Shown: positions 1 to 64,000, counted from the stretch's first letter. The stretch: 64,000 bases of DNA from Candidatus Binatia bacterium (GCA_963664395.2 OY761159.2:2336001-2400000), one strand, 5' to 3'. Notes: a model not told the origin generated them from the sequence alone. Translations and numbers: made by a program.

Positions 1-1
1 C

Positions 2-628
2 CATTTCGTGATGTCCAACGTGCCTGACTTGGACGACGAAGACAGGATTCTGGAGAGTAAGATCAAGGCGTTCCAGAATCAGCTAGGCTTCAAGCGGGAA
101 CCGATGATCGTACATAGATACAACAGCTTGGCGCTGTTGAACCAAGTGGTTTTCACCAAGGATCGGCCAAGAAGCCGTCTTGCTCAGGAATACCGTGACG
201 TCGTTCAAGAGATCGTCATGCTTAATCCCGCGGACCGAGAGGGAGCATTGAATTACATGAACTCCATCCGAGAAGGAGAATTGGATAATATGGATTTCAT
301 CAGGCGAACACGCCGTCGAGGGATGGAGTCTGAACCACCGCAGCAGACCGACAGAAAGCTTCAGCAAATTGAGGATGCACATTCGGACGACGGCGAAGTG
401 CTGGTCAAACTGGGCAGGCTGCGAAGGGCTCTCGGGAAACCGGAGCAGTCGGAATTGTTGTTCGATCGAGCGATTGAGGCTGGTTACGACGCACACGATT
501 TAGAATGGGACCGCATTCTCAATCGTATGCGTCGGGCATGGAACAGCGATGAATCAAGAACCCGACTCAAAACGCTCATGGAGACTTCGACTAAGCAGGA
601 GAAGAATGGGCATAGTAAATCCGATTAG
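2..628 (+). CDS. C-terminal part of a protein that begins upstream of the window; TPR-like helical region, possibly following a ParA/MinD-like ATPase domain
   Basis: The frame is open from the window edge (H-F-V-M-S-N-V-P...). The segment VLVKLGRLRRALGKPEQSELLFDRAIEAG is TPR-like. The ParA-like assignment is an impression from FVMSNVP...HRYNSLAL only. Confidence 0.5.
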   Translation, partial: HFVMSNVPDLDDEDRILESKIKAFQNQLGFKREPMIVHRYNSLALLNQVVFTKDRPRSRLAQEYRDVVQEIVMLNPADREGALNYMNSIREGELDNMDFIRRTRRRGMESEPPQQTDRKLQQIEDAHSDDGEVLVKLGRLRRALGKPEQSELLFDRAIEAGYDAHDLEWDRILNRMRRAWNSDESRTRLKTLMETSTKQEKNGHSKSD

Positions 629-664
629 CGTAAATAGTTGTGTCCCAATAGCTGGATGGTGGAA

Positions 665-3600
665 ATGAGCCTGACGAGTCTTTTGATCGCCAATCGCGGT
701 GAAATCGCTATTCGCATTGCGCGTGCGGCTGCCGAACTCGGCATACGGACCGTTGCCGTTTTCTCTGAAGACGATGCGCAGTCGCTCCATACCCAAAAGA
801 CAGACGACGCGCTGCCGCTCCAAGGCCGGGGCGCCGCGGCCTACCTCGATATCGAGCAGATACTTGCTCTTGCTACACAAGCCGGCTGTGACGCGATTCA
901 TCCCGGATATGGGTTTTTGAGCGAGAATGCGGAGTTCGCCAAGCGCTGTGCCGAGGCTGCCGTGACTTTTGTTGGCCCCCAAGTCGAGACGCTTGCCCTG
1001 TTTGGTGACAAGGGACAGGCACGAATACTTGCTGAAAGATGCGGCGTTCCCGTCCTGCCTGGGACGTCAGGGGCGACGAGCGTGGACGAGGCGAAAGAGT
1101 TCCTGGTATCACTGGGTGCCGGTGGAGCCGTTATGATCAAAGCCCTGGCCGGTGGTGGCGGCCGTGGGATGCGTGCAGTGCAGGCGGTCGATGATATTGA
1201 AGCGGCCTACGCGCGGTGTCAGTCTGAAGCAAACGCAGCGTTTGGGAATGGCGACGTGTATGTTGAGCAACTCATTCCCCGTGCGCGGCATATCGAGGTC
1301 CAGGTCGTTGGTGATGGGTCCGGCGCGGTCAGCCAGCTTGGCGAGCGTGAGTGTAGCATCCAGCGCCGCAACCAGAAGCTGGTGGAAATCGCCCCGTCGC
1401 CTGGGCTGTTGCCTGAACTCAGAGAGCGCTTGAGCAGCGCCGCGGTCCGACTCGCCCGAGAGGTGCACTACGCCAGCCTGGGCACGTTCGAGTTTCTGGT
1501 TAATGCGGAACATGGCGGTGACAACGCGACATTTGCCTTTATTGAAGCCAACGCGCGGCTGCAAGTTGAGCACACCGTCACAGAAGAAGTGACGGGCGTG
1601 GACCTCGTCAAGGCACAATTACGCCTAGCCGGTGGCAGCTCGCTGGCTGACCTTGGACTCACCCAGGCGCGTATTCCCGCGCCGCGGGGCTTTGCCATGC
1701 AGGTTCGTATCAATATGGAGACCATGGCACCCGATGGCACGCCACGCCCGTCAGGCGGGACCTTATCCGCGTTTGAAGTGCCGTCGGGTCCCGGTCTGCG
1801 AACCGATACCTTCGGCTATGTTGGCTACACCACCAGTCCGAGTTTCGATTCCCTGCTGGCCAAATTGATCGGTTCTTCTCCCTCGTCGGATTTTTCCGAT
1901 GTTGTGACCAGGACCTACCGTGCGCTGTGTGAATTCAAGATCGAAGGCGTTGCGACTAACATCCCATTCTTACAGAGCCTCTTACGGCATCCGGCATTCG
2001 TGAATAATCAGATCTATACCCGCTTTGTCGAAGACCATATTGCTGAGCTGGTTCACTCGGATGACCATCAGCGCTTCTTTTTTCATACGGACGCTGCCCA
2101 GTCAGGAACCCCAGCGCTGGCTGGCGTGAAAGTTGACACCGTTGATCCTTTAGCCGTGCTTGAGCATGGCAAGTCTGCGGGCTCGACATCTGCTGTGGCC
2201 ACGGCTCCGGTCGGACAAGCACCAGCCGTCGAGGTGAGCGGTCCTGACGGGACCGTGGCCGTCCCGGCTCCTCTCCAGGGGACTATTGTCAGTCTGGACA
2301 TCAGTGAAGGCGACGAGGTGCACGTCGGCCAGCAACTCCTCATCATGGAATCCATGAAGATGGAGCATGTGATCGCAGCTGAAACGAGCGGCGTTATCCG
2401 CCAACTGACCGTCGGTCAGGGAGACGCGGTTTTTGAAGGCCATCCGCTTGCCTTTATCGAAGAGACCGAGGTGGCGGTGACGGCAGTCGAACAAGCGACC
2501 GAGCTCGACCTCGACTATATCCGCCCGGACCTGGCTGAGATCGTTGAGCGGCATGAACTCGGCATGGACGCCGCCCGGCCCGAGGCGGTTGCACGGCGGC
2601 GGAAGACCGGCCAACGCACCGCACGTGAGAACGTATACGATATCTGTGACCCCGATACCTACGTCGAGTACGGGCCTATGGTCATTGCGGCCCAACGGCA
2701 GCGTCGCGCGCTGGATGACTTGGTGCGACGCACCCCGGCAGACGGCATGATCGCTGGCGTCGGCAGTGTCAACGGCGCTCTGTTTGACGAAAAAGCAGCC
2801 CAGTGCATTGTCATCTCCTACGATTATACCGTGCTGGCCGGGACGCAGGGGTTTAAGAATCACTACAAAAAAGACCGCATGTTTGAGTTGGCCGAGCGCT
2901 GGAAGCTACCGGTTGTCTTCTTTGCCGAAGGCGGTGGTGGTCGTCCGGGCGATACCGACTGGTCAAGTCCATCCGGGCTGGACGTCCCGGCCTTTTACCT
3001 GTGGGGCAAGCTCAGCGGCATGGTTCCCCTGGTCGGCATTACCTCAGGCCGTTGTTTCGCCGGGAACGCGGTGATTCTGGGCTGTTGTGATGTGATTATT
3101 GCGACCGCAGGGTCGAATATCGGCATGGGTGGCCCGGCCATGATCGAGGGCGGCGGCCTGGGGGTCTTCCGGCCGGAAGAGGTCGGGCCGATGGAAGAAC
3201 AGGTGCCGAACGGCGTGGTGGATATCCCGGTCACAGACGAAGCCGAAGCGGTTCAGGTGGCGAAAAAATATCTCTCCTATTTTCAGGGACCGATCGCCGA
3301 GTGGGAATGTGCCGACCAACGCTTGTTGCGTTATATCGTGCCGGAGAATCGCCTGCGCGTGTATGAAGTCCGGGATGTGATCGACACCCTGGCCGACACC
3401 GATTCTGTGCTGGAAATCCGCAAGCACTTTGGTATCGGCATGGTGACGTCCTTTGTGCGGATTGAGGGACGCCCGGTTGGTGTGATTGCCAATAACCCCA
3501 AGCATCTGGGGGGGGCCATTGATTCCGACGCGGCGGACAAAGCCACGCGGTTCATGCAGTTATGTGATGCGTTTGACATTCCCATTCTCATGCTGTGTGA

Positions 3601-4075
3601 CACACCCGGAAATATGGTTGGCCCTGAGCACGAAAAGACCGCTCTGGTGCGTCATTGCTGTCGCATGTTTGTGACCGGTGCCAGCCTGACCGTGCCGTTC
3701 TTCACCATCGTGTTGCGAAAATCGTACGGACTCGGCGCGCAGGGGATGGCCGGCGGGAGTTTCAAAGCCCCGGCTTTTGCGGTTTCCTGGCCAACCGGCG
3801 AGTTTGGTGGCATGGGGCTGGAGGGCGCGGTCAAGCTGGGTTACCGCAAAGAGTTGGAGGCCGAGACCGACCCGCATAAGCGCAAAGACCTCTACGAACA
3901 GCTCGTCGCCAAGATGTATGAAAGCGGCAAAGCGCTCAGCACCGCAACCTATTTCGAGATTGATGACGTGATTGATCCCGCCGAGTCTCGGCGCTGGATT
4001 ATGGCCGCCCTGCGATCCTCGCCCCCGCCCGCCCCGCGGACAGAGAAAAAGCGGCCGTGTATCGATACGTGGTGA
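665..4075 (+). CDS. Single-chain acyl-CoA carboxylase (biotin carboxylase-BCCP-carboxyltransferase fusion)
   Basis: BC motifs LLIANRGEIA, HPGYGFLSEN, GGGGRGMR, RECSIQRRNQK and ARLQVEH. Biotinylation motif ESMKM. CT motifs DYTVLAGTQG and GGGRPGD. ATG at 665 preferred over TTG at 638. Confidence 0.93.
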   Translation: MSLTSLLIANRGEIAIRIARAAAELGIRTVAVFSEDDAQSLHTQKTDDALPLQGRGAAAYLDIEQILALATQAGCDAIHPGYGFLSENAEFAKRCAEAAVTFVGPQVETLALFGDKGQARILAERCGVPVLPGTSGATSVDEAKEFLVSLGAGGAVMIKALAGGGGRGMRAVQAVDDIEAAYARCQSEANAAFGNGDVYVEQLIPRARHIEVQVVGDGSGAVSQLGERECSIQRRNQKLVEIAPSPGLLPELRERLSSAAVRLAREVHYASLGTFEFLVNAEHGGDNATFAFIEANARLQVEHTVTEEVTGVDLVKAQLRLAGGSSLADLGLTQARIPAPRGFAMQVRINMETMAPDGTPRPSGGTLSAFEVPSGPGLRTDTFGYVGYTTSPSFDSLLAKLIGSSPSSDFSDVVTRTYRALCEFKIEGVATNIPFLQSLLRHPAFVNNQIYTRFVEDHIAELVHSDDHQRFFFHTDAAQSGTPALAGVKVDTVDPLAVLEHGKSAGSTSAVATAPVGQAPAVEVSGPDGTVAVPAPLQGTIVSLDISEGDEVHVGQQLLIMESMKMEHVIAAETSGVIRQLTVGQGDAVFEGHPLAFIEETEVAVTAVEQATELDLDYIRPDLAEIVERHELGMDAARPEAVARRRKTGQRTARENVYDICDPDTYVEYGPMVIAAQRQRRALDDLVRRTPADGMIAGVGSVNGALFDEKAAQCIVISYDYTVLAGTQGFKNHYKKDRMFELAERWKLPVVFFAEGGGGRPGDTDWSSPSGLDVPAFYLWGKLSGMVPLVGITSGRCFAGNAVILGCCDVIIATAGSNIGMGGPAMIEGGGLGVFRPEEVGPMEEQVPNGVVDIPVTDEAEAVQVAKKYLSYFQGPIAEWECADQRLLRYIVPENRLRVYEVRDVIDTLADTDSVLEIRKHFGIGMVTSFVRIEGRPVGVIANNPKHLGGAIDSDAADKATRFMQLCDAFDIPILMLCDTPGNMVGPEHEKTALVRHCCRMFVTGASLTVPFFTIVLRKSYGLGAQGMAGGSFKAPAFAVSWPTGEFGGMGLEGAVKLGYRKELEAETDPHKRKDLYEQLVAKMYESGKALSTATYFEIDDVIDPAESRRWIMAALRSSPPPAPRTEKKRPCIDTW

Positions 4076-4092
4076 TGAAAACGCTGTATCCC

Positions 4093-4146
4093 GTTCATCA
4101 GGTTCACCAAGTTCACCAAGTTCACCAAGTTCACCAGGTTCAGCAG
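4093..4146. repeat. Tandem 9-bp repeat (GTTCA(C/T/G)CA(A/G)) x6 between convergent genes
   Basis: gttcatcag gttcaccaa gttcaccaa gttcaccaa gttcaccag gttcagcag, read directly. Confidence 0.9.
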
Positions 4147-4170
4147 GGCAGCGCGCCGGGCTGCCTCAGG

Positions 4171-4953
4171 CTACCGTCCCACAAAATTGCCGGGTCGCCG
4201 CTCAGCCACGGCTTTAATACCCTCTTTATGGTCTTCCGTTTGCTGGAGTCGGTGCTGCTCTCGAAACTCGTGATCCGTCGCCGCCTTGACCGCGGCCGCC
4301 ATGCCGTCCCGCATGGTTGCCCGCACGGACTGTACGGCTAGCGGCGCGTTCTCGGCGATTTCCTGAGCGAGCGCGAGCGCCGCCGAGCGAACATTCTCCT
4401 TTGTAGTCAGGACCTCGCCCAAGCCCCAGCTATAGGCCTCCTCGCCCCCGACCCTCCTGCCGGTTTGAAAGATCAGGCTCGCGCGCGGCGCGCCGATCAG
4501 ACGGGGGAGGGTATAGGTCAGGCCGAAGCCCGGATGAAAGCCGAGTTTGACAAAATTTGCGGCAAAGCGGGTTTCCGGACAGAGCACGCGGAAATCCGGC
4601 ACCAATGCGAGTCCGAAGCCACCCCCAATAGCAGCTCCCTGGATCGCGCCAACAACCGGCTTTTTGCAGGAAAACAGACGCACGGCTTGGGCGTAGAGCG
4701 GATTGCCGGTTTCGACATCGCGCAGATCACGCTCAGCCTGACCACTGTGAAAATTTGCCCCGGCACAAAAATGCTTGCCGTCTGCCGCGAGCAGGATAGC
4801 CCGACAATCCATTTCTTTATCCAGAGCTTCAAACGCCTCAGCCAGGGACTGAACGAGTGCCGTATCAAAGAAATTGTTCGGCGGTCGTTGAATCTCAGCG
4901 GTTGCCACATGATCGGCCAACGTTACTTCAACATCTCCGTAGCGCGTCTCCAT
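4171..4953 (-). CDS. Enoyl-CoA hydratase/isomerase (crotonase) family protein
   Basis: FCAGANF, KPVVGAIQGAAIGGG, LGFHPGFG and C-terminal EGIKAVAERRPGNF. Confidence 0.92.
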   Translation of the reverse strand: METRYGDVEVTLADHVATAEIQRPPNNFFDTALVQSLAEAFEALDKEMDCRAILLAADGKHFCAGANFHSGQAERDLRDVETGNPLYAQAVRLFSCKKPVVGAIQGAAIGGGFGLALVPDFRVLCPETRFAANFVKLGFHPGFGLTYTLPRLIGAPRASLIFQTGRRVGGEEAYSWGLGEVLTTKENVRSAALALAQEIAENAPLAVQSVRATMRDGMAAAVKAATDHEFREQHRLQQTEDHKEGIKAVAERRPGNFVGR

Positions 4954-5146
4954 CAGTGCTCTCCTTTTGCTTTCTCAGTCTGCCCCTCACGGCAGAGCTG
5001 TCTTTGCCCATCGGATATAGCACTATCCGGTCGCTCCCGGTAGCGTTCCCAAACCTAGCTCGGCCTTCTCCTCTCCTCTATACTCCATATCAACAGGGCT
5101 GACCAAGCCGAATCCTCTCTTGCTGAGCTTTATGGAAAGGACACTC

Positions 5147-6058
5147 ATGCCAAGCCAACACATTCTCGGGCCTACGTCACATTATTTCTACTCGCAGCGC
5201 CTCAAGTTGCACTACGTGGATTGGGGTAATCCGGACAAACCTTTGCTCGTCTTGATTCATGGTGGGCGGGACCATTGCCGGAATTGGGACTGGGTCGCTC
5301 AGGCGCTGCGCGAAGACTATCACATCGTTGCCCCGGATTTGCGCGGACATGGCGACTCGGAGTGGGCCCGCGGTAGTGAGTATTCGATGATTGATCATGT
5401 GGTCGATATTGCTCAGCTCCTGGCTCAGCTTGGCTCATTTCCGGTCACTTTGATTGGACATTCTCTCGGCGGTGGCATTGTGCTCCAGTATACCGGCGTA
5501 TACCCCGCCAAGATTGCGAAAGCCATCTCGATTGAGGGCTGGGGCCCTCCACCACATATGCTCAAGGAACAGCCGAAAAGTGCGTTTGAGCGGATGCAGT
5601 ACTGGGTGGATGAAATGCGTGGGTTCGCCGGCCGTCTGCCCAAGCACTATAAGACGCTGGAAGAGGCGGTTGAACGGATGCGTGATGCCAATCCGCATCT
5701 CAGTCCAGAGCAGGCCCATCACCTGACGCTCTATGGCACCAATCTCAACGAGGACGGGACTTATACCTGGAAATTTGACAACTATGTACGCGCCCGGTCG
5801 CCGTACCGATTCAATATGGCGGATGCACAGGATATCTGGGGACGCATTACGTGTCCGCTCCTCTTAATTCGAGGCGGTGAATCGTGGGCAGTTGATCTGG
5901 AGAAAGATGAGGAACGCGCGCAAGCATTTCGCAACCCCTCTCTGGTGACGATCCCCAAGGCCGGTCACTGGGTGCATCACGACCAACTGGAGCATTTCTT
6001 GCGGGTGACCACGGAGTTTTTGCTCCAAAGAGGAAACGTGCCCAGCTTCTCTGTATGA
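5147..6058 (+). CDS. Alpha/beta-fold hydrolase
   Basis: LIHGG, DLRGHGDS, GHSLGG nucleophile elbow and AGHWVHH. AAGGA RBS before ATG 5147. Confidence 0.9.
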   Translation: MPSQHILGPTSHYFYSQRLKLHYVDWGNPDKPLLVLIHGGRDHCRNWDWVAQALREDYHIVAPDLRGHGDSEWARGSEYSMIDHVVDIAQLLAQLGSFPVTLIGHSLGGGIVLQYTGVYPAKIAKAISIEGWGPPPHMLKEQPKSAFERMQYWVDEMRGFAGRLPKHYKTLEEAVERMRDANPHLSPEQAHHLTLYGTNLNEDGTYTWKFDNYVRARSPYRFNMADAQDIWGRITCPLLLIRGGESWAVDLEKDEERAQAFRNPSLVTIPKAGHWVHHDQLEHFLRVTTEFLLQRGNVPSFSV

Positions 6059-6134
6059 CCGGAGGGTAGGTCTCCTCTTTCATCCACATCAGCGGGGTAG
6101 CCGTGCGGCATATTTGTTTCGAGCAGCTGTCCGC

Positions 6135-7223
6135 TCATTCATGTTCACACACGGACGGTGCTGTATAATCCAGCTTCAGCAGCCGAAAATAGTTTTGCCC
6201 CAAGGCAATATTCCGAAAAGCGGTGTCGTTCAAAGAGCGATTGATGCGACTCGTGACGTCTAACTCCTGCTGATACACCTCGAAATCCTTGTCGCCTGAC
6301 GCCACGAAATCGGTGCCGGGCAGAACGCGCTCGGAGTAGGCATTCAGGAACGCAACGTACAGCGCCCGTTTTTCGAGGTCCGAAAAATAATGGTCGTCAA
6401 TGACGCGCCAGGACATATCCAACATCAGCTTGGGATGGCGGTCCAACAGCGACTTCATAATCTGAATGTGCCGCGCCGCGTCCAGGTTGACAAGCTCTCG
6501 GGAGAGCCCGAGATGCATCCAGACGATGGTATTGTCGGGATATAAACTCAGCACCTTTTGTATCCAGGCCAGATATTTGGTGGGTTCGGCGTCGTTGCCC
6601 AGGTCGGAGTGAATCGCAAGCGGGATGTTCCGTTCGCGGAGCACCTGCATGAAGGGGCTCCATCCGTCTATCGCGGCCAGGGGCACGGCCTGACGTCCGT
6701 TTCCGAACAGTGCCTGTTTCACCAGATTGACCTCACCCATCCAGGTGAACAGACCGGGATATTCTTCGTCCAGGAGTTGCATGCCTTGAAGGATGGAGTC
6801 GGGTCGGGACAAGTCGGGGAAGGTCATGGCGAGCGTCAGGTGGACGTGTTCCGACGCCTCCGCAATAAAGCTGGCCGCATTCGCGAAATCGTTTTTCAGC
6901 GTGGGTTTCACAAGCGTGCCGAGACAGTCCAGGTAGTAGGTGCAGGCAGACGTGACCGGCAGCATCTGGCCGATGCCGTAGATATTGGCAAACAGGACGC
7001 CCGCCCGTTCGAGGTAGGAGACCACCTCCGGGAATGGAATGGCGGGACCGCCGAACGGACGGAAGTGCACATGGCTGTCCACGACCGAGGTCTGGGGGCG
7101 GACGGCCCGGTCGTAACATTGGCCGGTATTGCTCTGCAACATGGGCAGGGTGAGCGACGAGGCGCTCCCGGCCAGTCCTGCTATGCAGAACGCGACGAGC
7201 AGTGCACTTGCTATCTTGCACAT
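6135..7223 (-). CDS. Secreted amidohydrolase-superfamily (TIM-barrel metal-dependent) protein
   Basis: N-terminal signal-like segment, DSHVH metal motif, IHSD, WMHLG and GTDF. Confidence 0.75.
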   Translation of the reverse strand: MCKIASALLVAFCIAGLAGSASSLTLPMLQSNTGQCYDRAVRPQTSVVDSHVHFRPFGGPAIPFPEVVSYLERAGVLFANIYGIGQMLPVTSACTYYLDCLGTLVKPTLKNDFANAASFIAEASEHVHLTLAMTFPDLSRPDSILQGMQLLDEEYPGLFTWMGEVNLVKQALFGNGRQAVPLAAIDGWSPFMQVLRERNIPLAIHSDLGNDAEPTKYLAWIQKVLSLYPDNTIVWMHLGLSRELVNLDAARHIQIMKSLLDRHPKLMLDMSWRVIDDHYFSDLEKRALYVAFLNAYSERVLPGTDFVASGDKDFEVYQQELDVTSRINRSLNDTAFRNIALGQNYFRLLKLDYTAPSVCEHE

Positions 7224-7327
7224 GGTGTCCCCTGTTTACGTGCGAGGGGCGTCCGATTGGCGGGCCAACCGTCTTCAACGAGCGATGCCGACTCAGACTA
7301 CGGAGCGGATTCAGGACGCCAGGGTGA

Positions 7328-7381
7328 AAAGAGTAAACGTGCCCTCCAAATCAGACAAGACTGTTGGCACGTTTACTCTTT
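7328..7381. repeat. ~54-bp inverted-repeat element, copy 1 (16-bp terminal IR AAAGAGTAAACGTGCC...GGCACGTTTACTCTTT)
   Basis: Perfect 16-bp IR. Similar copies at 15565, 18134 and 40668. Contains the TAA of the esterase gene. Confidence 0.9.
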
Positions 7382-8032
7382 CGGCGACACAACCTTTTCC
7401 TGGAGCCAGTTCGACAGGTCGGTCAGACTTTGGGCATTGATTTCGTGACCCATATCATACTCCCGGTAGGTCACGGGCGCTTTGACATCACGCAGGATTT
7501 CGACGGACTGACGTGCCCGGCCCACGTCAATCAGTTCGTCCTTACTGCCGTGTTGGACCAGCACGGGCAGTTGCTCGGTTGCCGGCACATCCGGTAATGC
7601 GGTCAGCATATCTTTCGGCAGCCACGAACTGAGAGCCGCTAATCCGGCAAAGCGCTCGGGCTCGCCCAGGGCCAGGCTATAACCCATCACCCCGCCTTGG
7701 CTGAAACCCAGCACACTCAATTTCCTGGGGTCAACAGGGTAGCGCGTAAGTGCTTCGTCGAGAAAGGTCCGCATGGCTTCACGCGCAGAGAGGACCGCCT
7801 GGACATCCAGCGGTCCACCGCTCGTCAGCGGAAACCAGCCGTGGCCGACCATGTTCGGGCCTATGGGGACCTGAAGCGGGCCCTGCGGACAGAGGACGAG
7901 AAACCGGCCTCGACACAGATGAGGAGCTAAGCCCAGGAGGTCGAGCGCATTTGCGCCCCAGCCATGCAGGGCCAGAATAGTCGGATGCGGGCCTGCGCCC
8001 TCGGGCTCAAAAACGGTGTGGATAAGATTCAT
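7373..8032 (-). CDS. Phospholipase/carboxylesterase family hydrolase
   Basis: LHGWG, GFSQGG, HGSKD and MGHEI catalytic motifs. Confidence 0.9.
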   Translation of the reverse strand: MNLIHTVFEPEGAGPHPTILALHGWGANALDLLGLAPHLCRGRFLVLCPQGPLQVPIGPNMVGHGWFPLTSGGPLDVQAVLSAREAMRTFLDEALTRYPVDPRKLSVLGFSQGGVMGYSLALGEPERFAGLAALSSWLPKDMLTALPDVPATEQLPVLVQHGSKDELIDVGRARQSVEILRDVKAPVTYREYDMGHEINAQSLTDLSNWLQEKVVSPKE

Positions 8033-8136
8033 GCGCAGTGGCTCCTCCCAAATGGCAATGGGCCACTGCTATCGGAAAAGCAGTGGAGAGGCAAGAAAAG
8101 CAAGAAGAGAAAGAGCGCTACAGGGCGGGACGTTTC

Positions 8137-9156
8137 TTATTTTTTCGAGACCTGTTTCAGCAGCAGTTCGATGATCTGGTCGGCGCTAATGCCCTCGGCC
8201 TCCGCCTGAAAGTTCAGCAGGCAGCGATGCCGCAGGGCAGACAGCGCAACATCGGTGATGTCCTCAAAGCTGACATGCACCCGCCCGTCAAGCAGGGCGT
8301 TGACCTTTGCCCCTAAGGTGAGGGCCTGAGCCCCACGTGGGCTCGGGCCATAACGGAGATATTGAGTGACCTCAGGCACAGGCGAATTCGGCTTGTTTGG
8401 CGTGGCTGTTTCAATAAGTCGGGCAATATAGAAACTCAGTGGAGGAGCCAGCAGGACTTCGCGCACAAGTTTTTGCATCTCGGCTATGACTGCCGGAGCA
8501 GAATCTTCCGACAGCACCGGATTGATGTTGTACTGGGTCTCTTTTGTGGTGCGCTCAAGAATTTCGACCAACTCATCCGCGCTTGGCGAGTCGATAATCA
8601 GCTTAAGCAGAAAACGGTCCAGTTGCGCTTCGGGGAGCGGGTAGGTCCCCTCAATCTCAACCGGGTTCTGGGTTGCCAGAACAAGAAAAGGTGGAGTGAG
8701 CGTATGCGTCTCACCAAAGACGGTGACTTGCCGCTCCTCCATCGCTTCAAGGACCGCAGACTGGGTCTTGGGCGTGGCACGGTTAATTTCATCTGCCAGG
8801 ACGACATTGGCAAAGATCGGACCGGGTTTGAATTCAAAATAGCGCTTGCCGTCAGCGCCTTCAGACAGGACTTGGGTCCCAACGATATCAGACGGCATGA
8901 GGTCCGGCGTGAACTGAATACGCTTGGCGTTCAGCGCGAGTGTTTGGCTGAGTGACTTGGCCATCAATGTCTTGCCCAGGCCCGGCACACTTTCAATGAG
9001 GACATGCCCGCCGGCAAAAAAGGCGGTTAATATCTTCCGCAAGATATTCCGCTGGCCGACGATCAACTGGCTGATCTCTTCTTCGATGGTCGCAAAGATG
9101 TGCCGAAAGTGTTCAACACGCTGTTCTGAGGATAACGGCGATAACGAAGCTGACAT
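8137..9156 (-). CDS. MoxR-family AAA+ ATPase
   Basis: HVLIESVPGLGKT, RIQFTPDLMPSD, LADEINRA, ATQNPVEIEGTYPLPEAQLDRF and GPSPR. AGGAG RBS before ATG 9156. Confidence 0.93.
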   Translation of the reverse strand: MSASLSPLSSEQRVEHFRHIFATIEEEISQLIVGQRNILRKILTAFFAGGHVLIESVPGLGKTLMAKSLSQTLALNAKRIQFTPDLMPSDIVGTQVLSEGADGKRYFEFKPGPIFANVVLADEINRATPKTQSAVLEAMEERQVTVFGETHTLTPPFLVLATQNPVEIEGTYPLPEAQLDRFLLKLIIDSPSADELVEILERTTKETQYNINPVLSEDSAPAVIAEMQKLVREVLLAPPLSFYIARLIETATPNKPNSPVPEVTQYLRYGPSPRGAQALTLGAKVNALLDGRVHVSFEDITDVALSALRHRCLLNFQAEAEGISADQIIELLLKQVSKK

Positions 9157-9163
9157 GCTGCTC

Positions 9164-10651
9164 CTATTGCAAAATCGATCGATATTCGAGTGGAATGCGC
9201 TGCTGAGGGGCATTTTTCTCTTGCGGCCGGTCAGCGAGCGGGACGTTACTATACGGCGTGGTTGGGACAGCTGGGTTGGTATTTTCAGTCAGTTCCTGGC
9301 TGTCCTGTTCCGCCTTGATACCAGTTGGAATACGAACTTTGACATAGCCGGCATCCTGAGTACGGAATCCACCGGGCTGTTCGCCTGGTTTATAAAAACG
9401 CTCGCCTTTTCCCTGTCCGCCAGATTTTCCTGGCTGCTGGTCTGACTGATTTGGTTGTGTGGCCTGTTGAGGTGGTTTTTCCTGGCTGCTTTGTGGCGTG
9501 GCGTGACGGCGCTGCTCGTCGTGTCCTGCTGGGTCTACCCCGGAAGGCGGCTGCTGTGCATCCGGTTTTTGGCCTGGTTGAGGAGGTTTTTGCTGCTGAC
9601 CGGCTGTAGGCTGCCGGGCCTGTTTCTTGCCCGTGTTGTCTTGAGATTGGGGCTGGTCAAATTTTATGCCGCCGCCGGATTCCTGGGGCGTATTTTTCTG
9701 TTTTTGCGACTGTTGGTTGCCGGATTGATTCGTTTGGTTTTGCTGGTTTTGGTTTTGTGCGCCCTGCTGAGGCTCACGCCCCTGAGCAGAGAGCGATTGC
9801 TTGAGTTGCTCCAGCTTTTCATTTGTTTTGGCCAGCGGGGTATCCTCCGGCTGTGGGCGGTCGCCCTGGTTGCCCGGACTATCGTCCTGCTTGCTGTCGC
9901 TCCCAAAGAGTTTGAGATCAATGGGGAGAATCTGCGGAATTGGGACCGGCAGATTCATGCGCTTTTGCGCCTCATCAATGAGTCGTATCTTCTCTTGTGG
10001 GGTCAGAGCCGGATTCTTCAGATTCTGAGAGAGCACGAGGAGTTGGGCTCCGGCTTGCTGTTCTGTCTGTTGCTCTTCGGAGGGAGACTGCGGGCGGATC
10101 AACTCTCGGGCAATTTCTCCAATATCCTGAATCAGGGCCTCAGGTGTAGGAGCGGAGGGTGAGGGATCACTTGGCGCTAGGGCAGCACTTCCGGTTGGTA
10201 AAAACAAGAACAGCAGGCCACTCAGGACTGCGCCGACACACGCCAGCGGAACCCGCCTATCGAGTTGGAAAGGCAGATCGCGCTCAGGAACGAAGAAGGC
10301 GGCCTTCCGGGCGGCTTCGCGCCGAATTTGTGCCAGGAAGTCTGAGGAGGATGGAAGCGTCACAAGCGTTAAAAAACGTTCTTGGCCATCCGTCTTCTCG
10401 TCTAGCAGGCCGGCAATGCGCCCGTCTTGGCAGCTCTTTTTTTCCTGTCTGAGGGAGTTCAGCAGCACACCGAAGACGATGACGGGTGGAAGAAAAGAAA
10501 CCCAGATGGGCAGCGAACATGCCAGTACCAGACCATACCCCAGGAAAAAAACAGTAATCCCCAGGGGCAGAAAAAATCCGAGGGTATTGGCGCTCCGCTG
10601 CCACAATACCCGGCGGGCCGTAGTGGCGAACAGATGGGACAAGCTATCCAT
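9164..10651 (-). CDS. Hypothetical membrane protein with a long Q/P-rich low-complexity C-terminal region (MoxR-associated)
   Basis: Three hydrophobic segments, then a Q-rich tract ending IPLEYR. ATG 10651 overlaps the mltG stop. Confidence 0.65.
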   Translation of the reverse strand: MDSLSHLFATTARRVLWQRSANTLGFFLPLGITVFFLGYGLVLACSLPIWVSFLPPVIVFGVLLNSLRQEKKSCQDGRIAGLLDEKTDGQERFLTLVTLPSSSDFLAQIRREAARKAAFFVPERDLPFQLDRRVPLACVGAVLSGLLFLFLPTGSAALAPSDPSPSAPTPEALIQDIGEIARELIRPQSPSEEQQTEQQAGAQLLVLSQNLKNPALTPQEKIRLIDEAQKRMNLPVPIPQILPIDLKLFGSDSKQDDSPGNQGDRPQPEDTPLAKTNEKLEQLKQSLSAQGREPQQGAQNQNQQNQTNQSGNQQSQKQKNTPQESGGGIKFDQPQSQDNTGKKQARQPTAGQQQKPPQPGQKPDAQQPPSGVDPAGHDEQRRHATPQSSQEKPPQQATQPNQSDQQPGKSGGQGKGERFYKPGEQPGGFRTQDAGYVKVRIPTGIKAEQDSQELTENTNPAVPTTPYSNVPLADRPQEKNAPQQRIPLEYRSILQ

Positions 10652-11651
10652 TGCGCGAGCGACGTTTCTGGAACCGGCGAACCGCGCGATTATGATCCGC
10701 AAGCCGGGAAGAGAACACGTGCGTGCCATCTCCCTTGGCAACAAAATAGAGGTAGTTCGTTTCGGCTGGGGAGAGGACGGCTTGAATAGCCGCGAGTCCT
10801 GGGTTGGCAATTGGGCCAGGCGGCAGGCCGGTAAGAAGATAGGTGTTATACGGCGTGGGCGTACGCAGATGACGGCGGGTCAGGTTCCCGTCAAAGTTCG
10901 GAATGCCGTAGATGACGGTCGGATCACACTGGAGCGGCATATTTTGACGGAGTCGATTGTGAAAGACTCCGGCAATCAGCGGGCGTTCCTCTGCCGCCCC
11001 GGTTTCTTTCTCAACCAGCGAGGCCAAGGTCAGGACCTCATGCTGGGAGAACCCCAACTTCTGGGCCTGCTGTTGCAGGGCTGGACTGAAGACTTCCGAC
11101 AGACGGGTCACCATACGTCCTAGAATATCCGCCGCAGGGCTTTGCTTTGAAAAAAAGTAAGTGTCCGGGTACAGGTAGCCTTCGAGTCCGTATTCCTGGA
11201 GGTCCCATGTGGCTAAGAACTGAGGAGAGGTGCTGAGAGACAGGAATTGCTCTTGGGGGTCAAAGCCTTGGTCTTCCAGTCTTTTAGCAATTTGTTTGAG
11301 TGTCAGTCCTTCCGGGATTGTCACCATGTGGTGGATGACCTGACCTTGGGTCAAGGTCTCAAGCAACATCCGCGGGGTCAGCGGGGTTTCCAGGATATAC
11401 TCCCCACTTTGTATGGAGCGGTCTTTGCCTGTGAATTGCGCCCATAAACGAAATGGTTGAACGCTTGCCAGCACGCCTTCGGCAACAAGCAGCCGCGCTG
11501 TTTTCTGGAGGGTACTGCCTGGAGAGATAGAGATCCGAGCAGGGGCAGCGAGGGACGGCCCTGGCGTAATGAGCAGAGAATAGACGTAATAGGCGCTGAG
11601 TCCGCTGACGCCGGTAAAAAGACAGGCAATAAGAAGCAGGACTTTTTTCAC
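10644..11651 (-). CDS. mltG: Endolytic murein transglycosylase MltG
   Basis: N-terminal TM, TIPEG, LEGYLYPDTY, LASLVEKET, LQCDPT, PYNTY and GLPPGPIANPG. Confidence 0.95.
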   Translation of the reverse strand: MKKVLLLIACLFTGVSGLSAYYVYSLLITPGPSLAAPARISISPGSTLQKTARLLVAEGVLASVQPFRLWAQFTGKDRSIQSGEYILETPLTPRMLLETLTQGQVIHHMVTIPEGLTLKQIAKRLEDQGFDPQEQFLSLSTSPQFLATWDLQEYGLEGYLYPDTYFFSKQSPAADILGRMVTRLSEVFSPALQQQAQKLGFSQHEVLTLASLVEKETGAAEERPLIAGVFHNRLRQNMPLQCDPTVIYGIPNFDGNLTRRHLRTPTPYNTYLLTGLPPGPIANPGLAAIQAVLSPAETNYLYFVAKGDGTHVFSSRLADHNRAVRRFQKRRSRNG

Positions 11652-11744
11652 TACCGCTCAACCTACCACCGGTGCGGGAGCGAAACAATGTCGCGACAAA
11701 TTGTTACTTGACTTTTGTGTGTTCGGCTGGCAACGTCTGTGACC

Positions 11745-13295
11745 ATGTACAGCCGGTGGACAGAGTACTGCAAGGAAGTATTCAGTATTTTTCTCGGGCG
11801 TCAGAACGGCCACGTTCAGGCGCTGATTATTGCCCCTATCCTGGCTGTCAGTTTTCTTGGGTTTGTTGTTCGGGCGGCGAGTTCAGCCGTTGATCCCACT
11901 CTTGCCAAAAATGGGGTGATCGTTCAACTCCAACAGCGTTTGAACGAGATTCAGCAAAGAAGTGACATTCCGAATAGTGAAGAAACGGTTCCGACCGAAG
12001 AACAGCCCATAGCGCAGTCACTAGGGCAGTCACTAGGGCAGCCGACTCCAGAAGAAAAAGAAGACGCAGCACCATCCGCCACAGTCGCACTCTTGCCGCC
12101 GTCCGGGCCGGAAGCGCCGGTACTTGGGCCGCGCCAAAGCGTGCATCTCATCAAGCCGGATGAGACATTCACGACTATTCTGAAAAAAGAAAGGCTTCCC
12201 TGGAGACAGTTCGCCGCATGGATTAATGCGGCGCAGAAAATATACGAATTACGGCGTTTGCAGATCAATCATGCCCTGACGCTCTCCTACGAGCACGATC
12301 AACTCGGGACACCAACGCTGCGAACTGTTGCCTACAGCATTGATAAGCGTTCCTCGCTCGTGCTTGAGAAGGATGAGAGTGGGCATATTGAGTCACGGGT
12401 TGAGACCGTCCCAACGACACTTGTCTGGCGTGCCGTTGGCGGCCGCATTACCCATAGTCTGGGTTGGGCAGCCAGCAAGATAGGTGTCCCGGCCAGTATC
12501 ATTGATGCTGTGGCAGATATGGGCTGGGATCTGAACCTTTCACACGACCTTCAGCCGGGTGACCCTTTCAAAATCATTTTTGAGGAAATTCAGCATGACG
12601 GGCAAGCAGTGAGGCATGGTAAAGTGCTTGCTGCGGAAATCATGAACAAAGGGAAAAAACACCTGGTCTTTCCTCTTGACGCGGAAGAAGGGATGGGGTT
12701 TGGGCAGCAGTTTCTGCGCTACCCCGTCCAATTCACCCGTATCTCATCGGTTTTTAACGATGCCCGGTTGCATCCCATTTACAAACGCAGACGCCCGCAC
12801 CTTGGCGTAGATTTCGCTGCGCCACCAGGAACACCGGTCCGCGCGGTGGCGGCTGGCAGGGTCACCTATGCCGGTTGGAGAGGCGACTATGGCCATTTTC
12901 TCAAGATCAACCATGCCGGACCCTATAGTTCGGCATATGCCCATCTGCGACGGATCAAAAAAAGGGTGAGAGCCGGAACGGTTGTAAAAAGAGGTCAGAT
13001 TATCGGCTACGTCGGGTCTTCGGGAGCCGCAACCGGGCCACACCTGCACTTTGAAATGCATAAAAATGGCAGGTATATCAACCCATTGAAGGCAAAAGTG
13101 TATACGCGAAAGTCTGATGTTCGGCAAAAAATGGCAGCCGCAATGCCGCTTGACCCGCAGCTCGCCATAATGAAAAAGAAGCTGGAAGAATATCTTGCGG
13201 ACCTGAGCGTGCAGGGCAAATCCGAGAGCCGTGTTTACACGCCAATCCCAAGCATCCAGACGGCTGCCCGAGAAACAGCCGACCCACACGCGTAA
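11745..13295 (+). CDS. M23 family peptidoglycan endopeptidase (MepM-like)
   Basis: N-terminal TM, HLGVDFAA (HxxxD), YAHL and TGPHLHFE (HxH). Start uncertain (11715 or 11745). Confidence 0.88.
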   Translation: MYSRWTEYCKEVFSIFLGRQNGHVQALIIAPILAVSFLGFVVRAASSAVDPTLAKNGVIVQLQQRLNEIQQRSDIPNSEETVPTEEQPIAQSLGQSLGQPTPEEKEDAAPSATVALLPPSGPEAPVLGPRQSVHLIKPDETFTTILKKERLPWRQFAAWINAAQKIYELRRLQINHALTLSYEHDQLGTPTLRTVAYSIDKRSSLVLEKDESGHIESRVETVPTTLVWRAVGGRITHSLGWAASKIGVPASIIDAVADMGWDLNLSHDLQPGDPFKIIFEEIQHDGQAVRHGKVLAAEIMNKGKKHLVFPLDAEEGMGFGQQFLRYPVQFTRISSVFNDARLHPIYKRRRPHLGVDFAAPPGTPVRAVAAGRVTYAGWRGDYGHFLKINHAGPYSSAYAHLRRIKKRVRAGTVVKRGQIIGYVGSSGAATGPHLHFEMHKNGRYINPLKAKVYTRKSDVRQKMAAAMPLDPQLAIMKKKLEEYLADLSVQGKSESRVYTPIPSIQTAARETADPHA

Positions 13296-13395
13296 GCGCC
13301 GATCCTTCGTTCAGCTTTTTGCGGTAGGCGATAGTGACTTTCTCTCCCTTCTCCATGAGGAGCGGGCAATACTGATATGTTTGTCTCAAGAAAGC

Positions 13396-13788
13396 ATGCT
13401 CTCCCATACTGAAAAACTCCGTGTTCGTTGGGTCGATACGGATGCGTCGGGCCGTATTCATTACACCGCGGCGTTCCGATATTTTGAGATAGCCGAGTGG
13501 GAGTTGATGCGGAAATCCGGGTTCCCGCTGTCCGACCACCGCAAAATATCAGGCTTGCCGCGGGTGAATGTCTCCGCAACATTCTACGCTCCCCTCTTTG
13601 TCGATGAACCGATTGAGGTGAAAGTGTGGGTGGAGCGGGTCGGGACGACCTCGATCACTTTCGCGGGAGAAATCTATCGAGCCCAAGAGCGGTGCGTTAG
13701 CGGGACGATTACAGCAGTTTTTGTGAATCAGGATGAACAGCCACAGCCTATTCCCGAGGCGATTCGACAGGCATTAAACGCTGAGTAA
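13396..13788 (+). CDS. Acyl-CoA thioesterase (4HBT/YbgC hotdog family)
   Basis: LRVRWVDTDASGRIHYTAAFRYFE and VGTTSI. Confidence 0.85.
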   Translation: MLSHTEKLRVRWVDTDASGRIHYTAAFRYFEIAEWELMRKSGFPLSDHRKISGLPRVNVSATFYAPLFVDEPIEVKVWVERVGTTSITFAGEIYRAQERCVSGTITAVFVNQDEQPQPIPEAIRQALNAE

Positions 13789-13859
13789 AGACGATCAAGG
13801 ATGATCAAAGATGATCTTGGGAGTTGACAGAAAAAACACGCTCACATAGGTAACGAAAG

Positions 13860-14180
13860 ATGTCATACGCAGTGATCCGTACGGGTGGAAAACAGTACCG
13901 AGTGACGCAGGGCGAGCTCCTGCGTTTAGAGTCCCTACCGGGAGAGACCGGGAGTGATATTACGTTCTCCGACGTGCTACTCACATCAGCCGAAGGCGCT
14001 ATTCAAGTTGGTACCCCGCTTGTTCCTGGTGCTTCAGTCACGGCTCGTGTTGTTGAGCATGGCAAAGAGAGAAAGATTATTGTTTTTAAAAAGAAACGTC
14101 GCAAAGGATATCGGCGCAAGCGTGGCCATCGGCAGCACTTTACTGCTGTTCAGGTCAAGGCGATCAACCTGGGAGGGTAA
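13860..14180 (+). CDS. rplU: 50S ribosomal protein L21
   Basis: [13 protein letters not shown] and [17 protein letters not shown]. Confidence 0.98.
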
Positions 14181-14182
14181 AC

Positions 14183-14437
14183 GTGGCACATAAAAAAGGA
14201 CAAGGATCCAGTCGGAATGGCCGAGACAGCCCAGGACAGCACCGAGGCGTCAAGCTTTTTGCCGGACAGGTTGCAAAAGCAGGAAACATTATCGTTCGCC
14301 AACTTGGCACGCGTATCCACCCAGGGACAAATGTCGGCATGGGACGAGATTATACACTGTTTGCGAAGATTAACGGGGTGATTCAGTTCGAACGTATGGG
14401 CAAGACACGCAAGCGGGTCTGCGTGTATCCGCAGTAA
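14183..14437 (+). CDS. rpmA: 50S ribosomal protein L27
   Basis: [15 protein letters not shown] and [10 protein letters not shown]. Confidence 0.98.
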
Positions 14438-14473
14438 TCTGCTGTACGCACGAGAGATCACCAAGGTCGTAGG

Positions 14474-14499
14474 AAAGCCCCACTTCGGGGCTTTTTTTT
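14474..14499 (+). terminator. Intrinsic terminator after rpmA
   Basis: aaagcccc-acttc-ggggcttt hairpin followed by a T tract. Confidence 0.85.
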
Positions 14500-14541
14500 A
14501 TGGCGCCTTCTTCAGCCCCTTATTCCTGATATACACGTGCT

Positions 14542-15573
14542 ATGAACTTCGTTGACGAAGTCACAATGACGGTAAAAGCCGGTGATGGCGGACGGGGGTG
14601 TGTCAGCTTTCTACGCGAGAAGTTTCGGCCCTGGGGTGGGCCGAACGGCGGAAATGGCGGAGATGGCGGAGACGTGATCCTGCGCGTTGACCCGCAACGT
14701 AACACGCTGCTTGATCTCGCCCATCGGCATCATGCCAGAGCGGCACGTGGCGAGCACGGGCGGGGTAAGGACCAACACGGGAAAAACGCAAAGTCTTCAG
14801 TCCTTCCGGTCCCAGTCGGAACAATTGCTCGCGATATCGAGAGTGGAGAAATACTCGCAGACCTCCGAACCGCAGGCCAACAGGTCGTGGTCGCCCACGG
14901 CGGAAAAGGCGGCAAGGGGAACGCCTTTTTTACCAGCTCCACAAACCGGGCCCCCCGATTCGCCCAACCGGGTCTGCCCGGAGAGGTACGGCACATCCAG
15001 CTTGAACTCCGCTTATTGGCTGATGTGGGCCTGGTTGGGTTTCCCAACGTCGGGAAATCGACGCTGATCTCTGCTGTTTCTGCCGCACGTCCACGGGTTG
15101 CAGACTTTCCCTTTACGACCCTCATCCCGCACCTCGGCGTTGTTCGCTATGGAGATGAAGGCTCATTTGTCATGGCCGACGTGCCAGGGCTCATTGAGGG
15201 CGCGCACACTGGACATGGACTTGGCGCGCGCTTTCTGCGCCATCTTTCGCGGACTTCTATTCTGGTTCATCTTCTTGATATATCTGATCCGGCATGTGAT
15301 CCGTATGCAGACTATAGAGTCATCAATCGTGAACTTGACGCGTTTGATTGCGCTCTGGCTCAGCGACCACAGATAGTGGTCGTGACAAAAGCTGACTTGA
15401 CGATCACACGCGAACGGTTTCCTGAGGTGCAGGAATTTTTTGCACAGCATGAGAAAAGAGTGCATCTCATTTCTGCTGCAACTGGGGAAGGGAAACAGGA
15501 ATTGGTGGGGGAAATTGTCCGTGCGCTTCAACAGAGACAACACAGAATGGGCGACGGAGAGGAGAAAGAGTAA
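14542..15573 (+). CDS. obgE: GTPase ObgE/CgtA
   Basis: FVDEV..KAGDGG, Gly-rich Obg fold, GFPNVGKST, PFTT, DVPG and TKAD. Confidence 0.97.
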   Translation: MNFVDEVTMTVKAGDGGRGCVSFLREKFRPWGGPNGGNGGDGGDVILRVDPQRNTLLDLAHRHHARAARGEHGRGKDQHGKNAKSSVLPVPVGTIARDIESGEILADLRTAGQQVVVAHGGKGGKGNAFFTSSTNRAPRFAQPGLPGEVRHIQLELRLLADVGLVGFPNVGKSTLISAVSAARPRVADFPFTTLIPHLGVVRYGDEGSFVMADVPGLIEGAHTGHGLGARFLRHLSRTSILVHLLDISDPACDPYADYRVINRELDAFDCALAQRPQIVVVTKADLTITRERFPEVQEFFAQHEKRVHLISAATGEGKQELVGEIVRALQQRQHRMGDGEEKE

Positions 15574-15617
15574 ACGTGCCAACCGCTTTGTATATTTGGA
15601 GGGCGCGTTTATTCTTT
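15565..15617. repeat. ~54-bp inverted-repeat element, copy 2 (reverse orientation); supplies the obgE stop codon
   Basis: aaagagtaaacgtgcc aaccgctttgtatatttggag ggcgcgtttattcttt. TAA 15571-15573 lies in the IR. Confidence 0.9.
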
Positions 15618-15645
15618 CCGAACGAGAGACAGAGGTTTCCCCGGC

Positions 15646-16797
15646 ATGAGTGACGGGAACAGCCACCTCGCGCATAAAGCTCGTATTCTTGAGAGCACGA
15701 GGCGTATTGTGGTGAAAGTCGGGAGTAGTGTGCTCTCCAATGGAGACGGGGTATATACTCCACGTGTCAGCCACCTCGCGACGACCCTTTCTACCCTGCA
15801 GAAGGCAGAGGTGGTCTTAGTCACTTCGGGAGCCGTTGCTGCTGGAATGGGCGCACTCAATATGAAACAGCGCCCGAGGACGATACCGGCGAAACAGGCG
15901 GCAGCGGCCATTGGACAGATTACGCTCATGGCACTGTATGAAGAATGCTTTTCCCAGCATGCCATCCGGGTGGCTCAGATTCTTCTCACCCATGACGATC
16001 TGGCGAACCGAAGACGCTATTTGAACGCCAAGCATACCCTCCTGACGCTGATCGAATCCGGGGTCGTGCCAATTGTGAACGAGAATGACACGGTTGCGGT
16101 TGAAGAAATCCAGTTTGGCGACAACGATAATCTCTCTGCCCAAGTCGCCGTACTTGTCGAGGCGGATCTGCTGGTTATGTTGAGTGATGTTGCGGGTTTA
16201 TATGAAACAGACCCACGCCTGGACCAGCAGGCCAAACGTATTCCGCTGGTCGAGCAGTTCGACGAACAATTGCTGAAGCGGTGTGGTGCGGCCGGCCCGT
16301 TAGGACGCGGCGGGATGACTTCTAAAATCGAAGCGGCTCAAAAGGCGGCGCTGTCCGGCATTCCGTCCCTTCTCATAGATGGCCGGAGCGATGCGGGGCT
16401 CTGCGCGGTTTTTGACCCCCAGCAGGAGGTTGGCACGCTGTTTTTGCCCGTCTCGGACAGGATTGCGAGCCGTAAACACTGGATTGCCTATACGCTGAAG
16501 CCGGCCGGCTCACTCCGTCTTGATGCGGGGGCGGCGGCGGCGATTCGGCGGGATGGGAGGAGTCTGTTACCTGCCGGGGTGCGTGGCGTCTATGGCAGCT
16601 TTGAGGAAGGGGACTGTGTGACCTGTCTGGACGAAAGCGGGGGGGAATTTGCTCGTGGCTTAGTGAATTATGGCGCCGCAGCTCTGAGGCAAATTCAAGG
16701 CGTGCACACGAGTCAGATTGAACAGACGCTCGGCTATAAGGTCAGCGACGAAGTGATTCATCGTGACGACCTCGCCCTACTCCAAGAAACGCACTGA
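15646..16797 (+). CDS. proB: Glutamate 5-kinase
   Basis: VVKVGSS, VTSGAV, PIVNENDTV, FGDNDNLS, GGMTSK and a PUA domain. Confidence 0.97.
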   Translation: MSDGNSHLAHKARILESTRRIVVKVGSSVLSNGDGVYTPRVSHLATTLSTLQKAEVVLVTSGAVAAGMGALNMKQRPRTIPAKQAAAAIGQITLMALYEECFSQHAIRVAQILLTHDDLANRRRYLNAKHTLLTLIESGVVPIVNENDTVAVEEIQFGDNDNLSAQVAVLVEADLLVMLSDVAGLYETDPRLDQQAKRIPLVEQFDEQLLKRCGAAGPLGRGGMTSKIEAAQKAALSGIPSLLIDGRSDAGLCAVFDPQQEVGTLFLPVSDRIASRKHWIAYTLKPAGSLRLDAGAAAAIRRDGRSLLPAGVRGVYGSFEEGDCVTCLDESGGEFARGLVNYGAAALRQIQGVHTSQIEQTLGYKVSDEVIHRDDLALLQETH

Positions 16798-16867
16798 AAC
16801 GCACGCATGAGGACATTGGCCGAGTCCCCATGCCGCGAAGAGAAAGCGCTCCTCAAAGGAAGACAGC

Positions 16868-18124
16868 ATGAGTCTTGAAAATATGGTGGTCGCATTAGCC
16901 CACACCGCAAAAAAAGCCGCGCGGGTATTGGCAACAATGTCAACACAAACGAAAGATCATGCGCTTCTCACAGCCGCACGGGGGCTCCGGGATCAGACGG
17001 AAGTCTTACGTGCCGCCAATGCACAAGATGTTGCCCGGGGAAAAGACAAAGGTTTATCTGCGGCCATGCTCGATCGCCTGACGCTGGACGAAGCGCGCAT
17101 ACACGCTATGGCCAAAGGACTCGAAATTATGGTCGATCTGCCGGACCCGGTAGCGGAAACGATCTCTACCTGGAAGCGCCCAAATGGCTTGGAGATCAGT
17201 CAGGTCCGTGTCCCTCTCGGTGTCGTCGGGATTATTTACGAGTCGCGGCCGAATGTGACAGCGGATGCCGCTGGTTTATGTATCAAGGCGGGCAATGCGG
17301 TTGTGCTCAAAGGGGGATCGGAGGCGTTCGAGACGAACGGGGCTATCGTTGACGTTCTTTCTCAAGCCTTTGCCAAAGCGGGCCTGCCGGACGGAGTGGT
17401 CCAACTGGTCCGCTCGACTGATCGACAGGCTGTCACCTTTCTCCTCCAACAAGACCGCTGTATTGATGTCATTATTCCGCGTGGCGGAGAGGAGTTGATC
17501 CGGGCCGTAACGCGAGAATCGTCTATTCCGGTGATTCAACATTTCTCTGGCTTGTGTCACACCTATGTGGATGCTGCGGCTGATATTGAAAAAGCGCACC
17601 GAGTGTGCCTGAATGCTAAGGTGCAAAGACCGTGGGTGTGCAATGCCATGGAAAATCTGCTGGTGCATGAGACAATTGCGCCGCGCTTCCTACCGGACTT
17701 TATTACCCGCCTCGAACAAGAGGGCGTCGAGGTTCGCGGCTGTGACCAGACGCGACAGATTGTGTCTCAGGTGAACGTAGCAACTGAGACGGATTGGCAG
17801 ACCGAGTATCTTGATAAAATCCTCTCGGTCAAAGTAGTGCGCTCGCTTGAGGAGGCGCTGGATTTTATTCATACCAACGGGTCAGGACTGGCCGATTGTA
17901 TTGTGAGTGAAGATTATTCACAGGTCCGGCGGTTTCTGCGTGAAGTGGACTCTGCGACCGTCTATGCAAACGCTTCGACGCGATTCACCGATGGCTTTGA
18001 GTTCGGATTTGGGGCCGAGGTCGGAATTTCGACGAACCGGCTCCACGCCAGAGGGCCCATGGGGTTGCGTGAGCTCACAACCTATAAATATGTTGTCTAC
18101 GGAGATGGTCAGATACGGGAATAA
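16868..18124 (+). CDS. proA: Gamma-glutamyl phosphate reductase
   Basis: VPLGVVGIIYESRPNVT, IPRGG, VCNAME and NASTRFTDG..FGFGAEVGIST..LHARGP. Confidence 0.97.
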   Translation: MSLENMVVALAHTAKKAARVLATMSTQTKDHALLTAARGLRDQTEVLRAANAQDVARGKDKGLSAAMLDRLTLDEARIHAMAKGLEIMVDLPDPVAETISTWKRPNGLEISQVRVPLGVVGIIYESRPNVTADAAGLCIKAGNAVVLKGGSEAFETNGAIVDVLSQAFAKAGLPDGVVQLVRSTDRQAVTFLLQQDRCIDVIIPRGGEELIRAVTRESSIPVIQHFSGLCHTYVDAAADIEKAHRVCLNAKVQRPWVCNAMENLLVHETIAPRFLPDFITRLEQEGVEVRGCDQTRQIVSQVNVATETDWQTEYLDKILSVKVVRSLEEALDFIHTNGSGLADCIVSEDYSQVRRFLREVDSATVYANASTRFTDGFEFGFGAEVGISTNRLHARGPMGLRELTTYKYVVYGDGQIRE

Positions 18125-18133
18125 AATACGAAG

Positions 18134-18186
18134 AAGAGTAAACCTGCCCTCCAAATCATACAAAGCTGTTGGCACGTTTACTCTTT
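18134..18186. repeat. ~54-bp inverted-repeat element, copy 3 (proA-nadD intergenic)
   Basis: aagagtaaacctgcc ctccaaatcatacaaagctgtt ggcacgtttactcttt. Confidence 0.88.
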
Positions 18187-18199
18187 CAGGTCCTGGCGT

Positions 18200-18868
18200 A
18201 TGAAAGTAGGGCTGTTCGGTGGAACGTTTAACCCCATCCATTTAGGCCATCTGCGGAGTGCGGAAGAAGTCCGTGCAGCGTTTGCGCTTGACCGGATATA
18301 CTTCATTCCTTCCGCCGCTCCTCCACACAAGCGCGAAACGGATGTCGCTCCTGCTCAACATCGCTACAATATGGTGGAGCGTGCCGTTGCCGACAACCCC
18401 GCCTTCCTTGCCTCCCGTATCGAACTCGACCGTTCCGGACCTTCGTTTTCGGTTGATACGATACGCACTTTTCAGGACAGAGAGACGTATACCTCTCTCG
18501 CTTTTCTTATCGGGATGGATGCTTTTTGTGAGATCGAGTCGTGGAATGCCTACCTGGAGATTCCTAGCTTATGCGACCTGATTGTGACGTCGCGTCCTGG
18601 GGTTCCCACGCCCTCAATTGACCAGCTCCTTCCCGTTGCTCTTCGGTCCGCCTTTTGGTACGATCCGGCCAAGCAGAGATACCAGCACGAATCAGGGCAC
18701 ACGTTGACGCTGTATACACTGAACGGCCTCCATATTTCGGCCTCCGTGATACGTGATAATATTCACGCCGGCCGACCCACGCACGGCCAGCTCCCGCCTG
18801 CCGTGGCAGACTATATCGCCACATGTGCCCTCTATCGCTCGCAAGAGGCTCTTTCCCTTGAAGGCTGA
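18200..18868 (+). CDS. nadD: Nicotinate-nucleotide adenylyltransferase
   Basis: GLFGGTFNPIHLGH, PPHK, IGMD and ISAS. Confidence 0.96.
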   Translation: MKVGLFGGTFNPIHLGHLRSAEEVRAAFALDRIYFIPSAAPPHKRETDVAPAQHRYNMVERAVADNPAFLASRIELDRSGPSFSVDTIRTFQDRETYTSLAFLIGMDAFCEIESWNAYLEIPSLCDLIVTSRPGVPTPSIDQLLPVALRSAFWYDPAKQRYQHESGHTLTLYTLNGLHISASVIRDNIHAGRPTHGQLPPAVADYIATCALYRSQEALSLEG

Positions 18869-19253
18869 TGACGGCTGGCAAAAGGCCCTGCGGTGCGCCC
18901 AATCCGCTCTGGATAAAAAGGCATATGACCTGGTTGTCCTTGACGTGGAAGCGTTGACTTCGATTGCCTCCTATTTTGTGATCTGTACCGGGCGGTCGGA
19001 CATTCAGGTCCAGGCGATTAGTCAGGCTATTGAGGACGCCCTCCGGCAGGCAGGCCACCGCCCATTAGCCCTTGAAGGCGTCTCGCATGGACAATGGGTC
19101 CTCATGGATTTCGGGGACGTTATTGTCCATATTTTCTATGAAACAGTACGAGAATTCTACAATTTAGAAGGACTCTGGGCCAAGGCTCCACGTTGCACGC
19201 TGCCCGAACCCTACTCGACGCAAGCCCTGGACCTCCGACTCGAAACCGGTTAG
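18858..19253 (+). CDS. rsfS: Ribosomal silencing factor RsfS (Iojap)
   Basis: DKKAYD, YFVICTG, WVLMDFGDVIVHIF and REFYNLEGLW. Probable TTG start overlapping the end of nadD. Confidence 0.93.
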   Translation: MKADDGWQKALRCAQSALDKKAYDLVVLDVEALTSIASYFVICTGRSDIQVQAISQAIEDALRQAGHRPLALEGVSHGQWVLMDFGDVIVHIFYETVREFYNLEGLWAKAPRCTLPEPYSTQALDLRLETG

Positions 19254-19360
19254 GAGCCCTTTCTCTTGCTCCGAGAAGACCGACCTTCCCTTTCTTTCCA
19301 TCAGGGTTTCCTTCTATACTAGGGGAAGGAACCAGCGAGAGAACCTCGCTGGGGGATGCT

Positions 19361-19771
19361 ATGGGTCGGACGGCTTCTACTCAAGAGACACTGTATTACG
19401 GAAGTACCCGTAAACACCAGTATTGGGAAAACGAAAAACAGACGTTGCGTCTCGTCCGCGATCGGGCTGCGTCCGTCTGGCGGGCGTATCGCAAGCAACA
19501 TGGGATGTACCGCCTTTTGCTGGTGAAGTCTCGCTCCACGGCCGGACCACGAAAAGGGAAACGGAAATCGACACCACTGACGGGCAGAAGCGCTGAAGAA
19601 GTCGTGGCTAACATCAAACGTGACTATCAGCTGCGATTGGTGCTTGAGCAACGACTGCGCCGTTGGATGGATAAGGCATCAGGAGAGCGTGTCCTCGCCT
19701 TTCTCGATCCGAACCAGGGAGGTGCGCCAGCAATGACTGACCCAGGCACGTATAATTCTCAGTCTTCATAA
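19361..19771 (+). CDS. Hypothetical basic protein (~136 aa)
   Basis: ORF fills the gap after rsfS, with GGGGGA before the ATG. No recognisable motif. Confidence 0.5.
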   Translation: MGRTASTQETLYYGSTRKHQYWENEKQTLRLVRDRAASVWRAYRKQHGMYRLLLVKSRSTAGPRKGKRKSTPLTGRSAEEVVANIKRDYQLRLVLEQRLRRWMDKASGERVLAFLDPNQGGAPAMTDPGTYNSQSS

Positions 19772-19907
19772 AAGAGCGAAGAAGCGCGGGTGTTTTTCCC
19801 CATTGTGGGGAAAAACAGGCGGAGACCAGGAAAAAAACGGGACGAGCAGCGCGGCGCTCGGTGGGTGCTAGCATGGAGCGCCGACGAAAAAACAGACCGA
19901 ACGACCC

Positions 19908-20882
19908 CTACCAGCGCGCGACCGATGCCCCCCAGGTGAGCCCGCCCCCACAGCCGTTGAGCACGACGATGTCGCTATCATGCACTTTGCCTTCCCGTAT
20001 AGCTTCATCCAGAGCTATCGGAATGGAGGCGGCAGACGTATTCCCGAAGCGATGCACATTGCAGTAGACCTTGTCCATACTTGCCCCCAGGCGGTCGGCT
20101 ACCGCTTGGATAATGCGTAAGTTCGCCTGATGAGGGACCATTAACTTGATATCTTCTGGTGTCAGGCCGGATTTTTCGAGGGCCTTTTTTGTCACATCGG
20201 CCAGGGCACGAACGGCCACCTTGAACAATTCCGGGCCTTTCATCTGAATACCCCAGTCGGATTCCTGCTCCCCGGCCTGATCAAACGTTTGGCGCAGTCC
20301 GGAGCGAACGTGGAGCAATTGCCAGAGGGCTCCGCTGGACTCGACGATAGTGCTGAGCAAGCCCCGGTCATTCGGCTGATTTTCTAACACTACTGCGCCT
20401 GCGCCATCTCCGAACAGCACGCACGTAGCCCGGTCTCCCCAGTTGACCATGGAGCTCATGGCATCCGCGCCAACCAGCAGGATGCGGTTGTAATCTCCGC
20501 TTTTGAGATAGCTATGGGCAACCGACAGGCCGTACACAAACCCGGCACAGGCTGCCGCAATATCAAAGGCGGGAATATTATCAACGCCCAGGCGCGTTTG
20601 GAGCAGGCAGGCAGTGGAAGGAAAGGCATACTCCCCAGAGACTGTGGCGACCAGGATCATATCCAAGTCCTGCGCGGACAGGCCCGACGCCTCGAGCGCA
20701 GTTTCACTCGCAGCATGAATGAGGTCGAGCAATGACTCATCCTGCTGTATGACACGCCGTTCCTGTATGCCCGTCCGTGTGACAATCCATTTATGGTTTG
20801 TGTCAACCCGTTTCGCTAGATCATCATTTGTGAGACAGGTCGAAGGGACGGCGGAACCTGTGCCGATAATACGTGCGCCCAT
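19908..20882 (-). CDS. fabH: Beta-ketoacyl-ACP synthase III
   Basis: TRTGIQERR, AACAGF, LFGDGAGA, PHQANLRI and GNTSAASIP. Confidence 0.96.
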   Translation of the reverse strand: MGARIIGTGSAVPSTCLTNDDLAKRVDTNHKWIVTRTGIQERRVIQQDESLLDLIHAASETALEASGLSAQDLDMILVATVSGEYAFPSTACLLQTRLGVDNIPAFDIAAACAGFVYGLSVAHSYLKSGDYNRILLVGADAMSSMVNWGDRATCVLFGDGAGAVVLENQPNDRGLLSTIVESSGALWQLLHVRSGLRQTFDQAGEQESDWGIQMKGPELFKVAVRALADVTKKALEKSGLTPEDIKLMVPHQANLRIIQAVADRLGASMDKVYCNVHRFGNTSAASIPIALDEAIREGKVHDSDIVVLNGCGGGLTWGASVARW

Positions 20883-20988
20883 GCGCCACCTCTTTCGTTC
20901 TTCTTGCCCAGCGAGATCAGGCCAGTCAATACGTCTCGCGCTGTTTCGCTCAGGGCATGTTCTGTTTTCTTAGGTCCCAGTGTTCTCG

Positions 20989-22251
20989 TTAATCCGATTG
21001 ATCGCCTTCCCATTTGCGAAAGACGAGGCAGGCGTTGGTTCCCCCAAAGCCAAAGGAATTGGATAGGACGGTCCGGACCGGCGCCGAGCGGGGCTTGTTG
21101 GGCACATAGTCCAAATCGCAATCCGGATCAGGTTCTTCATAGTTGATCGTTGGCGGCATGATCTGATGGTGGAGCGCTAAGGCGGAATACACGGCCTCGA
21201 CGCCACCGGCAGCACCAAGTAAATGGCCGGTCATAGACTTGGTTGAACTGATAGCGAGCTTTGCCGCGTGTTCGCCAAAGACTCTTTTCAGGGCCAAGGT
21301 TTCGGTCGCATCGTTATACGGTGTTGAAGTGCCGTGTGCGTTGACATAATCGATCTCGGTCGGATCAATCCCGCCGCTCCGCAGGGCCAGCTTCATGCAG
21401 CGCACCGCGCCTTCGCCTTCGGGCGAGGGGGCGGTGATGTGATACGCATCTGCGTTGGCACCGTAACCGACCACTTCGGCGTAGATTTTTGCCCCGTGAC
21501 TCTTGGCGAATTCGAGCTCCTCCAACACCACAATGCCAGCACCTTCGGCCATGACAAAGCCGTCACGATTTTTGTCAAACGGACGACTGGCCTTCTCGGG
21601 CTCGTCGTTCCGCGTCGAGACGGCTCGCATGGCAATAAAGCCGCCCAGCCCTAAAGAGGTCAGGGCCGCCTCTGCTCCCCCGGCAATAACGGCATCCTGA
21701 TCGCCCAGCCGAATGGCCCGATACGCTTCCCCAATGGCGTGTGCACCGGAAGAGCACGCACTCGTTGGCGTATAATTAATACCTTTGGCGCCATAGCGGA
21801 TGGAGATTTGGCCGGGTGCCAGGTTGCTCAACAGCTTGGGGATAAAGAACGGAGAAACTTTCTTGAGTCGCGTATCAAGAAAGTGCAAGTGGTATTCTTC
21901 AATGCTGGTCAGCCCGCCAATCCCGACCCCGACGATACACCCAATCATATCCTCGTTTTCCGGCGTGATTGGAGTCTTGGCTTCATCCATCGCCATTTGG
22001 GCGGCGGCAACACTATACTGGATGAAGAGGTCCATCTTTTTGACTTCTTTCTTCTCAATAAAATCGGTGGGAGAGAAGTCGTTGACCTCGCCAGCAATCC
22101 GAGTTGGAAAGTCTGAGACATCAAAGCGCGTCAAGGGGCCGATTCCTGAGCGTCCCTCAAGCAGCGCTTGCCAGTTTTTCTCCACCCCAGTGCCAAGTGG
22201 AGTCACAGCCCCTAGCCCAGTAATGACGACACGGCGTTGCCCGTTTTGCAT
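20989..22251 (-). CDS. fabF: Beta-ketoacyl-ACP synthase II
   Basis: [35 protein letters not shown] and SNSFGFGG. Confidence 0.97.
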
Positions 22252-22550
22252 AATCTCCTACCTTACAAACTATTTATGACGACATCTGGGAGTGCGGGCT
22301 TCCAGCCCACAGTGGATGCCTTGTACGAAATAGTTTTTTACCAGCTCCTCTCCGCTATCCGAACATTCTCCTAAGGTCATGTATCTTAAAGACTCAATGA
22401 AATCCCTGCAACTGGCCGGCAATCCCATCGTGGTCTGGGCCGGGGTAGAGCGAGCACTGAAAGCGAGCGGGAGTCCCCTTGCTGAAGGAGGGCTGCTATA
22501 CGTCATGCTGAAGAAAGAAGAGAAAGCGGTCAGGAGTAGGTGACAGGCGT

Positions 22551-23861
22551 ATGCCAGAGCACAGGCCGAATCGGCAGAATCAACAGCCTCAAACAGTTTT
22601 CCTGAATCAGCGTGCATACGCCTTCCCGCGCCGTCCTGTCGTTGCGATCTGCATAGACGGCTGTGATCCGGCGTATATCAAGAACGGTCTTGCCGAGAAC
22701 ATTTTGCCAAACATCCGGCGTTTTCTCGCCCGAGGTTTCGGCACCTGGGCGGACGCTGTGGTCCCGACGTTTACCAACCCGAATAATCTGTCAATTGTCA
22801 CGGGCAGTTCGCCCGCGGTGCATGGTATTTCGGGTAATTACTTTCTTGATCCGACAACCGGGCAGGCGGTCATGATGACCGATCCGACGCATCTCCGCTC
22901 TGAAACCCTGCTGGCGTGCTTTTCTCACATTGGGGCAAAGGTCATTGTCATCACAGCCAAAGATAAACTGTGTCGCCTGCTTGGCCACGGGGTCGCCGAC
23001 GGTATGTGTTTCTCTGCCGAGAAAGCTGAGGATTGTACAATCACGGTGCATGGTATTGAGAACGTCTGCCACCGTATTGGCCGTCCACAGCCTGACGTCT
23101 ATTCTGCTGAGCTGTCACTCTTTGTCCTGGAAGCTGGCCTGGCCTTGTTTGAACAACACCGGCCGGATCTGATGTATCTCTCGCTGAGCGACTATGTACA
23201 ACATAAACATGCGCCTGGGAGCGCTGAGGCAAATGCCTTCTATGCCGCGCTTGACCGCTTGTGTGGCCGGCTGGCTGATGCCGGAGCCCTGGTCGCCCTC
23301 ACCGCCGACCATGGTATGAACGCCAAACCGCGGGTTGTGTTTCTCCAAGACATTCTGAATGCGTGCTGTGGTCAGGGCAAGACGCGCGTGATCTGTCCGA
23401 TTACCGACCCCTATGTTGTCCATCATGGCGCGTTGGGGTCTTTTGTCCGCGTCTACTGTCTTGGCGCAGAGCGGGCTGCCGTGCGTGCGGTGATCGTAAA
23501 CATTCCCGGAATTGAAGCTGTGTATGACAAGCACACCGCGTGTGAACAGTTTCTCCTGCCGCCTGACCGTGAGGCTGATCTCATTGTTCTTGGAGATCAA
23601 AAAACGGCCATTGGTGCGGCAGAACAAGATCATGACTTGTCCGGGTTAGGGGATGCGCCTCTCCGCTCTCATGGAGGGCGCGCTGAGCAGTCGATACCAT
23701 TCATTCTTTCCGAGCCCATCTCTGAGGAGTACCAAAAACGTGCGGAAACAGTCCGACTCAGAAATTTTGACCTGTTCGACTACGCTTTGAATGGGGCAAG
23801 AGGGCTGGAGTCTCCGTTTTCCGCAGCCTCACGCCTTGTGTCAGGAAAATTGAGCCTATAG
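22551..23861 (+). CDS. phnA: Phosphonoacetate hydrolase (alkaline phosphatase superfamily)
   Basis: ICIDGC, PTFTNPNNLSIVTG, DYVQHKHAP, TADHGMN, ITDPYVVHHGALGS and LRSHGG. Confidence 0.92.
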   Translation: MPEHRPNRQNQQPQTVFLNQRAYAFPRRPVVAICIDGCDPAYIKNGLAENILPNIRRFLARGFGTWADAVVPTFTNPNNLSIVTGSSPAVHGISGNYFLDPTTGQAVMMTDPTHLRSETLLACFSHIGAKVIVITAKDKLCRLLGHGVADGMCFSAEKAEDCTITVHGIENVCHRIGRPQPDVYSAELSLFVLEAGLALFEQHRPDLMYLSLSDYVQHKHAPGSAEANAFYAALDRLCGRLADAGALVALTADHGMNAKPRVVFLQDILNACCGQGKTRVICPITDPYVVHHGALGSFVRVYCLGAERAAVRAVIVNIPGIEAVYDKHTACEQFLLPPDREADLIVLGDQKTAIGAAEQDHDLSGLGDAPLRSHGGRAEQSIPFILSEPISEEYQKRAETVRLRNFDLFDYALNGARGLESPFSAASRLVSGKLSL

Positions 23862-23871
23862 ACTGAAGCCA

Positions 23872-24504
23872 ATGGACCTCTCCGTCGTCATACAGCAACT
23901 GTCTATTTGGGGACTGCCGGTCCTTGCGGCTGTAGTCCTGCATGAACTCGCGCATGGCTATAGCGCCTATCTGCTGGGTGACCCGACCGCCGCCCGCATG
24001 GGCCGACTGACGCTGAATCCTCTCGCCCATGTGGACTTGTTTGGAACAATTTTGTTGCCAGTCATGCTCATTGTTTCCGGCGCGCCGTTTCTGTTCGGCT
24101 ATGCCAAGCCCGTTCCCGTAAACTTTGCGAATCTGCATAACCCCCGCCGGGACATGGTGCGCGTTGCTGCTGCCGGCCCGATTATGAACCTCATACTGGC
24201 AGGACTGTCTGCCTTTGCGCTGAAGTTCCTGCTGTCCTTACAACTCATCGACGATGGCCTGGTCGCCCGTAGCCTGTTGGCGAGTGTCATGATCAATATC
24301 GTCCTTGCGGTTTTTAACTTATTGCCTTTACCGCCGCTCGACGGCGGGCGGGTCGCCACAGGCCTTCTGCCCCGGCGGCCGGCTCTTGCGCTCGCCAAGC
24401 TTGAGCCCTATGGCATGTTGATCGTGATGCTCCTGTTGATGACCGGGGTTCTCGGCGACATGCTCCAACCGCTGACGCTGTTCTTACTCAACGCCCTCTT
24501 GTGA
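23872..24504 (+). CDS. Site-2 protease (M50) family protein
   Basis: HELAH, GDPTA..GRLTLNP, AGP..N and FNLLPLPPLDG. Confidence 0.93.
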   Translation: MDLSVVIQQLSIWGLPVLAAVVLHELAHGYSAYLLGDPTAARMGRLTLNPLAHVDLFGTILLPVMLIVSGAPFLFGYAKPVPVNFANLHNPRRDMVRVAAAGPIMNLILAGLSAFALKFLLSLQLIDDGLVARSLLASVMINIVLAVFNLLPLPPLDGGRVATGLLPRRPALALAKLEPYGMLIVMLLLMTGVLGDMLQPLTLFLLNALL

Positions 24505-24514
24505 GATTCCATTC

Positions 24515-25549
24515 ATGCAAGATCACTCAACTAACACACCGATACGACAAACGATTGTGAGCGGATTTCGTCCAACCGGCAAGCTCCATCTTGGACATTT
24601 GCACGGCACGCTCACCAACTGGGTTCGGCTCCAAAGCGCGTATCGGTGTTTTTTCTTTGTGGCTGACTGGCACGCGCTGACTACTGGCAATACCACTGCG
24701 GAGAGCATCCGTGACAATACCGAAGAGATGGTAATTGACTGGTTAAGTGTTGGGCTCGACCCACAACAGTCTGTGATCTTCCGGCAGTCCGATGTGAAAG
24801 AGCACGCTGAGCTGCACCTCTTGTTTTCGATGATTACGCCGACGCCGTGGCTTATTCGGAACCCGACCGTCAAAGAGCAGGCGCGCGAGCTGGGCTTTAT
24901 CGACTCTGATGACGAAGCCGCGGTCACCACGATTCACTATGGTCTGCTCGGCTATCCGGTGCTCCAGGCCGCTGACATCCTCATGTACAAGGCGCAGTGG
25001 GTTCCTGTCGGTATAGATCAAGTCCCGCATATTGAGCTGACCCGCGAGATTGCGCGGCGCTTTAATGCGGTATATGCGGCCCGCGTCTTTCCCGAGCCGC
25101 AGGCCCTCTTGACTGAGATTCCAAAAATTCTTGGCGTTGATGGCCGCAAAATGAGCAAGAGCTATGGCAATGCGGTCGTCCTGTCAGACCTGCCGGAAGA
25201 GGTCGATACGAAGCTGTCGCGGATGATGACCGACCCGCGCCGGGCGCGGCGGCGTGACCCTGGCGATCCGGCAGACTGCCCGACCTTTCACCTGCACCGC
25301 CTCTACTGTACTGAGGAAGAAATCGAATTTGTCACGACTGGCTGCAAAACCGCGGCCATTGGCTGCCTTGAATGCAAGAAGGTTATGATCAAGCATGTGC
25401 TTGACGATTTGGCTGAATTCAGAGAAAAACGAACGTACTGGGAAAACCACCGTGACGACGTGCGCGACGTACTCCGGGAAGGGGAACGTCAGGCTCACGA
25501 GATCGCCCGTCAAACCATGACAGAGGTGCGGGAGGTTGTTGGTGTGTAG
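24515..25549 (+). CDS. trpS: Tryptophan--tRNA ligase
   Basis: SGFRPTGKLHLGH, YPVLQAADIL, VPVGIDQ and KMSKS. Confidence 0.97.
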   Translation: MQDHSTNTPIRQTIVSGFRPTGKLHLGHLHGTLTNWVRLQSAYRCFFFVADWHALTTGNTTAESIRDNTEEMVIDWLSVGLDPQQSVIFRQSDVKEHAELHLLFSMITPTPWLIRNPTVKEQARELGFIDSDDEAAVTTIHYGLLGYPVLQAADILMYKAQWVPVGIDQVPHIELTREIARRFNAVYAARVFPEPQALLTEIPKILGVDGRKMSKSYGNAVVLSDLPEEVDTKLSRMMTDPRRARRRDPGDPADCPTFHLHRLYCTEEEIEFVTTGCKTAAIGCLECKKVMIKHVLDDLAEFREKRTYWENHRDDVRDVLREGERQAHEIARQTMTEVREVVGV

Positions 25550-25659
25550 GGCGGCGGAAGTGTCAGGCCACGAGAGCAGGTGAGACTGCATGGGCTGCCC
25601 CTTCTGCTGTACGGGGAATGACGAACGGCGAAGAGCGTAGAGTCCACAAAGCCCTTTCC

Positions 25660-26406
25660 ATGTTCTATCGTGTTAAACTCGATGTCTTTGAAGGTCCGCT
25701 CGACTTACTGCTTCATCTCGTCAAAAAGAACGAGGTGGAGTTGTCCGACATCCCCGTTGCTGAAATCACCGACCAATACTTAGCCTATCTCGATCTACTC
25801 GAACAGCTTGATCTGGACATTGCGGGCGAATACCTGGTGATGGCAGCGACCCTGCTGCACCTCAAATCTCGTCTCCTGCTGCCTGTTGAGGAAACGCCTG
25901 AAGAAGAAGATGTCGAGGACCCGCGGGCCGAGCTGGCCAGACAACTGCTCGAATACCAACGCTTCAAAGAAGCGGCTGATGTGCTGATGAGTCGGGATAT
26001 GCTCGACCGCGATGTCTTTACGCGTCCACCCATGTCCGATGGACTGGAAGGCGAAGAGGACGCGGTCTATGATTTGTCGCTCGGCGATCTGCTCGATGCC
26101 CTGCAAGACGTCATTAAACGGGCAGACTCTGAAGAAACGCAGCAGATCATTCTTGAGCATGTTTCTTTACGTGATTACCTGTGTGCTATACTCGACACGT
26201 TACGGGAGAAAAGAGAAGTACTCTTCGACCAACTCTTTCCTCAGGATTCAACCCGCCTTCAGGTCCTTGTGACCTTCCTCGCCGTCCTCGAACTGGTCCG
26301 CAATCGGATGATACAGGTGCGACAAGAGAATCCCTTTGGCCCGATCGTTGCCTCCCTGGCAGTGAGTCCGGAGGAGCCCTTACCCGAGGCGCTCGAACAC
26401 GTATGA
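25660..26406 (+). CDS. scpA: Segregation/condensation protein A
   Basis: FEGPLDLLLHL, EYLVMAATLL.LKSR.LLP and FLAVLEL. Confidence 0.95.
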   Translation: MFYRVKLDVFEGPLDLLLHLVKKNEVELSDIPVAEITDQYLAYLDLLEQLDLDIAGEYLVMAATLLHLKSRLLLPVEETPEEEDVEDPRAELARQLLEYQRFKEAADVLMSRDMLDRDVFTRPPMSDGLEGEEDAVYDLSLGDLLDALQDVIKRADSEETQQIILEHVSLRDYLCAILDTLREKREVLFDQLFPQDSTRLQVLVTFLAVLELVRNRMIQVRQENPFGPIVASLAVSPEEPLPEALEHV

Positions 26407-27098
26407 GAACAGATAAAATCAAAGCGATCGCTGAGAGTCTGTTATTTGCATCCGGCGTGCCCTTGCCGCTCCGCCGTTTGGTCGAGGTCATTGGAGCAAC
26501 CAAGGGAGAAGTGAAGGCTGGCCTCGCTGCCTTACGAGCCGAGTATACGGGCCCCTACCGAGGCATTCGGCTTATGGAAGTGGCCGGCGGGTACCAGTTT
26601 CGGACTGTTTCTGATCATGCGGACTACGTGAAAGCGCTCGGTCGGGATAAGCCGGTGAAACTGAGTCGGGCCGCACTCGAGACCCTATCGATCATTGCCT
26701 ACCGTCAGCCCTTGACGAAGATCGAGATTGAGGCCATTCGTGGGGTAGACGTGGACGGTGTGTTAAACTCCCTCCTGACGCGAAAGCTCATCAGCGTCCT
26801 GGGGCGCAAAGATGTGCCCGGCCGGCCGTGGATATACGGCACCAGCCCGCAGTTTCTTGAAATTTTCAATCTTGATAGTACTAAGGACCTTCCTCCGCTG
26901 CCTGAAATCCATGAGCCAACGGTAAATCCGTATGCAGAAGACATCCCAGATCCAACGGCTACAGAAAATCTTGAGTCAAGCAGGGGTCTCCTCGCGCCGG
27001 GCAGCGGAGAAATTGATCCAAGCGGGACGGATACGGGTGAATGGGCAAACGGTCACCCGTCTGGGCACAACGGCGGACCCACGCCAGGACCACATTGA
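26403..27098 (+). CDS. scpB: Segregation/condensation protein B
   Basis: ESLLFAS, VAGGYQFRT, LSRAALETLSIIAYRQP, IRGVD and GRPWIYGT. Confidence 0.95.
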   Translation: MRTDKIKAIAESLLFASGVPLPLRRLVEVIGATKGEVKAGLAALRAEYTGPYRGIRLMEVAGGYQFRTVSDHADYVKALGRDKPVKLSRAALETLSIIAYRQPLTKIEIEAIRGVDVDGVLNSLLTRKLISVLGRKDVPGRPWIYGTSPQFLEIFNLDSTKDLPPLPEIHEPTVNPYAEDIPDPTATENLESSRGLLAPGSGEIDPSGTDTGEWANGHPSGHNGGPTPGPH

Positions 27099-27705
27099 AG
27101 TTGATGGGCAACTGATCGATCTGCCCTCCGGCTGGCTGTATTTCCTGCTGCACAAACCCCCCAGCGTAGTCAGCACCCTCAAAGATCCGGAGGGCCGCCC
27201 GACGATCCGTGATTTGCTCTCCGGCGTTCGTGAACGCGTCTTTCCTGTTGGTCGTCTTGACTATGCCTCGTCCGGGCTGCTGCTGCTGACAAATGACGGC
27301 GCGCTGACTGAACGTCTACTCCATCCACGTTTTCAGGTGCCTCGCACCTACCAGGCAAAGGTGGGCGGAGTTGTCGCCAGAAGAGCGCTGGCTGAGCTTC
27401 GCCACGGCGTGCGATTGGACGATGGGACACTTGCAGCTCCTGCCGAGGCGCATATTCTCCGGGCAACGGTCCGCAAAACCTGGCTCGAACTGGTTCTGCG
27501 CGAAGGACGTAACCGCGAGGTGCGCCGGATGTGTGAAGCACTCGGCTATCGGGTGGAAAAACTGGTCCGCGTGCAGTACGGCCCGCTCAGTTTAGACGTG
27601 CGGGTTGGCGCGTACCGCACGCTTACCCCACAAGAGATCAAACAGCTCAAGCGCCTGGTTGAAAAGCCTGCGCAATCACGGTCTTACCTCAACCCCCGGC
27701 CTTGA
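26932..27705 (+). CDS. rluB: rRNA pseudouridine synthase (RluB-like, S4 domain)
   Basis: RLQKILSQAGVSSRRAAE, GRLD, LLLLTNDG and EGRNREVRRM. Follows scpAB. Confidence 0.88.
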   Translation: MQKTSQIQRLQKILSQAGVSSRRAAEKLIQAGRIRVNGQTVTRLGTTADPRQDHIEVDGQLIDLPSGWLYFLLHKPPSVVSTLKDPEGRPTIRDLLSGVRERVFPVGRLDYASSGLLLLTNDGALTERLLHPRFQVPRTYQAKVGGVVARRALAELRHGVRLDDGTLAAPAEAHILRATVRKTWLELVLREGRNREVRRMCEALGYRVEKLVRVQYGPLSLDVRVGAYRTLTPQEIKQLKRLVEKPAQSRSYLNPRP

Positions 27706-27730
27706 CTTCGCCCCATGGGGACGATACATT
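27702..27730 (+). promoter_or_regulatory. Sigma70-type promoter for the tRNA
   Basis: TTGACT, 17 bp, then TACATT, 35 nt upstream of the tRNA. Confidence 0.6.
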
Positions 27731-27765
27731 TATTAAACGTAGCGCAGGCTGCGTTTTTTGTCCTG

Positions 27766-27839
27766 CGCGGGGTGGAGCAGTCCGGTAGCTCGCGAGGCTC
27801 ATAACCTCGAGGCCCTAGGTTCAAATCCTAGCCCCGCAA
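27766..27839 (+). tRNA. tRNA-Met (CAT), initiator type; CCA not fully encoded
   Basis: Cloverleaf: CGCGGGG/CCCCGCA acceptor stem with C1:A72 mismatch, GAGC/GCTC D-stem, CGAGG-CTCATAA-CCTCG anticodon arm, CTAGG-TTCAAAT-CCTAG T-arm. Confidence 0.95.
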
Positions 27840-27844
27840 CCTAT

Positions 27845-27878
27845 GAAAGCCCCGAAGTTATTGAACTTCGGGGCTTTC
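27845..27878 (+). terminator. Hairpin after the tRNA (probable terminator)
   Basis: gaaagccccgaagtt-attg-aacttcggggctttc, perfect 15-bp stem. Confidence 0.75.
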
Positions 27879-27942
27879 GCCGTTATAGAGCCCGTCAAAC
27901 AAGTGAGCAGGCGAGCAAGCGAGCAAGCGAGATTGTGTACGT

Positions 27943-29682
27943 ATGGAATCAGACACTACGCACGGCAAAGACTCCATTCGCTACGAACCCAACGAAAATC
28001 CACCGCCCCTGCTCTCCTTCGGTATCGGCTTGCAGGCGGCCATGCTCGTGGTGGGCGGGATAGTGTTGACCCCTGCGATCGTGATCCGGGCGGCCAACCA
28101 GAGCGAGGTCTATCTGTCCTGGGCGATCTTCGCGGCGCTCATCATCAGCGGAGCAACCACCATCCTGCAGGCCTTACGGGTCGGGCGTTTCGGAGCCGGT
28201 TACGTCCTTATCATGGGGACCTCCGGCGCTTTCATCGCAGTGTGTATCAGCGCACTGGTGGAGGGCGGGCCGGCGCTGATGGCGACGCTCATCTTTATCT
28301 CGTCCTTGTTTCAGTTCGTCCTGGCGACTCGGCTGTCGCTCTTGCGGCGGATCATTACGCCGGTTGTTTCGGGTACGGTGGTCGCGCTGATTGCCGTGAC
28401 CATTATGCCCATCGTATTTCGGATGGTGTCGGACGTGCCTCAGGGCACGCCGCTGGCAGCGGCGCCAGCGTCTGCCACTGCCACCCTGGTAACGATTGCG
28501 GCGCTGGCGTTGCGCGCGTCGGGTGTGTGGCGGCTATGGGCACCGGTCATCGGCATTGGGATGGGCTGTGTGGTCGCCTGGCTCTTCGGTCTCTACGACG
28601 TCGCTCGCGTGGCCGAGGCGGCTTGGGTCGGCGTGCCGACATCCGGCTGGCCGGGCTTTGACCTGACGTTTGGTAGCGAATTCTGGGTGCTTTTGCCGGC
28701 GTTCGTTTTTGTGACCCTGGTTGGGGCCATTGAAACCGTCGGCGATTCGGTGGCCATTCAGCGTGTCTCATGGCGCACACCCCGCGCAGTCGATTTCCGG
28801 ACGGTCCAGGGTGCGGTCAACGCCGACGGTCTGGGCAACTTGTTGTCCGGTCTGGCCAGTACTGTGCCGAATACGACCTACTCAAGCAGTATACCGCTCG
28901 CCGAATTGACTGGAGTGGCGGCGCGCAGTGTCGGGGTGTGCCTCGGCCTCGTCTTCATCGCCCTCGCGTTTCTGCCCAAGGTGGCGGCACTGCTGCTCGC
29001 CATTCCGAATCCGGTGGTTGCCGCCTATCTCATGGTGCTGATGGGTATGCTTTTCGTACAGGGCATGAAGATTGTTGTGCAGGGCGGCATCGACTATCGG
29101 AAATGCCTGGTGGTTGGGCTCGCCTTCTGGCTCGGCGTGGGCTTTCAGAATCAGGACATCTTCGCCGACCAACTCAGCGCACAGTGGAGGGCGCTGCTCG
29201 GCAACGGCATGACGACCGGTGGCTTGGCCGCCCTCGTTATGGTTCTCTTCATGGAGCTGACGGGTCCGCGGCGTCAGCGCCTGGAAATGGACCTGGACAT
29301 GGCGGCCCTGCCCAAGATTGACGGGTTTCTGCGTGAGCTTGCGTCAGGCTTCGGCTGGAATACCGCCTCGACGGAGCGCTTATGCGCGGCCGGCGAGGAG
29401 ACGCTCCTGAGTCTCGTCCAACAGGAAGACGAAAGTGTCTTCGACAAGCGGCGCCTCTTCGTTGTTGCGCGCGGTGATGGCACGGCAATCGAGCTGGAGT
29501 TCGTGGCGGCGATCGGCGACGAGAATCTCGAAGACCGCATGGTCCTGCTGGACGCGCAGAACGCCACGCCCGAAGAGCACGAGATTTCTCTCCGCCTGCT
29601 GAAGCACTTTGCGGCCTCGGTCCGCCACCAGCAGTATAACGACATCGACATCGTGACCGTGCGGGTCGAGGCATCGCGCTAG
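27943..29682 (+). CDS. NCS2 (xanthine/uracil/ascorbate) family permease with an extra C-terminal soluble domain
   Basis: YEPNENPP..GLQ, TTILQ, ETVGD, ADGLG, PNTTYS, IPNPV and many TMs. About 135-aa soluble tail. Confidence 0.85.
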   Translation: MESDTTHGKDSIRYEPNENPPPLLSFGIGLQAAMLVVGGIVLTPAIVIRAANQSEVYLSWAIFAALIISGATTILQALRVGRFGAGYVLIMGTSGAFIAVCISALVEGGPALMATLIFISSLFQFVLATRLSLLRRIITPVVSGTVVALIAVTIMPIVFRMVSDVPQGTPLAAAPASATATLVTIAALALRASGVWRLWAPVIGIGMGCVVAWLFGLYDVARVAEAAWVGVPTSGWPGFDLTFGSEFWVLLPAFVFVTLVGAIETVGDSVAIQRVSWRTPRAVDFRTVQGAVNADGLGNLLSGLASTVPNTTYSSSIPLAELTGVAARSVGVCLGLVFIALAFLPKVAALLLAIPNPVVAAYLMVLMGMLFVQGMKIVVQGGIDYRKCLVVGLAFWLGVGFQNQDIFADQLSAQWRALLGNGMTTGGLAALVMVLFMELTGPRRQRLEMDLDMAALPKIDGFLRELASGFGWNTASTERLCAAGEETLLSLVQQEDESVFDKRRLFVVARGDGTAIELEFVAAIGDENLEDRMVLLDAQNATPEEHEISLRLLKHFAASVRHQQYNDIDIVTVRVEASR

Positions 29683-29699
29683 GCTGGGATCATCAACCC

Positions 29700-31115
29700 C
29701 TACTCGACGGACGGCTTGGCGTCCTGCCAGGGACACATCTGCTCAAACGCTGCGGAGGCGCGCAGCACGCCGGCATCATCGAAGCGCCGCCCAACAATTT
29801 GGAGTCCAACCGGTAAGCCCGACTTGGTGAACCCGCACGGGATGGACGCCGCGGGGTTGCCAGTCAGGTTGAAGGGAAACGTAAAGGCGAGCCACTCGTA
29901 CGGGGCGAGCCGGGTGCCGTTCACTGATTCGGCATTGTCGAGCCCGACCGCAAACGGCGGGCAGGGCAGGGTCGGGGTGAGCAGCAGGCTGTATTTCTCA
30001 AAAAACTTCTGAACCCCGGTATTCCATTCCAGGCGCGCAAACCACGAGTCAATATAATAATTGGCTTTCCATTTGTGCGTTTTTTCAATCAGCTTCACCA
30101 GATTGGGATCAATATCCGACCGGCGCGTTTCGAGGGCCGGTCCCAATCGTGCGGCAATCCCGCCACAAAACAGCCCCTCCCAGGCCGGTTGCGGGTTTGG
30201 CCACTTGGGTTTGACGCTTTCGACCCGACAGCCCAAGTCCCTGAACCGTCGGGCCGCCTTGGCGCACAAGGCTTTGACCTCTGGATCAATCGCCTTGGTA
30301 AAGCCCAGATCGTCACACCAGGCCACCCGCCAGCCTGTCAGCGAGCCCTTGAGGGCTTTGACATAGTCGGTTGTATCAGCCGGCAAAGAGTATTGATCGC
30401 GCCCGTCCGGCCCTGCCGTGACATTCAGCATGAGCGCGGCATCGGCCACCGTTCGCGTCATCGGCCCAACATGAGACAAACTCCAGGCTCCGCTCGGCGG
30501 ACACACCGGAATCCGGCCAAAAGACGGCTTGATCCCATATACCCCGCTGAACGACGAAGGGATACGAATCGAGCCGCCCCCGTCCGTTCCTATGGCGAGG
30601 GGTCCCAGGCCGGCGGCAATCGTCGCTCCGGCCCCACCGCTTGAGCCGCCCGGTGTCAGGGCGACATTCCACGGATTCCGGGTTGGTCCGAATAAGAGAT
30701 TGTGGGTGACTCCCAGCCAGCCAAATGTTGGCGTATTTGTCTTGCCGAGTTGAATGCCTCCTGCCGCTTTCATGCGCGCTACCATAGGGGCATCCTCGGT
30801 CGGGATATTGTCGGCGAAGAGGGGGGTCCCAAACGTCGTGCGAACCCCCTTGGTTATCACTAAATCCTTGGTTGAGAACGGAACGCCGTGGAGTGGGCCA
30901 AGTGAAGCCGAACGCTGCATGAGCATTTTCTCGGCTTTGCGCGCGTCGCGCAGGGCGGCTTTGTCCGTCAGGGTGACAAAGGCGTTGAGCTGTGGATTGA
31001 GTTGGTCAATCCGATCAAGTACCGCGCGCGTGACTTCGACCGGGGAGAGCTGTTTACGCCGAATCGCTTTCGCCAGTTCGGTTGCAGACAACCAGCAGAT
31101 ATCGTCCTTTGCCAT
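29700..31115 (-). CDS. Amidase signature family enzyme
   Basis: GPLHGVPFSTKD, GKTNTP, GGSSGG, GTDGGGSIRIP and FNLTGNPA. Confidence 0.94.
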   Translation of the reverse strand: MAKDDICWLSATELAKAIRRKQLSPVEVTRAVLDRIDQLNPQLNAFVTLTDKAALRDARKAEKMLMQRSASLGPLHGVPFSTKDLVITKGVRTTFGTPLFADNIPTEDAPMVARMKAAGGIQLGKTNTPTFGWLGVTHNLLFGPTRNPWNVALTPGGSSGGAGATIAAGLGPLAIGTDGGGSIRIPSSFSGVYGIKPSFGRIPVCPPSGAWSLSHVGPMTRTVADAALMLNVTAGPDGRDQYSLPADTTDYVKALKGSLTGWRVAWCDDLGFTKAIDPEVKALCAKAARRFRDLGCRVESVKPKWPNPQPAWEGLFCGGIAARLGPALETRRSDIDPNLVKLIEKTHKWKANYYIDSWFARLEWNTGVQKFFEKYSLLLTPTLPCPPFAVGLDNAESVNGTRLAPYEWLAFTFPFNLTGNPAASIPCGFTKSGLPVGLQIVGRRFDDAGVLRASAAFEQMCPWQDAKPSVE

Positions 31116-31427
31116 GGCATCCTCCTTTTCCCTCTCTGTGTACGAATCTTCCAGACATGAGGCAAGCTCCTAGGGGACAAGAAGACTTTGATACGGCCGC
31201 ATCCCTCTCTGATAATCGCACCTTGCCTCAATTCCGACTGAATGGTAGGGTTCCCGTCTCTTATACGGTTCATCCCCTGAGTCGCGCTTCTCTTTTTCTC
31301 CCAAGCAGGACTCTCTGAGCCTGCAACCGGGAGCAGTCAAAGCCTGCAACGAGACGGAGTAGACGGCGGTGGGGGACCCGGAGGAAATGAAGCGTTACCA
31401 CTCTCGAACGCATTCAGGAGTTTATAC

Positions 31428-32306
31428 ATGTCCGAACAGCAAGCAGATATTTCAGCCCAACGTGTGGCTTATCGTGTTGAAGAAGAACTGACCATTGTCG
31501 GTGACGCCTGGGGTGATGCCGAGAACCCACCGGTCCTGCTCCTGCACGGTGGCGGCCAAACGCGCTTTGCCTGGGGGAATACGGCCCGAACCCTGGCCGA
31601 GCAAGGCTGGTATGCGGTGTCCCTGGACCTGCGCGGTCATGGTGAGAGCGGCTGGGCTCCGGACGGCAACTACAATATCGAGAAGTTTTCCGCGGACCTC
31701 CACGTTGTGTTGGGCCATTTTGATCAGCGCCCCGTCCTGGTGGGCGCTTCCCTTGGCGGCATTACCTCAATGCTTACCGAGGGTGAAGCGCCGGAGCCGG
31801 TGAGCGCCGGGATCGTCTTAGTCGATGTCACGCCACGGGTTGAACAGAAAGGCGTGGACCGTATCCGGGCGTTCATGACCGCCCGCCCGGACGGTTTTGG
31901 CAGTCTGGAAGAAGTCGCCGACACCATCGCCGAATATATTCCCCATCGGCCCCGCCCAAAGGATGTGAGCGGCCTAGCCAAAAATATGCGTAAGGGAGAG
32001 GACGGTCGCTACCGCTGGCACTGGGACCCGAATCTTATGAGCCCAGCCCGCTTTCGGCGCGACCCCGAACGGCTCATGGCGGCGGCCCGTGGGTTGCAGC
32101 GAGTGCCAACGCTGCTGATCCGAGGAAAACTGAGCGATGTGATCAGTGACGAAACGACCCAGGAATTTCTCGATGCCGTGCCGCATGCCAAATATATAGA
32201 CGTGTCTGATGCCGGCCATATGGTAGCCGGAGATAAAAACGATATCTTCAGCACAGCCGTGATCGAATTCCTGGCTGATATCAAGACGCAAGCGCCGGCA
32301 GCTTAG
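31428..32306 (+). CDS. Alpha/beta-fold hydrolase
   Basis: LLHGGGQ, DLRGHGES, GASLGG and AGHMVAGD. Confidence 0.9.
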   Translation: MSEQQADISAQRVAYRVEEELTIVGDAWGDAENPPVLLLHGGGQTRFAWGNTARTLAEQGWYAVSLDLRGHGESGWAPDGNYNIEKFSADLHVVLGHFDQRPVLVGASLGGITSMLTEGEAPEPVSAGIVLVDVTPRVEQKGVDRIRAFMTARPDGFGSLEEVADTIAEYIPHRPRPKDVSGLAKNMRKGEDGRYRWHWDPNLMSPARFRRDPERLMAAARGLQRVPTLLIRGKLSDVISDETTQEFLDAVPHAKYIDVSDAGHMVAGDKNDIFSTAVIEFLADIKTQAPAA

Positions 32307-32330
32307 GCAAATTGCGATTCTGTGTAGCCG

Positions 32331-32405
32331 CCCGTCATTCCTGCGGAAGCAGGAATCTAGGCCCCCGCCGCCCGCTGGATGCCGGATCACGTCCGGCATG
32401 ACGGG
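32331..32405. repeat. REP-like composite palindrome (GTCATTCC../..GGCATGAC type), copy 1
   Basis: cccgtcattcctgcggaagcaggaatc...ggatgccggatcacgtccggcatgacggg. Related copy at 56411. Confidence 0.8.
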
Positions 32406-32535
32406 AGCCCCCTGCACGAAACTCGTCGTTGGGTCGCATAAGTGCTTGCCGGAAAATCTTGGCTTTCGCAATGGAGCCAGCTAGGCTAGGAGCCTGCTCG
32501 CCGCGCGATTTATTGTGGGACAAAAGGAGAGCCAT

Positions 32536-32958
32536 ATGGAAAACAAGCCGGAAAAAACGGCGCTGCAAGACGATTACTCCTACCGGGCGGTTGATGCCTA
32601 TAACACCCGGATGTACCTCCTTCCAGTCCTGGCCGACCCTCAGCGACGCGCGGCGCTCATTGCCGAGCATCGCGCCCGGCCGATTTACGCAGCCGCCCAG
32701 CCCGGCAAGCCGGCACCCATGGACAGCCCGGACCTGGCCCGTTTGCTGGACCGCCTGCGGGTCGTACCGCAGCAGGACAAACACGTTATTGTCGAAACGC
32801 GCCCCTGGGAGGAATATCGCATTGGTGTTCTGCCTGGAGTGCGGGGCAGGGCTGTTGAAATTACGGACGAAGCCTATCCGACTCGTGAAGACGCTGAGCA
32901 TGCGATTTTCCTCAAACGCCTTGGCGCATTACTCGAAGCGTACGGAATTGAAGAGTAA
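32536..32958 (+). CDS. Probable small subunit of an N,N-dimethylformamidase-like enzyme
   Basis: ~140 aa directly upstream of the large subunit. LIAEHRARP, LARLLDRLR and EDAEHAIFLKRL resemble the DMFase small subunit. AGGAG RBS. Confidence 0.75.
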   Translation: MENKPEKTALQDDYSYRAVDAYNTRMYLLPVLADPQRRAALIAEHRARPIYAAAQPGKPAPMDSPDLARLLDRLRVVPQQDKHVIVETRPWEEYRIGVLPGVRGRAVEITDEAYPTREDAEHAIFLKRLGALLEAYGIEE

Positions 32959-32978
32959 TCAGCCGAAGGAGATGATGC

Positions 32979-35354
32979 ATGACGACACTTGGTATCACAG
33001 GCTATAGCGACCGTATTTCTGTTCAGCCCGGACAGACGATTAAATTCCATGTCCACTCCGAACGCAGCGAATCCTACCGGGCCGATATCGTGCGGCTCAT
33101 CCATGGCGATACCAATCCTGACGGTCCCGGCTACAAAGAAGAAGAGATTGAGGCCGGGGTGAGTGGTGAATATCCGGGGCGTCATCAAGCCGTCCATGCC
33201 GGCTCGTATATTTGTGTTCCACACGATGCGCGGTTCGATATCAGCAGTTTTACCCTGATGGCACTGGTCTTTCCCACCACGCCAACCACAGGCGTACAGG
33301 GAATAGTCACGAAATGGTCCGGGCCGGATGAAACGGGCTATGGCCTGTTTATTGACAAGCAGGGTGAGCTGGCCGTGTGGATTGGCCGGGGGAAGGGCGT
33401 GGTCGAACAGGTTTCCTCGGGTAAACCGCTCTTCCGCAAGGTGTGGTATCTGGTGGCTGCGAGCTTTGATGCGGCCAGCGGTCACCTGACCCTGGTGCAA
33501 GAGCCGATTGTGACCAGCACCAATACGGGACACGGTATGCGCTTCATCCATCCCATCGAAGAAACCCGTGCCACCGTCGAGCTGCACGCCTCTCCCCAAG
33601 CACCCGCCGCGAATGACTGTCCGGTGCTGATTGCTGCGGCAACCACCCGGGCGCATTCAGGCCGGCGTATTTGTGGTGGGCACTTCAGTCATGTGCACTC
33701 ACCGATAGAGATTCCGGAACACGAAGCCAAGTTCAACGGACGGATAGAGCGCCCGGCTATTGCCAATCGTGTGCTTAACCGGGCGGAAATCGAACGCATC
33801 CTGCGAGGTCCCCGGCCCCTCCCCGCTGACCTGCGGCCGGCTGTTGTCGCGTCCTGGGACTTTGCGGCCAATATCGTTCCGAATGCCGCCTCAACCCAGG
33901 TGCTCGATGACTCCTTGCACCGCCTGCACGGTCACTGCATCAATATGCCGGCGCGCGGCATGCCCGGTCATAGCTGGACTGCGGACCATATGAGTTTTAC
34001 TGCCGCGCCGCAGGAGTACGGGGCGATTCATTTTCATGACGACGCCGTCGACGACGCACGCTGGGAGATTGATTTTGCGCTGACCATTCCCGAGAGCATG
34101 AAAAGCGGGGTGTATGCCGCTCGGTTGCGTTTGGGCGGCCTGGACACGCCCGGCAACGAAGACTACATCCCGTTCTTCGTGCGTCCTCCGGCGGGCAGAC
34201 CAAGCGCCCGGATTGCGGTTATTATTCCGACGGCCAGCTATATGGCCTATGCCAACGAAAATCTCAGCGCGGATTCGCAAGTCGCCCAGCTCCTGACCGG
34301 TCGCGTGCCACTCATGCAGCCTGGAGACCTCTTACTCCAGGAAAAGGACGGCTACGGCTATGGCACCTACACCGTCCATAGTGACGGCTGGGGGGTGCAA
34401 ATCTCGTCGCGGCTGCGGCCCATTCTCAATATGCGGCCCAAATACACGCACGTGCTGTCGCCGTCAGTCTGGCAACTGAACGCAGACCTGCATCTGACCG
34501 ACTGGCTTGAGGCCATGCAGTTTGACTTTGATGTGCATACGGATGAAGACCTGCAACGTGAAGGGGTCGAACTGCTCAAGCAATACCGCGTCGTGCTGAC
34601 CTGTCATCATCCCGAGTATTGCTCGGAAGAGATGCTGGACGCCTACGAAGCCTATCAGCAGCAAGGCGGACGCTGGCTCTACCTGGCGGCCAACGGTTTT
34701 TACTGGTGTACGGTGTTTCACCCCGATAATCCCGCTCTCATCGAAGTCCGTAAAGGCGACAATGGCACGCGCGCCTGGACCATCAACCCGGGGGAATACT
34801 GTAATGCCTTTGATGGAAAACACGGCGGTCTGTGGCGAGTCCGGGGCCGAAACATGAGTAAGCTGACCGGCGTGAGTTTTACCTCGTTCGGTCTGACAGC
34901 CTCCAGCTATTACCGCCGGGCTCCGGACAGTGTACGGCCGGAATGTGCCTGGATGTTTGAAGGCATAGGTGAAGACGAGCCGATTGGGAATTTCGGTCTG
35001 GTCGGCGGGGGAGCCGCCGGGCTGGAGCTCGACCGCTACGACCTGGAACTCGGCACCCCCCATAACGCCTTTCTGCTCGCCCACTCTGAGGGGCATAATG
35101 ATATTTTTGTGACGGTCTCAGAGGAATCGACGTTCAACGCACGGGGCTATTTTGCGGCCGGCGGCACCGGCGATCAGAATCCCTATATCCGGGCGGACAT
35201 CGTCTACTTCAAAACGCCAAATGACGGGGCGGTGTTCTCGGCCAGCTCCATGGCCTGGTGTGGGAGTCTCTCCCACAATAATTATGACAATAATGTGTCG
35301 CGTCTGACCGCAAATGTGATTCGCGGCTTTCTCCAAGACGGGCCGTTGCCGTAA
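32979..35354 (+). CDS. N,N-dimethylformamidase large-subunit family protein
   Basis: GYSDRISV.PG, RLIHGDTNPDGPG, LamG-like domain, YGAIHFHDD, SGVYA, YMAYANE, SRLRPILNMRP, HPEY, ANGFYW, GLELDR and RLTANV. Confidence 0.88.
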   Translation: MTTLGITGYSDRISVQPGQTIKFHVHSERSESYRADIVRLIHGDTNPDGPGYKEEEIEAGVSGEYPGRHQAVHAGSYICVPHDARFDISSFTLMALVFPTTPTTGVQGIVTKWSGPDETGYGLFIDKQGELAVWIGRGKGVVEQVSSGKPLFRKVWYLVAASFDAASGHLTLVQEPIVTSTNTGHGMRFIHPIEETRATVELHASPQAPAANDCPVLIAAATTRAHSGRRICGGHFSHVHSPIEIPEHEAKFNGRIERPAIANRVLNRAEIERILRGPRPLPADLRPAVVASWDFAANIVPNAASTQVLDDSLHRLHGHCINMPARGMPGHSWTADHMSFTAAPQEYGAIHFHDDAVDDARWEIDFALTIPESMKSGVYAARLRLGGLDTPGNEDYIPFFVRPPAGRPSARIAVIIPTASYMAYANENLSADSQVAQLLTGRVPLMQPGDLLLQEKDGYGYGTYTVHSDGWGVQISSRLRPILNMRPKYTHVLSPSVWQLNADLHLTDWLEAMQFDFDVHTDEDLQREGVELLKQYRVVLTCHHPEYCSEEMLDAYEAYQQQGGRWLYLAANGFYWCTVFHPDNPALIEVRKGDNGTRAWTINPGEYCNAFDGKHGGLWRVRGRNMSKLTGVSFTSFGLTASSYYRRAPDSVRPECAWMFEGIGEDEPIGNFGLVGGGAAGLELDRYDLELGTPHNAFLLAHSEGHNDIFVTVSEESTFNARGYFAAGGTGDQNPYIRADIVYFKTPNDGAVFSASSMAWCGSLSHNNYDNNVSRLTANVIRGFLQDGPLP

Positions 35355-35503
35355 GTTCGAGGGATAGCTTCAGAGCGGACAGCGGGATGGTAGAGCAACC
35401 GATAGGGTGGAGCGGTATCAGTCATCCCAGGCCGCTGTTTCCTGAGTGGTTGCAGTAGTGCATCACTTGTGGAGAACCATACTCAAGAAGCGGAAATCCT
35501 CAG

Positions 35504-36094
35504 ATGGCAACACGGACGAAACCGCTAAAACGCTGCGCCTGGGCCAAAAACGAACTGGCGATTCAGTACCATGACGAGGAATGGGGCATGCCGGTGCACG
35601 ACGACCGGACGCTGTTCGAGTTTCTCATCCTCGAAGGGGCGCAGGCTGGCTTGAGTTGGGACACCATTCTCAAGAAGCGCGCCCACTATCGGACCGTCTT
35701 TGATCACTTCGACCCCGTGCGGGTCGCCGGCTACACCCCGCGCAAAGTTGAGCGGCTGCTGGCCGACCCCGGCATCGTGCGAAACCGGCTGAAGGTCGAG
35801 TCCGCCATAAAGAACGCCAAGGCGTTTCTGGAGGTCCAAAAAGAAGAGGGGAGTTTTGACGCCTATATCTGGCAGTTTATTGATGGTCAGCCGCGCCGGA
35901 ATACGTGGCGTTCACTTCAAGAGGTCCCGGCGCACACCGCGCAGTCGGACGCGATGAGCAAAGCCCTGAAAAAACGCGGCTTCTCGTTTGTGGGATCAAC
36001 AATTTGTTATGCGTTCATGCAGGCCACCGGCATGCTCAACGATCACACCACGGACTGTTTTCGGTATGGGGAGGTCTTTCCCCTCTCCCCTTGA
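35504..36094 (+). CDS. tag: DNA-3-methyladenine glycosylase I
   Basis: RCAW, YHDEEWG, LFEFLILEGAQAGLSW, IVRNRLK and FMQATGMLNDH...C. Confidence 0.95.
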   Translation: MATRTKPLKRCAWAKNELAIQYHDEEWGMPVHDDRTLFEFLILEGAQAGLSWDTILKKRAHYRTVFDHFDPVRVAGYTPRKVERLLADPGIVRNRLKVESAIKNAKAFLEVQKEEGSFDAYIWQFIDGQPRRNTWRSLQEVPAHTAQSDAMSKALKKRGFSFVGSTICYAFMQATGMLNDHTTDCFRYGEVFPLSP

Positions 36095-36117
36095 GGGAGA
36101 GGGCCAGGGTGAGGGGG
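36080..36117. repeat. REP-like CCCTCTCCC..GGGAGAGGG palindrome overlapping the tag stop codon
   Basis: cccctctccccttgagggagagggccagggtgagggg. Confidence 0.7.
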
Positions 36118-36127
36118 TTCTTTCCTC

Positions 36128-37138
36128 TTAGCCCGTAATGACGATCTTGCCAAAATGCGTGGCGCTTTCCATGAGTTTCAGGGCTTCCTGAGCTTCCTCA
36201 AACGGATACACCTGATCAATCACCGGCTTGATCTGATTCACGGCCATGGCCGTATTCATATCTTCAAACATTACGCGTGAGCCAACATAGACACCTTGGA
36301 GTCGCAGGCTCTTCATCAGTACCGGAATAGGATTCACCTCACCATCTGTGCCGGCCAGAATACCGATCAAGCCAATAAAGCCGCCGACCCGCGCGGCCTC
36401 CATCGATTGCACCAGCGTCCCGGCCCCGGCCACTTCGACCACCTGATCGACCCCGATACCATCGGTGAGTTCCAACACCTTTTTGCCCCACTCTTGTGTG
36501 GTCCTGTAATTAATAATTTCGGATGCACCGAGCTGTGTGGCGCGTGCGAGTTTTTCGTCACTGCTCGATGTAATAATCGTGCGCACCCCGGCGGCTTTGG
36601 CAAACTGAAGGGCGAAGATCGAGACGCCACCGGTTCCCAGAATCAATATCGTGTCACCGGCTTTCATATTGCCCAGCGTGACCATGCTCTGCCAGGCGGT
36701 AACTGCGGCGCAGGGCAGGGCGGCGGCGTCTTCATACGTCATATAATCGGGGATTTTCACGACGCCGTCTTCGTGCAAGACGACCAGTTCGGCCCACATG
36801 CCGTCCAGGGCTCCGCCGAGCGCCGAGGCCCCATGGGCCGCGTCCGGCCCACCGGCCAGCCAGTTCTGAAAGAAAATACCGGCGACTCGGTCGCCCGGTT
36901 TGACCCGCGTTACACCTTCGCCAGTGGCAACCACCTCGCCCGCGCCATCGGACAACGGAATGAGGGGAAGATTCAGCCCTCGCATCCCGCCGTGTTTGAC
37001 TGTCATGAGGTCACGATAATTGAGTGAAGTCGCTTTGACCCGAATAGCAATCTGACCGTGACCGGGCTGCGGGTCGGACTGGTCGGTCAGGGTTAAATTT
37101 TCAATGCCGAATTCCTGATTGATTTGCCATGCACGCAT
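36128..37138 (-). CDS. NAD(P)-dependent medium-chain dehydrogenase/reductase
   Basis: SLNYRD, PLSDGAGEV, LPCAAVTAW, GTGGVS and HFGKIVI. Confidence 0.9.
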   Translation of the reverse strand: MRAWQINQEFGIENLTLTDQSDPQPGHGQIAIRVKATSLNYRDLMTVKHGGMRGLNLPLIPLSDGAGEVVATGEGVTRVKPGDRVAGIFFQNWLAGGPDAAHGASALGGALDGMWAELVVLHEDGVVKIPDYMTYEDAAALPCAAVTAWQSMVTLGNMKAGDTILILGTGGVSIFALQFAKAAGVRTIITSSSDEKLARATQLGASEIINYRTTQEWGKKVLELTDGIGVDQVVEVAGAGTLVQSMEAARVGGFIGLIGILAGTDGEVNPIPVLMKSLRLQGVYVGSRVMFEDMNTAMAVNQIKPVIDQVYPFEEAQEALKLMESATHFGKIVITG

Positions 37139-37161
37139 GTCAGTAACTCCTTATTTATATT

Positions 37162-38178
37162 TTATGCGGAAAACGCCTTGACTATCGAGCGCCAGCGAGC
37201 ATCGTTTACGCCCGGACGGTCGGGATGATAGAAGGCCACCCGGTCGAGCAAGCCGTCGTATTTTTCTTTGAGCATGGCCGGGACTTCAGCCGGGGAGCCG
37301 GTCACCGCGTACTCGTCCAGCATCTCATCGGTCACGTCGTTGGCCATGGCCTGCCATTCGCCCTTGGCCGCTTTGGCGTTCAGGCTGAGACAGGCGTCGC
37401 CCCAGCCGTGGACGTCCAGCACCGGTTTATACGTTCGGGTCGAGGCATAGAACGCAATCTGCATGCGCACCTTTTCGCGCATGGTATCCATTTCTTTTTG
37501 CGTGTCGCCCATAATCACAAAAGACGAGCTTGCGACCACAAGGTCTTGTCGGCTGCGACCGGATTTCCGCGCCCCCTCTTCAATCTGGGGAATCACCCGT
37601 TCGCGCAGAAATTTCGCGGAATGAAACGGGTGAGCGTGAAAGCCGTCGCACAGCTCGCCCGCCAAACGGCACATATACGGGTTGACCCCGGCAATATAGA
37701 TGGGAATCTGCGGATGGTCGATTTTTTCTGGCGAAAAGGCCGGGGTCATGAGCGTATGCTGATAAAACTCGCCCTGAAAGTCCAACGGCGTACCGTTTTG
37801 CCAGCAGTCCCAAATCGCCCGCAGGGCCAGAACAATCTCGCGCACCTTCGGCCCCGGCGATTCCCACTTTACACTATACCGACGTTGGTTATGGCCTTTG
37901 ACTTGGGTGCCGAGTCCCAGCACGAAGCGCCCGTTTGAGGCGCGTTGCAGGTCCCAGGCCGTATAGGCCAGCGACATCGGACTGCGCGGAAACGCCAGGG
38001 CAATCGCCGTGCCGAGTGTGAGCCTGGTGGTTGTAGTCGCCGAGACGGCGAGCGAAAGAAAGGGGTCGTGCTGGTTCTCCATGCTCCACGCCCCGTCAAA
38101 ACCCATGTCCTCGGCAGTGCGCGCAATCGTAATCGCTTCGTCGAGTGAGCGGGCCGTCAGTAAGCTGTCGAGTTTCAT
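37162..38178 (-). CDS. LLM-class, probably F420-dependent oxidoreductase (TIGR03617-like)
   Basis: ENQHDPF, IALAFPRSP, GRFVLGLGTQVKGH, QIAFYASTRTY. Confidence 0.85.
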   Translation of the reverse strand: MKLDSLLTARSLDEAITIARTAEDMGFDGAWSMENQHDPFLSLAVSATTTTRLTLGTAIALAFPRSPMSLAYTAWDLQRASNGRFVLGLGTQVKGHNQRRYSVKWESPGPKVREIVLALRAIWDCWQNGTPLDFQGEFYQHTLMTPAFSPEKIDHPQIPIYIAGVNPYMCRLAGELCDGFHAHPFHSAKFLRERVIPQIEEGARKSGRSRQDLVVASSSFVIMGDTQKEMDTMREKVRMQIAFYASTRTYKPVLDVHGWGDACLSLNAKAAKGEWQAMANDVTDEMLDEYAVTGSPAEVPAMLKEKYDGLLDRVAFYHPDRPGVNDARWRSIVKAFSA

Positions 38179-38304
38179 ATGTATCCTTCTCCGTTTCGTG
38201 GCGGGATCGTCTGCGTGACCAGGTCGTAGCGGATCGGACGTTGCAGCCGCGTTCTTATCAGTTACCCGCCGGATGTCCAGAGTAGGTCTCCGCGGCCGCG
38301 ATTC

Positions 38305-39159
38305 TTAATGGGGACTGGGGGGACTGAAAGACGGGCGCGCGAAACGTCGGTCGAGTTCCTGCTTCGCCTGTTTTCTGAGCTGGATGCAATTTCCATAGCG
38401 CCAACCGGCCCTGAGCCAACTCCACACGCCCCCTTGCTGAAAAGGGTTCATGGCTTGGGCAAATCCCAGCACGCCGGATTGCGGCTTTTCGATTTGCAGC
38501 AAGGCCGGGAGATTTTCCAGCACCGGCCCTTCGAGCGTCACACGGGCGCCGGTTCTTGTGTTTTCCAACACCAGATTGAGCGCATAGTCCCCTTCCAGCC
38601 CTGGGATATCCTTCCCGTACAGGCGCAACTCGGGAGGGTGGCGGTGTTCTTTGTCCGCCTGCGGGTCGCGCTCCTCCGGTTCCACGAACCGCACCCAGTC
38701 CAGCTCTCCGGTGGTGGACAGCCGATACTCCTTCTCTCCGCCCTGATCGGACGCGACATGGACGTAGCGGGTGAGAACCGGTCCGGTGATTGCCTGCTGC
38801 GTCTTCACGGCGACCAACTGCAAAGCCAGTCCGAACGGGTCGCCGTACCACTCGGACGGAAGCGCCAGCCGCTTCTTCTCAATGAGAAGAGAAATGCCAT
38901 TCGGCCCGGGTGGCCCGGCGATCCAGCCCACATGTACGTTGGCCAGCACGAGCGCTTCGTACCGGTCATCCGGCGAACGTTTCTCGAAGAAGGCGTATGC
39001 CTGCCGATACGCGCCGTAGCCGTGGCCGAGTTCGGAGCAGAGATGATCAAAACGCAGTGGGTGATCCCGGTCGAAGACCGCCGGCCCCACATATTGCTGG
39101 CCCAAAGCGATACTTGCAGACAATATGAACAAAGCCGTGATGGTAATAATCTTGGGCAT
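38305..39159 (-). CDS. Hypothetical secreted protein (~284 aa)
   Basis: MPKIITITALFILSASIALG signal peptide. No recognised domain. Confidence 0.55.
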   Translation of the reverse strand: MPKIITITALFILSASIALGQQYVGPAVFDRDHPLRFDHLCSELGHGYGAYRQAYAFFEKRSPDDRYEALVLANVHVGWIAGPPGPNGISLLIEKKRLALPSEWYGDPFGLALQLVAVKTQQAITGPVLTRYVHVASDQGGEKEYRLSTTGELDWVRFVEPEERDPQADKEHRHPPELRLYGKDIPGLEGDYALNLVLENTRTGARVTLEGPVLENLPALLQIEKPQSGVLGFAQAMNPFQQGGVWSWLRAGWRYGNCIQLRKQAKQELDRRFARPSFSPPSPH

Positions 39160-39269
39160 AGTGTGCGGCGGGCAGGGTGCGAACCCTACGCTTGAATTTT
39201 CCAGGTCTGTATCTATTTGTACAGGCGTTCGGACTGGAACTGAACCCACTTTCTGCGAGAAATCAACGT

Positions 39270-40514
39270 CTAGGGTTTTGCCAGTCTCTCTCCCTCTAAG
39301 GAATCGACTCGGCGTAACTGCGGAAAGATGCGGACCCATAGACCAACAACGGCCAGGGTGCCGAGTCCGCCCAGCACCACTGCGGGCACAACCCCAAGCC
39401 AGGCCGCGGTGACGCCAGACTCAAATTCTCCGAGTTCGTTTGACGCGCCAATAAAGACCGACTCGACCGCACTGACCCGGCCGCGCATCTCGTCCGGCGT
39501 TTTCACTAACACCAGGACCCGCCGAATGACGACGCTGATCATGTCTGACGCGCCCAGGATCGTCAGGACCAGCAGCGACAGCCAGAGATTGTGAGACAGC
39601 CCAAAGACGACGATGGACAGCCCGAAGACCCCGACCGCCCACAGAAGAATCGCGCCCGCATGCCGCTGAATGGGCCGGCGGGCGATGAGCAGCGCCATGA
39701 CCAGCGCCCCAACTGCCGGAGCGCTTCTCAGCAGCCCGAGCCCCCAGGGACCAACATGCAGAATATCCCGCGCATAGACCGGCAGCAGGGCGGTTGCTCC
39801 GCCCAACAGGACGGCAAACAGGTCGAGTGATACGGCACCCAGGACAACCGGCTGGCCCCGGATAAAAGAAATTCCAGCCACAACAGACTCCCAGGTGGCC
39901 GCCTTCTGCTCTCTCTCACGTTGCTCAATACGGATGGTGCTCACTAAAAAAACGGAAAGAAGAAACATCAGGATACAGCACCCATACACCGTCTCCGGTC
40001 CAATGGCGTAGAGCAGCCCGCCGATGGCCGGGCCGACAATGGTCGCGACCTGCCAGGCGGACGAGCTCCAGGCCGCGGCATTGGTAAAGAGGCGCGGTGG
40101 CACGAGATTGGGCATCAGGGCGACAGAGGCCGGAAACTCAAAGGCGCGCGCCGTCCCGAACAGGACGAGTACGCCAAAGAGGAAGAGCGTATTTGTTCCG
40201 CCTTGCAGCGTAAACGTCAAAAAGAGCACGGCGCACAGCGCCTCAACAATAATGCACAGCGCCATCACGGTTCGTCGGTCATACCGATCAGCGACGTGAC
40301 CGGTAATCAGCGCCAGGCCGAGCGATGGGAGAAATTGCGCCAGGCCGACCAGGCCGAGGTCGAGCGGCCTGCGCGTCAGATCATAGACCTGCCAGCCAAT
40401 GGCCACCGCCTGCATTTGAATGGCCAGGGTGACACACAGCCGGGCGCTCCAATAGCGTTGGAAGCTGGGGTAGGTAAAGGTAGATTCTGAAGGATAGGCT
40501 GTCCGTTGTTCCAA
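39270..40514 (-). CDS. MFS transporter
   Basis: About 12 TMs, GHVADRYDRR, LDLFAVLLGG and MRGRV. Confidence 0.92.
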   Translation of the reverse strand: MEQRTAYPSESTFTYPSFQRYWSARLCVTLAIQMQAVAIGWQVYDLTRRPLDLGLVGLAQFLPSLGLALITGHVADRYDRRTVMALCIIVEALCAVLFLTFTLQGGTNTLFLFGVLVLFGTARAFEFPASVALMPNLVPPRLFTNAAAWSSSAWQVATIVGPAIGGLLYAIGPETVYGCCILMFLLSVFLVSTIRIEQREREQKAATWESVVAGISFIRGQPVVLGAVSLDLFAVLLGGATALLPVYARDILHVGPWGLGLLRSAPAVGALVMALLIARRPIQRHAGAILLWAVGVFGLSIVVFGLSHNLWLSLLVLTILGASDMISVVIRRVLVLVKTPDEMRGRVSAVESVFIGASNELGEFESGVTAAWLGVVPAVVLGGLGTLAVVGLWVRIFPQLRRVDSLEGERLAKP

Positions 40515-40667
40515 AAAATCCGCCTGTCCTCAATATACGGTAAACTCCATAGCGGTTGCACTCGGTCTCGAAAAAAGAGGAGTGTAGACACGAACGGAGA
40601 GAGCGTCAATGAAGCCGGCGCTTGGCGACTGGACTCGCTCAGGGCATAGTAACAAGCATGTTTCAGA

Positions 40668-40720
40668 AAAGAATAAACGCGCCCTCCAAACAGACAAAGC
40701 TGTTGGCGTGTTTATTCTTT
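40668..40720. repeat. ~54-bp inverted-repeat element, copy 4
   Basis: aaagaataaacgcgcc ctccaaacagacaaagctgtt ggcgtgtttattcttt. Confidence 0.88.
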
Positions 40721-40740
40721 TAACCGGAAGAGGGGATTCC

Positions 40741-41526
40741 ATGTCAGAACCAGTCCTAGTGGTTGAGAAAATCGATGGTCTCGCAACCCTGACCTTAAAC
40801 CGCCCAAAGGCGATGAATGCCTTGTCTCGTGCACTCCGGCTCGAAATTGTCAGAGCCTTTGAGTCGTTGCAAAGCGACTCGGATACCCATGTCGTTATTT
40901 TGACCGGAGCCGGTCGGGCGTTCTGTGCGGGCATGGACCTCAAAGAGCTGAGCCGGACGAGTGCACCCTTAAAAGAACCGGAACCGACAACGGGCAGTAT
41001 GGATGTGGTTCGGGTCATGGAAGCGTTTGACCGGCCCATTATTGGTGCAATCAACGGCTTTGCCATTACTGGTGGATTTGAGTTGGCCCTGGCCTGCGAT
41101 GTGTTGATTGCGTCCAGCGACGCGCGTTTTGCCGATACGCATGCCCGAATGGGGGTGATGCCGGGTTGGGGCCTGAGTCAAAAACTCTCGCGGGTGATTG
41201 GTATTTACCGCGCGCGGGAGTTGTCTCTGACCGGAAACTATCTGTCCGCAGAACAAGCTGAAGCGTGGGGACTGGTGAACCGGGTTGTTGCGCCCGACGA
41301 ATTGCTGCCTCACTGTCAAGCCTTGGCAAAAGATATGCTGTCGTGTCTGCCCGAAATGCTGCGCAACATGAAGCGCGTGATTAACGAAGGCTACGCCCGG
41401 ACGCTCAACGACGGGCTCCAACTCGAATCAACCGCCTGGCGTGAACAGGTCCGTGGAGTCACTCCAGAGGCGATTGCCACCAGGGTAGAGGGGGTGAAAC
41501 AGCGGGGCCGGACGCAGACAGGGTAG
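40741..41526 (+). CDS. Enoyl-CoA hydratase/isomerase family protein
   Basis: LNRPKAMNAL, FCAGMDL, GFAITGGFE and FADTHAR. Confidence 0.92.
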   Translation: MSEPVLVVEKIDGLATLTLNRPKAMNALSRALRLEIVRAFESLQSDSDTHVVILTGAGRAFCAGMDLKELSRTSAPLKEPEPTTGSMDVVRVMEAFDRPIIGAINGFAITGGFELALACDVLIASSDARFADTHARMGVMPGWGLSQKLSRVIGIYRARELSLTGNYLSAEQAEAWGLVNRVVAPDELLPHCQALAKDMLSCLPEMLRNMKRVINEGYARTLNDGLQLESTAWREQVRGVTPEAIATRVEGVKQRGRTQTG

Positions 41527-41533
41527 ATACGCC

Positions 41534-41557
41534 GGGCGGACACGGGGGTCCGCCCCT
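41534..41557. repeat. Short REP-like hairpin between convergent genes
   Basis: gggcggac-acgggg-gtccgccc. Confidence 0.55.
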
Positions 41558-41561
41558 GCAG

Positions 41562-42437
41562 CTAGACCCGCCCAATAACCGTGTCCCCAATCTCTTTGAC
41601 GTAATCCGTAATTTCCGTCTCAGTGGCGTTGAGTGTGAACAGTGCGTCACCTTTGGGCGGGAAGAGTGAAATCAAACGATCGACGCCCAGGTCGGCAAAA
41701 CGTTTGGCCGCGTCGAGATTGATCCGTCCAACTGGAGTGACGCTGATTTCCAGCTTGCCCAGTCCGCTCGGTCGGTCGTTTTGCTCCTGTGCGGCCCTCA
41801 GGCCATCAAGGCATTTTTTGGTTCCATCGACATCGAGGGCAAAGCCGTACCAGCCGTCGCCATGCGTCACGGACCGCTGGAACGCCTGGGGTGTCATGCC
41901 GCCAAAAACAACCGGCGGGCCGGGCTGTTGGACCGGCTTGGGGAATGCCTTGACTCCACTAAAAGAGGCAAACTGTCCTTGGTAGGATGGATTGTCCTGA
42001 CTCCAAATTGCCCGCATGGCCTCAACGTAATCGAGCGTGCGCGGTCCTTTATGACTGAACGGGGCTCCGAGGGCGTCAAATTCCGGCCTGAGATAGCCAA
42101 TGCCGACGCCAAAGATCAGACGTCCATTTGACAGGACATCCAGGCTGGCCATCTCTTTTGCCAGCACCAGCGGATTACGCTGCGGCAGGATAATAATGCC
42201 GGTTCCCATGCGGATGGTTTTGGTCTGACCGGCCAGAAAGGCAAAGGAAATATTGGGGTCGAGCATGGGATAGGTTGGCGGCAAGGGCGAAGGCGGCTGC
42301 TGTGGGTCCGGCAACACAACATGCTCGCCCGCCCAGACGGATTCAAACCCCGCAGCCTCGGCTGCCTGCGCTATCCGTGCTGATGCGTCCGGCGTACTGC
42401 ACGGTCCCATATTGATACCAAAGAGTCCGAGTTTCAT
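41562..42437 (-). CDS. LLM-class, probably F420-dependent oxidoreductase (TIGR03619-like)
   Basis: GFESVWAGEHV, LPQRNP.VLAK, LDVLSNGR and PKPVQ. Confidence 0.87.
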   Translation of the reverse strand: MKLGLFGINMGPCSTPDASARIAQAAEAAGFESVWAGEHVVLPDPQQPPSPLPPTYPMLDPNISFAFLAGQTKTIRMGTGIIILPQRNPLVLAKEMASLDVLSNGRLIFGVGIGYLRPEFDALGAPFSHKGPRTLDYVEAMRAIWSQDNPSYQGQFASFSGVKAFPKPVQQPGPPVVFGGMTPQAFQRSVTHGDGWYGFALDVDGTKKCLDGLRAAQEQNDRPSGLGKLEISVTPVGRINLDAAKRFADLGVDRLISLFPPKGDALFTLNATETEITDYVKEIGDTVIGRV

Positions 42438-42463
42438 GTCTTCCCTCCTTAGACCACGCCGCG

Positions 42464-43336
42464 TTATCTCTCCGGCGCTAACGTTTCAATCGCCCGCTCG
42501 TCCGGTACCATACCACCCTTGGGGCTCAGCGGCATGATACACACGTGTGACGCCCCGGCCTCATAATAGGCAGCAATCCGCTCGCGAATTTTTGCCGCGT
42601 CTCCCCAGGCAATGACCGCGTCCACGAGTCGGTCACTGCCGCCGTTTGCCGTGTCGGCGTCGGTAAAACCGACTTCTTTGAAGCGTTGGACGTAGTGATC
42701 GATTTGGAGATAGGTCTGCATATAACTGCGGGCGGCGGCGCGGGCTGTATCCGCGTCCGACTCCAGCATGACGCCCAACTCGGCACACAGCCACGGTTCC
42801 GGTCCGAGTGCCTTTCGGATTGCCGTAATCTGTTCAATCACCGTGAAATAGGTATGCGTCCCCTGGGTCTGCGTTGCGGCCAGGGCAAGCATCTTGGGCA
42901 TCATCCCGGCCAGCACGACAGGCGGGTCGTTTTGCGGGGCTGGTGCGGCGTACGGTACGGCTTTCATCTTGGTCAGATATTCGCGCGTGAAGCTGAGGGG
43001 CTTGCCATACGGAATGCCGCGCCGGGCGTTGCCCTGCGCATTACTCACGCCCAGGCCGAGCACAAAGCGGTCGCCGTATAACTCGGCGAGCGTCCGGGTG
43101 GCATTGGCAATCGCAATCGGCTCATACGCATAGGTCACCACAATACCGGTGGCGATGACCAGACGCTCGGTTTGGCTCAGCAGATAGGAGGCAAACGAAA
43201 AGCTTTCGCGGCCCAGGGTCTCGGGAAACCACAGGGCGCTATAGCCGAGCTGTTCGACTTTACGGGCGAGCTGGCCGGTCTGTTCGCCGGTGAGGCCATC
43301 CAGAAAGGTAAAAACGCCGGGAGGCTGGAGGTCCAT
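42464..43336 (-). CDS. LLM-class, probably F420-dependent oxidoreductase (TIGR03620-like)
   Basis: LGYSALWFPE..GRE, IATGI, RFVLGLGVS and GGSDRLVDAVIAWG. Confidence 0.85.
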   Translation of the reverse strand: MDLQPPGVFTFLDGLTGEQTGQLARKVEQLGYSALWFPETLGRESFSFASYLLSQTERLVIATGIVVTYAYEPIAIANATRTLAELYGDRFVLGLGVSNAQGNARRGIPYGKPLSFTREYLTKMKAVPYAAPAPQNDPPVVLAGMMPKMLALAATQTQGTHTYFTVIEQITAIRKALGPEPWLCAELGVMLESDADTARAAARSYMQTYLQIDHYVQRFKEVGFTDADTANGGSDRLVDAVIAWGDAAKIRERIAAYYEAGASHVCIMPLSPKGGMVPDERAIETLAPER

Positions 43337-43352
43337 ATAATGCTCCTGTGGA

Positions 43353-44378
43353 CTAGCGAAAGGCCGGAATAACTTTGCTGGTAAACAGCTCCAGATGGGG
43401 CTGAATCCAGCTTGCCGGCAGACCCGGCGGGAGCGTCCACGAATAATAATGCGTCAGCGGGGTCTCTAGGGCATAGTCACGGATCATCTGAATGCAGGTG
43501 TTCACATCTACTACCTGAAACAGGCCCGATTCACGTAATGCCGCTGTATCCGGCACCTTTGGAAACAGGGGCATGCCGGCCTTTTCCGACCACTCGGCAT
43601 AGGCGTTGACCTGATAGCGGACGTGTTCGGCGGCTTCGTTCCAGGTCTTGTCCGGGTCTTCGGACGGAATCAGCCAGAAATAGCCACCCGCGAGGCGAAT
43701 ATCCGTGGTGGACTTCCCGACTTTCTCCAGGGCGGTCACATAGCGTTCATACGCCTCTTTCAGCGGGCCGACGCCGATGTAGCCGTCGCCATATTTTGCC
43801 GCCCGGCGGAGTGCCGGTGGGGTGAAGCCGCCGACCCAAATCGGTGGCCGGGGTTGCTGAATCGGCTCCGGGGTGAGTTTGGCTTTGGTCACCGTGTAAT
43901 ATTTCCCCTCAAACGTCAGGGTTTCGCCCTCCCACAGGCGCCGAATGATTTCGAGGCCCTCATTCGTGCGGGCGCCGCGTTCTTTGCTCGAAACCGCGAA
44001 GCTCTCAAACTCCTCGACTTTATACCCAACGCCCACACCTAGCTCGAACCGGCCACCCGAAATCACGTCCACCGTAGCGGCATCTTCAGCCAGTCGGACC
44101 GGGTTGTGAAAAGGCAGCAGCACCACACTCGTCCCGATATGGATTTTCTTGGTCCGAGAGGCAATCGCGGCGGCAATCGGCATCAGCGCGGGAGAATAGC
44201 CATCTTCGATAAAGTGGTGCTCGGACAGCCAGATATCGTCAAAGCCGTTCTCCTCTCCCCATACGATCTGATCGATGATTTCGTTGTAGAGTTGGTCATA
44301 GGGACGTTTCCAGGCGGGCGGGTTGCGAAAGTCGTACCACATGCCAAAGCGAATTTTCGGATTTCCATTTTCACTCAT
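43353..44378 (-). CDS. LLM-class flavin-dependent oxidoreductase
   Basis: GFDDIWLSEHHF, HNPVRLAEDAATVD.ISGGR and PPIWVGG. Confidence 0.88.
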   Translation of the reverse strand: MSENGNPKIRFGMWYDFRNPPAWKRPYDQLYNEIIDQIVWGEENGFDDIWLSEHHFIEDGYSPALMPIAAAIASRTKKIHIGTSVVLLPFHNPVRLAEDAATVDVISGGRFELGVGVGYKVEEFESFAVSSKERGARTNEGLEIIRRLWEGETLTFEGKYYTVTKAKLTPEPIQQPRPPIWVGGFTPPALRRAAKYGDGYIGVGPLKEAYERYVTALEKVGKSTTDIRLAGGYFWLIPSEDPDKTWNEAAEHVRYQVNAYAEWSEKAGMPLFPKVPDTAALRESGLFQVVDVNTCIQMIRDYALETPLTHYYSWTLPPGLPASWIQPHLELFTSKVIPAFR

Positions 44379-44604
44379 CGGACTGTCCTCCTTGTGCAAT
44401 CGACGCTGCATCTTATGGTCTCAGTTTGAAAATGGAAAGCGGACGCTGCTACAATTGATTCGTCAGGTAGCGTCTCTTCGCTCTGGAGAATCCCGGGCCT
44501 TCCCGCCTAGTTGACGGGTCGCGGGGTTCTATGTATAGCAAACGGGTTTCACGAGAGAAGAGCGCTGGAGAGAAGACGCTCTCTCTCCTTGGGAAAGGTA
44601 TGGC

Positions 44605-46017
44605 ATGACGGATCAGATTGGCTCTGAAACAAACCCCCTCCGCGTCGCTATTTTTGGCTCGGGACCGGCCGGATTCTACGCTGTTGGCGAACTGCTTCGG
44701 CAAAAAGATATTGCTGTTCGGGTTGACCTGTTTGACCGCCTGCCGACTCCCTATGGGTTGGTCCGGGGCGGCGTGGCACCGGATCATCAAAAAATTAAAG
44801 CGGTCATTCGACAGTACGAGAAATTTGCCAATCGGCCCGGCTTTCGCTTTTTCGGAAACGTGATCTTTGGTGAAGATCTCCGGCTGGCCGACACCCTGGC
44901 CCACTACCATCAAGTCCTGTTTTCGACCGGAGCGGAATCCGACCGGCAGCTCGGCATTCCGGGGGAAGACCTGGCCGGCAGCGACCCGGCGACGATCTTT
45001 GTCGGCTGGTATAACGGGCACCCTGATTGCCGCGATCTCAACTACGATCTGAGCGAGGTCGAACGTGTCGCCGTAATCGGAAACGGCAATGTGGCCATGG
45101 ATGTCGCCCGTATTCTGGCCCGCTCTATTGAAGAACTCTCAAAAACGGATATCGCCGACTATGCGCTCGGAGCGCTCAAGAAAAGTGCGGTCAAGGAGAT
45201 CTATCTGCTGGGCCGACGGGGGCCGGCGCAAGCGGCTTTTACCAACCCCGAGATTCGGGAACTGGCGAAAATGCCGATCACCGACCTGGTCGTCGAGCCG
45301 AAAGACCTCGAACTCGACGAGGCGAATGCCGAGTTCCTGGCGCAGGCCACAGAGCCGGTGCATCGGCGCAATATGGATATCCTGACGGCCCAGATTCCCA
45401 AGGGCGAGGGAACGGCCCCCAGGAAGATTCGGGCGCGATTTTTTGTTTCTCCGGTCGAACTTTACGGGACCGATCATGTTGAGGGTATGAGGCTCGAAAA
45501 AAACCGTCTGGTGAAGGATGATAGCGGGACGCTGCGCGCGCGCGGAACCGGAGAATACGAGGAGCTGCCGAATATTCATATGGTCTTTCGCTCCATAGGC
45601 TATAAGGGCCATCCGCTGAAAGACGTTCCGTTTGACGAGCGCGCCGGGATTATTCCGAATCAAACCGGTCGGATCATCGACCCGGAAACACAGGCGCCTA
45701 TTGAGCGGCTGTATGTTGCCGGCTGGATCAAGCGTGGGCCGTCTGGAGTGGTGGGTACGAATAAGCCGGACTCGATTGAAACCGTCGGGCTCATGCTGGA
45801 AGACCTGCAACAGGGTAAAGTGCCCAATACTATCCACGCCAGCGAAGAGGCAATTTCTGCTCTGCTGGCGGAGAAGGGTGTCCGCTACGTCTCTTTTGCT
45901 GACTGGAAATATCTGGATCAGATAGAAGTCGAGAACGGGAAAAAAGTGGGCAAGCCGCGTGAGAAGATGACGACCGTCGCGGAGATGCTGACCGCACTCG
46001 ACGCCAGAGGGGCATAG
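44605..46017 (+). CDS. Ferredoxin--NADP+ reductase, FprA/adrenodoxin-reductase type
   Basis: GSGPAG, PYGLVRGGVAPDH, FVGWYNGHP, IGNGNVAMD, GRRGP and GWIKRGPSG. Confidence 0.92.
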   Translation: MTDQIGSETNPLRVAIFGSGPAGFYAVGELLRQKDIAVRVDLFDRLPTPYGLVRGGVAPDHQKIKAVIRQYEKFANRPGFRFFGNVIFGEDLRLADTLAHYHQVLFSTGAESDRQLGIPGEDLAGSDPATIFVGWYNGHPDCRDLNYDLSEVERVAVIGNGNVAMDVARILARSIEELSKTDIADYALGALKKSAVKEIYLLGRRGPAQAAFTNPEIRELAKMPITDLVVEPKDLELDEANAEFLAQATEPVHRRNMDILTAQIPKGEGTAPRKIRARFFVSPVELYGTDHVEGMRLEKNRLVKDDSGTLRARGTGEYEELPNIHMVFRSIGYKGHPLKDVPFDERAGIIPNQTGRIIDPETQAPIERLYVAGWIKRGPSGVVGTNKPDSIETVGLMLEDLQQGKVPNTIHASEEAISALLAEKGVRYVSFADWKYLDQIEVENGKKVGKPREKMTTVAEMLTALDARGA

Positions 46018-46057
46018 TGCTTTTCAGTACGATTCATAACAAAAAGGAGCAGGCCGC

Positions 46058-47035
46058 ATGAAAGCTATTCGTATACACGAGTTTGGTGATCCGGAGGTGT
46101 TGCAGCTCGAAGAGGTCGCGGACCTGACCCCTGGGGCGGGTCAGGTCGTGGTGCGCATGCACGCGGTCGGCGTCAATCCGGTTGAGACCTATATTCGGTC
46201 CGGCATCTATCCCAAACCGCCCACGCCGTTCACGCCTGGTTCGGACGGGGCCGGTGTGGTCGAGGCTGTGGGCGAGGGGGTAGACCGGGTTGCCGTGGGC
46301 GACCGGGTGTATCTGGCCGGTTCTCTCAGCGGCACGTATGCCGAACAGGCGTTGTGCAAACAGGAGCAGGTGCATCCGCTGGGCGAGCAGGCGTCGTTCG
46401 CCCAAGGAGCTGCGGTTTTTGTGCCCTATGCTACTGCCTATCAGGCACTCTTCCACTGTGGTCATGCCGCACCTGGCGAAACGCTTTTTGTACATGGGGC
46501 CAGTGGTGGGGTAGGCATCGCCGGGGTACAGCTCGGCCGGGCCGCCGGCATGACGGTGATCGGAACCGCGAGTACGGAACGCGGGCGTCGGCTCGTGTCC
46601 GAACAAGGCGCGCAGCATGTTCTCGATCATAGTGCCGTGTCGTATCTGGAAGAGGTGAAGACCCTGACGGGTGAGCGGGGCGTTGATGTTATTTTGGAGA
46701 TGCTGGCCAACGTCAATCTCGCCAAGGATATCGACCTGCTCGCCATGCGCGGACGGGTGGTTGTCATCGGCAATCGGGGCGAGAAGAACCAGGGCACGAT
46801 CGAGATCAATCCCCGGGCGGCCATGATGCGGGACGCCGCCATCATCGGCATGACCTTACGCAACGCCACGCCGCAGGATCATGTTCGTATCCACTCAGCC
46901 CTTGTGGCCGGTCTGGCAAACGGCACGCTGCGGCCCGTAATCGGACAGGAACTCCCTCTGGCCGAAGCCGCCCAGGCCCACCGCGCCGTAAGCGGGACAG
47001 GCAAAGCCTACGGGAAGGTGGTGCTGATACCGTAG
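46058..47035 (+). CDS. NADPH:quinone reductase (zeta-crystallin-like MDR)
   Basis: GVNPVE, PGSDGAG, HGASGGVG and GKVVL. Confidence 0.92.
   Translation: MKAIRIHEFGDPEVLQLEEVADLTPGAGQVVVRMHAVGVNPVETYIRSGIYPKPPTPFTPGSDGAGVVEAVGEGVDRVAVGDRVYLAGSLSGTYAEQALCKQEQVHPLGEQASFAQGAAVFVPYATAYQALFHCGHAAPGETLFVHGASGGVGIAGVQLGRAAGMTVIGTASTERGRRLVSEQGAQHVLDHSAVSYLEEVKTLTGERGVDVILEMLANVNLAKDIDLLAMRGRVVVIGNRGEKNQGTIEINPRAAMMRDAAIIGMTLRNATPQDHVRIHSALVAGLANGTLRPVIGQELPLAEAAQAHRAVSGTGKAYGKVVLIP
46972..47035 (+). repeat. 64-bp direct repeat, left copy (3' end of the quinone reductase gene)
   Basis: 61/64 identical to 47847-47910 by manual alignment. Confidence 0.92.
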
Positions 47036-47151
47036 AGCGGCGCCTCATCTTTCCCATCCGTCGCCTCACTAGCTGGCTAACGACACCCTCAATGACAGCC
47101 TGAAACGGAGAATTTCAGGGATGACCATATAGGCTTGCCCTAGGCGAATTT

Positions 47152-47174
47152 GCTATATACCCTGTGTATATAGC
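47152..47174. promoter_or_regulatory. Probable VapBC operator
   Basis: Perfect palindrome GCTATATAC-CCTGT-GTATATAGC just upstream of the vapB RBS (AGGAGG). Confidence 0.75.
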
Positions 47175-47191
47175 TCAGGAGGGTGTTTTCA

Positions 47192-47425
47192 ATGCCTATT
47201 GGTTCTGTATTTGTTAATAACCGTACCCAGGCGGTCCGGTTACCCGCCGATACTCGTTTTCCGGACGAAGTGAAACAAGTCAATGTTCGCGTTGTCGGGA
47301 AGGATAGGGTGTTATCTCCCGTGGATAGCGCATGGGACAGCTTCTTTTTCTCTGAAGAGCGTGTGAGCGATGATTTTCTGGAAGAACGGGCGTCCCACGA
47401 GCAAGCTGAGCGGGAAGCCTTTTGA
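47192..47425 (+). CDS. vapB: Antitoxin VapB (AbrB-type)
   Basis: SVFVNNRTQAVRLP, WDSFF and DDFLEER..QAERE. Confidence 0.93.
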   Translation: MPIGSVFVNNRTQAVRLPADTRFPDEVKQVNVRVVGKDRVLSPVDSAWDSFFFSEERVSDDFLEERASHEQAEREAF

Positions 47426-47829
47426 TGTTGAAATACATGCTCGATACCAATATTGCCATTTATGTTATCAAGCGCCGCCCGATAGACGCCCTGGATGCCT
47501 TTAACCGGCACGCCGGCCAGTTGTGTATCAGCTCAATCACGCTGGCTGAGTTGATGCACGGCGTAGAAAAAAGTGCCAGACCCGATCACAACCTGCGGCA
47601 GGTTGAAGACTTTGTTTCCCGTTTGGTTGTGCTTGAGTATGGGCATAAGGCGGCTGCCCATTACGGAGATATCCGGGCAGCGCTGGAACGGAAGGGGAGG
47701 CCCATCGGCGTAAACGATTTACATATAGCGGGTCACTCTCGAAGCGAAGGATTAACCCTGGTCACCAATAATCTGAAGGAGTTTGAGCGGGTGGAATGCC
47801 TGCGGCTGGAGAATTGGCTTTCATCTTGA
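47425..47829 (+). CDS. vapC: PIN-domain toxin VapC (enteric VapC-like)
   Basis: YMLDTNI, SSITLAEL, IGVNDLHIAGH and LVTNN..EF. TGATG overlap with vapB. Confidence 0.95.
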   Translation: MLKYMLDTNIAIYVIKRRPIDALDAFNRHAGQLCISSITLAELMHGVEKSARPDHNLRQVEDFVSRLVVLEYGHKAAAHYGDIRAALERKGRPIGVNDLHIAGHSRSEGLTLVTNNLKEFERVECLRLENWLSS

Positions 47830-47846
47830 GGATAAAAAATCCAAGT

Positions 47847-47910
47847 CCAGGCCCACCGCGCCGTAAGCGGGGCGGGCAAAGCCTACGGGAAGGTGGTGCT
47901 GACACCGTAG
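47847..47910 (+). repeat. 64-bp direct repeat, right copy
   Basis: Duplicate of 46972-47035 with 3 substitutions. Confidence 0.92.
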
Positions 47911-47935
47911 CGCTACGCCCCTTTCTACTCAGGCT

Positions 47936-49414
47936 CTACCGGCTTACTTTTATCAGACGATAACCCTGCGGCGGCTTTGGGTTGTCTGCCTTGTCTACCG
48001 TCCAGTGCGGGGGCAGGGCCGGCAGGGGCGGTGGCGTGTCACTACAGCCTGAGTCGCTGCCGTCGATACGCCTATCAAAGTCATTGTCGATCCCGTCGGT
48101 GCAAGCAGTCGATGAGGCAACAGACTCGGGGTCGGGGCGCGACAGAGCGTTGCCCCACTCCTCAGGGATGCTCTCCCACAGGTGATCGAAAAAGGATTCG
48201 AAGCTTGTAGTCAATTGGGGTGACTTGAGCACGAGCGTATTCTCGTCGTTCTCGAATTCTCCAGCCCTGGTCCAATTCATCGACCCGACCACAACTGCAC
48301 GTCCGTCGATAGCCGCAGCCTTCATATGCATCTTGCCGCCCCAGTTCTCGACTTTGACGGGAATGCCTGCCGTGCGCAGCAACTCGTGCTTGGAATACTC
48401 ATTCCGGGCAGAGGTCGCGTCAACGATGACCCGTATGTCAACGCCTCGGCCGTGCGCTGCGATCAGTTCCGCGGTCACGAACTTGTTGGTCAGATAGAAC
48501 ACGGCCAAGTCAATGCGCTGCCGAGCACCGGCAATGAGTGTCTGTACGCCTTTACGCATGGCCTTGTCCTGCGGTGAGAACCAGACTTCGACCTGAGTGT
48601 CGTTCAGTTCCAGACGATCTACGCCGTTGCCCGTTTTCAACTGGTGATAGCGGTCGGCCCACATCTGCTCAAACTCTTCAGTATACACATCGGCGAGTTG
48701 GGTCGAGTCGATTACAGCCGCAACGTTGGCGTTATAGCCGCCCGTGCCGGAGTCCGACAGGTTGCACGAGCCGGTCCAGACCCAGCGCCCGTCCACGATG
48801 AAAAACTTGTTGTGCATGATCCGGTTGGTCGTGCTTTCATCGAACGGTTCCCGACCGGCGTGTGCCGCCACGAGCCAGCGATCACCCAAGTCGTAGGCCA
48901 GGCATTGTAGCGGCCCCTTGAAGCCTTCCGGGCGGGGACAGGAGGGCTTCCGAGGTTTCCAGTCGTTTCGTTGGTCCAGGATCGTTTCGGCGTCGAAATC
49001 GTTGCGGATATTCTTGAGCCGGCGGACCCATAGATCGGTGGACGTATAATAATTCCCGCCGTCTCGCTGACGATCTACTACGCCGCGCACGGCCACCCCG
49101 CGTTCTTGGGCGGCAACCAGGGCTTCCAGAAGTTGTGTTTGCTTGCGCATCCCATACACCGCAAAGTCGATGGAGCTTTGCGCACCTTGGATCAGTTCCA
49201 GTAAGCGAACACAAATAGGGGCCTCGCAGCGGTCACCGGGAGTTGCGAACCGAAGTGGGTCAGTAAACAGCAATTCGACCGGTTGCTTATCTGCATGAAG
49301 CGGCCGCTCCGGCGTGCATGCGGCCCAGACTCACAGGGGCATAATCGCGGCGAGGCACGTGAATCGGACTATACAGCGCAAGCCAATCCTTGAATTCTGT
49401 TCGTGCAGTCTCAT
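47936..49414 (-). pseudogene. Phospholipase D-superfamily lipoprotein with an in-frame TGA in its signal peptide; the downstream part 47936-49273 is open
   Basis: Two HKD motifs (HNKFFIVD, HMKAAAID). ATG 49414 is in frame and reads ...LAAIMPL*VWAAC, with TGA at 49331-49333. Confidence 0.65.
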
Positions 49415-49634
49415 GGCGCTCTTCCAAAATCGTCTCTTCAGCGAAGAGGAAGAAATAGACGCTGTTGGCGACGAAGAGTCAAGCACGTAAGGGGCGCGCG
49501 ACGACTACAGAAGAGTGGGGTCTCCTATCGGAAAGCCCAGCGACCGGTGTAGTCTAAAAACGGTGTGAAATATCCATCAAGCTGTGGTGCTGCCCTGATA
49601 GCGGCTTACCGTTGGAATGAATTTGAGCAATTTT

Positions 49635-50213
49635 TTAGGTCTTTGCTACATGTCTAGGTCTGTGGCCTTCAATACGCATAACTTTACCTTCACGTATGAG
49701 CAAACCCAATATACTGTATGATAGGTAATCTTTTTGATTGCCTTGATAATCACTCCGTAAGCCAAGCAGGCTTGCCGCATCAGAATTTAGAATACCAGCC
49801 GGATTCGCTTTTGCTAATTCATATACTGATGATTTCAGCAACCCAAGACCAAGTTGGGCTCTTTCAACGGCCCCCTGGGGCACAACAACACCAGGGCGTT
49901 CTTTTCCCGCCGTACCACTCGGTACAACAGCGTTCGTTAAAATACCTTCTGTTTCCTCGGTCCCGAACGCTGAGATAAGCTCAGATTCCAATTTTAAAGC
50001 CTGAATTTCTGTTAGATCATCTATCAGAATATCGACCAATGGCTCCATTCCAGAATTTCTTATTCTCTTAATCCGGGTGTACTTTCTTGTATTGTCTGGT
50101 TTTACCAGATGATCAAATGCTCTACTTCCCGTTCCTTTCCCGATATAGAATGGCTGCGCAGGATTCGAGCTTGGATCTTTTAGAGCATAAACATAATAGA
50201 AATTTGTAGCCAT
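49635..50213 (-). CDS. GIY-YIG domain protein (LEM-3-like type), AT-rich
   Basis: YYVYALKDP...FYIGKGTGSR, ALKLESELI and LTN. Visibly lower GC than its neighbours. Confidence 0.82.
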   Translation of the reverse strand: MATNFYYVYALKDPSSNPAQPFYIGKGTGSRAFDHLVKPDNTRKYTRIKRIRNSGMEPLVDILIDDLTEIQALKLESELISAFGTEETEGILTNAVVPSGTAGKERPGVVVPQGAVERAQLGLGLLKSSVYELAKANPAGILNSDAASLLGLRSDYQGNQKDYLSYSILGLLIREGKVMRIEGHRPRHVAKT

Positions 50214-50399
50214 AATCTTTCCCATTCAGCCTGCAAGCTTTGTGTCACCTGTAACAATATCCTGGGCGTCCGTCAGGCATATGGCAAACAGCGTGACAAG
50301 CGAATCAGTGCAGTCTTCATACTGATCCGCGGTTTTTGACTGCGTTGGTCATGAATCGATCGGGAGCGGAGGGGTGGGCGGATAATACCGGGCGGAAGG

Positions 50400-51686
50400 T
50401 TACTGGCCCATGCGTCCAAAATCAATCTGGATATTGGAATAAACCTCGCTCAGGCTGGAGATGTGCTCCCAGGGGACGCCTAAGCCTTCGCGGCTATTCC
50501 CCATCATGATGGGTTGCAGATCTTCGACGGCAAGCGGCTGGGCATCGGTGAAGACGAGTACGCCGGCCGCGGTAATCTGGGGCTGGTCGAACTCGATGAA
50601 TCGATCCGTCTCCCAGATAGCATCCTGCATCGTCAGCATCAGCATCTTTGTTTCGCCCGGTTGGAGCAGTCCGTCGGGCTCCACCTGCATCGCCGGAATC
50701 TCGCTTTGCGTATCCGGATAGAGATCGTGTGTGGCGGGATTAATGAAAGACAAATAACTGGTCGTGAACTTGCGTAAGACCACCGCTTGATCCGAGGTGT
50801 TGGTCGCTTCAACCTGCATACTCATGGACCGCTTGGTTGTGTTATAGCGCAACTCTTTGACCGTAGTCTGGACGGCACTCGGATGGGACAGACTGGACAG
50901 GTCCCACATTCTGGCCGTCTGGTGTGGAATGATCGGCGGGCGCCCCGAGTTCGTGACCCACAGCCCTCCGACAATCAGGACAACCAAAACCACCCCGAAA
51001 ATAAGAGACGTTCGACGATCAGCGGGAGTGATTTGTTCCTCATCAACGCCTTTCAACAGGAGCGCGTAACGGACGAGCAGCGGCCGTCTGGCCCAATAGC
51101 CGAGCCAGGCGAGCCCAAGAATCCCGAACACGACATGCCAGCCGACAACCCGTCCAAACCCGTAGTGCTCCAGGTCTATGGTCTCACCGGTTGCCGGAAT
51201 CTGTACGGTATAGGACGGCGGGGCGTCACCCGGAACAACTGTGATCCACTTGGCCGGACCAACCAGCCCGCCCGTACCGGACAGATTGACCATTGGATGG
51301 ATATGATAACGGCCCGGCTCTCGCGCTTGGAGGATCATCTTAAAATCGTAGATCCCTCCTAACTCGACATTAAACGCGTTCTGGATAAAGCGATCATTCA
51401 CCCAGCGTTCGCGTACGGCGAGTTTCGGGCCCGGAACCAGGATACCGATCCACGCCAACTCCGGCGTGGTCAGTATCCGCGGCCAGGAATTCATCACTCT
51501 GAACTTGCCGGTGACGGTCATGGTCTCGTTAACGGCGAGTCGCTCGTGCGAGAACTCCACATTAAAAAATGAGACCCCGCGCATGCGGACAAAGGGTTCG
51601 AGGTTGTGCTCACCATGAGCCTGGGCAACGGGCGCATAGACAAACGAAGCCGCAGCAAGGCCGAGGGCCAGGATGACAGAAATCAA
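50400..51686 (-). CDS. xmoB: Copper membrane monooxygenase subunit B (PmoB/AmoB-like); 5' end uncertain
   Basis: Signal peptide ending AQA, then HGE. EPFVRMR, PGP, YDFK..LQAREPGRYHIHPM, two TMs and a second cupredoxin-like domain (DAIWETDR). Confidence 0.92.
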   Translation of the reverse strand: MISVILALGLAAASFVYAPVAQAHGEHNLEPFVRMRGVSFFNVEFSHERLAVNETMTVTGKFRVMNSWPRILTTPELAWIGILVPGPKLAVRERWVNDRFIQNAFNVELGGIYDFKMILQAREPGRYHIHPMVNLSGTGGLVGPAKWITVVPGDAPPSYTVQIPATGETIDLEHYGFGRVVGWHVVFGILGLAWLGYWARRPLLVRYALLLKGVDEEQITPADRRTSLIFGVVLVVLIVGGLWVTNSGRPPIIPHQTARMWDLSSLSHPSAVQTTVKELRYNTTKRSMSMQVEATNTSDQAVVLRKFTTSYLSFINPATHDLYPDTQSEIPAMQVEPDGLLQPGETKMLMLTMQDAIWETDRFIEFDQPQITAAGVLVFTDAQPLAVEDLQPIMMGNSREGLGVPWEHISSLSEVYSNIQIDFGRMGQ

Positions 51687-51770
51687 AACACCCCCCTCCC
51701 CGGTCCTCGGTTCGGCCGCCCGACCCGGCCAGCAATACTCCTGTTCATCCTTTAATCCAGTAAATCCTGG

Positions 51771-52514
51771 TCAGGTTTGGCGCAGGACTTTCTGCAGCGG
51801 CATAACGCCGAGCGCTTTTCCTATCCCGAGGCCAACCCAATACATGATGGTGCAGGTAATGCCGGCCATTAACACGCTGATCCAGATACGCTGACCCAGG
51901 AAGGCTTGCAGCGTGCCTTCATCAATCCGTCGCAAGTATTCCGGTGTTTGAGGGCGGATGAAGTAATAGCCCATCAGATCGGCAATGGTAAATGTCTTGC
52001 CAAAAAGAGTAACCGGCTGGAGGAAGGGCATGAGCATCAGCCAGTTGACGGGATAAAAGAGAAACCCCCATAAAAATCCGCCAAACAGACTCGTCACCAA
52101 ATAGCTGCGTGACCAAAAGAGAATCAGGTCAAGCGCCAGCGCCATCGGAATGGTCGTCGCCGGCCAGACAAAATTGAGCGGATAATACTCCAAGCCGTAA
52201 AAGCTGAATATCCGACTCAGCCAGGCCCCAATCAAAACGAACACCGCGGTAAACGTGGCACCCAGCGGCAGGCGCAGATAGTACCAGGCCAGATAGTGGC
52301 CCACCGCGGTCACCAACATGGCGGCGCTCGGGCCGGCGATCGGCCACCACAGCTTGTCTTTCCAATCAACCCAGAAATCCCAGTCGCCCATATAGAGCAT
52401 GCGACTGACGTGGGGGATGACGGTGAAAAAGCCGACCAGGGCCAGGAGCAGCATGACATCAAAGACCTTGGCCATCTTGTGATGCCCAAGCGCGGCAAGT
52501 TCTTCGGCCTTCAT
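51771..52514 (-). CDS. xmoA: Copper membrane monooxygenase subunit A (PmoA/AmoA-like)
   Basis: GDWDFWVDWKD..WWP, RLPLGAT, YPLNFVWP, LFYPVNW and TPEYLRRIDEGTL. Confidence 0.95.
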   Translation of the reverse strand: MKAEELAALGHHKMAKVFDVMLLLALVGFFTVIPHVSRMLYMGDWDFWVDWKDKLWWPIAGPSAAMLVTAVGHYLAWYYLRLPLGATFTAVFVLIGAWLSRIFSFYGLEYYPLNFVWPATTIPMALALDLILFWSRSYLVTSLFGGFLWGFLFYPVNWLMLMPFLQPVTLFGKTFTIADLMGYYFIRPQTPEYLRRIDEGTLQAFLGQRIWISVLMAGITCTIMYWVGLGIGKALGVMPLQKVLRQT

Positions 52515-52559
52515 GATTCCCAGCTCCTCCCCGAGGGCAGTGCGTGGTCCGCCGGGGGG

Positions 52560-53366
52560 CTAGTTCGCCTCGGTTGATGCCATTGCTCCCAGGTTTTCAA
52601 AAATGCGCGGCACGGTCTTAAACAGCAGCGCAAACCCGGCAAAAAAGAAATATGTCGCCCAGGCAAACGGAAAATGGTAGGGCTGCACAAACAGTTCTTC
52701 GGTAATCCAGCTTGAGTGTCCCAGCTCATTAAACGCCACATTGGCGAACAGGAACCAGCCGCCGGCCGGAAACAGCAGATAGCAGATAGGGATGCCTTTG
52801 CCCCCTTCACCGACATACAGATGGTGTAAACGGTTATAGGCGTACCAGGAGCTGACGCCGGTCATGATGAGCAACATGGGAAAGGTATAGAAGAAGAGGG
52901 GAATGTGGCTGGGCGTAAAGGCCGTATCGCGCACCACGATTTGATGCCACGAGGCGTCTTGCTCGGCAAAATAGCTGACCCCAAAGCCGAACATGGCTGC
53001 CACCGCAACCGTGGCCCACAGCTTGCCGATGTGATTCAGCTCGTGCTCGGGGTCGATGCGCCCCAGTTCTTTTTTCTGAACGGCGCAGAGCGAACAGGGT
53101 TTGCGATAGGACGTAAAGCCGATGATGGCGGTAGCTATGAGGACTGCCCATTCGACATACAAGAGGCCCAGCCAATACGTCGCAAATTCGGGTGTCGTCG
53201 CATCCAGACCAACCGGGAACCACCATTTGCCCTGCCACAGTCTGATGAGAACCAACGACAGCAGCCCCAGGCCGGCGCCGATGAGCAGAAAACGCATGAA
53301 CGGCATCTCGCCGTGTGCGGGCTGCACCGCTCGCACTTCGGCCGTTTCGACCACTGGGCTTTCCAT
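52560..53366 (-). CDS. xmoC: Copper membrane monooxygenase subunit C (PmoC/AmoC-like); upstream in-frame ATG 53390 is interrupted by TAG
   Basis: GLD..PEF.TYW, SYFAEQDASWHQ.VVRDTAFTPSHI and NELGHSSWITEELF..PYH. Confidence 0.94.
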   Translation of the reverse strand: MESPVVETAEVRAVQPAHGEMPFMRFLLIGAGLGLLSLVLIRLWQGKWWFPVGLDATTPEFATYWLGLLYVEWAVLIATAIIGFTSYRKPCSLCAVQKKELGRIDPEHELNHIGKLWATVAVAAMFGFGVSYFAEQDASWHQIVVRDTAFTPSHIPLFFYTFPMLLIMTGVSSWYAYNRLHHLYVGEGGKGIPICYLLFPAGGWFLFANVAFNELGHSSWITEELFVQPYHFPFAWATYFFFAGFALLFKTVPRIFENLGAMASTEAN

Positions 53367-53555
53367 TGTTGCTACCTATGTGGCTGCCATCGGAGGTCCC
53401 TCCCTGTAAGTTGCCGCTCAGCCCCAAGGCTCCTGTACATGATCCCTGTATCGGACGACCCCGGAGCGATAATAATGCTATGTATGGAATATCAACCCTG
53501 TACCACATATTCTCCAAAATGTGCAAACGCTGAAACGCCAGATTGAGAAAAGAAA

Positions 53556-53942
53556 ATGGCAAGCAAAGGCCGGCCTTTTCGGACCGTCTCTTTTGAGGGT
53601 TTTGAGATTCTGGTGGGGAAAGGGGATGTGCAGAACGACCGGCTGACCTTCGACATTGCAGAGCCTGAAGACTTTTGGCTGCATGTGGTCAACGTCCCCG
53701 GCAGCCATGTTGTGGTACGCAATCCCGACCAACTCGCCGAACTGCCGCCCGACGTATTGCAGCACGCGGCCCGGCTTGCGGCCTGGCATTCCAAGGCGCG
53801 CGGCAGCCGGGGCAAAGTGGAAGTCCATATCTGCCGAGCCGCGGACGTATCCCAGCCGTCCGATTTTCCGCCCGGCAAGGTGCTGTTGCGCCGCTGGCAG
53901 AGTCTCAGAGTCTATTCGCTTGAGCCTCCCGACGAGTCGTAA
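53556..53942 (+). CDS. Stand-alone NFACT RNA-binding domain protein (DUF814-like)
   Basis: ILVGK...NDRLT, DFWLHV..PGSHVVVR and AARLAAWHSKAR. Confidence 0.85.
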   Translation: MASKGRPFRTVSFEGFEILVGKGDVQNDRLTFDIAEPEDFWLHVVNVPGSHVVVRNPDQLAELPPDVLQHAARLAAWHSKARGSRGKVEVHICRAADVSQPSDFPPGKVLLRRWQSLRVYSLEPPDES

Positions 53943-54054
53943 TGGTTGTTCAACTCTACCTCGAAGGCGTCCCCTGCCCGCCAGGTGAAACATATTCGTC
54001 AGCCGCGCGATACACGAATGCTATACTGTCCGGCGCGGTCGCCCCTGGAGAAGT

Positions 54055-54186
54055 TTACCCCTGCGGGACACGAACACTCATGGCCTCGTCGACCGCAGCT
54101 ACGACGGCTTCGGCCAGGGGTTCGTCGGCCCCGGCCTCCCTGAGCGCCTTGACGGCTTTGTTGGTGTCGAATGCGAGCGCAGGCAT
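54055..54186 (-). pseudogene. 43-codon remnant resembling the N-terminus of DUF1640/CCDC90-like coiled-coil proteins
   Basis: Manual translation MPALAFDTNKAVKALREAGADEPLAEAVVAAVDEAMSVRVPQG*. AGGA RBS. Not in the ORF track. Confidence 0.55.
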
Positions 54187-54319
54187 GTGCTTCCTGTTAC
54201 TTCAAGCGGTCCACCCCGCCAATGGTGAGTGTCTACCCCCGTACCAATCATTTCGGAAATGAACTTGTCGGCTGACGCTCGGCTTAACCGTCATTCGGGA
54301 CTACAGAGATCGGCACCTC

Positions 54320-55909
54320 TCATTCTCCCAGGAAATGTTGGATGAGTGTCCAGGCTGCTTCCTCCAGAGCGTCGACTCCGTTAGAGTTCGTGGTGAGGAG
54401 TACCGCAAAGTCCTTGTTTGGGGCAACATACACACGAGCGTGCGAATAATGAGGGTACCACCCCCCCACATGGTGTAGTAATGGTCCGTCCGCCCAGCTT
54501 CGCTCCGCCCCAAACCATCCCAGGGCGTAATTGGCTCCCAAATAGATACTCAGGTCACGGTTAAAGTTTTCTGATGCCCCGGGTTCGTCCTCCACGGGGG
54601 TATGCAGTTTTCGGAATGTCTCGGGTTTGAGAAAATGACTTTCTCCTCGGGCGCCGGCGAGATGCAGGGCAACAAATTTCCCCCAATCCTCAATCGAACT
54701 GTGAACGAGCGCAGCCGGTCCAACTGGAGACCTAATTTGCTCAATAGCAACAGTGCTTGGTTCAACCGGCGTACGCCCAATATGCCCGTGAGGTTGGGAG
54801 TTTGTCTCGAGGTTTTCTGGCGGGCCAAAGTCTGCCGACGCCATCCCAAGCGGGACAAAGAGCCGTTCGGCCATGAGTTCTTCCCACGACTTGCCAGTGG
54901 CGGCCTCGGCTATCGCTCCGGCGATAACATAGCCGGCGACCTCTGAATATTCCCAGCGTGACCCTGGCGGGACTTCTGGGGCTTGTTGTAGCACCAACTC
55001 AACCATCTGAAGGCGTTGCTCAATTATCGTCCCAGTCAGAGGATGCTCAGGATCGATCAGATCCTCAGCCGGCAACCGAGGCAGGCTGGAGCGATGGGCG
55101 AGCAACTGCTCAACGGTCACGGCCTGCCACGCAGCATCAATTGTACCGAGCAGGTCGGGGAATGCTTCGCCGATAGTCGTCTGCCAGGAGAGGACTCCCT
55201 CTTCCACAAGCAGGGCAATCAGCGTGGCGGTCATGGCTTTGCTACATGAAAAAAGCCGCCAGCGGTCCTGCACCGTCACCCGCTCGGGGGAGCCGACACG
55301 TCGCACCCCAACAGCGCCCAGACCAATCAGTTCCCCAGCGTGGACAATGCCGCCCGCCAGGGCTGGAAGCTCGTACTTCTGACGAATCGGCTCAAGCAAG
55401 TCATTCAGGTTCTCTGGCCCAACCCCCTCCCTGGTCATCTCCAACTCCAGATGTTGGGTACTCTGATTCCACGCAAACGTTGAGGTCTCGCCTGTTGCGG
55501 GGAAATCCGGGACACTAACCTGTGCGCTCGCCCCTCTCACGAACGGCTCCCCCAGGGTCACCACTGTAAACGTACTCCGGGCAAACTCTACGCCATTATC
55601 GTAGGCCACCGCGGTGTGTTCGCCATCGTCCAGATTCCCCCAATTCCAGATGGCCACAAAGCCGACATCTGCGTCGCCACAGGCACCTGCATCAAGGACA
55701 TCAGTCCGCTCGTTGCCATATAGCAAGGGAATCGGGTCCCCACCGTAAAAACGGATCGTGAGATCTCCGTTGGCCTTACACTTCCAGCCTGAGATGACTC
55801 CGATACCTGAGTAGTTTAAGCCGTCGCCAGGATTCTCTAGCGTTGCAGTATGGGCCAGAGACGGAGCCAAGAGAGCGAAGACAATACAGATGCGGATCAG
55901 GGAATACAT
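54320..55909 (-). CDS. Secreted serine hydrolase (beta-lactamase/PBP-like fold) fused to an uncharacterised N-terminal beta-rich domain
   Basis: Signal peptide, then a ~135-aa module (LENP..SGIGVISGWKC...). Catalytic SCSK, YSE and HVG motifs, LLAHRSSL. Confidence 0.82.
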   Translation of the reverse strand: MYSLIRICIVFALLAPSLAHTATLENPGDGLNYSGIGVISGWKCKANGDLTIRFYGGDPIPLLYGNERTDVLDAGACGDADVGFVAIWNWGNLDDGEHTAVAYDNGVEFARSTFTVVTLGEPFVRGASAQVSVPDFPATGETSTFAWNQSTQHLELEMTREGVGPENLNDLLEPIRQKYELPALAGGIVHAGELIGLGAVGVRRVGSPERVTVQDRWRLFSCSKAMTATLIALLVEEGVLSWQTTIGEAFPDLLGTIDAAWQAVTVEQLLAHRSSLPRLPAEDLIDPEHPLTGTIIEQRLQMVELVLQQAPEVPPGSRWEYSEVAGYVIAGAIAEAATGKSWEELMAERLFVPLGMASADFGPPENLETNSQPHGHIGRTPVEPSTVAIEQIRSPVGPAALVHSSIEDWGKFVALHLAGARGESHFLKPETFRKLHTPVEDEPGASENFNRDLSIYLGANYALGWFGAERSWADGPLLHHVGGWYPHYSHARVYVAPNKDFAVLLTTNSNGVDALEEAAWTLIQHFLGE

Positions 55910-56006
55910 AAAGACTTCCTCGTAGTACTGATAGAGAAACGGCTTACTCTACCCAAAGATATAAGCTCACTATTTATACGGGGTTATTCGGATCATTCCA
56001 GCCTTG

Positions 56007-56026
56007 TACCTTTGTACATAAAGGTA
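56007..56026. promoter_or_regulatory. Palindrome overlapping the XRE gene start (possible autoregulatory operator)
   Basis: TACCTTT-GTACAT-AAAGGTA. Confidence 0.5.
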
Positions 56027-56343
56027 TGGACAGAAAAATTCAGGTCGGACGGCGGGTCAGAAATCTGCGTAAACTCCGCAAACTCTCTCAGGAAGCGCTG
56101 GCTGATAGAGTGTCAACGAGCGCCAAATATCTCAGCCGGATCGAGATAGGAAACGAGAACCCTACCATAGACCTGCTGTTTCGGCTGGCGGATGGCTTGA
56201 GTGTCGAACCCTACGAAATGTTGTGTTTTGAAGAAGGTGAGCCGGTACGCCAATTACGGACAAGAGCGGCGAAGCTCATAGACGAAGTTCCAGACAAGGA
56301 CATCGCGCGGGTTGTCGGACTGCTCGAAGCCGTACTGCACTAA
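56026..56343 (+). CDS. XRE-family HTH transcriptional regulator
   Basis: GRRVRNLRK..LSQEALA..YLSRIEIG.ENPT. Confidence 0.9.
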   Translation: MDRKIQVGRRVRNLRKLRKLSQEALADRVSTSAKYLSRIEIGNENPTIDLLFRLADGLSVEPYEMLCFEEGEPVRQLRTRAAKLIDEVPDKDIARVVGLLEAVLH

Positions 56344-56410
56344 GAGCGGAATCCGAAGCTCTGAAAAATCTAGCCCATTTTACGATAGGCTCTCGCCACG
56401 CAGGGGGCCC

Positions 56411-56486
56411 CGTCATGCCGGACGTGATCCGGCATCCAGAGGGCAGGGGGCCGAGAGCCTGGATTCCGGCCTGCGCCGGAATGACG
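56411..56486. repeat. REP-like composite palindrome, copy 2
   Basis: cgtcatgccggacgtgatccggcatccag...ctggattccggcctgcgccggaatgacg. The first arm is the reverse complement of the last arm of the 32331-32405 copy. Confidence 0.8.
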
Positions 56487-56541
56487 TTGCTGGTGGATAC
56501 ACAGCATCGTAAAGTGCCCTAGCCGTATAGATTACCCCCGT

Positions 56542-59500
56542 TCAATCCCCGAAGGCTTCCTCTTCTTTTATTGGGGCTGGGACCGGAGGCGATTCTTGCG
56601 CCGGCTTACGGCGAAAAATTCGGCGTGGCAGGTTTCTCAGGGCCGGCATCGTGCGCCCTAGCCACGATTCGAGATCATCGAACAACGAATAGGCGACCGG
56701 GGTCACCAGCAAGGTGATCAATAGGCATAAACTCTGTCCGCCAATCACAACGACCGCAATGCCACGATGACTTTCCGCGGCCGGGCCCTGGCCGACCAGA
56801 ATCGGAATCATGCCGGCCACGAGGGCTAAGGTCGTCATCAGAATCGGGCGCAGGCGTTCTTTGTTGGCCCGTAGAATGGCCTCGTCGCGCGGCAGACCTT
56901 CGGCCCGCAAATTGATCGTATGGTCAATTTGCAGGATCGAATTTTTCTTCACAATCCCGAATAACAAGAGCATACCCAGAATCGCGAACAAACCTAAGTG
57001 CTGGCCGGCGATATACAGCGCCAGCAAGGCAAAGGGCACGGCCAGCGGCAAGGACAGCATGATCGTAATGGGGTGGAGAAAACTTTCAAACTGCGCGGCC
57101 AGGACCATATACATGCCGATGAGAGACAACAGAAAAGCAAACTGAAAGCTTTCCATCATCTCTTCAAACATCTTGCCCATGCCGGTCACCCCGGTGGTAT
57201 AGCCCAGCGGTAGGCCCATTTTCTCGACCTCGGCATCAATGTCTGCAATCGCGTCACCGAGCGCCTTGTCTTTGGCCAGGTTGCCGGTAACCGTAATCTG
57301 GCGCTGTCGGTCCTGGCGGTCAATTTGCACCGGACCAGTGCCTGGAATCAGATCGACAACATTACTTAATATGACCTGCCCAACAGACACCGACGGGATC
57401 GCGACCTGTTGAATCACCTCTGGTCGATTCCGACTCTCAGGCGTCAGGCGCAGGCGCACATCGTATAATTCATCGCCTTCGCGATAGGTCGTAATTTTCT
57501 CACCCGCGATCATAATACGCAGGGTCGAAGCAATATCCGCCGCCTCAATGCCGAGATCGGAAGATTTCTGTCGGTTCAGATGGACTTGGAGTTCGGGGCT
57601 CCCACCCTCGAACGTCGAGTCCACATCTCGCAGACCCGGCATGCGCTGTACGCGGGTTTTCAAATCTTCGGAATATCGTTGCAGCGTCAGCAGGTCCGGG
57701 CCGCGCAAGTTGTAAGAGACATCGACATTCTGGATCCCTCCACCACTGACCGGCAGTATCTGGTCTACACTAATGCGGAGGTTGGGAAAGCCTTGTATCT
57801 TCTCACGGGCCAAATCCATGATCTGACTCTGGTGGAGGGTCCGTTCCGAGTAATGCACGAGGGTGACGACAATTTTTGACTTGGTGACCGATTCGCCTAC
57901 GGTTGAACCAATCTCGGTCAGCAGATGGTTCACACCCGGAAGGGGATGAATTTCTTCCTCAATCTGGCGTGTCACGGCTTCAGTTTGGGCCAACGAATAG
58001 CCGGGCGGTGTCTTGATATTGATTTCAAACTCCCCCCGGTCGTCGCTGGCCATCAGGCTGGGGCGGACAAGACCTGCAATAAAAGGGGTAGAAGCAAACA
58101 CGCCCAGGGTGAGGCACACAATCACCCAGCGGTGGCGCATCGACCACTTCAGCATGGCCATATACGAACGATCAATGAGCCGGTAGAAGCGTGACTCGCG
58201 TGAGGAATGGGCCTGACCGGCAGCGTGCCCGTCAAGGTGTTTGGGCAGAAAGCGTGAGCACAGCATGGGCGTGAGGGTAAAGGCGACCAGCAGCGAGACC
58301 ATGATAGAGAACGCCATGGTAAACCCAAAGCTGCTCAGCCACATGCCGATGATCCCCTTGAGAAAGCCCACCGGAATGAAGATGACAACCAGAGACAAGG
58401 TTGTGGCGCTGACGGCCAAGCCGACCTCGGCCGTAGCGGCGCGCGCGGCTTCAAAGGCGTTCATGCCCTTTTCTTCGATATAGCGATAAATATTTTCCAG
58501 TACGACAATCGCGTCATCAATGACAATGCCCACGGCCAAAGTGAGCGCCAGCAGGGTGACACGATTGAGGGAATATCCGGCCGCGGCCAGCAGGGTGTAG
58601 GTCGAGATGATGGAAACCGGAATAGCGATGGCGGCAATGAGGGTTGAGCGCAGATTGCCGAGAAAGAAATACACAATAATGCTGGCAAACAGCGAGCCCA
58701 GGATGAGGTGCTGCTCGACCTCGTGCACCGAAGCTTTGACAAAATCCGACTGATCGCGCGTCACCAACGCTTCGACACCCGGCGGCAGGAGTTGCTGAAC
58801 ATCAACCAGGCGCTCCTTGACCGCTTCGACCGCGGCTACCGTGTTCGACCCGGACTGTTTGCGAATGATAAGAGACACGGCGTTCTTGCCGTCGTAGCGG
58901 GACAATGAGCGGGGCTCTTCAACGCCGTCTTCGACGCGGCCAATATCGGCCAGGGTGATAGGCACGCCGTCATTGGTGGCGACCACGATATCTTCGAACT
59001 CGCGGACCGATTTGACCCGTCCGAGCGTCCGCAGGATGGTCTCGCCGCTCTCTTGGGTGATGCGGCCGCCCGGAAATTCGACATTCTGCTTGGCCAGGGC
59101 CTCGGCGACGGTCCGGATTGCCAGCCCGTAGGCCTTGAGACGGTCGGGATCAACCAGGATATGAATTTCCCGTTTCCGCCCGCCTATTACATCGATGGCG
59201 CCGACTCCGGTCACCGACTCCAGCGGCTCTTTGACCTGATTCTCTGCGATTTCGGTCAGTTCTTTCAGACCGCGAAAGCCTGAGACGGTAATGGTGGCAA
59301 TAGGCGTGGCATCAATGTCGAACTTCTCGACAATCGGCGGGTCGGCATCTTCGGGCAGGTCGGCCAGGACCGTGCCCACCTTGTCGCGAACTTCCTGAGC
59401 GGCAATGCCGAGGTCTTTCTCCAGGACGAACTGCACAATAACTTGGGATAACCCCTCACGGGTGACTGACCGCAGCTCATCAATCCCGCTGACCGTGTTG

Positions 59501-59712
59501 ATGGCTTCCTCAATGACCTTGGTCACCTGGGCTTCAATCTCCTCCGGGCCGGCACCGGGCAGGGTGGTTGTCACCGTCACCACCGGCATTTCGACCTTGG
59601 GCATCAATTCCAGGGTGAGACTCTTGTAGGAAAACCAGCCTGCCACCACGAGCACTCCAATAAGCATGGTGGCAAAGACGGGCCGGCGAACACAGACATC
59701 GGCAAGAATCAT
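56542..59712 (-). CDS. RND efflux permease (AcrB/MdtB-like)
   Basis: RRPV, GIVIDDAIVVLEN, TLTPMLC, GIVKKNSIL and RLRPILMT. Confidence 0.95.
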   Translation of the reverse strand: MILADVCVRRPVFATMLIGVLVVAGWFSYKSLTLELMPKVEMPVVTVTTTLPGAGPEEIEAQVTKVIEEAINTVSGIDELRSVTREGLSQVIVQFVLEKDLGIAAQEVRDKVGTVLADLPEDADPPIVEKFDIDATPIATITVSGFRGLKELTEIAENQVKEPLESVTGVGAIDVIGGRKREIHILVDPDRLKAYGLAIRTVAEALAKQNVEFPGGRITQESGETILRTLGRVKSVREFEDIVVATNDGVPITLADIGRVEDGVEEPRSLSRYDGKNAVSLIIRKQSGSNTVAAVEAVKERLVDVQQLLPPGVEALVTRDQSDFVKASVHEVEQHLILGSLFASIIVYFFLGNLRSTLIAAIAIPVSIISTYTLLAAAGYSLNRVTLLALTLAVGIVIDDAIVVLENIYRYIEEKGMNAFEAARAATAEVGLAVSATTLSLVVIFIPVGFLKGIIGMWLSSFGFTMAFSIMVSLLVAFTLTPMLCSRFLPKHLDGHAAGQAHSSRESRFYRLIDRSYMAMLKWSMRHRWVIVCLTLGVFASTPFIAGLVRPSLMASDDRGEFEINIKTPPGYSLAQTEAVTRQIEEEIHPLPGVNHLLTEIGSTVGESVTKSKIVVTLVHYSERTLHQSQIMDLAREKIQGFPNLRISVDQILPVSGGGIQNVDVSYNLRGPDLLTLQRYSEDLKTRVQRMPGLRDVDSTFEGGSPELQVHLNRQKSSDLGIEAADIASTLRIMIAGEKITTYREGDELYDVRLRLTPESRNRPEVIQQVAIPSVSVGQVILSNVVDLIPGTGPVQIDRQDRQRQITVTGNLAKDKALGDAIADIDAEVEKMGLPLGYTTGVTGMGKMFEEMMESFQFAFLLSLIGMYMVLAAQFESFLHPITIMLSLPLAVPFALLALYIAGQHLGLFAILGMLLLFGIVKKNSILQIDHTINLRAEGLPRDEAILRANKERLRPILMTTLALVAGMIPILVGQGPAAESHRGIAVVVIGGQSLCLLITLLVTPVAYSLFDDLESWLGRTMPALRNLPRRIFRRKPAQESPPVPAPIKEEEAFGD

Positions 59713-59728
59713 ACGCTCTCCACAGGGC

Positions 59729-60855
59729 TCACTGGGCTTGAACGGTCGTATTCTCTTGAGCCTGAACGGCCTGAGCTTGCACGGTCATCCCATCAGCCAA
59801 ACGATTGAGGGCGCTGACAGCTACCGTTTCTCCGTCAGAGAGCCCTGTGGCAATTTCTATCCACTCCCCGTCCTCCATGCCCGAGGTGACACTTCGCGTG
59901 AGGTCACGACGTTATCCTGGACAATAAACACGCGCTCAACACCGGCAAAGCGCGTCAGGCCGGTTCGTGGAATGAAGAGGGCGTCTTCTTCTCCGAGCAC
60001 GCCGGTAATACGCGCAAAATATCCAGGGCGGAGTTTTCCATCCGGATTTGGGATCTCGGCTTCAATCAGGAGTGAACGTGTCTTGTGGTTCACCCGGGCG
60101 GCCATGCGGGTGAGGATCCCTTCAAAAACTTGTCCGGGCAGGGCTTCGACTTCAACCCGCAGCGACATGCCAGTCTCGGCCACCGCCGCAAATCGTTCCG
60201 GAACAGGGGAACGCAGCTTGAGGGGATGAACCACGACTAATTCAAGCAGGGGTGAGGCATCCTGCTTGTATTCGCCGGGATTCACAAAACGTTCCTGGAT
60301 AAAACCGTTGACTGGCGAAACAATACGGGTATCGCGCAGGCGTTTCCGAGCCAACGCAAGAATTTTTTCTGCGGTCCGTACTTTTGCCTCCGCTACTGCA
60401 TAGTCAGCTTCACTGATATCCAGCCGTTGCTCGGGAATCAGTTTTTCCGCGGCTAACTCCTTTACGCGTGCATGTTCAGCTCGTGCGCGGATGAAATTCG
60501 CTTCCGCTTGTTTGAGCGCACTTTCCTGCACTTCGACCTGCAGGGCAAGTTCTTCTCCCTCCATCTCCGCGAGCAGTTGTCCCTCTTCGACCTTGTCACC
60601 AAAGTCAACGTGGACCCGCTGGACATAGCCTTCCTTCTTATTTGACAGAATGACGCTCTCCTTGGCGAACAGCGCTCCCTGTCCCTGTCCGGTGCGCTGG
60701 ACGGTGCGCATGACGGGCTGAGTCACCTGTACGGTCAAGGCCGGTGGCAGGGCGGCGTCTTCCGGGGTTTTGGCCTCCGAGCCGGATGATTGACAGCCGG
60801 GCAAGAGACTCAGCAGAAGAAACGCCTGTCCGAGCATGAACACACACTGCTTCAC
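59729..60855 (-). pseudogene. RND membrane fusion protein (lipoprotein) with a frameshift near its C-terminus
   Basis: LPGC lipobox, GDKVEEGQLL, SPVNG and LRPG. The canonical tail (GEWIEIATGLSDGETV...LADG) is in another frame after a GT duplication at ~59889-59892. Confidence 0.8.
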
Positions 60856-61496
60856 GATACTGGCTCCTTATGGTTCTGATTCAGCACCCCGTTGAAAAAC
60901 AGATCGAGCAAAATACTGGCGTCCTCGGCGACCGGTCGCGCCGTCAGCCCCAACGTCCGTTGCTGAAAGCAGCCTCGAATCGCCTCGTTGAGGGCAAAGG
61001 CTGAGGCTTCGACATTATGGGGCCGAAAGACGCCCACACGGACGCCGTCCTGGATGATTTCTTCAATAAAATGGATATGGACAAGATACAGGTCGAGCAT
61101 ATGCGCCGCTTCCGGATGATTGGGTGAAGCGGCCAGAAAGTTCCGCTCCAGCAGCAGGGTCTTGAAGAAATCGCGATACGTATCGCTCAGTTCAAGGCTG
61201 GCCTCAATCAGACGTTGGAGCTTTTCAATCGGAGTCAGCGCCTCAGCGACTTGAGCGCGTAATTGACTGGTGAAATTCTGTATTCCCTGCTCCACAGCAG
61301 CGGTGAAGAGCCCATCTTTGTTCTGAAAATACAGATAGATGGTCCCCTTAGCGATATCAGCTTCCTCCGCAACGCGTTCAACCGTGGCCCCCTGAAACCC
61401 GTATAGGGCCACGACCCGGCACGCGGCATCCAAAATTTCACGGACTCGGAACTCGCGGAGTACATTCTCTTTTCTTGTGGCTGAACTTTTAGTCAT
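60852..61496 (-). CDS. TetR/AcrR-family regulator
   Basis: ILDAA...GFQGATVERVAEEADIAKGTIYLYFQNKDGL. Confidence 0.94.
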   Translation of the reverse strand: MTKSSATRKENVLREFRVREILDAACRVVALYGFQGATVERVAEEADIAKGTIYLYFQNKDGLFTAAVEQGIQNFTSQLRAQVAEALTPIEKLQRLIEASLELSDTYRDFFKTLLLERNFLAASPNHPEAAHMLDLYLVHIHFIEEIIQDGVRVGVFRPHNVEASAFALNEAIRGCFQQRTLGLTARPVAEDASILLDLFFNGVLNQNHKEPVS

Positions 61497-61532
61497 ATGA
61501 CTGACTATACAGTCATTCTGCATGCAGTACAA
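61497..61532 (-). promoter_or_regulatory. Sigma70 promoter with an overlapping palindromic operator; probable leaderless tetR mRNA
   Basis: Minus strand TTGTAC, 17 bp, TATAGT, then 7 nt to the ATG. Palindrome ATGACTG-N6-CAGTCAT at 61497-61516. Confidence 0.7.
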
Positions 61533-61601
61533 TACCGAACGGTTCGTGCTGCGTCTGTCTCTATAAAGAGGTGAGTGTATGAGGGCGAATCGGCCTATGG
61601 T

Positions 61602-64000
61602 TCAGGCGGCCCAACCCGCGGACAGCACCTCGGCCTGTTCCAGCACAGTCCGCGTCGCTCGTTCCTGCTTGTCGGGTGGATAACCGTGTTTACGCAGAAT
61701 GCGCTTGACCAGGCGACGCAGGTTGGCGCGGACATTCTCGCGCAGCGTCCAGTCTATGGTAACGTTGTTGCGTACCGTCTTCACCAACTCACGGGCGATA
61801 TCGCGCAGGGTTTCGTCGCCAAGCACCTGAACCGCGCTATCATTCGTTTCGAGCGCGTCGTAGAACGCGACCTCGTCTTCCGACAGGCCGAGTTTGTCGC
61901 CGCGCGCGCTTGCCTCGCGCAACTCCTGGGCAAGCTGGATCAGCTCTTCAATCACCTGCGCGGCTTCGACGGCCCGGTTCTGATAACGCCGCAGGGTTTG
62001 TTCCAGCATCTCGGCGAACGACCGCGCTTGGACAACGTTTTTCCGGCGGCGGACAGCGAGTTCGCCTTTCAATAATTTCTGCAACAGTTCGACCGCGAGG
62101 TTGCGCTGCGGCATATCTCGCACCTCGGCCAGGAATTCATCCGACAGGACCGAGATATCGGGCTTGTCCAGCCCGGCGGCGGAGAAGATGTCGATCACTC
62201 CTTCCGACGCCACCGCACGCGAAACGATCTGGCGCACCGCGTGGTCCAACTCTTCCTCGGGACGGGCATCGCCGGACACTCGTTTGGCGAGACTCCCCCG
62301 GACGGCCTGAAAGAACCCTATCTCGTCTCGAATGTGCAGCGCGGCTTCATGCGGGACGGCCAGGGCAAATGCCTGAGACAATTCTCGTACTGCGGCCAGG
62401 TAACGATCCTTGCCGTTCTCCTGGGCCAGGATATGTTCTTGCGCCGCCGGCAACAGGGCCAGCCGTTCCACCGGTGCGCCGGTGATCCATTTCGAGCGGT
62501 CAAAGCCGTGGAACAGATCGCAACAGACCTCATATTTCTCCCGCATCACGTCTACCGCTTGCTCCTGGTCGAATGCGGTTTCTCCAGTGCCGCCGCTCTG
62601 AGTGTAGGTCGCCAATGCACGTTTCAGTTCATGCGCCAGACCCAGATAATCCACTACCAGCCCGCCCGGCTTGTCCCGGAACACACGGTTGACCCGAGCG
62701 ATGGCCTGCATCAGGCCGTGGCCGCGCATGGGCTTGTCCACATACATGGTGTGCAGGCTCGGCGCATCAAAGCCGGTCAGCCACATGTCGCGCACCAGTA
62801 CCAGGCACAGCGAGTCGCCGGGGTCGCGGAAGCGTTTGGCCAATGCCTCGCGCTGCGACTTGGCGCGAATATGTGGCTGCCAAGCGGGAGGGTCGGATGC
62901 CGAACCGGTCATCACGACTTTAATCTGTCCCTTGTCATCTTCCTCCCGATGCCAGTCCGGGCGCAGCCGCACCAACTCACGGTACAGCTCGATGCAAATG
63001 CGCCGACTCATGCAGACGACCATGGCCTTGCCGTCGAGCGCTTCCAGGCGCTGCTCAAAGTGGGCGACGATATCCTGAGCGATCAGCTTCAAGCGCTTTT
63101 CAGTGCCGACAATCGCCTCAAGTTGCGCCCATTTGGTTTTAAGCTTCTCCTGACGAGCGATCTCCTCGCCTTCGGTTGCTTCCTCGAAGCCGGGATCAAT
63201 GTTCGGTCGCTCGCTCTCGTCGAGTGAGAGCTTGGCCAGCCGACTCTCGTAGTAGATTGGCACGGTAGCTTTATCCTCGACCGCCCGCTGAATATCGTAG
63301 ACGCTGATGTAGTCGCCGAACACGGCTCGGGTGTTGGCATCCTGCAACTCAATCGGCGTGCCGGTGAAGCCGACAAACGAGGCATGCGGCAAGGCGTCTC
63401 GCATATGCCGCGCGTAGCCGTCGATGAAGTCGTACTGGCTGCGGTGGGCCTCGTCGGCAATGACTACGATGTTGCGCCGCTCCGACAGCAATGGATGCTG
63501 GCCATCTTTCTCCTCTGGGAAGAACTTCTGAATGGTGGTAAAGACCACGCCGCCCGACTCGACGGCGAGCTTGGCGCGCAGGTCGGCCCGGCTTTCTGCC
63601 TGCATTGGCGGCTGGCGCAACAGGTCACGACAACGCGCGAACGTGCCAAAGAGTTGGTCGTCCAGGTCGTTGCGGTCGGTCAACACCACCACGGTCGGGT
63701 TCGCCATCGCCAGCTCACGGACGATGCGCCCGGCATAGAAGGCCATCGTCAGGCTCTTGCCCGACCCCTGGGTGTGCCACACCACGCCGATGCGCCGGTC
63801 GCCAGGCTCGCCTCCGGGTTTGCGGCCCGACTCATAACGGCCAAACCGCTCGACAACCTGCCCGGCCGCCAATTCCAACTCCGTAGCGCGTAGCGTCTCA
63901 GTAACGGCAACCCTGACCGCGTGGAGCTGGTGATAGCCGGCCATTTTCTTGACCAGGACGCCGCTGCCGTCATCCTCGAACACGATGAAGTCGCGGACCA
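61602..64000 (-). CDS. hsdR: Type I restriction enzyme subunit R (5' part outside the window)
   Basis: [45 protein letters not shown] and C-terminal GYPPD. Confidence 0.96.

Follow-up and report, generated by a model that had tools for sequence, protein, structure and literature searches.

A divergent xmoCAB copper membrane monooxygenase operon in a Candidatus Binatia genome that carries a second enzyme of the family

The stretch of DNA analysed here, referred to as the window, comprises 64,000 nucleotides of a Candidatus Binatia bacterium (GCA_963664395.2 OY761159.2:2336001-2400000). On its minus strand three genes lie head to tail, separated by intergenic gaps of 45 and 84 nt: xmoC (53366-52560), a 268 aa ORF with an ATG start that encodes a membrane subunit with the CuC and CuD ligand sets; xmoA (52514-51771), a 247 aa ORF for a membrane subunit carrying GDWDFWVDWKD and QTPEY; and xmoB (51686-50400), a 428 aa ORF with a TTG start for the periplasmic cupredoxin subunit. 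The products match the Pfam families AmoC (PF04896, E 6.5e-44), AMO (PF02461, E 3.8e-61) and Monooxygenase_B (PF04744, E 1.1e-98), all with scores far above the gathering scores. The original prediction of three co-oriented copper membrane monooxygenase (CuMMO) genes in C-A-B order at 50400-53390 is borne out by these ORFs and family matches; the interval spans all three frames, its upper end lying 24 nt upstream of the xmoC ATG. xmoCAB is confirmed as a real, intact three-gene CuMMO operon. The N-terminus of XmoB is signal-peptide-like and ends in AQA directly before H24, where signal cleavage would be expected, while its C-terminus extends about 45 residues past the Pfam match (PF04744 spans residues 25-383).

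All motifs that had been named beforehand, those of XmoA included, are present in the translations. XmoB carries H24-G-E after AQA and H128-I-H130, and XmoC carries D137-x3-H141-x12-H154 and N213-x3-H217-x13-H231; in HMMER alignments to the solved chains 6cxh_A and 6cxh_C these motifs pair with the corresponding motifs of particulate methane monooxygenase (pMMO). Following the structural literature on pMMO, we take H24, H128 and H130 of XmoB to be the CuB ligands, and D137/H141/H154 and N213/H217/H231 of XmoC, according to the cryo-EM work, to be those of CuC and CuD, respectively. The nine ligand positions are invariant in all 24 rows of the clade described below (the window and 23 of 24 orthologous loci; L018 was left out, its XmoB match being too short), and the XmoC ligand columns are invariant also in 26/26 Hmo-side and 25/25 Pmo-side rows, i.e. 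in 75 rows in total. With three Pfam families, a co-oriented operon and the CuB, CuC and CuD ligand sets, xmoCAB belongs to the CuMMO superfamily. Fourteen columns are clade-specific: one residue is common to at least 85% of the 51 CuMMOs outside the clade, and a different one to at least 90% of its members. Three of these changes are new histidines (XmoC R112H, XmoC P181H and XmoA Q73H); in one of the less likely readings they could alter the pocket or create a further metal site.

A 189 nt intergenic region (53367..53555) separates xmoC from a divergent NFACT-R-domain gene on the plus strand (53556-53942, PF05670 match). We presume that this region holds the operon promoter, i.e. that of xmoC, and a sigma-70 consensus scan gave no site in it; a scan of 50100-53700 for promoters and terminators returned 2 promoter-like sites versus 2.2 expected from shuffled sequences and 6 terminator-like sites versus 3.7. 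The NFACT-R gene recurs upstream of the operon in 20 of the 24 orthologous loci, the flanks are conserved in 19-20 of 24, and the other neighbouring genes are variable islands. No conserved linked accessory, alcohol-dehydrogenase or regulator gene was found in the orthologous loci compared. The scanned parts of the window likewise contain no pmoD-like, CopC/D, hao or methanol dehydrogenase gene, so that the original remark on the flanks of the operon stands; the genome encodes PQQ dehydrogenases and PmoD-like proteins elsewhere. Four luciferase-like monooxygenases lie nearby, in line with the original mention of such enzymes in the host. The window also encodes a dimethylformamidase-like protein and an amidase; neither these nor the luciferase-like genes are conserved beside the operon. 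A chimeric contig is disfavoured by the 4.8-Mb contig that contains the window, by the conserved flanks and by matching GC content (0.54-0.57 in the operon, 0.54-0.63 across the window), and the operons of relatives lie on complete chromosomes.

Comparison with curated models places the three proteins far from canonical Pmo and Amo, as had been anticipated. The best NCBIfam matches are the bacterial AmoA/B/C models (NF041641/NF041557/NF041640), yet XmoC (159.5 vs 319) and XmoA (223.5 vs 290) miss the cut-offs while XmoB just passes that of AmoB_BACT (342.6 vs 336), so that the operon as a whole does not classify as a bacterial ammonia monooxygenase (AMO). The pMMO equivalogs (TIGR03078/03080/03079) are all missed (XmoC 142.3 vs 280.6; XmoA 207.4 vs 318.15; XmoB 270 vs 394.9), and XmoA is at most 47% identical to non-clade sequences. 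Among solved structures the best relatives are 6cxh_B for XmoA (168.4 bits), 6cxh_A for XmoB (258.9 bits) and 6cxh_C for XmoC (124.9 bits). XmoA hardly discriminates between AMO and pMMO chains (165 vs 168 bits), whereas for XmoB and XmoC the AMO scores are clearly the lower ones, XmoB reaching 259 bits with gammaproteobacterial PmoB and 183-190 with AMO. XmoC is closest to actinobacterial HmoC-type proteins (39-43% vs 30-38% identity). The similarities of XmoB and XmoC thus point to different relatives, gammaproteobacterial PmoB and actinobacterial HmoC.

Orthologous operons occur in 24 species-level genomes, all in C-A-B order (24/24), with identities of 72-90% (C), 80-97% (A) and 61-94% (B), as compared to at most 43%, 47% and 41%, respectively, outside the clade. 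In a set of 1.84 billion representatives clustered at 50% identity, the next XmoA cluster is 45% identical; an environmental sister group (P0004, P0006, P0009, P0010) shows 53-57% identity, and one metagenome-contig scan for it gave a single 1749-nt contig at 58%. In a class sample of 401 Binatia genomes the window-type operon is confined to two genera of one family: besides the window's own genome, it is carried by 25 of the 27 other members of the genus and by 5 of the 8 genomes of a second genus, and by no genome elsewhere. The complete single-contig genome G150 of the same genus is without it. The DNA runs containing the stretch are labelled sponge metagenome. The host, an uncultured bacterium, had correctly been guessed to belong to Binatota, and it probably falls into the sponge-associated order Bin18.

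In a concatenated CAB tree (39 rows; bootstrap/SH-aLRT) the window clade is recovered at 100/100 on a stem of 1.08. It lies outside the Pmo/Pxm/USC-gamma/Verrucomicrobia side (100/100) and is excluded at 95/96 from a group of actinobacterial Hmo, Chloroflexota, Dormibacterota and Binataceae sequences that includes Mycolicibacterium chubuense NBB4; a quick 54-row tree excludes it from the NBB4-containing group at 96. A 100-row XmoA tree reproduces the major split, and P0244, a canonical alphaproteobacterial PmoA representative of the Methylocystis type (489 bits to 7s4m_F), lies across a split of 100 from the window clade. The clade hence groups neither with verified PmoA, sampled here by this one canonical representative and by no canonical PmoCAB locus, nor inside the Hmo/Bmo clade of NBB4, as checked in trees that are without archaeal AmoA, named SAR324, NC10 and canonical betaproteobacterial Amo loci and in which a long stem is prone to misplacement. 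P0242, P0243, P0252 and P0239 were considered as canonical Pmo/Amo references and discarded when PDB searches showed none of them to be canonical, and a word-based homologue search with P0242 for such references gave Porticoccaceae, Solimonas and Nevskia-type sequences. The Binatia-type loci L046, L049 and L053, which may be TUSC-like, fall on the Pmo side and are 42-46% identical to XmoA. Within this sampling the window clade appears to be a separate, deep branch of the CuMMO family, outside the characterised Pmo and Hmo groups.

The genome carries a second CuMMO operon (L003). It is Hmo-like, has the order CAxB with a small His-first protein, is flanked by genes for PmoD-like proteins, a multicopper oxidase and a PQQ alcohol dehydrogenase (PQQ-ADH), and groups with Binataceae, Chloroflexota and Dormibacterota sequences on the Hmo side. 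Its A subunit is only 34% identical to XmoA of the window. The features of the Binatia 'Actinobacteria/SAR324-type' (Putative pmoA Binatales), among them a CAxB or CAxxB order, are found in this second operon and not in that of the window, which is without an x gene and without PmoD-like neighbours. Of the 30 other carriers of the window-type operon, 27 also hold the Hmo-like type. A search of the rest of the genome for alcohol dehydrogenases, as originally proposed, yielded four PQQ enzymes of the methanol/ethanol family above the TIGR03075 cut-off, one of them in an xoxF-J-G-like cluster. Fae, MCH and RuBisCO were not found in this 95.9%-complete genome. The HAO family PF13447 had no match in the genome, and matched no control genome either; at least four CxxCH motifs occur in only 2 of 8004 frames of at least 150 aa, namely a multi-cytochrome-c fusion and an ACIII-type pentahaem protein, neither of which is HAO-like.

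xmoCAB is under purifying selection: median pairwise dN/dS between the window and each orthologue is 0.145 for C, 0.078 for A and 0.137 for B (maximum 0.196), in pairs which all share the window sequence and are therefore not independent. Contigs assembled from four sponge metatranscriptome runs of two studies cover parts of all three genes; since these are assemblies, DNA carry-over is possible, and the same contigs cover the flanking genes at similar summed depth. Stretches left uncovered (49208-50410 and parts of 54020-55222) include strain-variable inserts and thus do not serve as silent controls. The operon is accordingly present in RNA libraries, as the proposed metatranscriptome check required, but the similar coverage of the flanks leaves this short of proof of transcription. 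A depth spike at 56426-56826, considered as a small RNA, turned out to be a dispersed repeat with 36 genome matches and no Rfam or tRNA match.

Taken together, we favour the reading that xmoCAB is a functional CuMMO of its own deep clade, which acts on a small gaseous alkane (C1-C4) and serves as an add-on isoenzyme, and assign it a probability of roughly 0.65. By analogy to solved pMMO and AMO structures, XmoCAB would form a membrane-bound (CAB)3 complex supplied with electrons by the quinol pool; in the CuC/CuD region of XmoC, a single oxygen atom would be added to a small substrate that is poorly activated, with XmoB supplying the N-terminal-histidine CuB site. One of the unlinked periplasmic PQQ-ADHs would then oxidise the resulting alcohol, and the monooxygenase may perhaps borrow the accessory proteins of the Hmo-like operon in trans. 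In nearly all carriers the operon would thereby act as a second isoenzyme beside the Hmo-like CAxB operon, and this co-occurrence, along with the restricted range, suggests a different substrate range or affinity rather than redundancy. Phylogeny does not predict the substrate. The clade joins neither the canonical-PmoA side nor the hmoCAB group of NBB4; with a slight lean, we tentatively place C2-C4 alkanes ahead of methane, which we regard as a weaker candidate.

The methane alternative, in which XmoCAB is a true pMMO that converts sponge-made methane to methanol for XoxF, with carbon assimilated via the serine cycle and C2-C4 alkanes left to the Hmo-like operon, is doubtful yet has to be taken seriously. 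XmoB passes AmoB_BACT, with gammaproteobacterial PmoB as its best-scoring match; the genome has an xoxF-J-G-like cluster along with three more PQQ-ADHs, and the Hmo-like CuMMO in 27 of 30 carriers leaves room for a division of labour. The available portions of the literature moreover predict methane oxidation and report pmoA transcripts for sponge Binatota (PMC8941161, PMC9999580), and list serine-cycle genes in all Binatota genomes of Murphy et al. (PMC8262859). On the other hand, the clade lies at 100/100 outside the group with the canonical PmoA representative, the TIGR03080, TIGR03078 and TIGR03079 cut-offs are missed widely, and Fae, MCH and RuBisCO went undetected despite 95.9% completeness; a 2026 preprint (10.64898/2026.02.02.703227), in the part that is accessible, groups the Binatia pmoA-like clades with hydrocarbon monooxygenases and describes their methanotrophy modules as incomplete. 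Far less probable is an ammonia monooxygenase serving nitrification or co-metabolic ammonia oxidation in an ammonium-rich sponge. The bacterial AmoA/B/C models as best NCBIfam matches, the AmoB_BACT score and the near-equal XmoA scores (165 vs 168 bits) would fit such a role, as would the common co-oxidation of ammonia by CuMMOs; it is opposed by the lower scores of XmoB and XmoC against AMO chains and by the failure to find RuBisCO or an HAO-type gene, the latter both by the CxxCH count and with PF13447, which had no match in control genomes either.

We consider it unlikely that the substrate is another small sponge molecule, such as a halomethane, an alkene (ethylene or another) or a methylated compound of sulfur or nitrogen, with the clade-specific residues reflecting this substrate. 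The stem of 1.08, the restriction to two sponge-associated genera, the 14 clade-specific columns with their three new histidines (known from alignment) and the dimethylformamidase-like, amidase and four luciferase-like genes of the window, none conserved beside the operon, could be read in this way, whereas the canonical ligands are all unchanged and the neighbouring genes are variable islands. Similarly improbable is a sponge-symbiont-specific lineage that diverged in function beside the Hmo-like operon, either towards a substrate beyond methane, ammonia and C2-C4 alkanes or towards very high affinity for trace methane. That the operon is a decaying or silent paralogue, or an artefact of assembly or binning, is barely credible: the lack of linked accessory genes and the complete genome G150 without the operon are outweighed by intact frames in 24 species at dN/dS of 0.08-0.15, the conserved chromosomal position on a 4.8-Mb contig, complete chromosomes in relatives and presence in RNA-library assemblies.

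Sponge Binatota have been proposed, from "pmoA" genes and transcripts, to act as a methane sink in oxygenated coastal water. Two CuMMOs whose A subunits are only 34% identical are present in this genome and in 27 of 30 related carriers, and neither falls with verified methane enzymes. Whether these abundant symbionts consume methane, other small hydrocarbons or something else depends on the substrate of each operon and on which of the two the published work measured. The position of the window clade between the Pmo/Amo-type half of the family and the Hmo-type half makes it useful for rooting and for locating residues that set the substrate range. Primer sets for pmoA and marker databases in which Binatia make up one or two clades will overlook the window clade or assign it wrongly.

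The literature already contains CuMMOs of sponge-associated Binatota (order Bin18), with transcription reported under the name "pmoA" (PMC8262859, PMC8941161, PMC9999580); the available text on transcripts (PMC8941161, PMC9999580) does not state which of the two operons was measured. The published CuMMOs share host class, family and copper ligands with the window, CAB is among the organisations listed in the accessible part of Murphy et al., and the window operon may well be among the sequences analysed there. The accessible parts of the Binatota papers describe two clades, Actinobacteria/SAR324 (bmoA-like) and TUSC, and the window clade is neither in the present trees; the available part of a 2026 preprint on Binatia pmoA-like clades (10.64898/2026.02.02.703227) does not mention it explicitly. 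The expectation that Binatota CuMMOs are known and that the novelty lies in the clade therefore holds in its first half and narrows in its second: novelty may reside, at most, in a separate clade and the two-enzyme arrangement, not in the family.

Gammaproteobacterial pMMO (PDB 6CXH/7S4L; also 1YEW/3RGB) is the best solved match of all subunits (A 168, B 259, C 125 bits) and shares ligand motifs, gene order and subunit lengths with the window operon; it differs in that the window proteins score far under the TIGR equivalog cut-offs, the clade lies across a 100/100 split from P0244, and searches for Fae and MCH found no H4MPT pathway genes in the host. The plasmid-borne HmoCAB of M. chubuense NBB4 (pMYCCH.01, L084) also has the order C-A-B, its XmoA counterpart is 44.5% identical over 85% of the length, actinobacterial C subunits are the non-clade sequences most similar to XmoC (39-43%), and the 100/100 split sets NBB4 and the window clade together apart from Pmo-type enzymes. 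By contrast, the actinobacterial/Binataceae group excludes the window clade (95/96), and the NDMA-dependent methanol dehydrogenase, regulator and small downstream ORFs of the NBB4 locus have no counterpart in the window locus. The NBB4 enzyme oxidises C2-C4 alkanes. Pxm (pxmABC; Methylomagnum, Methylomonas, Methylocystis), with P0032, P0054, P0063 and P0069 among the word-based matches at 39-42%, has the order A-B-C (Methylomagnum) as opposed to C-A-B and lies on the Pmo side, so that the window operon does not belong to it; like the latter, however, it is a divergent CuMMO held as an extra copy beside another.

The minus strand of the window carries three co-oriented open reading frames, xmoC (53366-52560, 268 aa), xmoA (52514-51771, 247 aa) and xmoB (51686-50400, 428 aa, TTG start), which are separated by gaps of 45 and 84 nt and match the Pfam families AmoC (E = 6.5e-44), AMO (E = 3.8e-61) and Monooxygenase_B (E = 1.1e-98), respectively. 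The three-gene copper membrane monooxygenase (CuMMO) operon of the original prediction is thereby confirmed, with every quoted motif in place: XmoB contains H24-G-E, directly following AQA as presumed signal-peptide end, and H128-I-H130, XmoA contains GDWDFWVDWKD and QTPEY, and XmoC contains D137-x3-H141-x12-H154 and N213-x3-H217-x13-H231. pMMO and AMO chains of known structure are clear sequence relatives of all three subunits, and a sequence search against solved chains returns 6cxh as the top relative (168.4 bits for XmoA, 258.9 for XmoB and 124.9 for XmoC). In the alignments to the 6cxh chains the XmoB and XmoC motifs align with their counterparts in the solved enzyme, at positions which we take from the structural literature to be the CuB, CuC and CuD ligands. 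Nine ligand positions are invariant across the window clade, i.e. the operon and its close orthologues. By homology, XmoCAB would form a membrane (CAB)3 copper monooxygenase with quinol as electron source. The alignment has 14 columns with clade-specific changes, defined by one residue common to at least 85% of 51 other CuMMOs and a different one in at least 90% of the window clade; XmoC R112H, XmoC P181H and XmoA Q73H are among them.

XmoA misses the NCBIfam Pmo/Amo equivalog cut-offs (223.5 vs. 290; 207.4 vs. 318), as does XmoC (159.5 vs. 319; 142.3 vs. 280.6), while XmoB narrowly passes that of AmoB_BACT (342.6 vs. 336), the sole Pmo/Amo equivalog passed. The closest relatives differ by subunit, XmoB being nearest to gammaproteobacterial PmoB, XmoC to actinobacterial C subunits, and XmoA equidistant from both. 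A word-based search of 5.8 billion proteins yields 93 relatives with identities of 91, 80, 75, 57, 56, 55 and 53%, and then of at most 46%. With HMMER, an exhaustive comparison against 1.84 billion representatives at 50% identity yields 158 clusters (E <= 0.001), headed by the window's own cluster P0001, the next full-length cluster being 45% identical.

As anchors for the phylogeny, a plasmid collection provided M. dioxanotrophicus, hmoCAB of M. chubuense NBB4 and pxmABC of Methylomagnum, cluster labels assign several hits to Pxm of Methylocystis, Methylomonas, Methylobacter and Methylomagnum, and P0244 is, by a PDB search, a canonical PmoA of the Methylocystis type (489 bits to 7s4m_F). Four other candidates for canonical Pmo/Amo anchors proved non-canonical in PDB searches. 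The XmoA tree (100 rows, quick search) is divided by a split with a support of 100 into one side with Verrucomicrobia Pmo, Pxm, Haliea-type, USC-gamma and P0244, and another with actinobacterial Hmo, the window clade and a Chloroflexota/Dormibacterota/Binataceae group. Hereby the window clade groups with its environmental sisters P0004, P0006, P0009 and P0010 (support 100, stem 0.99). For concatenated C+A+B trees, 75 three-subunit loci were thinned to 60 at 95% identity and, with six more Binatia rows left out, to 54 for a quick tree, and 39 rows were chosen by hand for a careful tree with bootstraps. The concatenated trees show three groups, which in the careful tree are the Pmo-type side (bootstrap/SH-aLRT 100/100, stem 0.40), the window clade (100/100, stem 1.08) and the Hmo-type side exclusive of the window clade (95/96, stem 0.15). 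The divergence claimed in the original prediction stands. In these unrooted trees, built without archaeal AmoA, named SAR324, NC10 and canonical Amo/Pmo CAB loci, the window clade nests inside none of the characterised Pmo, Pxm and Hmo clades included, on a stem long enough to be misplaced. Among the database representatives, P0239 (514 aa) is a single open reading frame that matches AmoC in its N-terminal and AmoA in its C-terminal half, which reflects either a genuine fusion of C and A or else a read-through or frameshift introduced by assembly.

A scan with each GTDB species represented by a single genome gave 558 relatives. Of the best 80, 24 encode an XmoA 80-97% identical to that of the window, the 25th being 47% identical. 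All 24 orthologous loci keep the C-A-B order, with identities of 72-90% (C), 80-97% (A) and 61-94% (B); among the same best 80 of 558, relatives beyond the window clade reach at most 43, 47 and 41%, respectively. The records of 19 of the 24 genomes are labelled Candidatus Binatia or Binatota, so that the suspected Binatota host was right; one is labelled Thermodesulfobacteriota and four, all third-party assemblies, 'uncultured Enterobacteriaceae', which we take to be a placeholder. Five MAG records of the latter name (L016, L017, L023, L027 and L034) hold CuMMO operons, of which four belong to the Binatia clade, and L032, labelled 'uncultured Halobacteria archaeon', holds an Hmo-side operon; all these labels look like placeholders or mislabels. 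In an even sample of 401 genomes from the class of the host, the window type, taken at 80% identity or more, occurs in the genome of the window itself, in 25 of 27 others of its genus, in five of eight from a second genus within the family, and in no other genome of the sample; a complete genome of the window's genus, assembled as one contig, is without it. Two of the DNA runs matching the stretch are labelled 'sponge metagenome', and the text of Murphy et al. describes the Binatota order Bin18 as sponge-associated (PMC8262859). The host is presumably a member of this order.

Median pairwise dN/dS values (Nei-Gojobori, window against each orthologue, hence not independent) are 0.145 for xmoC (22 of 24 pairs usable), 0.078 for xmoA (22 of 24) and 0.137 for xmoB (20 of 23). 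The operon lies inside a 4.8-Mb contig, the GC content of its bins (0.54-0.57) is inside the window's range, and an upstream NFACT-R-domain gene and a zinc-ADH-family quinone-oxidoreductase-like gene (46058-47035) are kept in 20 and 19 of the 24 orthologous loci. Together with the retained ligands, these data make chimerism and recent transfer unlikely. Between xmoCAB and the conserved flank genes the content differs from species to species, with genes for a beta-lactamase-family, a GIY-YIG and a PLD-like protein and a PIN-domain pair. The DNA to either side of xmoCAB (47183-50225 and 54320-56343) varies between strains, each of its genes occurring in only 0-4 of the 24 loci; they encode a PIN-domain protein, preceded by a small ORF, PLD-like and GIY-YIG proteins, an XRE-type regulator and a beta-lactamase-family protein of 529 aa that carries an additional N-terminal region. 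Beyond lie a TetR regulator, a membrane-fusion protein and an AcrB-type RND pump (56542-61532), and a type I restriction enzyme R subunit (61602-63998) running off the window end.

Searching the genome for the AMO family revealed another match on the window's contig, at a distance of 1.9 Mb. The operon at this site, L003 (G000:C1:4290000-4306000, locus coordinates 6530-15399), encodes C, A, a 119-aa ORF and B and is of an Hmo-like Binatia type (C-A-x-B). A 190-aa ORF flanks it on each side, followed by genes for a multicopper oxidase and a PQQ alcohol dehydrogenase of 595 aa; the 119-aa 'x' protein and both 190-aa proteins are predicted to start with His after signal-peptide removal. The two XmoA proteins are 34% identical, and the L003 copy falls within the Chloroflexota/Dormibacterota/Binataceae group. 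In the 401-genome sample, 27 of the 30 other genomes having the window type also have the second type, the remaining three being assemblies of 170-380 contigs, and many Binatia have the second type alone. The window operon is thus an add-on in genomes already owning an Hmo-like enzyme.

Six runs recorded as RNA match part of the stretch, four of which (two studies) were compared over 46000-58000 as assembled contigs. These span parts of xmoC, xmoA and xmoB (e.g. 51597-52371, where 5 of 775 letters differ, 52347-53315 and 52492-53496). Flanking genes are covered at similar summed depth and, the data being assemblies, DNA carry-over is a possible source. At 53315-53383, contigs of two metatranscriptome runs lack 67 nt spanning the annotated start of xmoC, which points to strain variation at the xmoC 5' end and upstream region; the real start codon may differ by strain. 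An intergenic repeat of some 75-90 nt, rich in GC and internally palindromic, lies at 56400-56490, with another copy near 32333-32415 and 36 matches in the genome. It produces a spike of 200-1400x summed depth in metatranscriptome contigs; Rfam and tRNA searches gave no match, which makes it a REP/MITE-like element.

The proposed isolation of the operon from methylotrophy genes holds within the window but not in the genome, where four PQQ methanol/ethanol-family dehydrogenases exceed the TIGR03075 cut-off. One of them belongs to a xoxF-J-G-like cluster (L096, G000:C1:2972000-2981000, locus coordinates 108-8305), in which an SBP_bac_3 protein, a cytochrome c and a beta-propeller protein accompany the dehydrogenase, the SBP_bac_3 protein and then the cytochrome c following it; an adjoining pentahaem cytochrome and molybdopterin/4Fe-4S protein look like ActA/ActB of alternative complex III. 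Fae, MCH and the RuBisCO large subunit were not found in the genome (95.9% complete), in agreement with the text of Murphy et al., who describe Binatota with a serine cycle and no H4MPT route (PMC8262859). Within the window, 36128-44411 (minus strand) holds four luciferase-like monooxygenase paralogues (37162-38178, 41562-42437, 42464-43336 and 43353-44411), a zinc alcohol dehydrogenase and an MFS transporter. A xanthine/uracil-family permease (27943-29682), an amidase (29700-31115) and an N,N-dimethylformamidase beta-subunit-like protein (32979-35354) may constitute a methylated-amide catabolism locus (27943-35354).

The sequence does not reveal the substrate. The subunits resemble different branches, and in the tree the clade sides with neither half. 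We tentatively favor a C2-C4 alkane or alkene as main substrate, with a probability of about 0.4. Methane is a slightly less probable alternative, and a compound outside these classes and other than ammonia is improbable. For ammonia, the AmoB_BACT match stands beside an uncontrolled Pfam search that found no HAO-like gene in the genome and a CxxCH count over 8004 frames that returned no more than two multihaem candidates, both unlike HAO; nitrification as an energy source is therefore unlikely, and ammonia as main substrate is very improbable. Least probable of all is an operon without function; the highest pairwise dN/dS over the three genes is 0.196.

Compared with known systems, XmoA of M. 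chubuense NBB4 hmoCAB is 44.5% identical to that of the window over 85% of the query. In 2021, CuMMOs were reported from Binatota, among them both of the Bin18 genomes available at the time, in CAB and CAxB/CAxxB organisations and with two copies in two genomes (PMC8262859, text). According to the texts of later sponge studies, which report expression of Binatota CuMMOs without stating which of two operons is meant, pmoA transcripts of sponge Binatota MAGs occur in 37 of 39 samples of Petrosia ficiformis (PMC8941161) and Binatota pmoA transcripts also in Aplysina aerophoba (PMC9999580). Two Binatota clades are described in text, Actinobacteria/SAR324 (bmoA-like) and TUSC, both of which a 2026 preprint places near hydrocarbon monooxygenases (10.64898/2026.02.02.703227); the passages available single out no third, sponge-restricted clade, which figures or supplements may already draw. 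As far as these texts go, the window operon thus represents a distinct deep clade rather than a new family: the CuMMO family itself is known in Binatota, and what may be new are this clade and the consistent two-enzyme arrangement.
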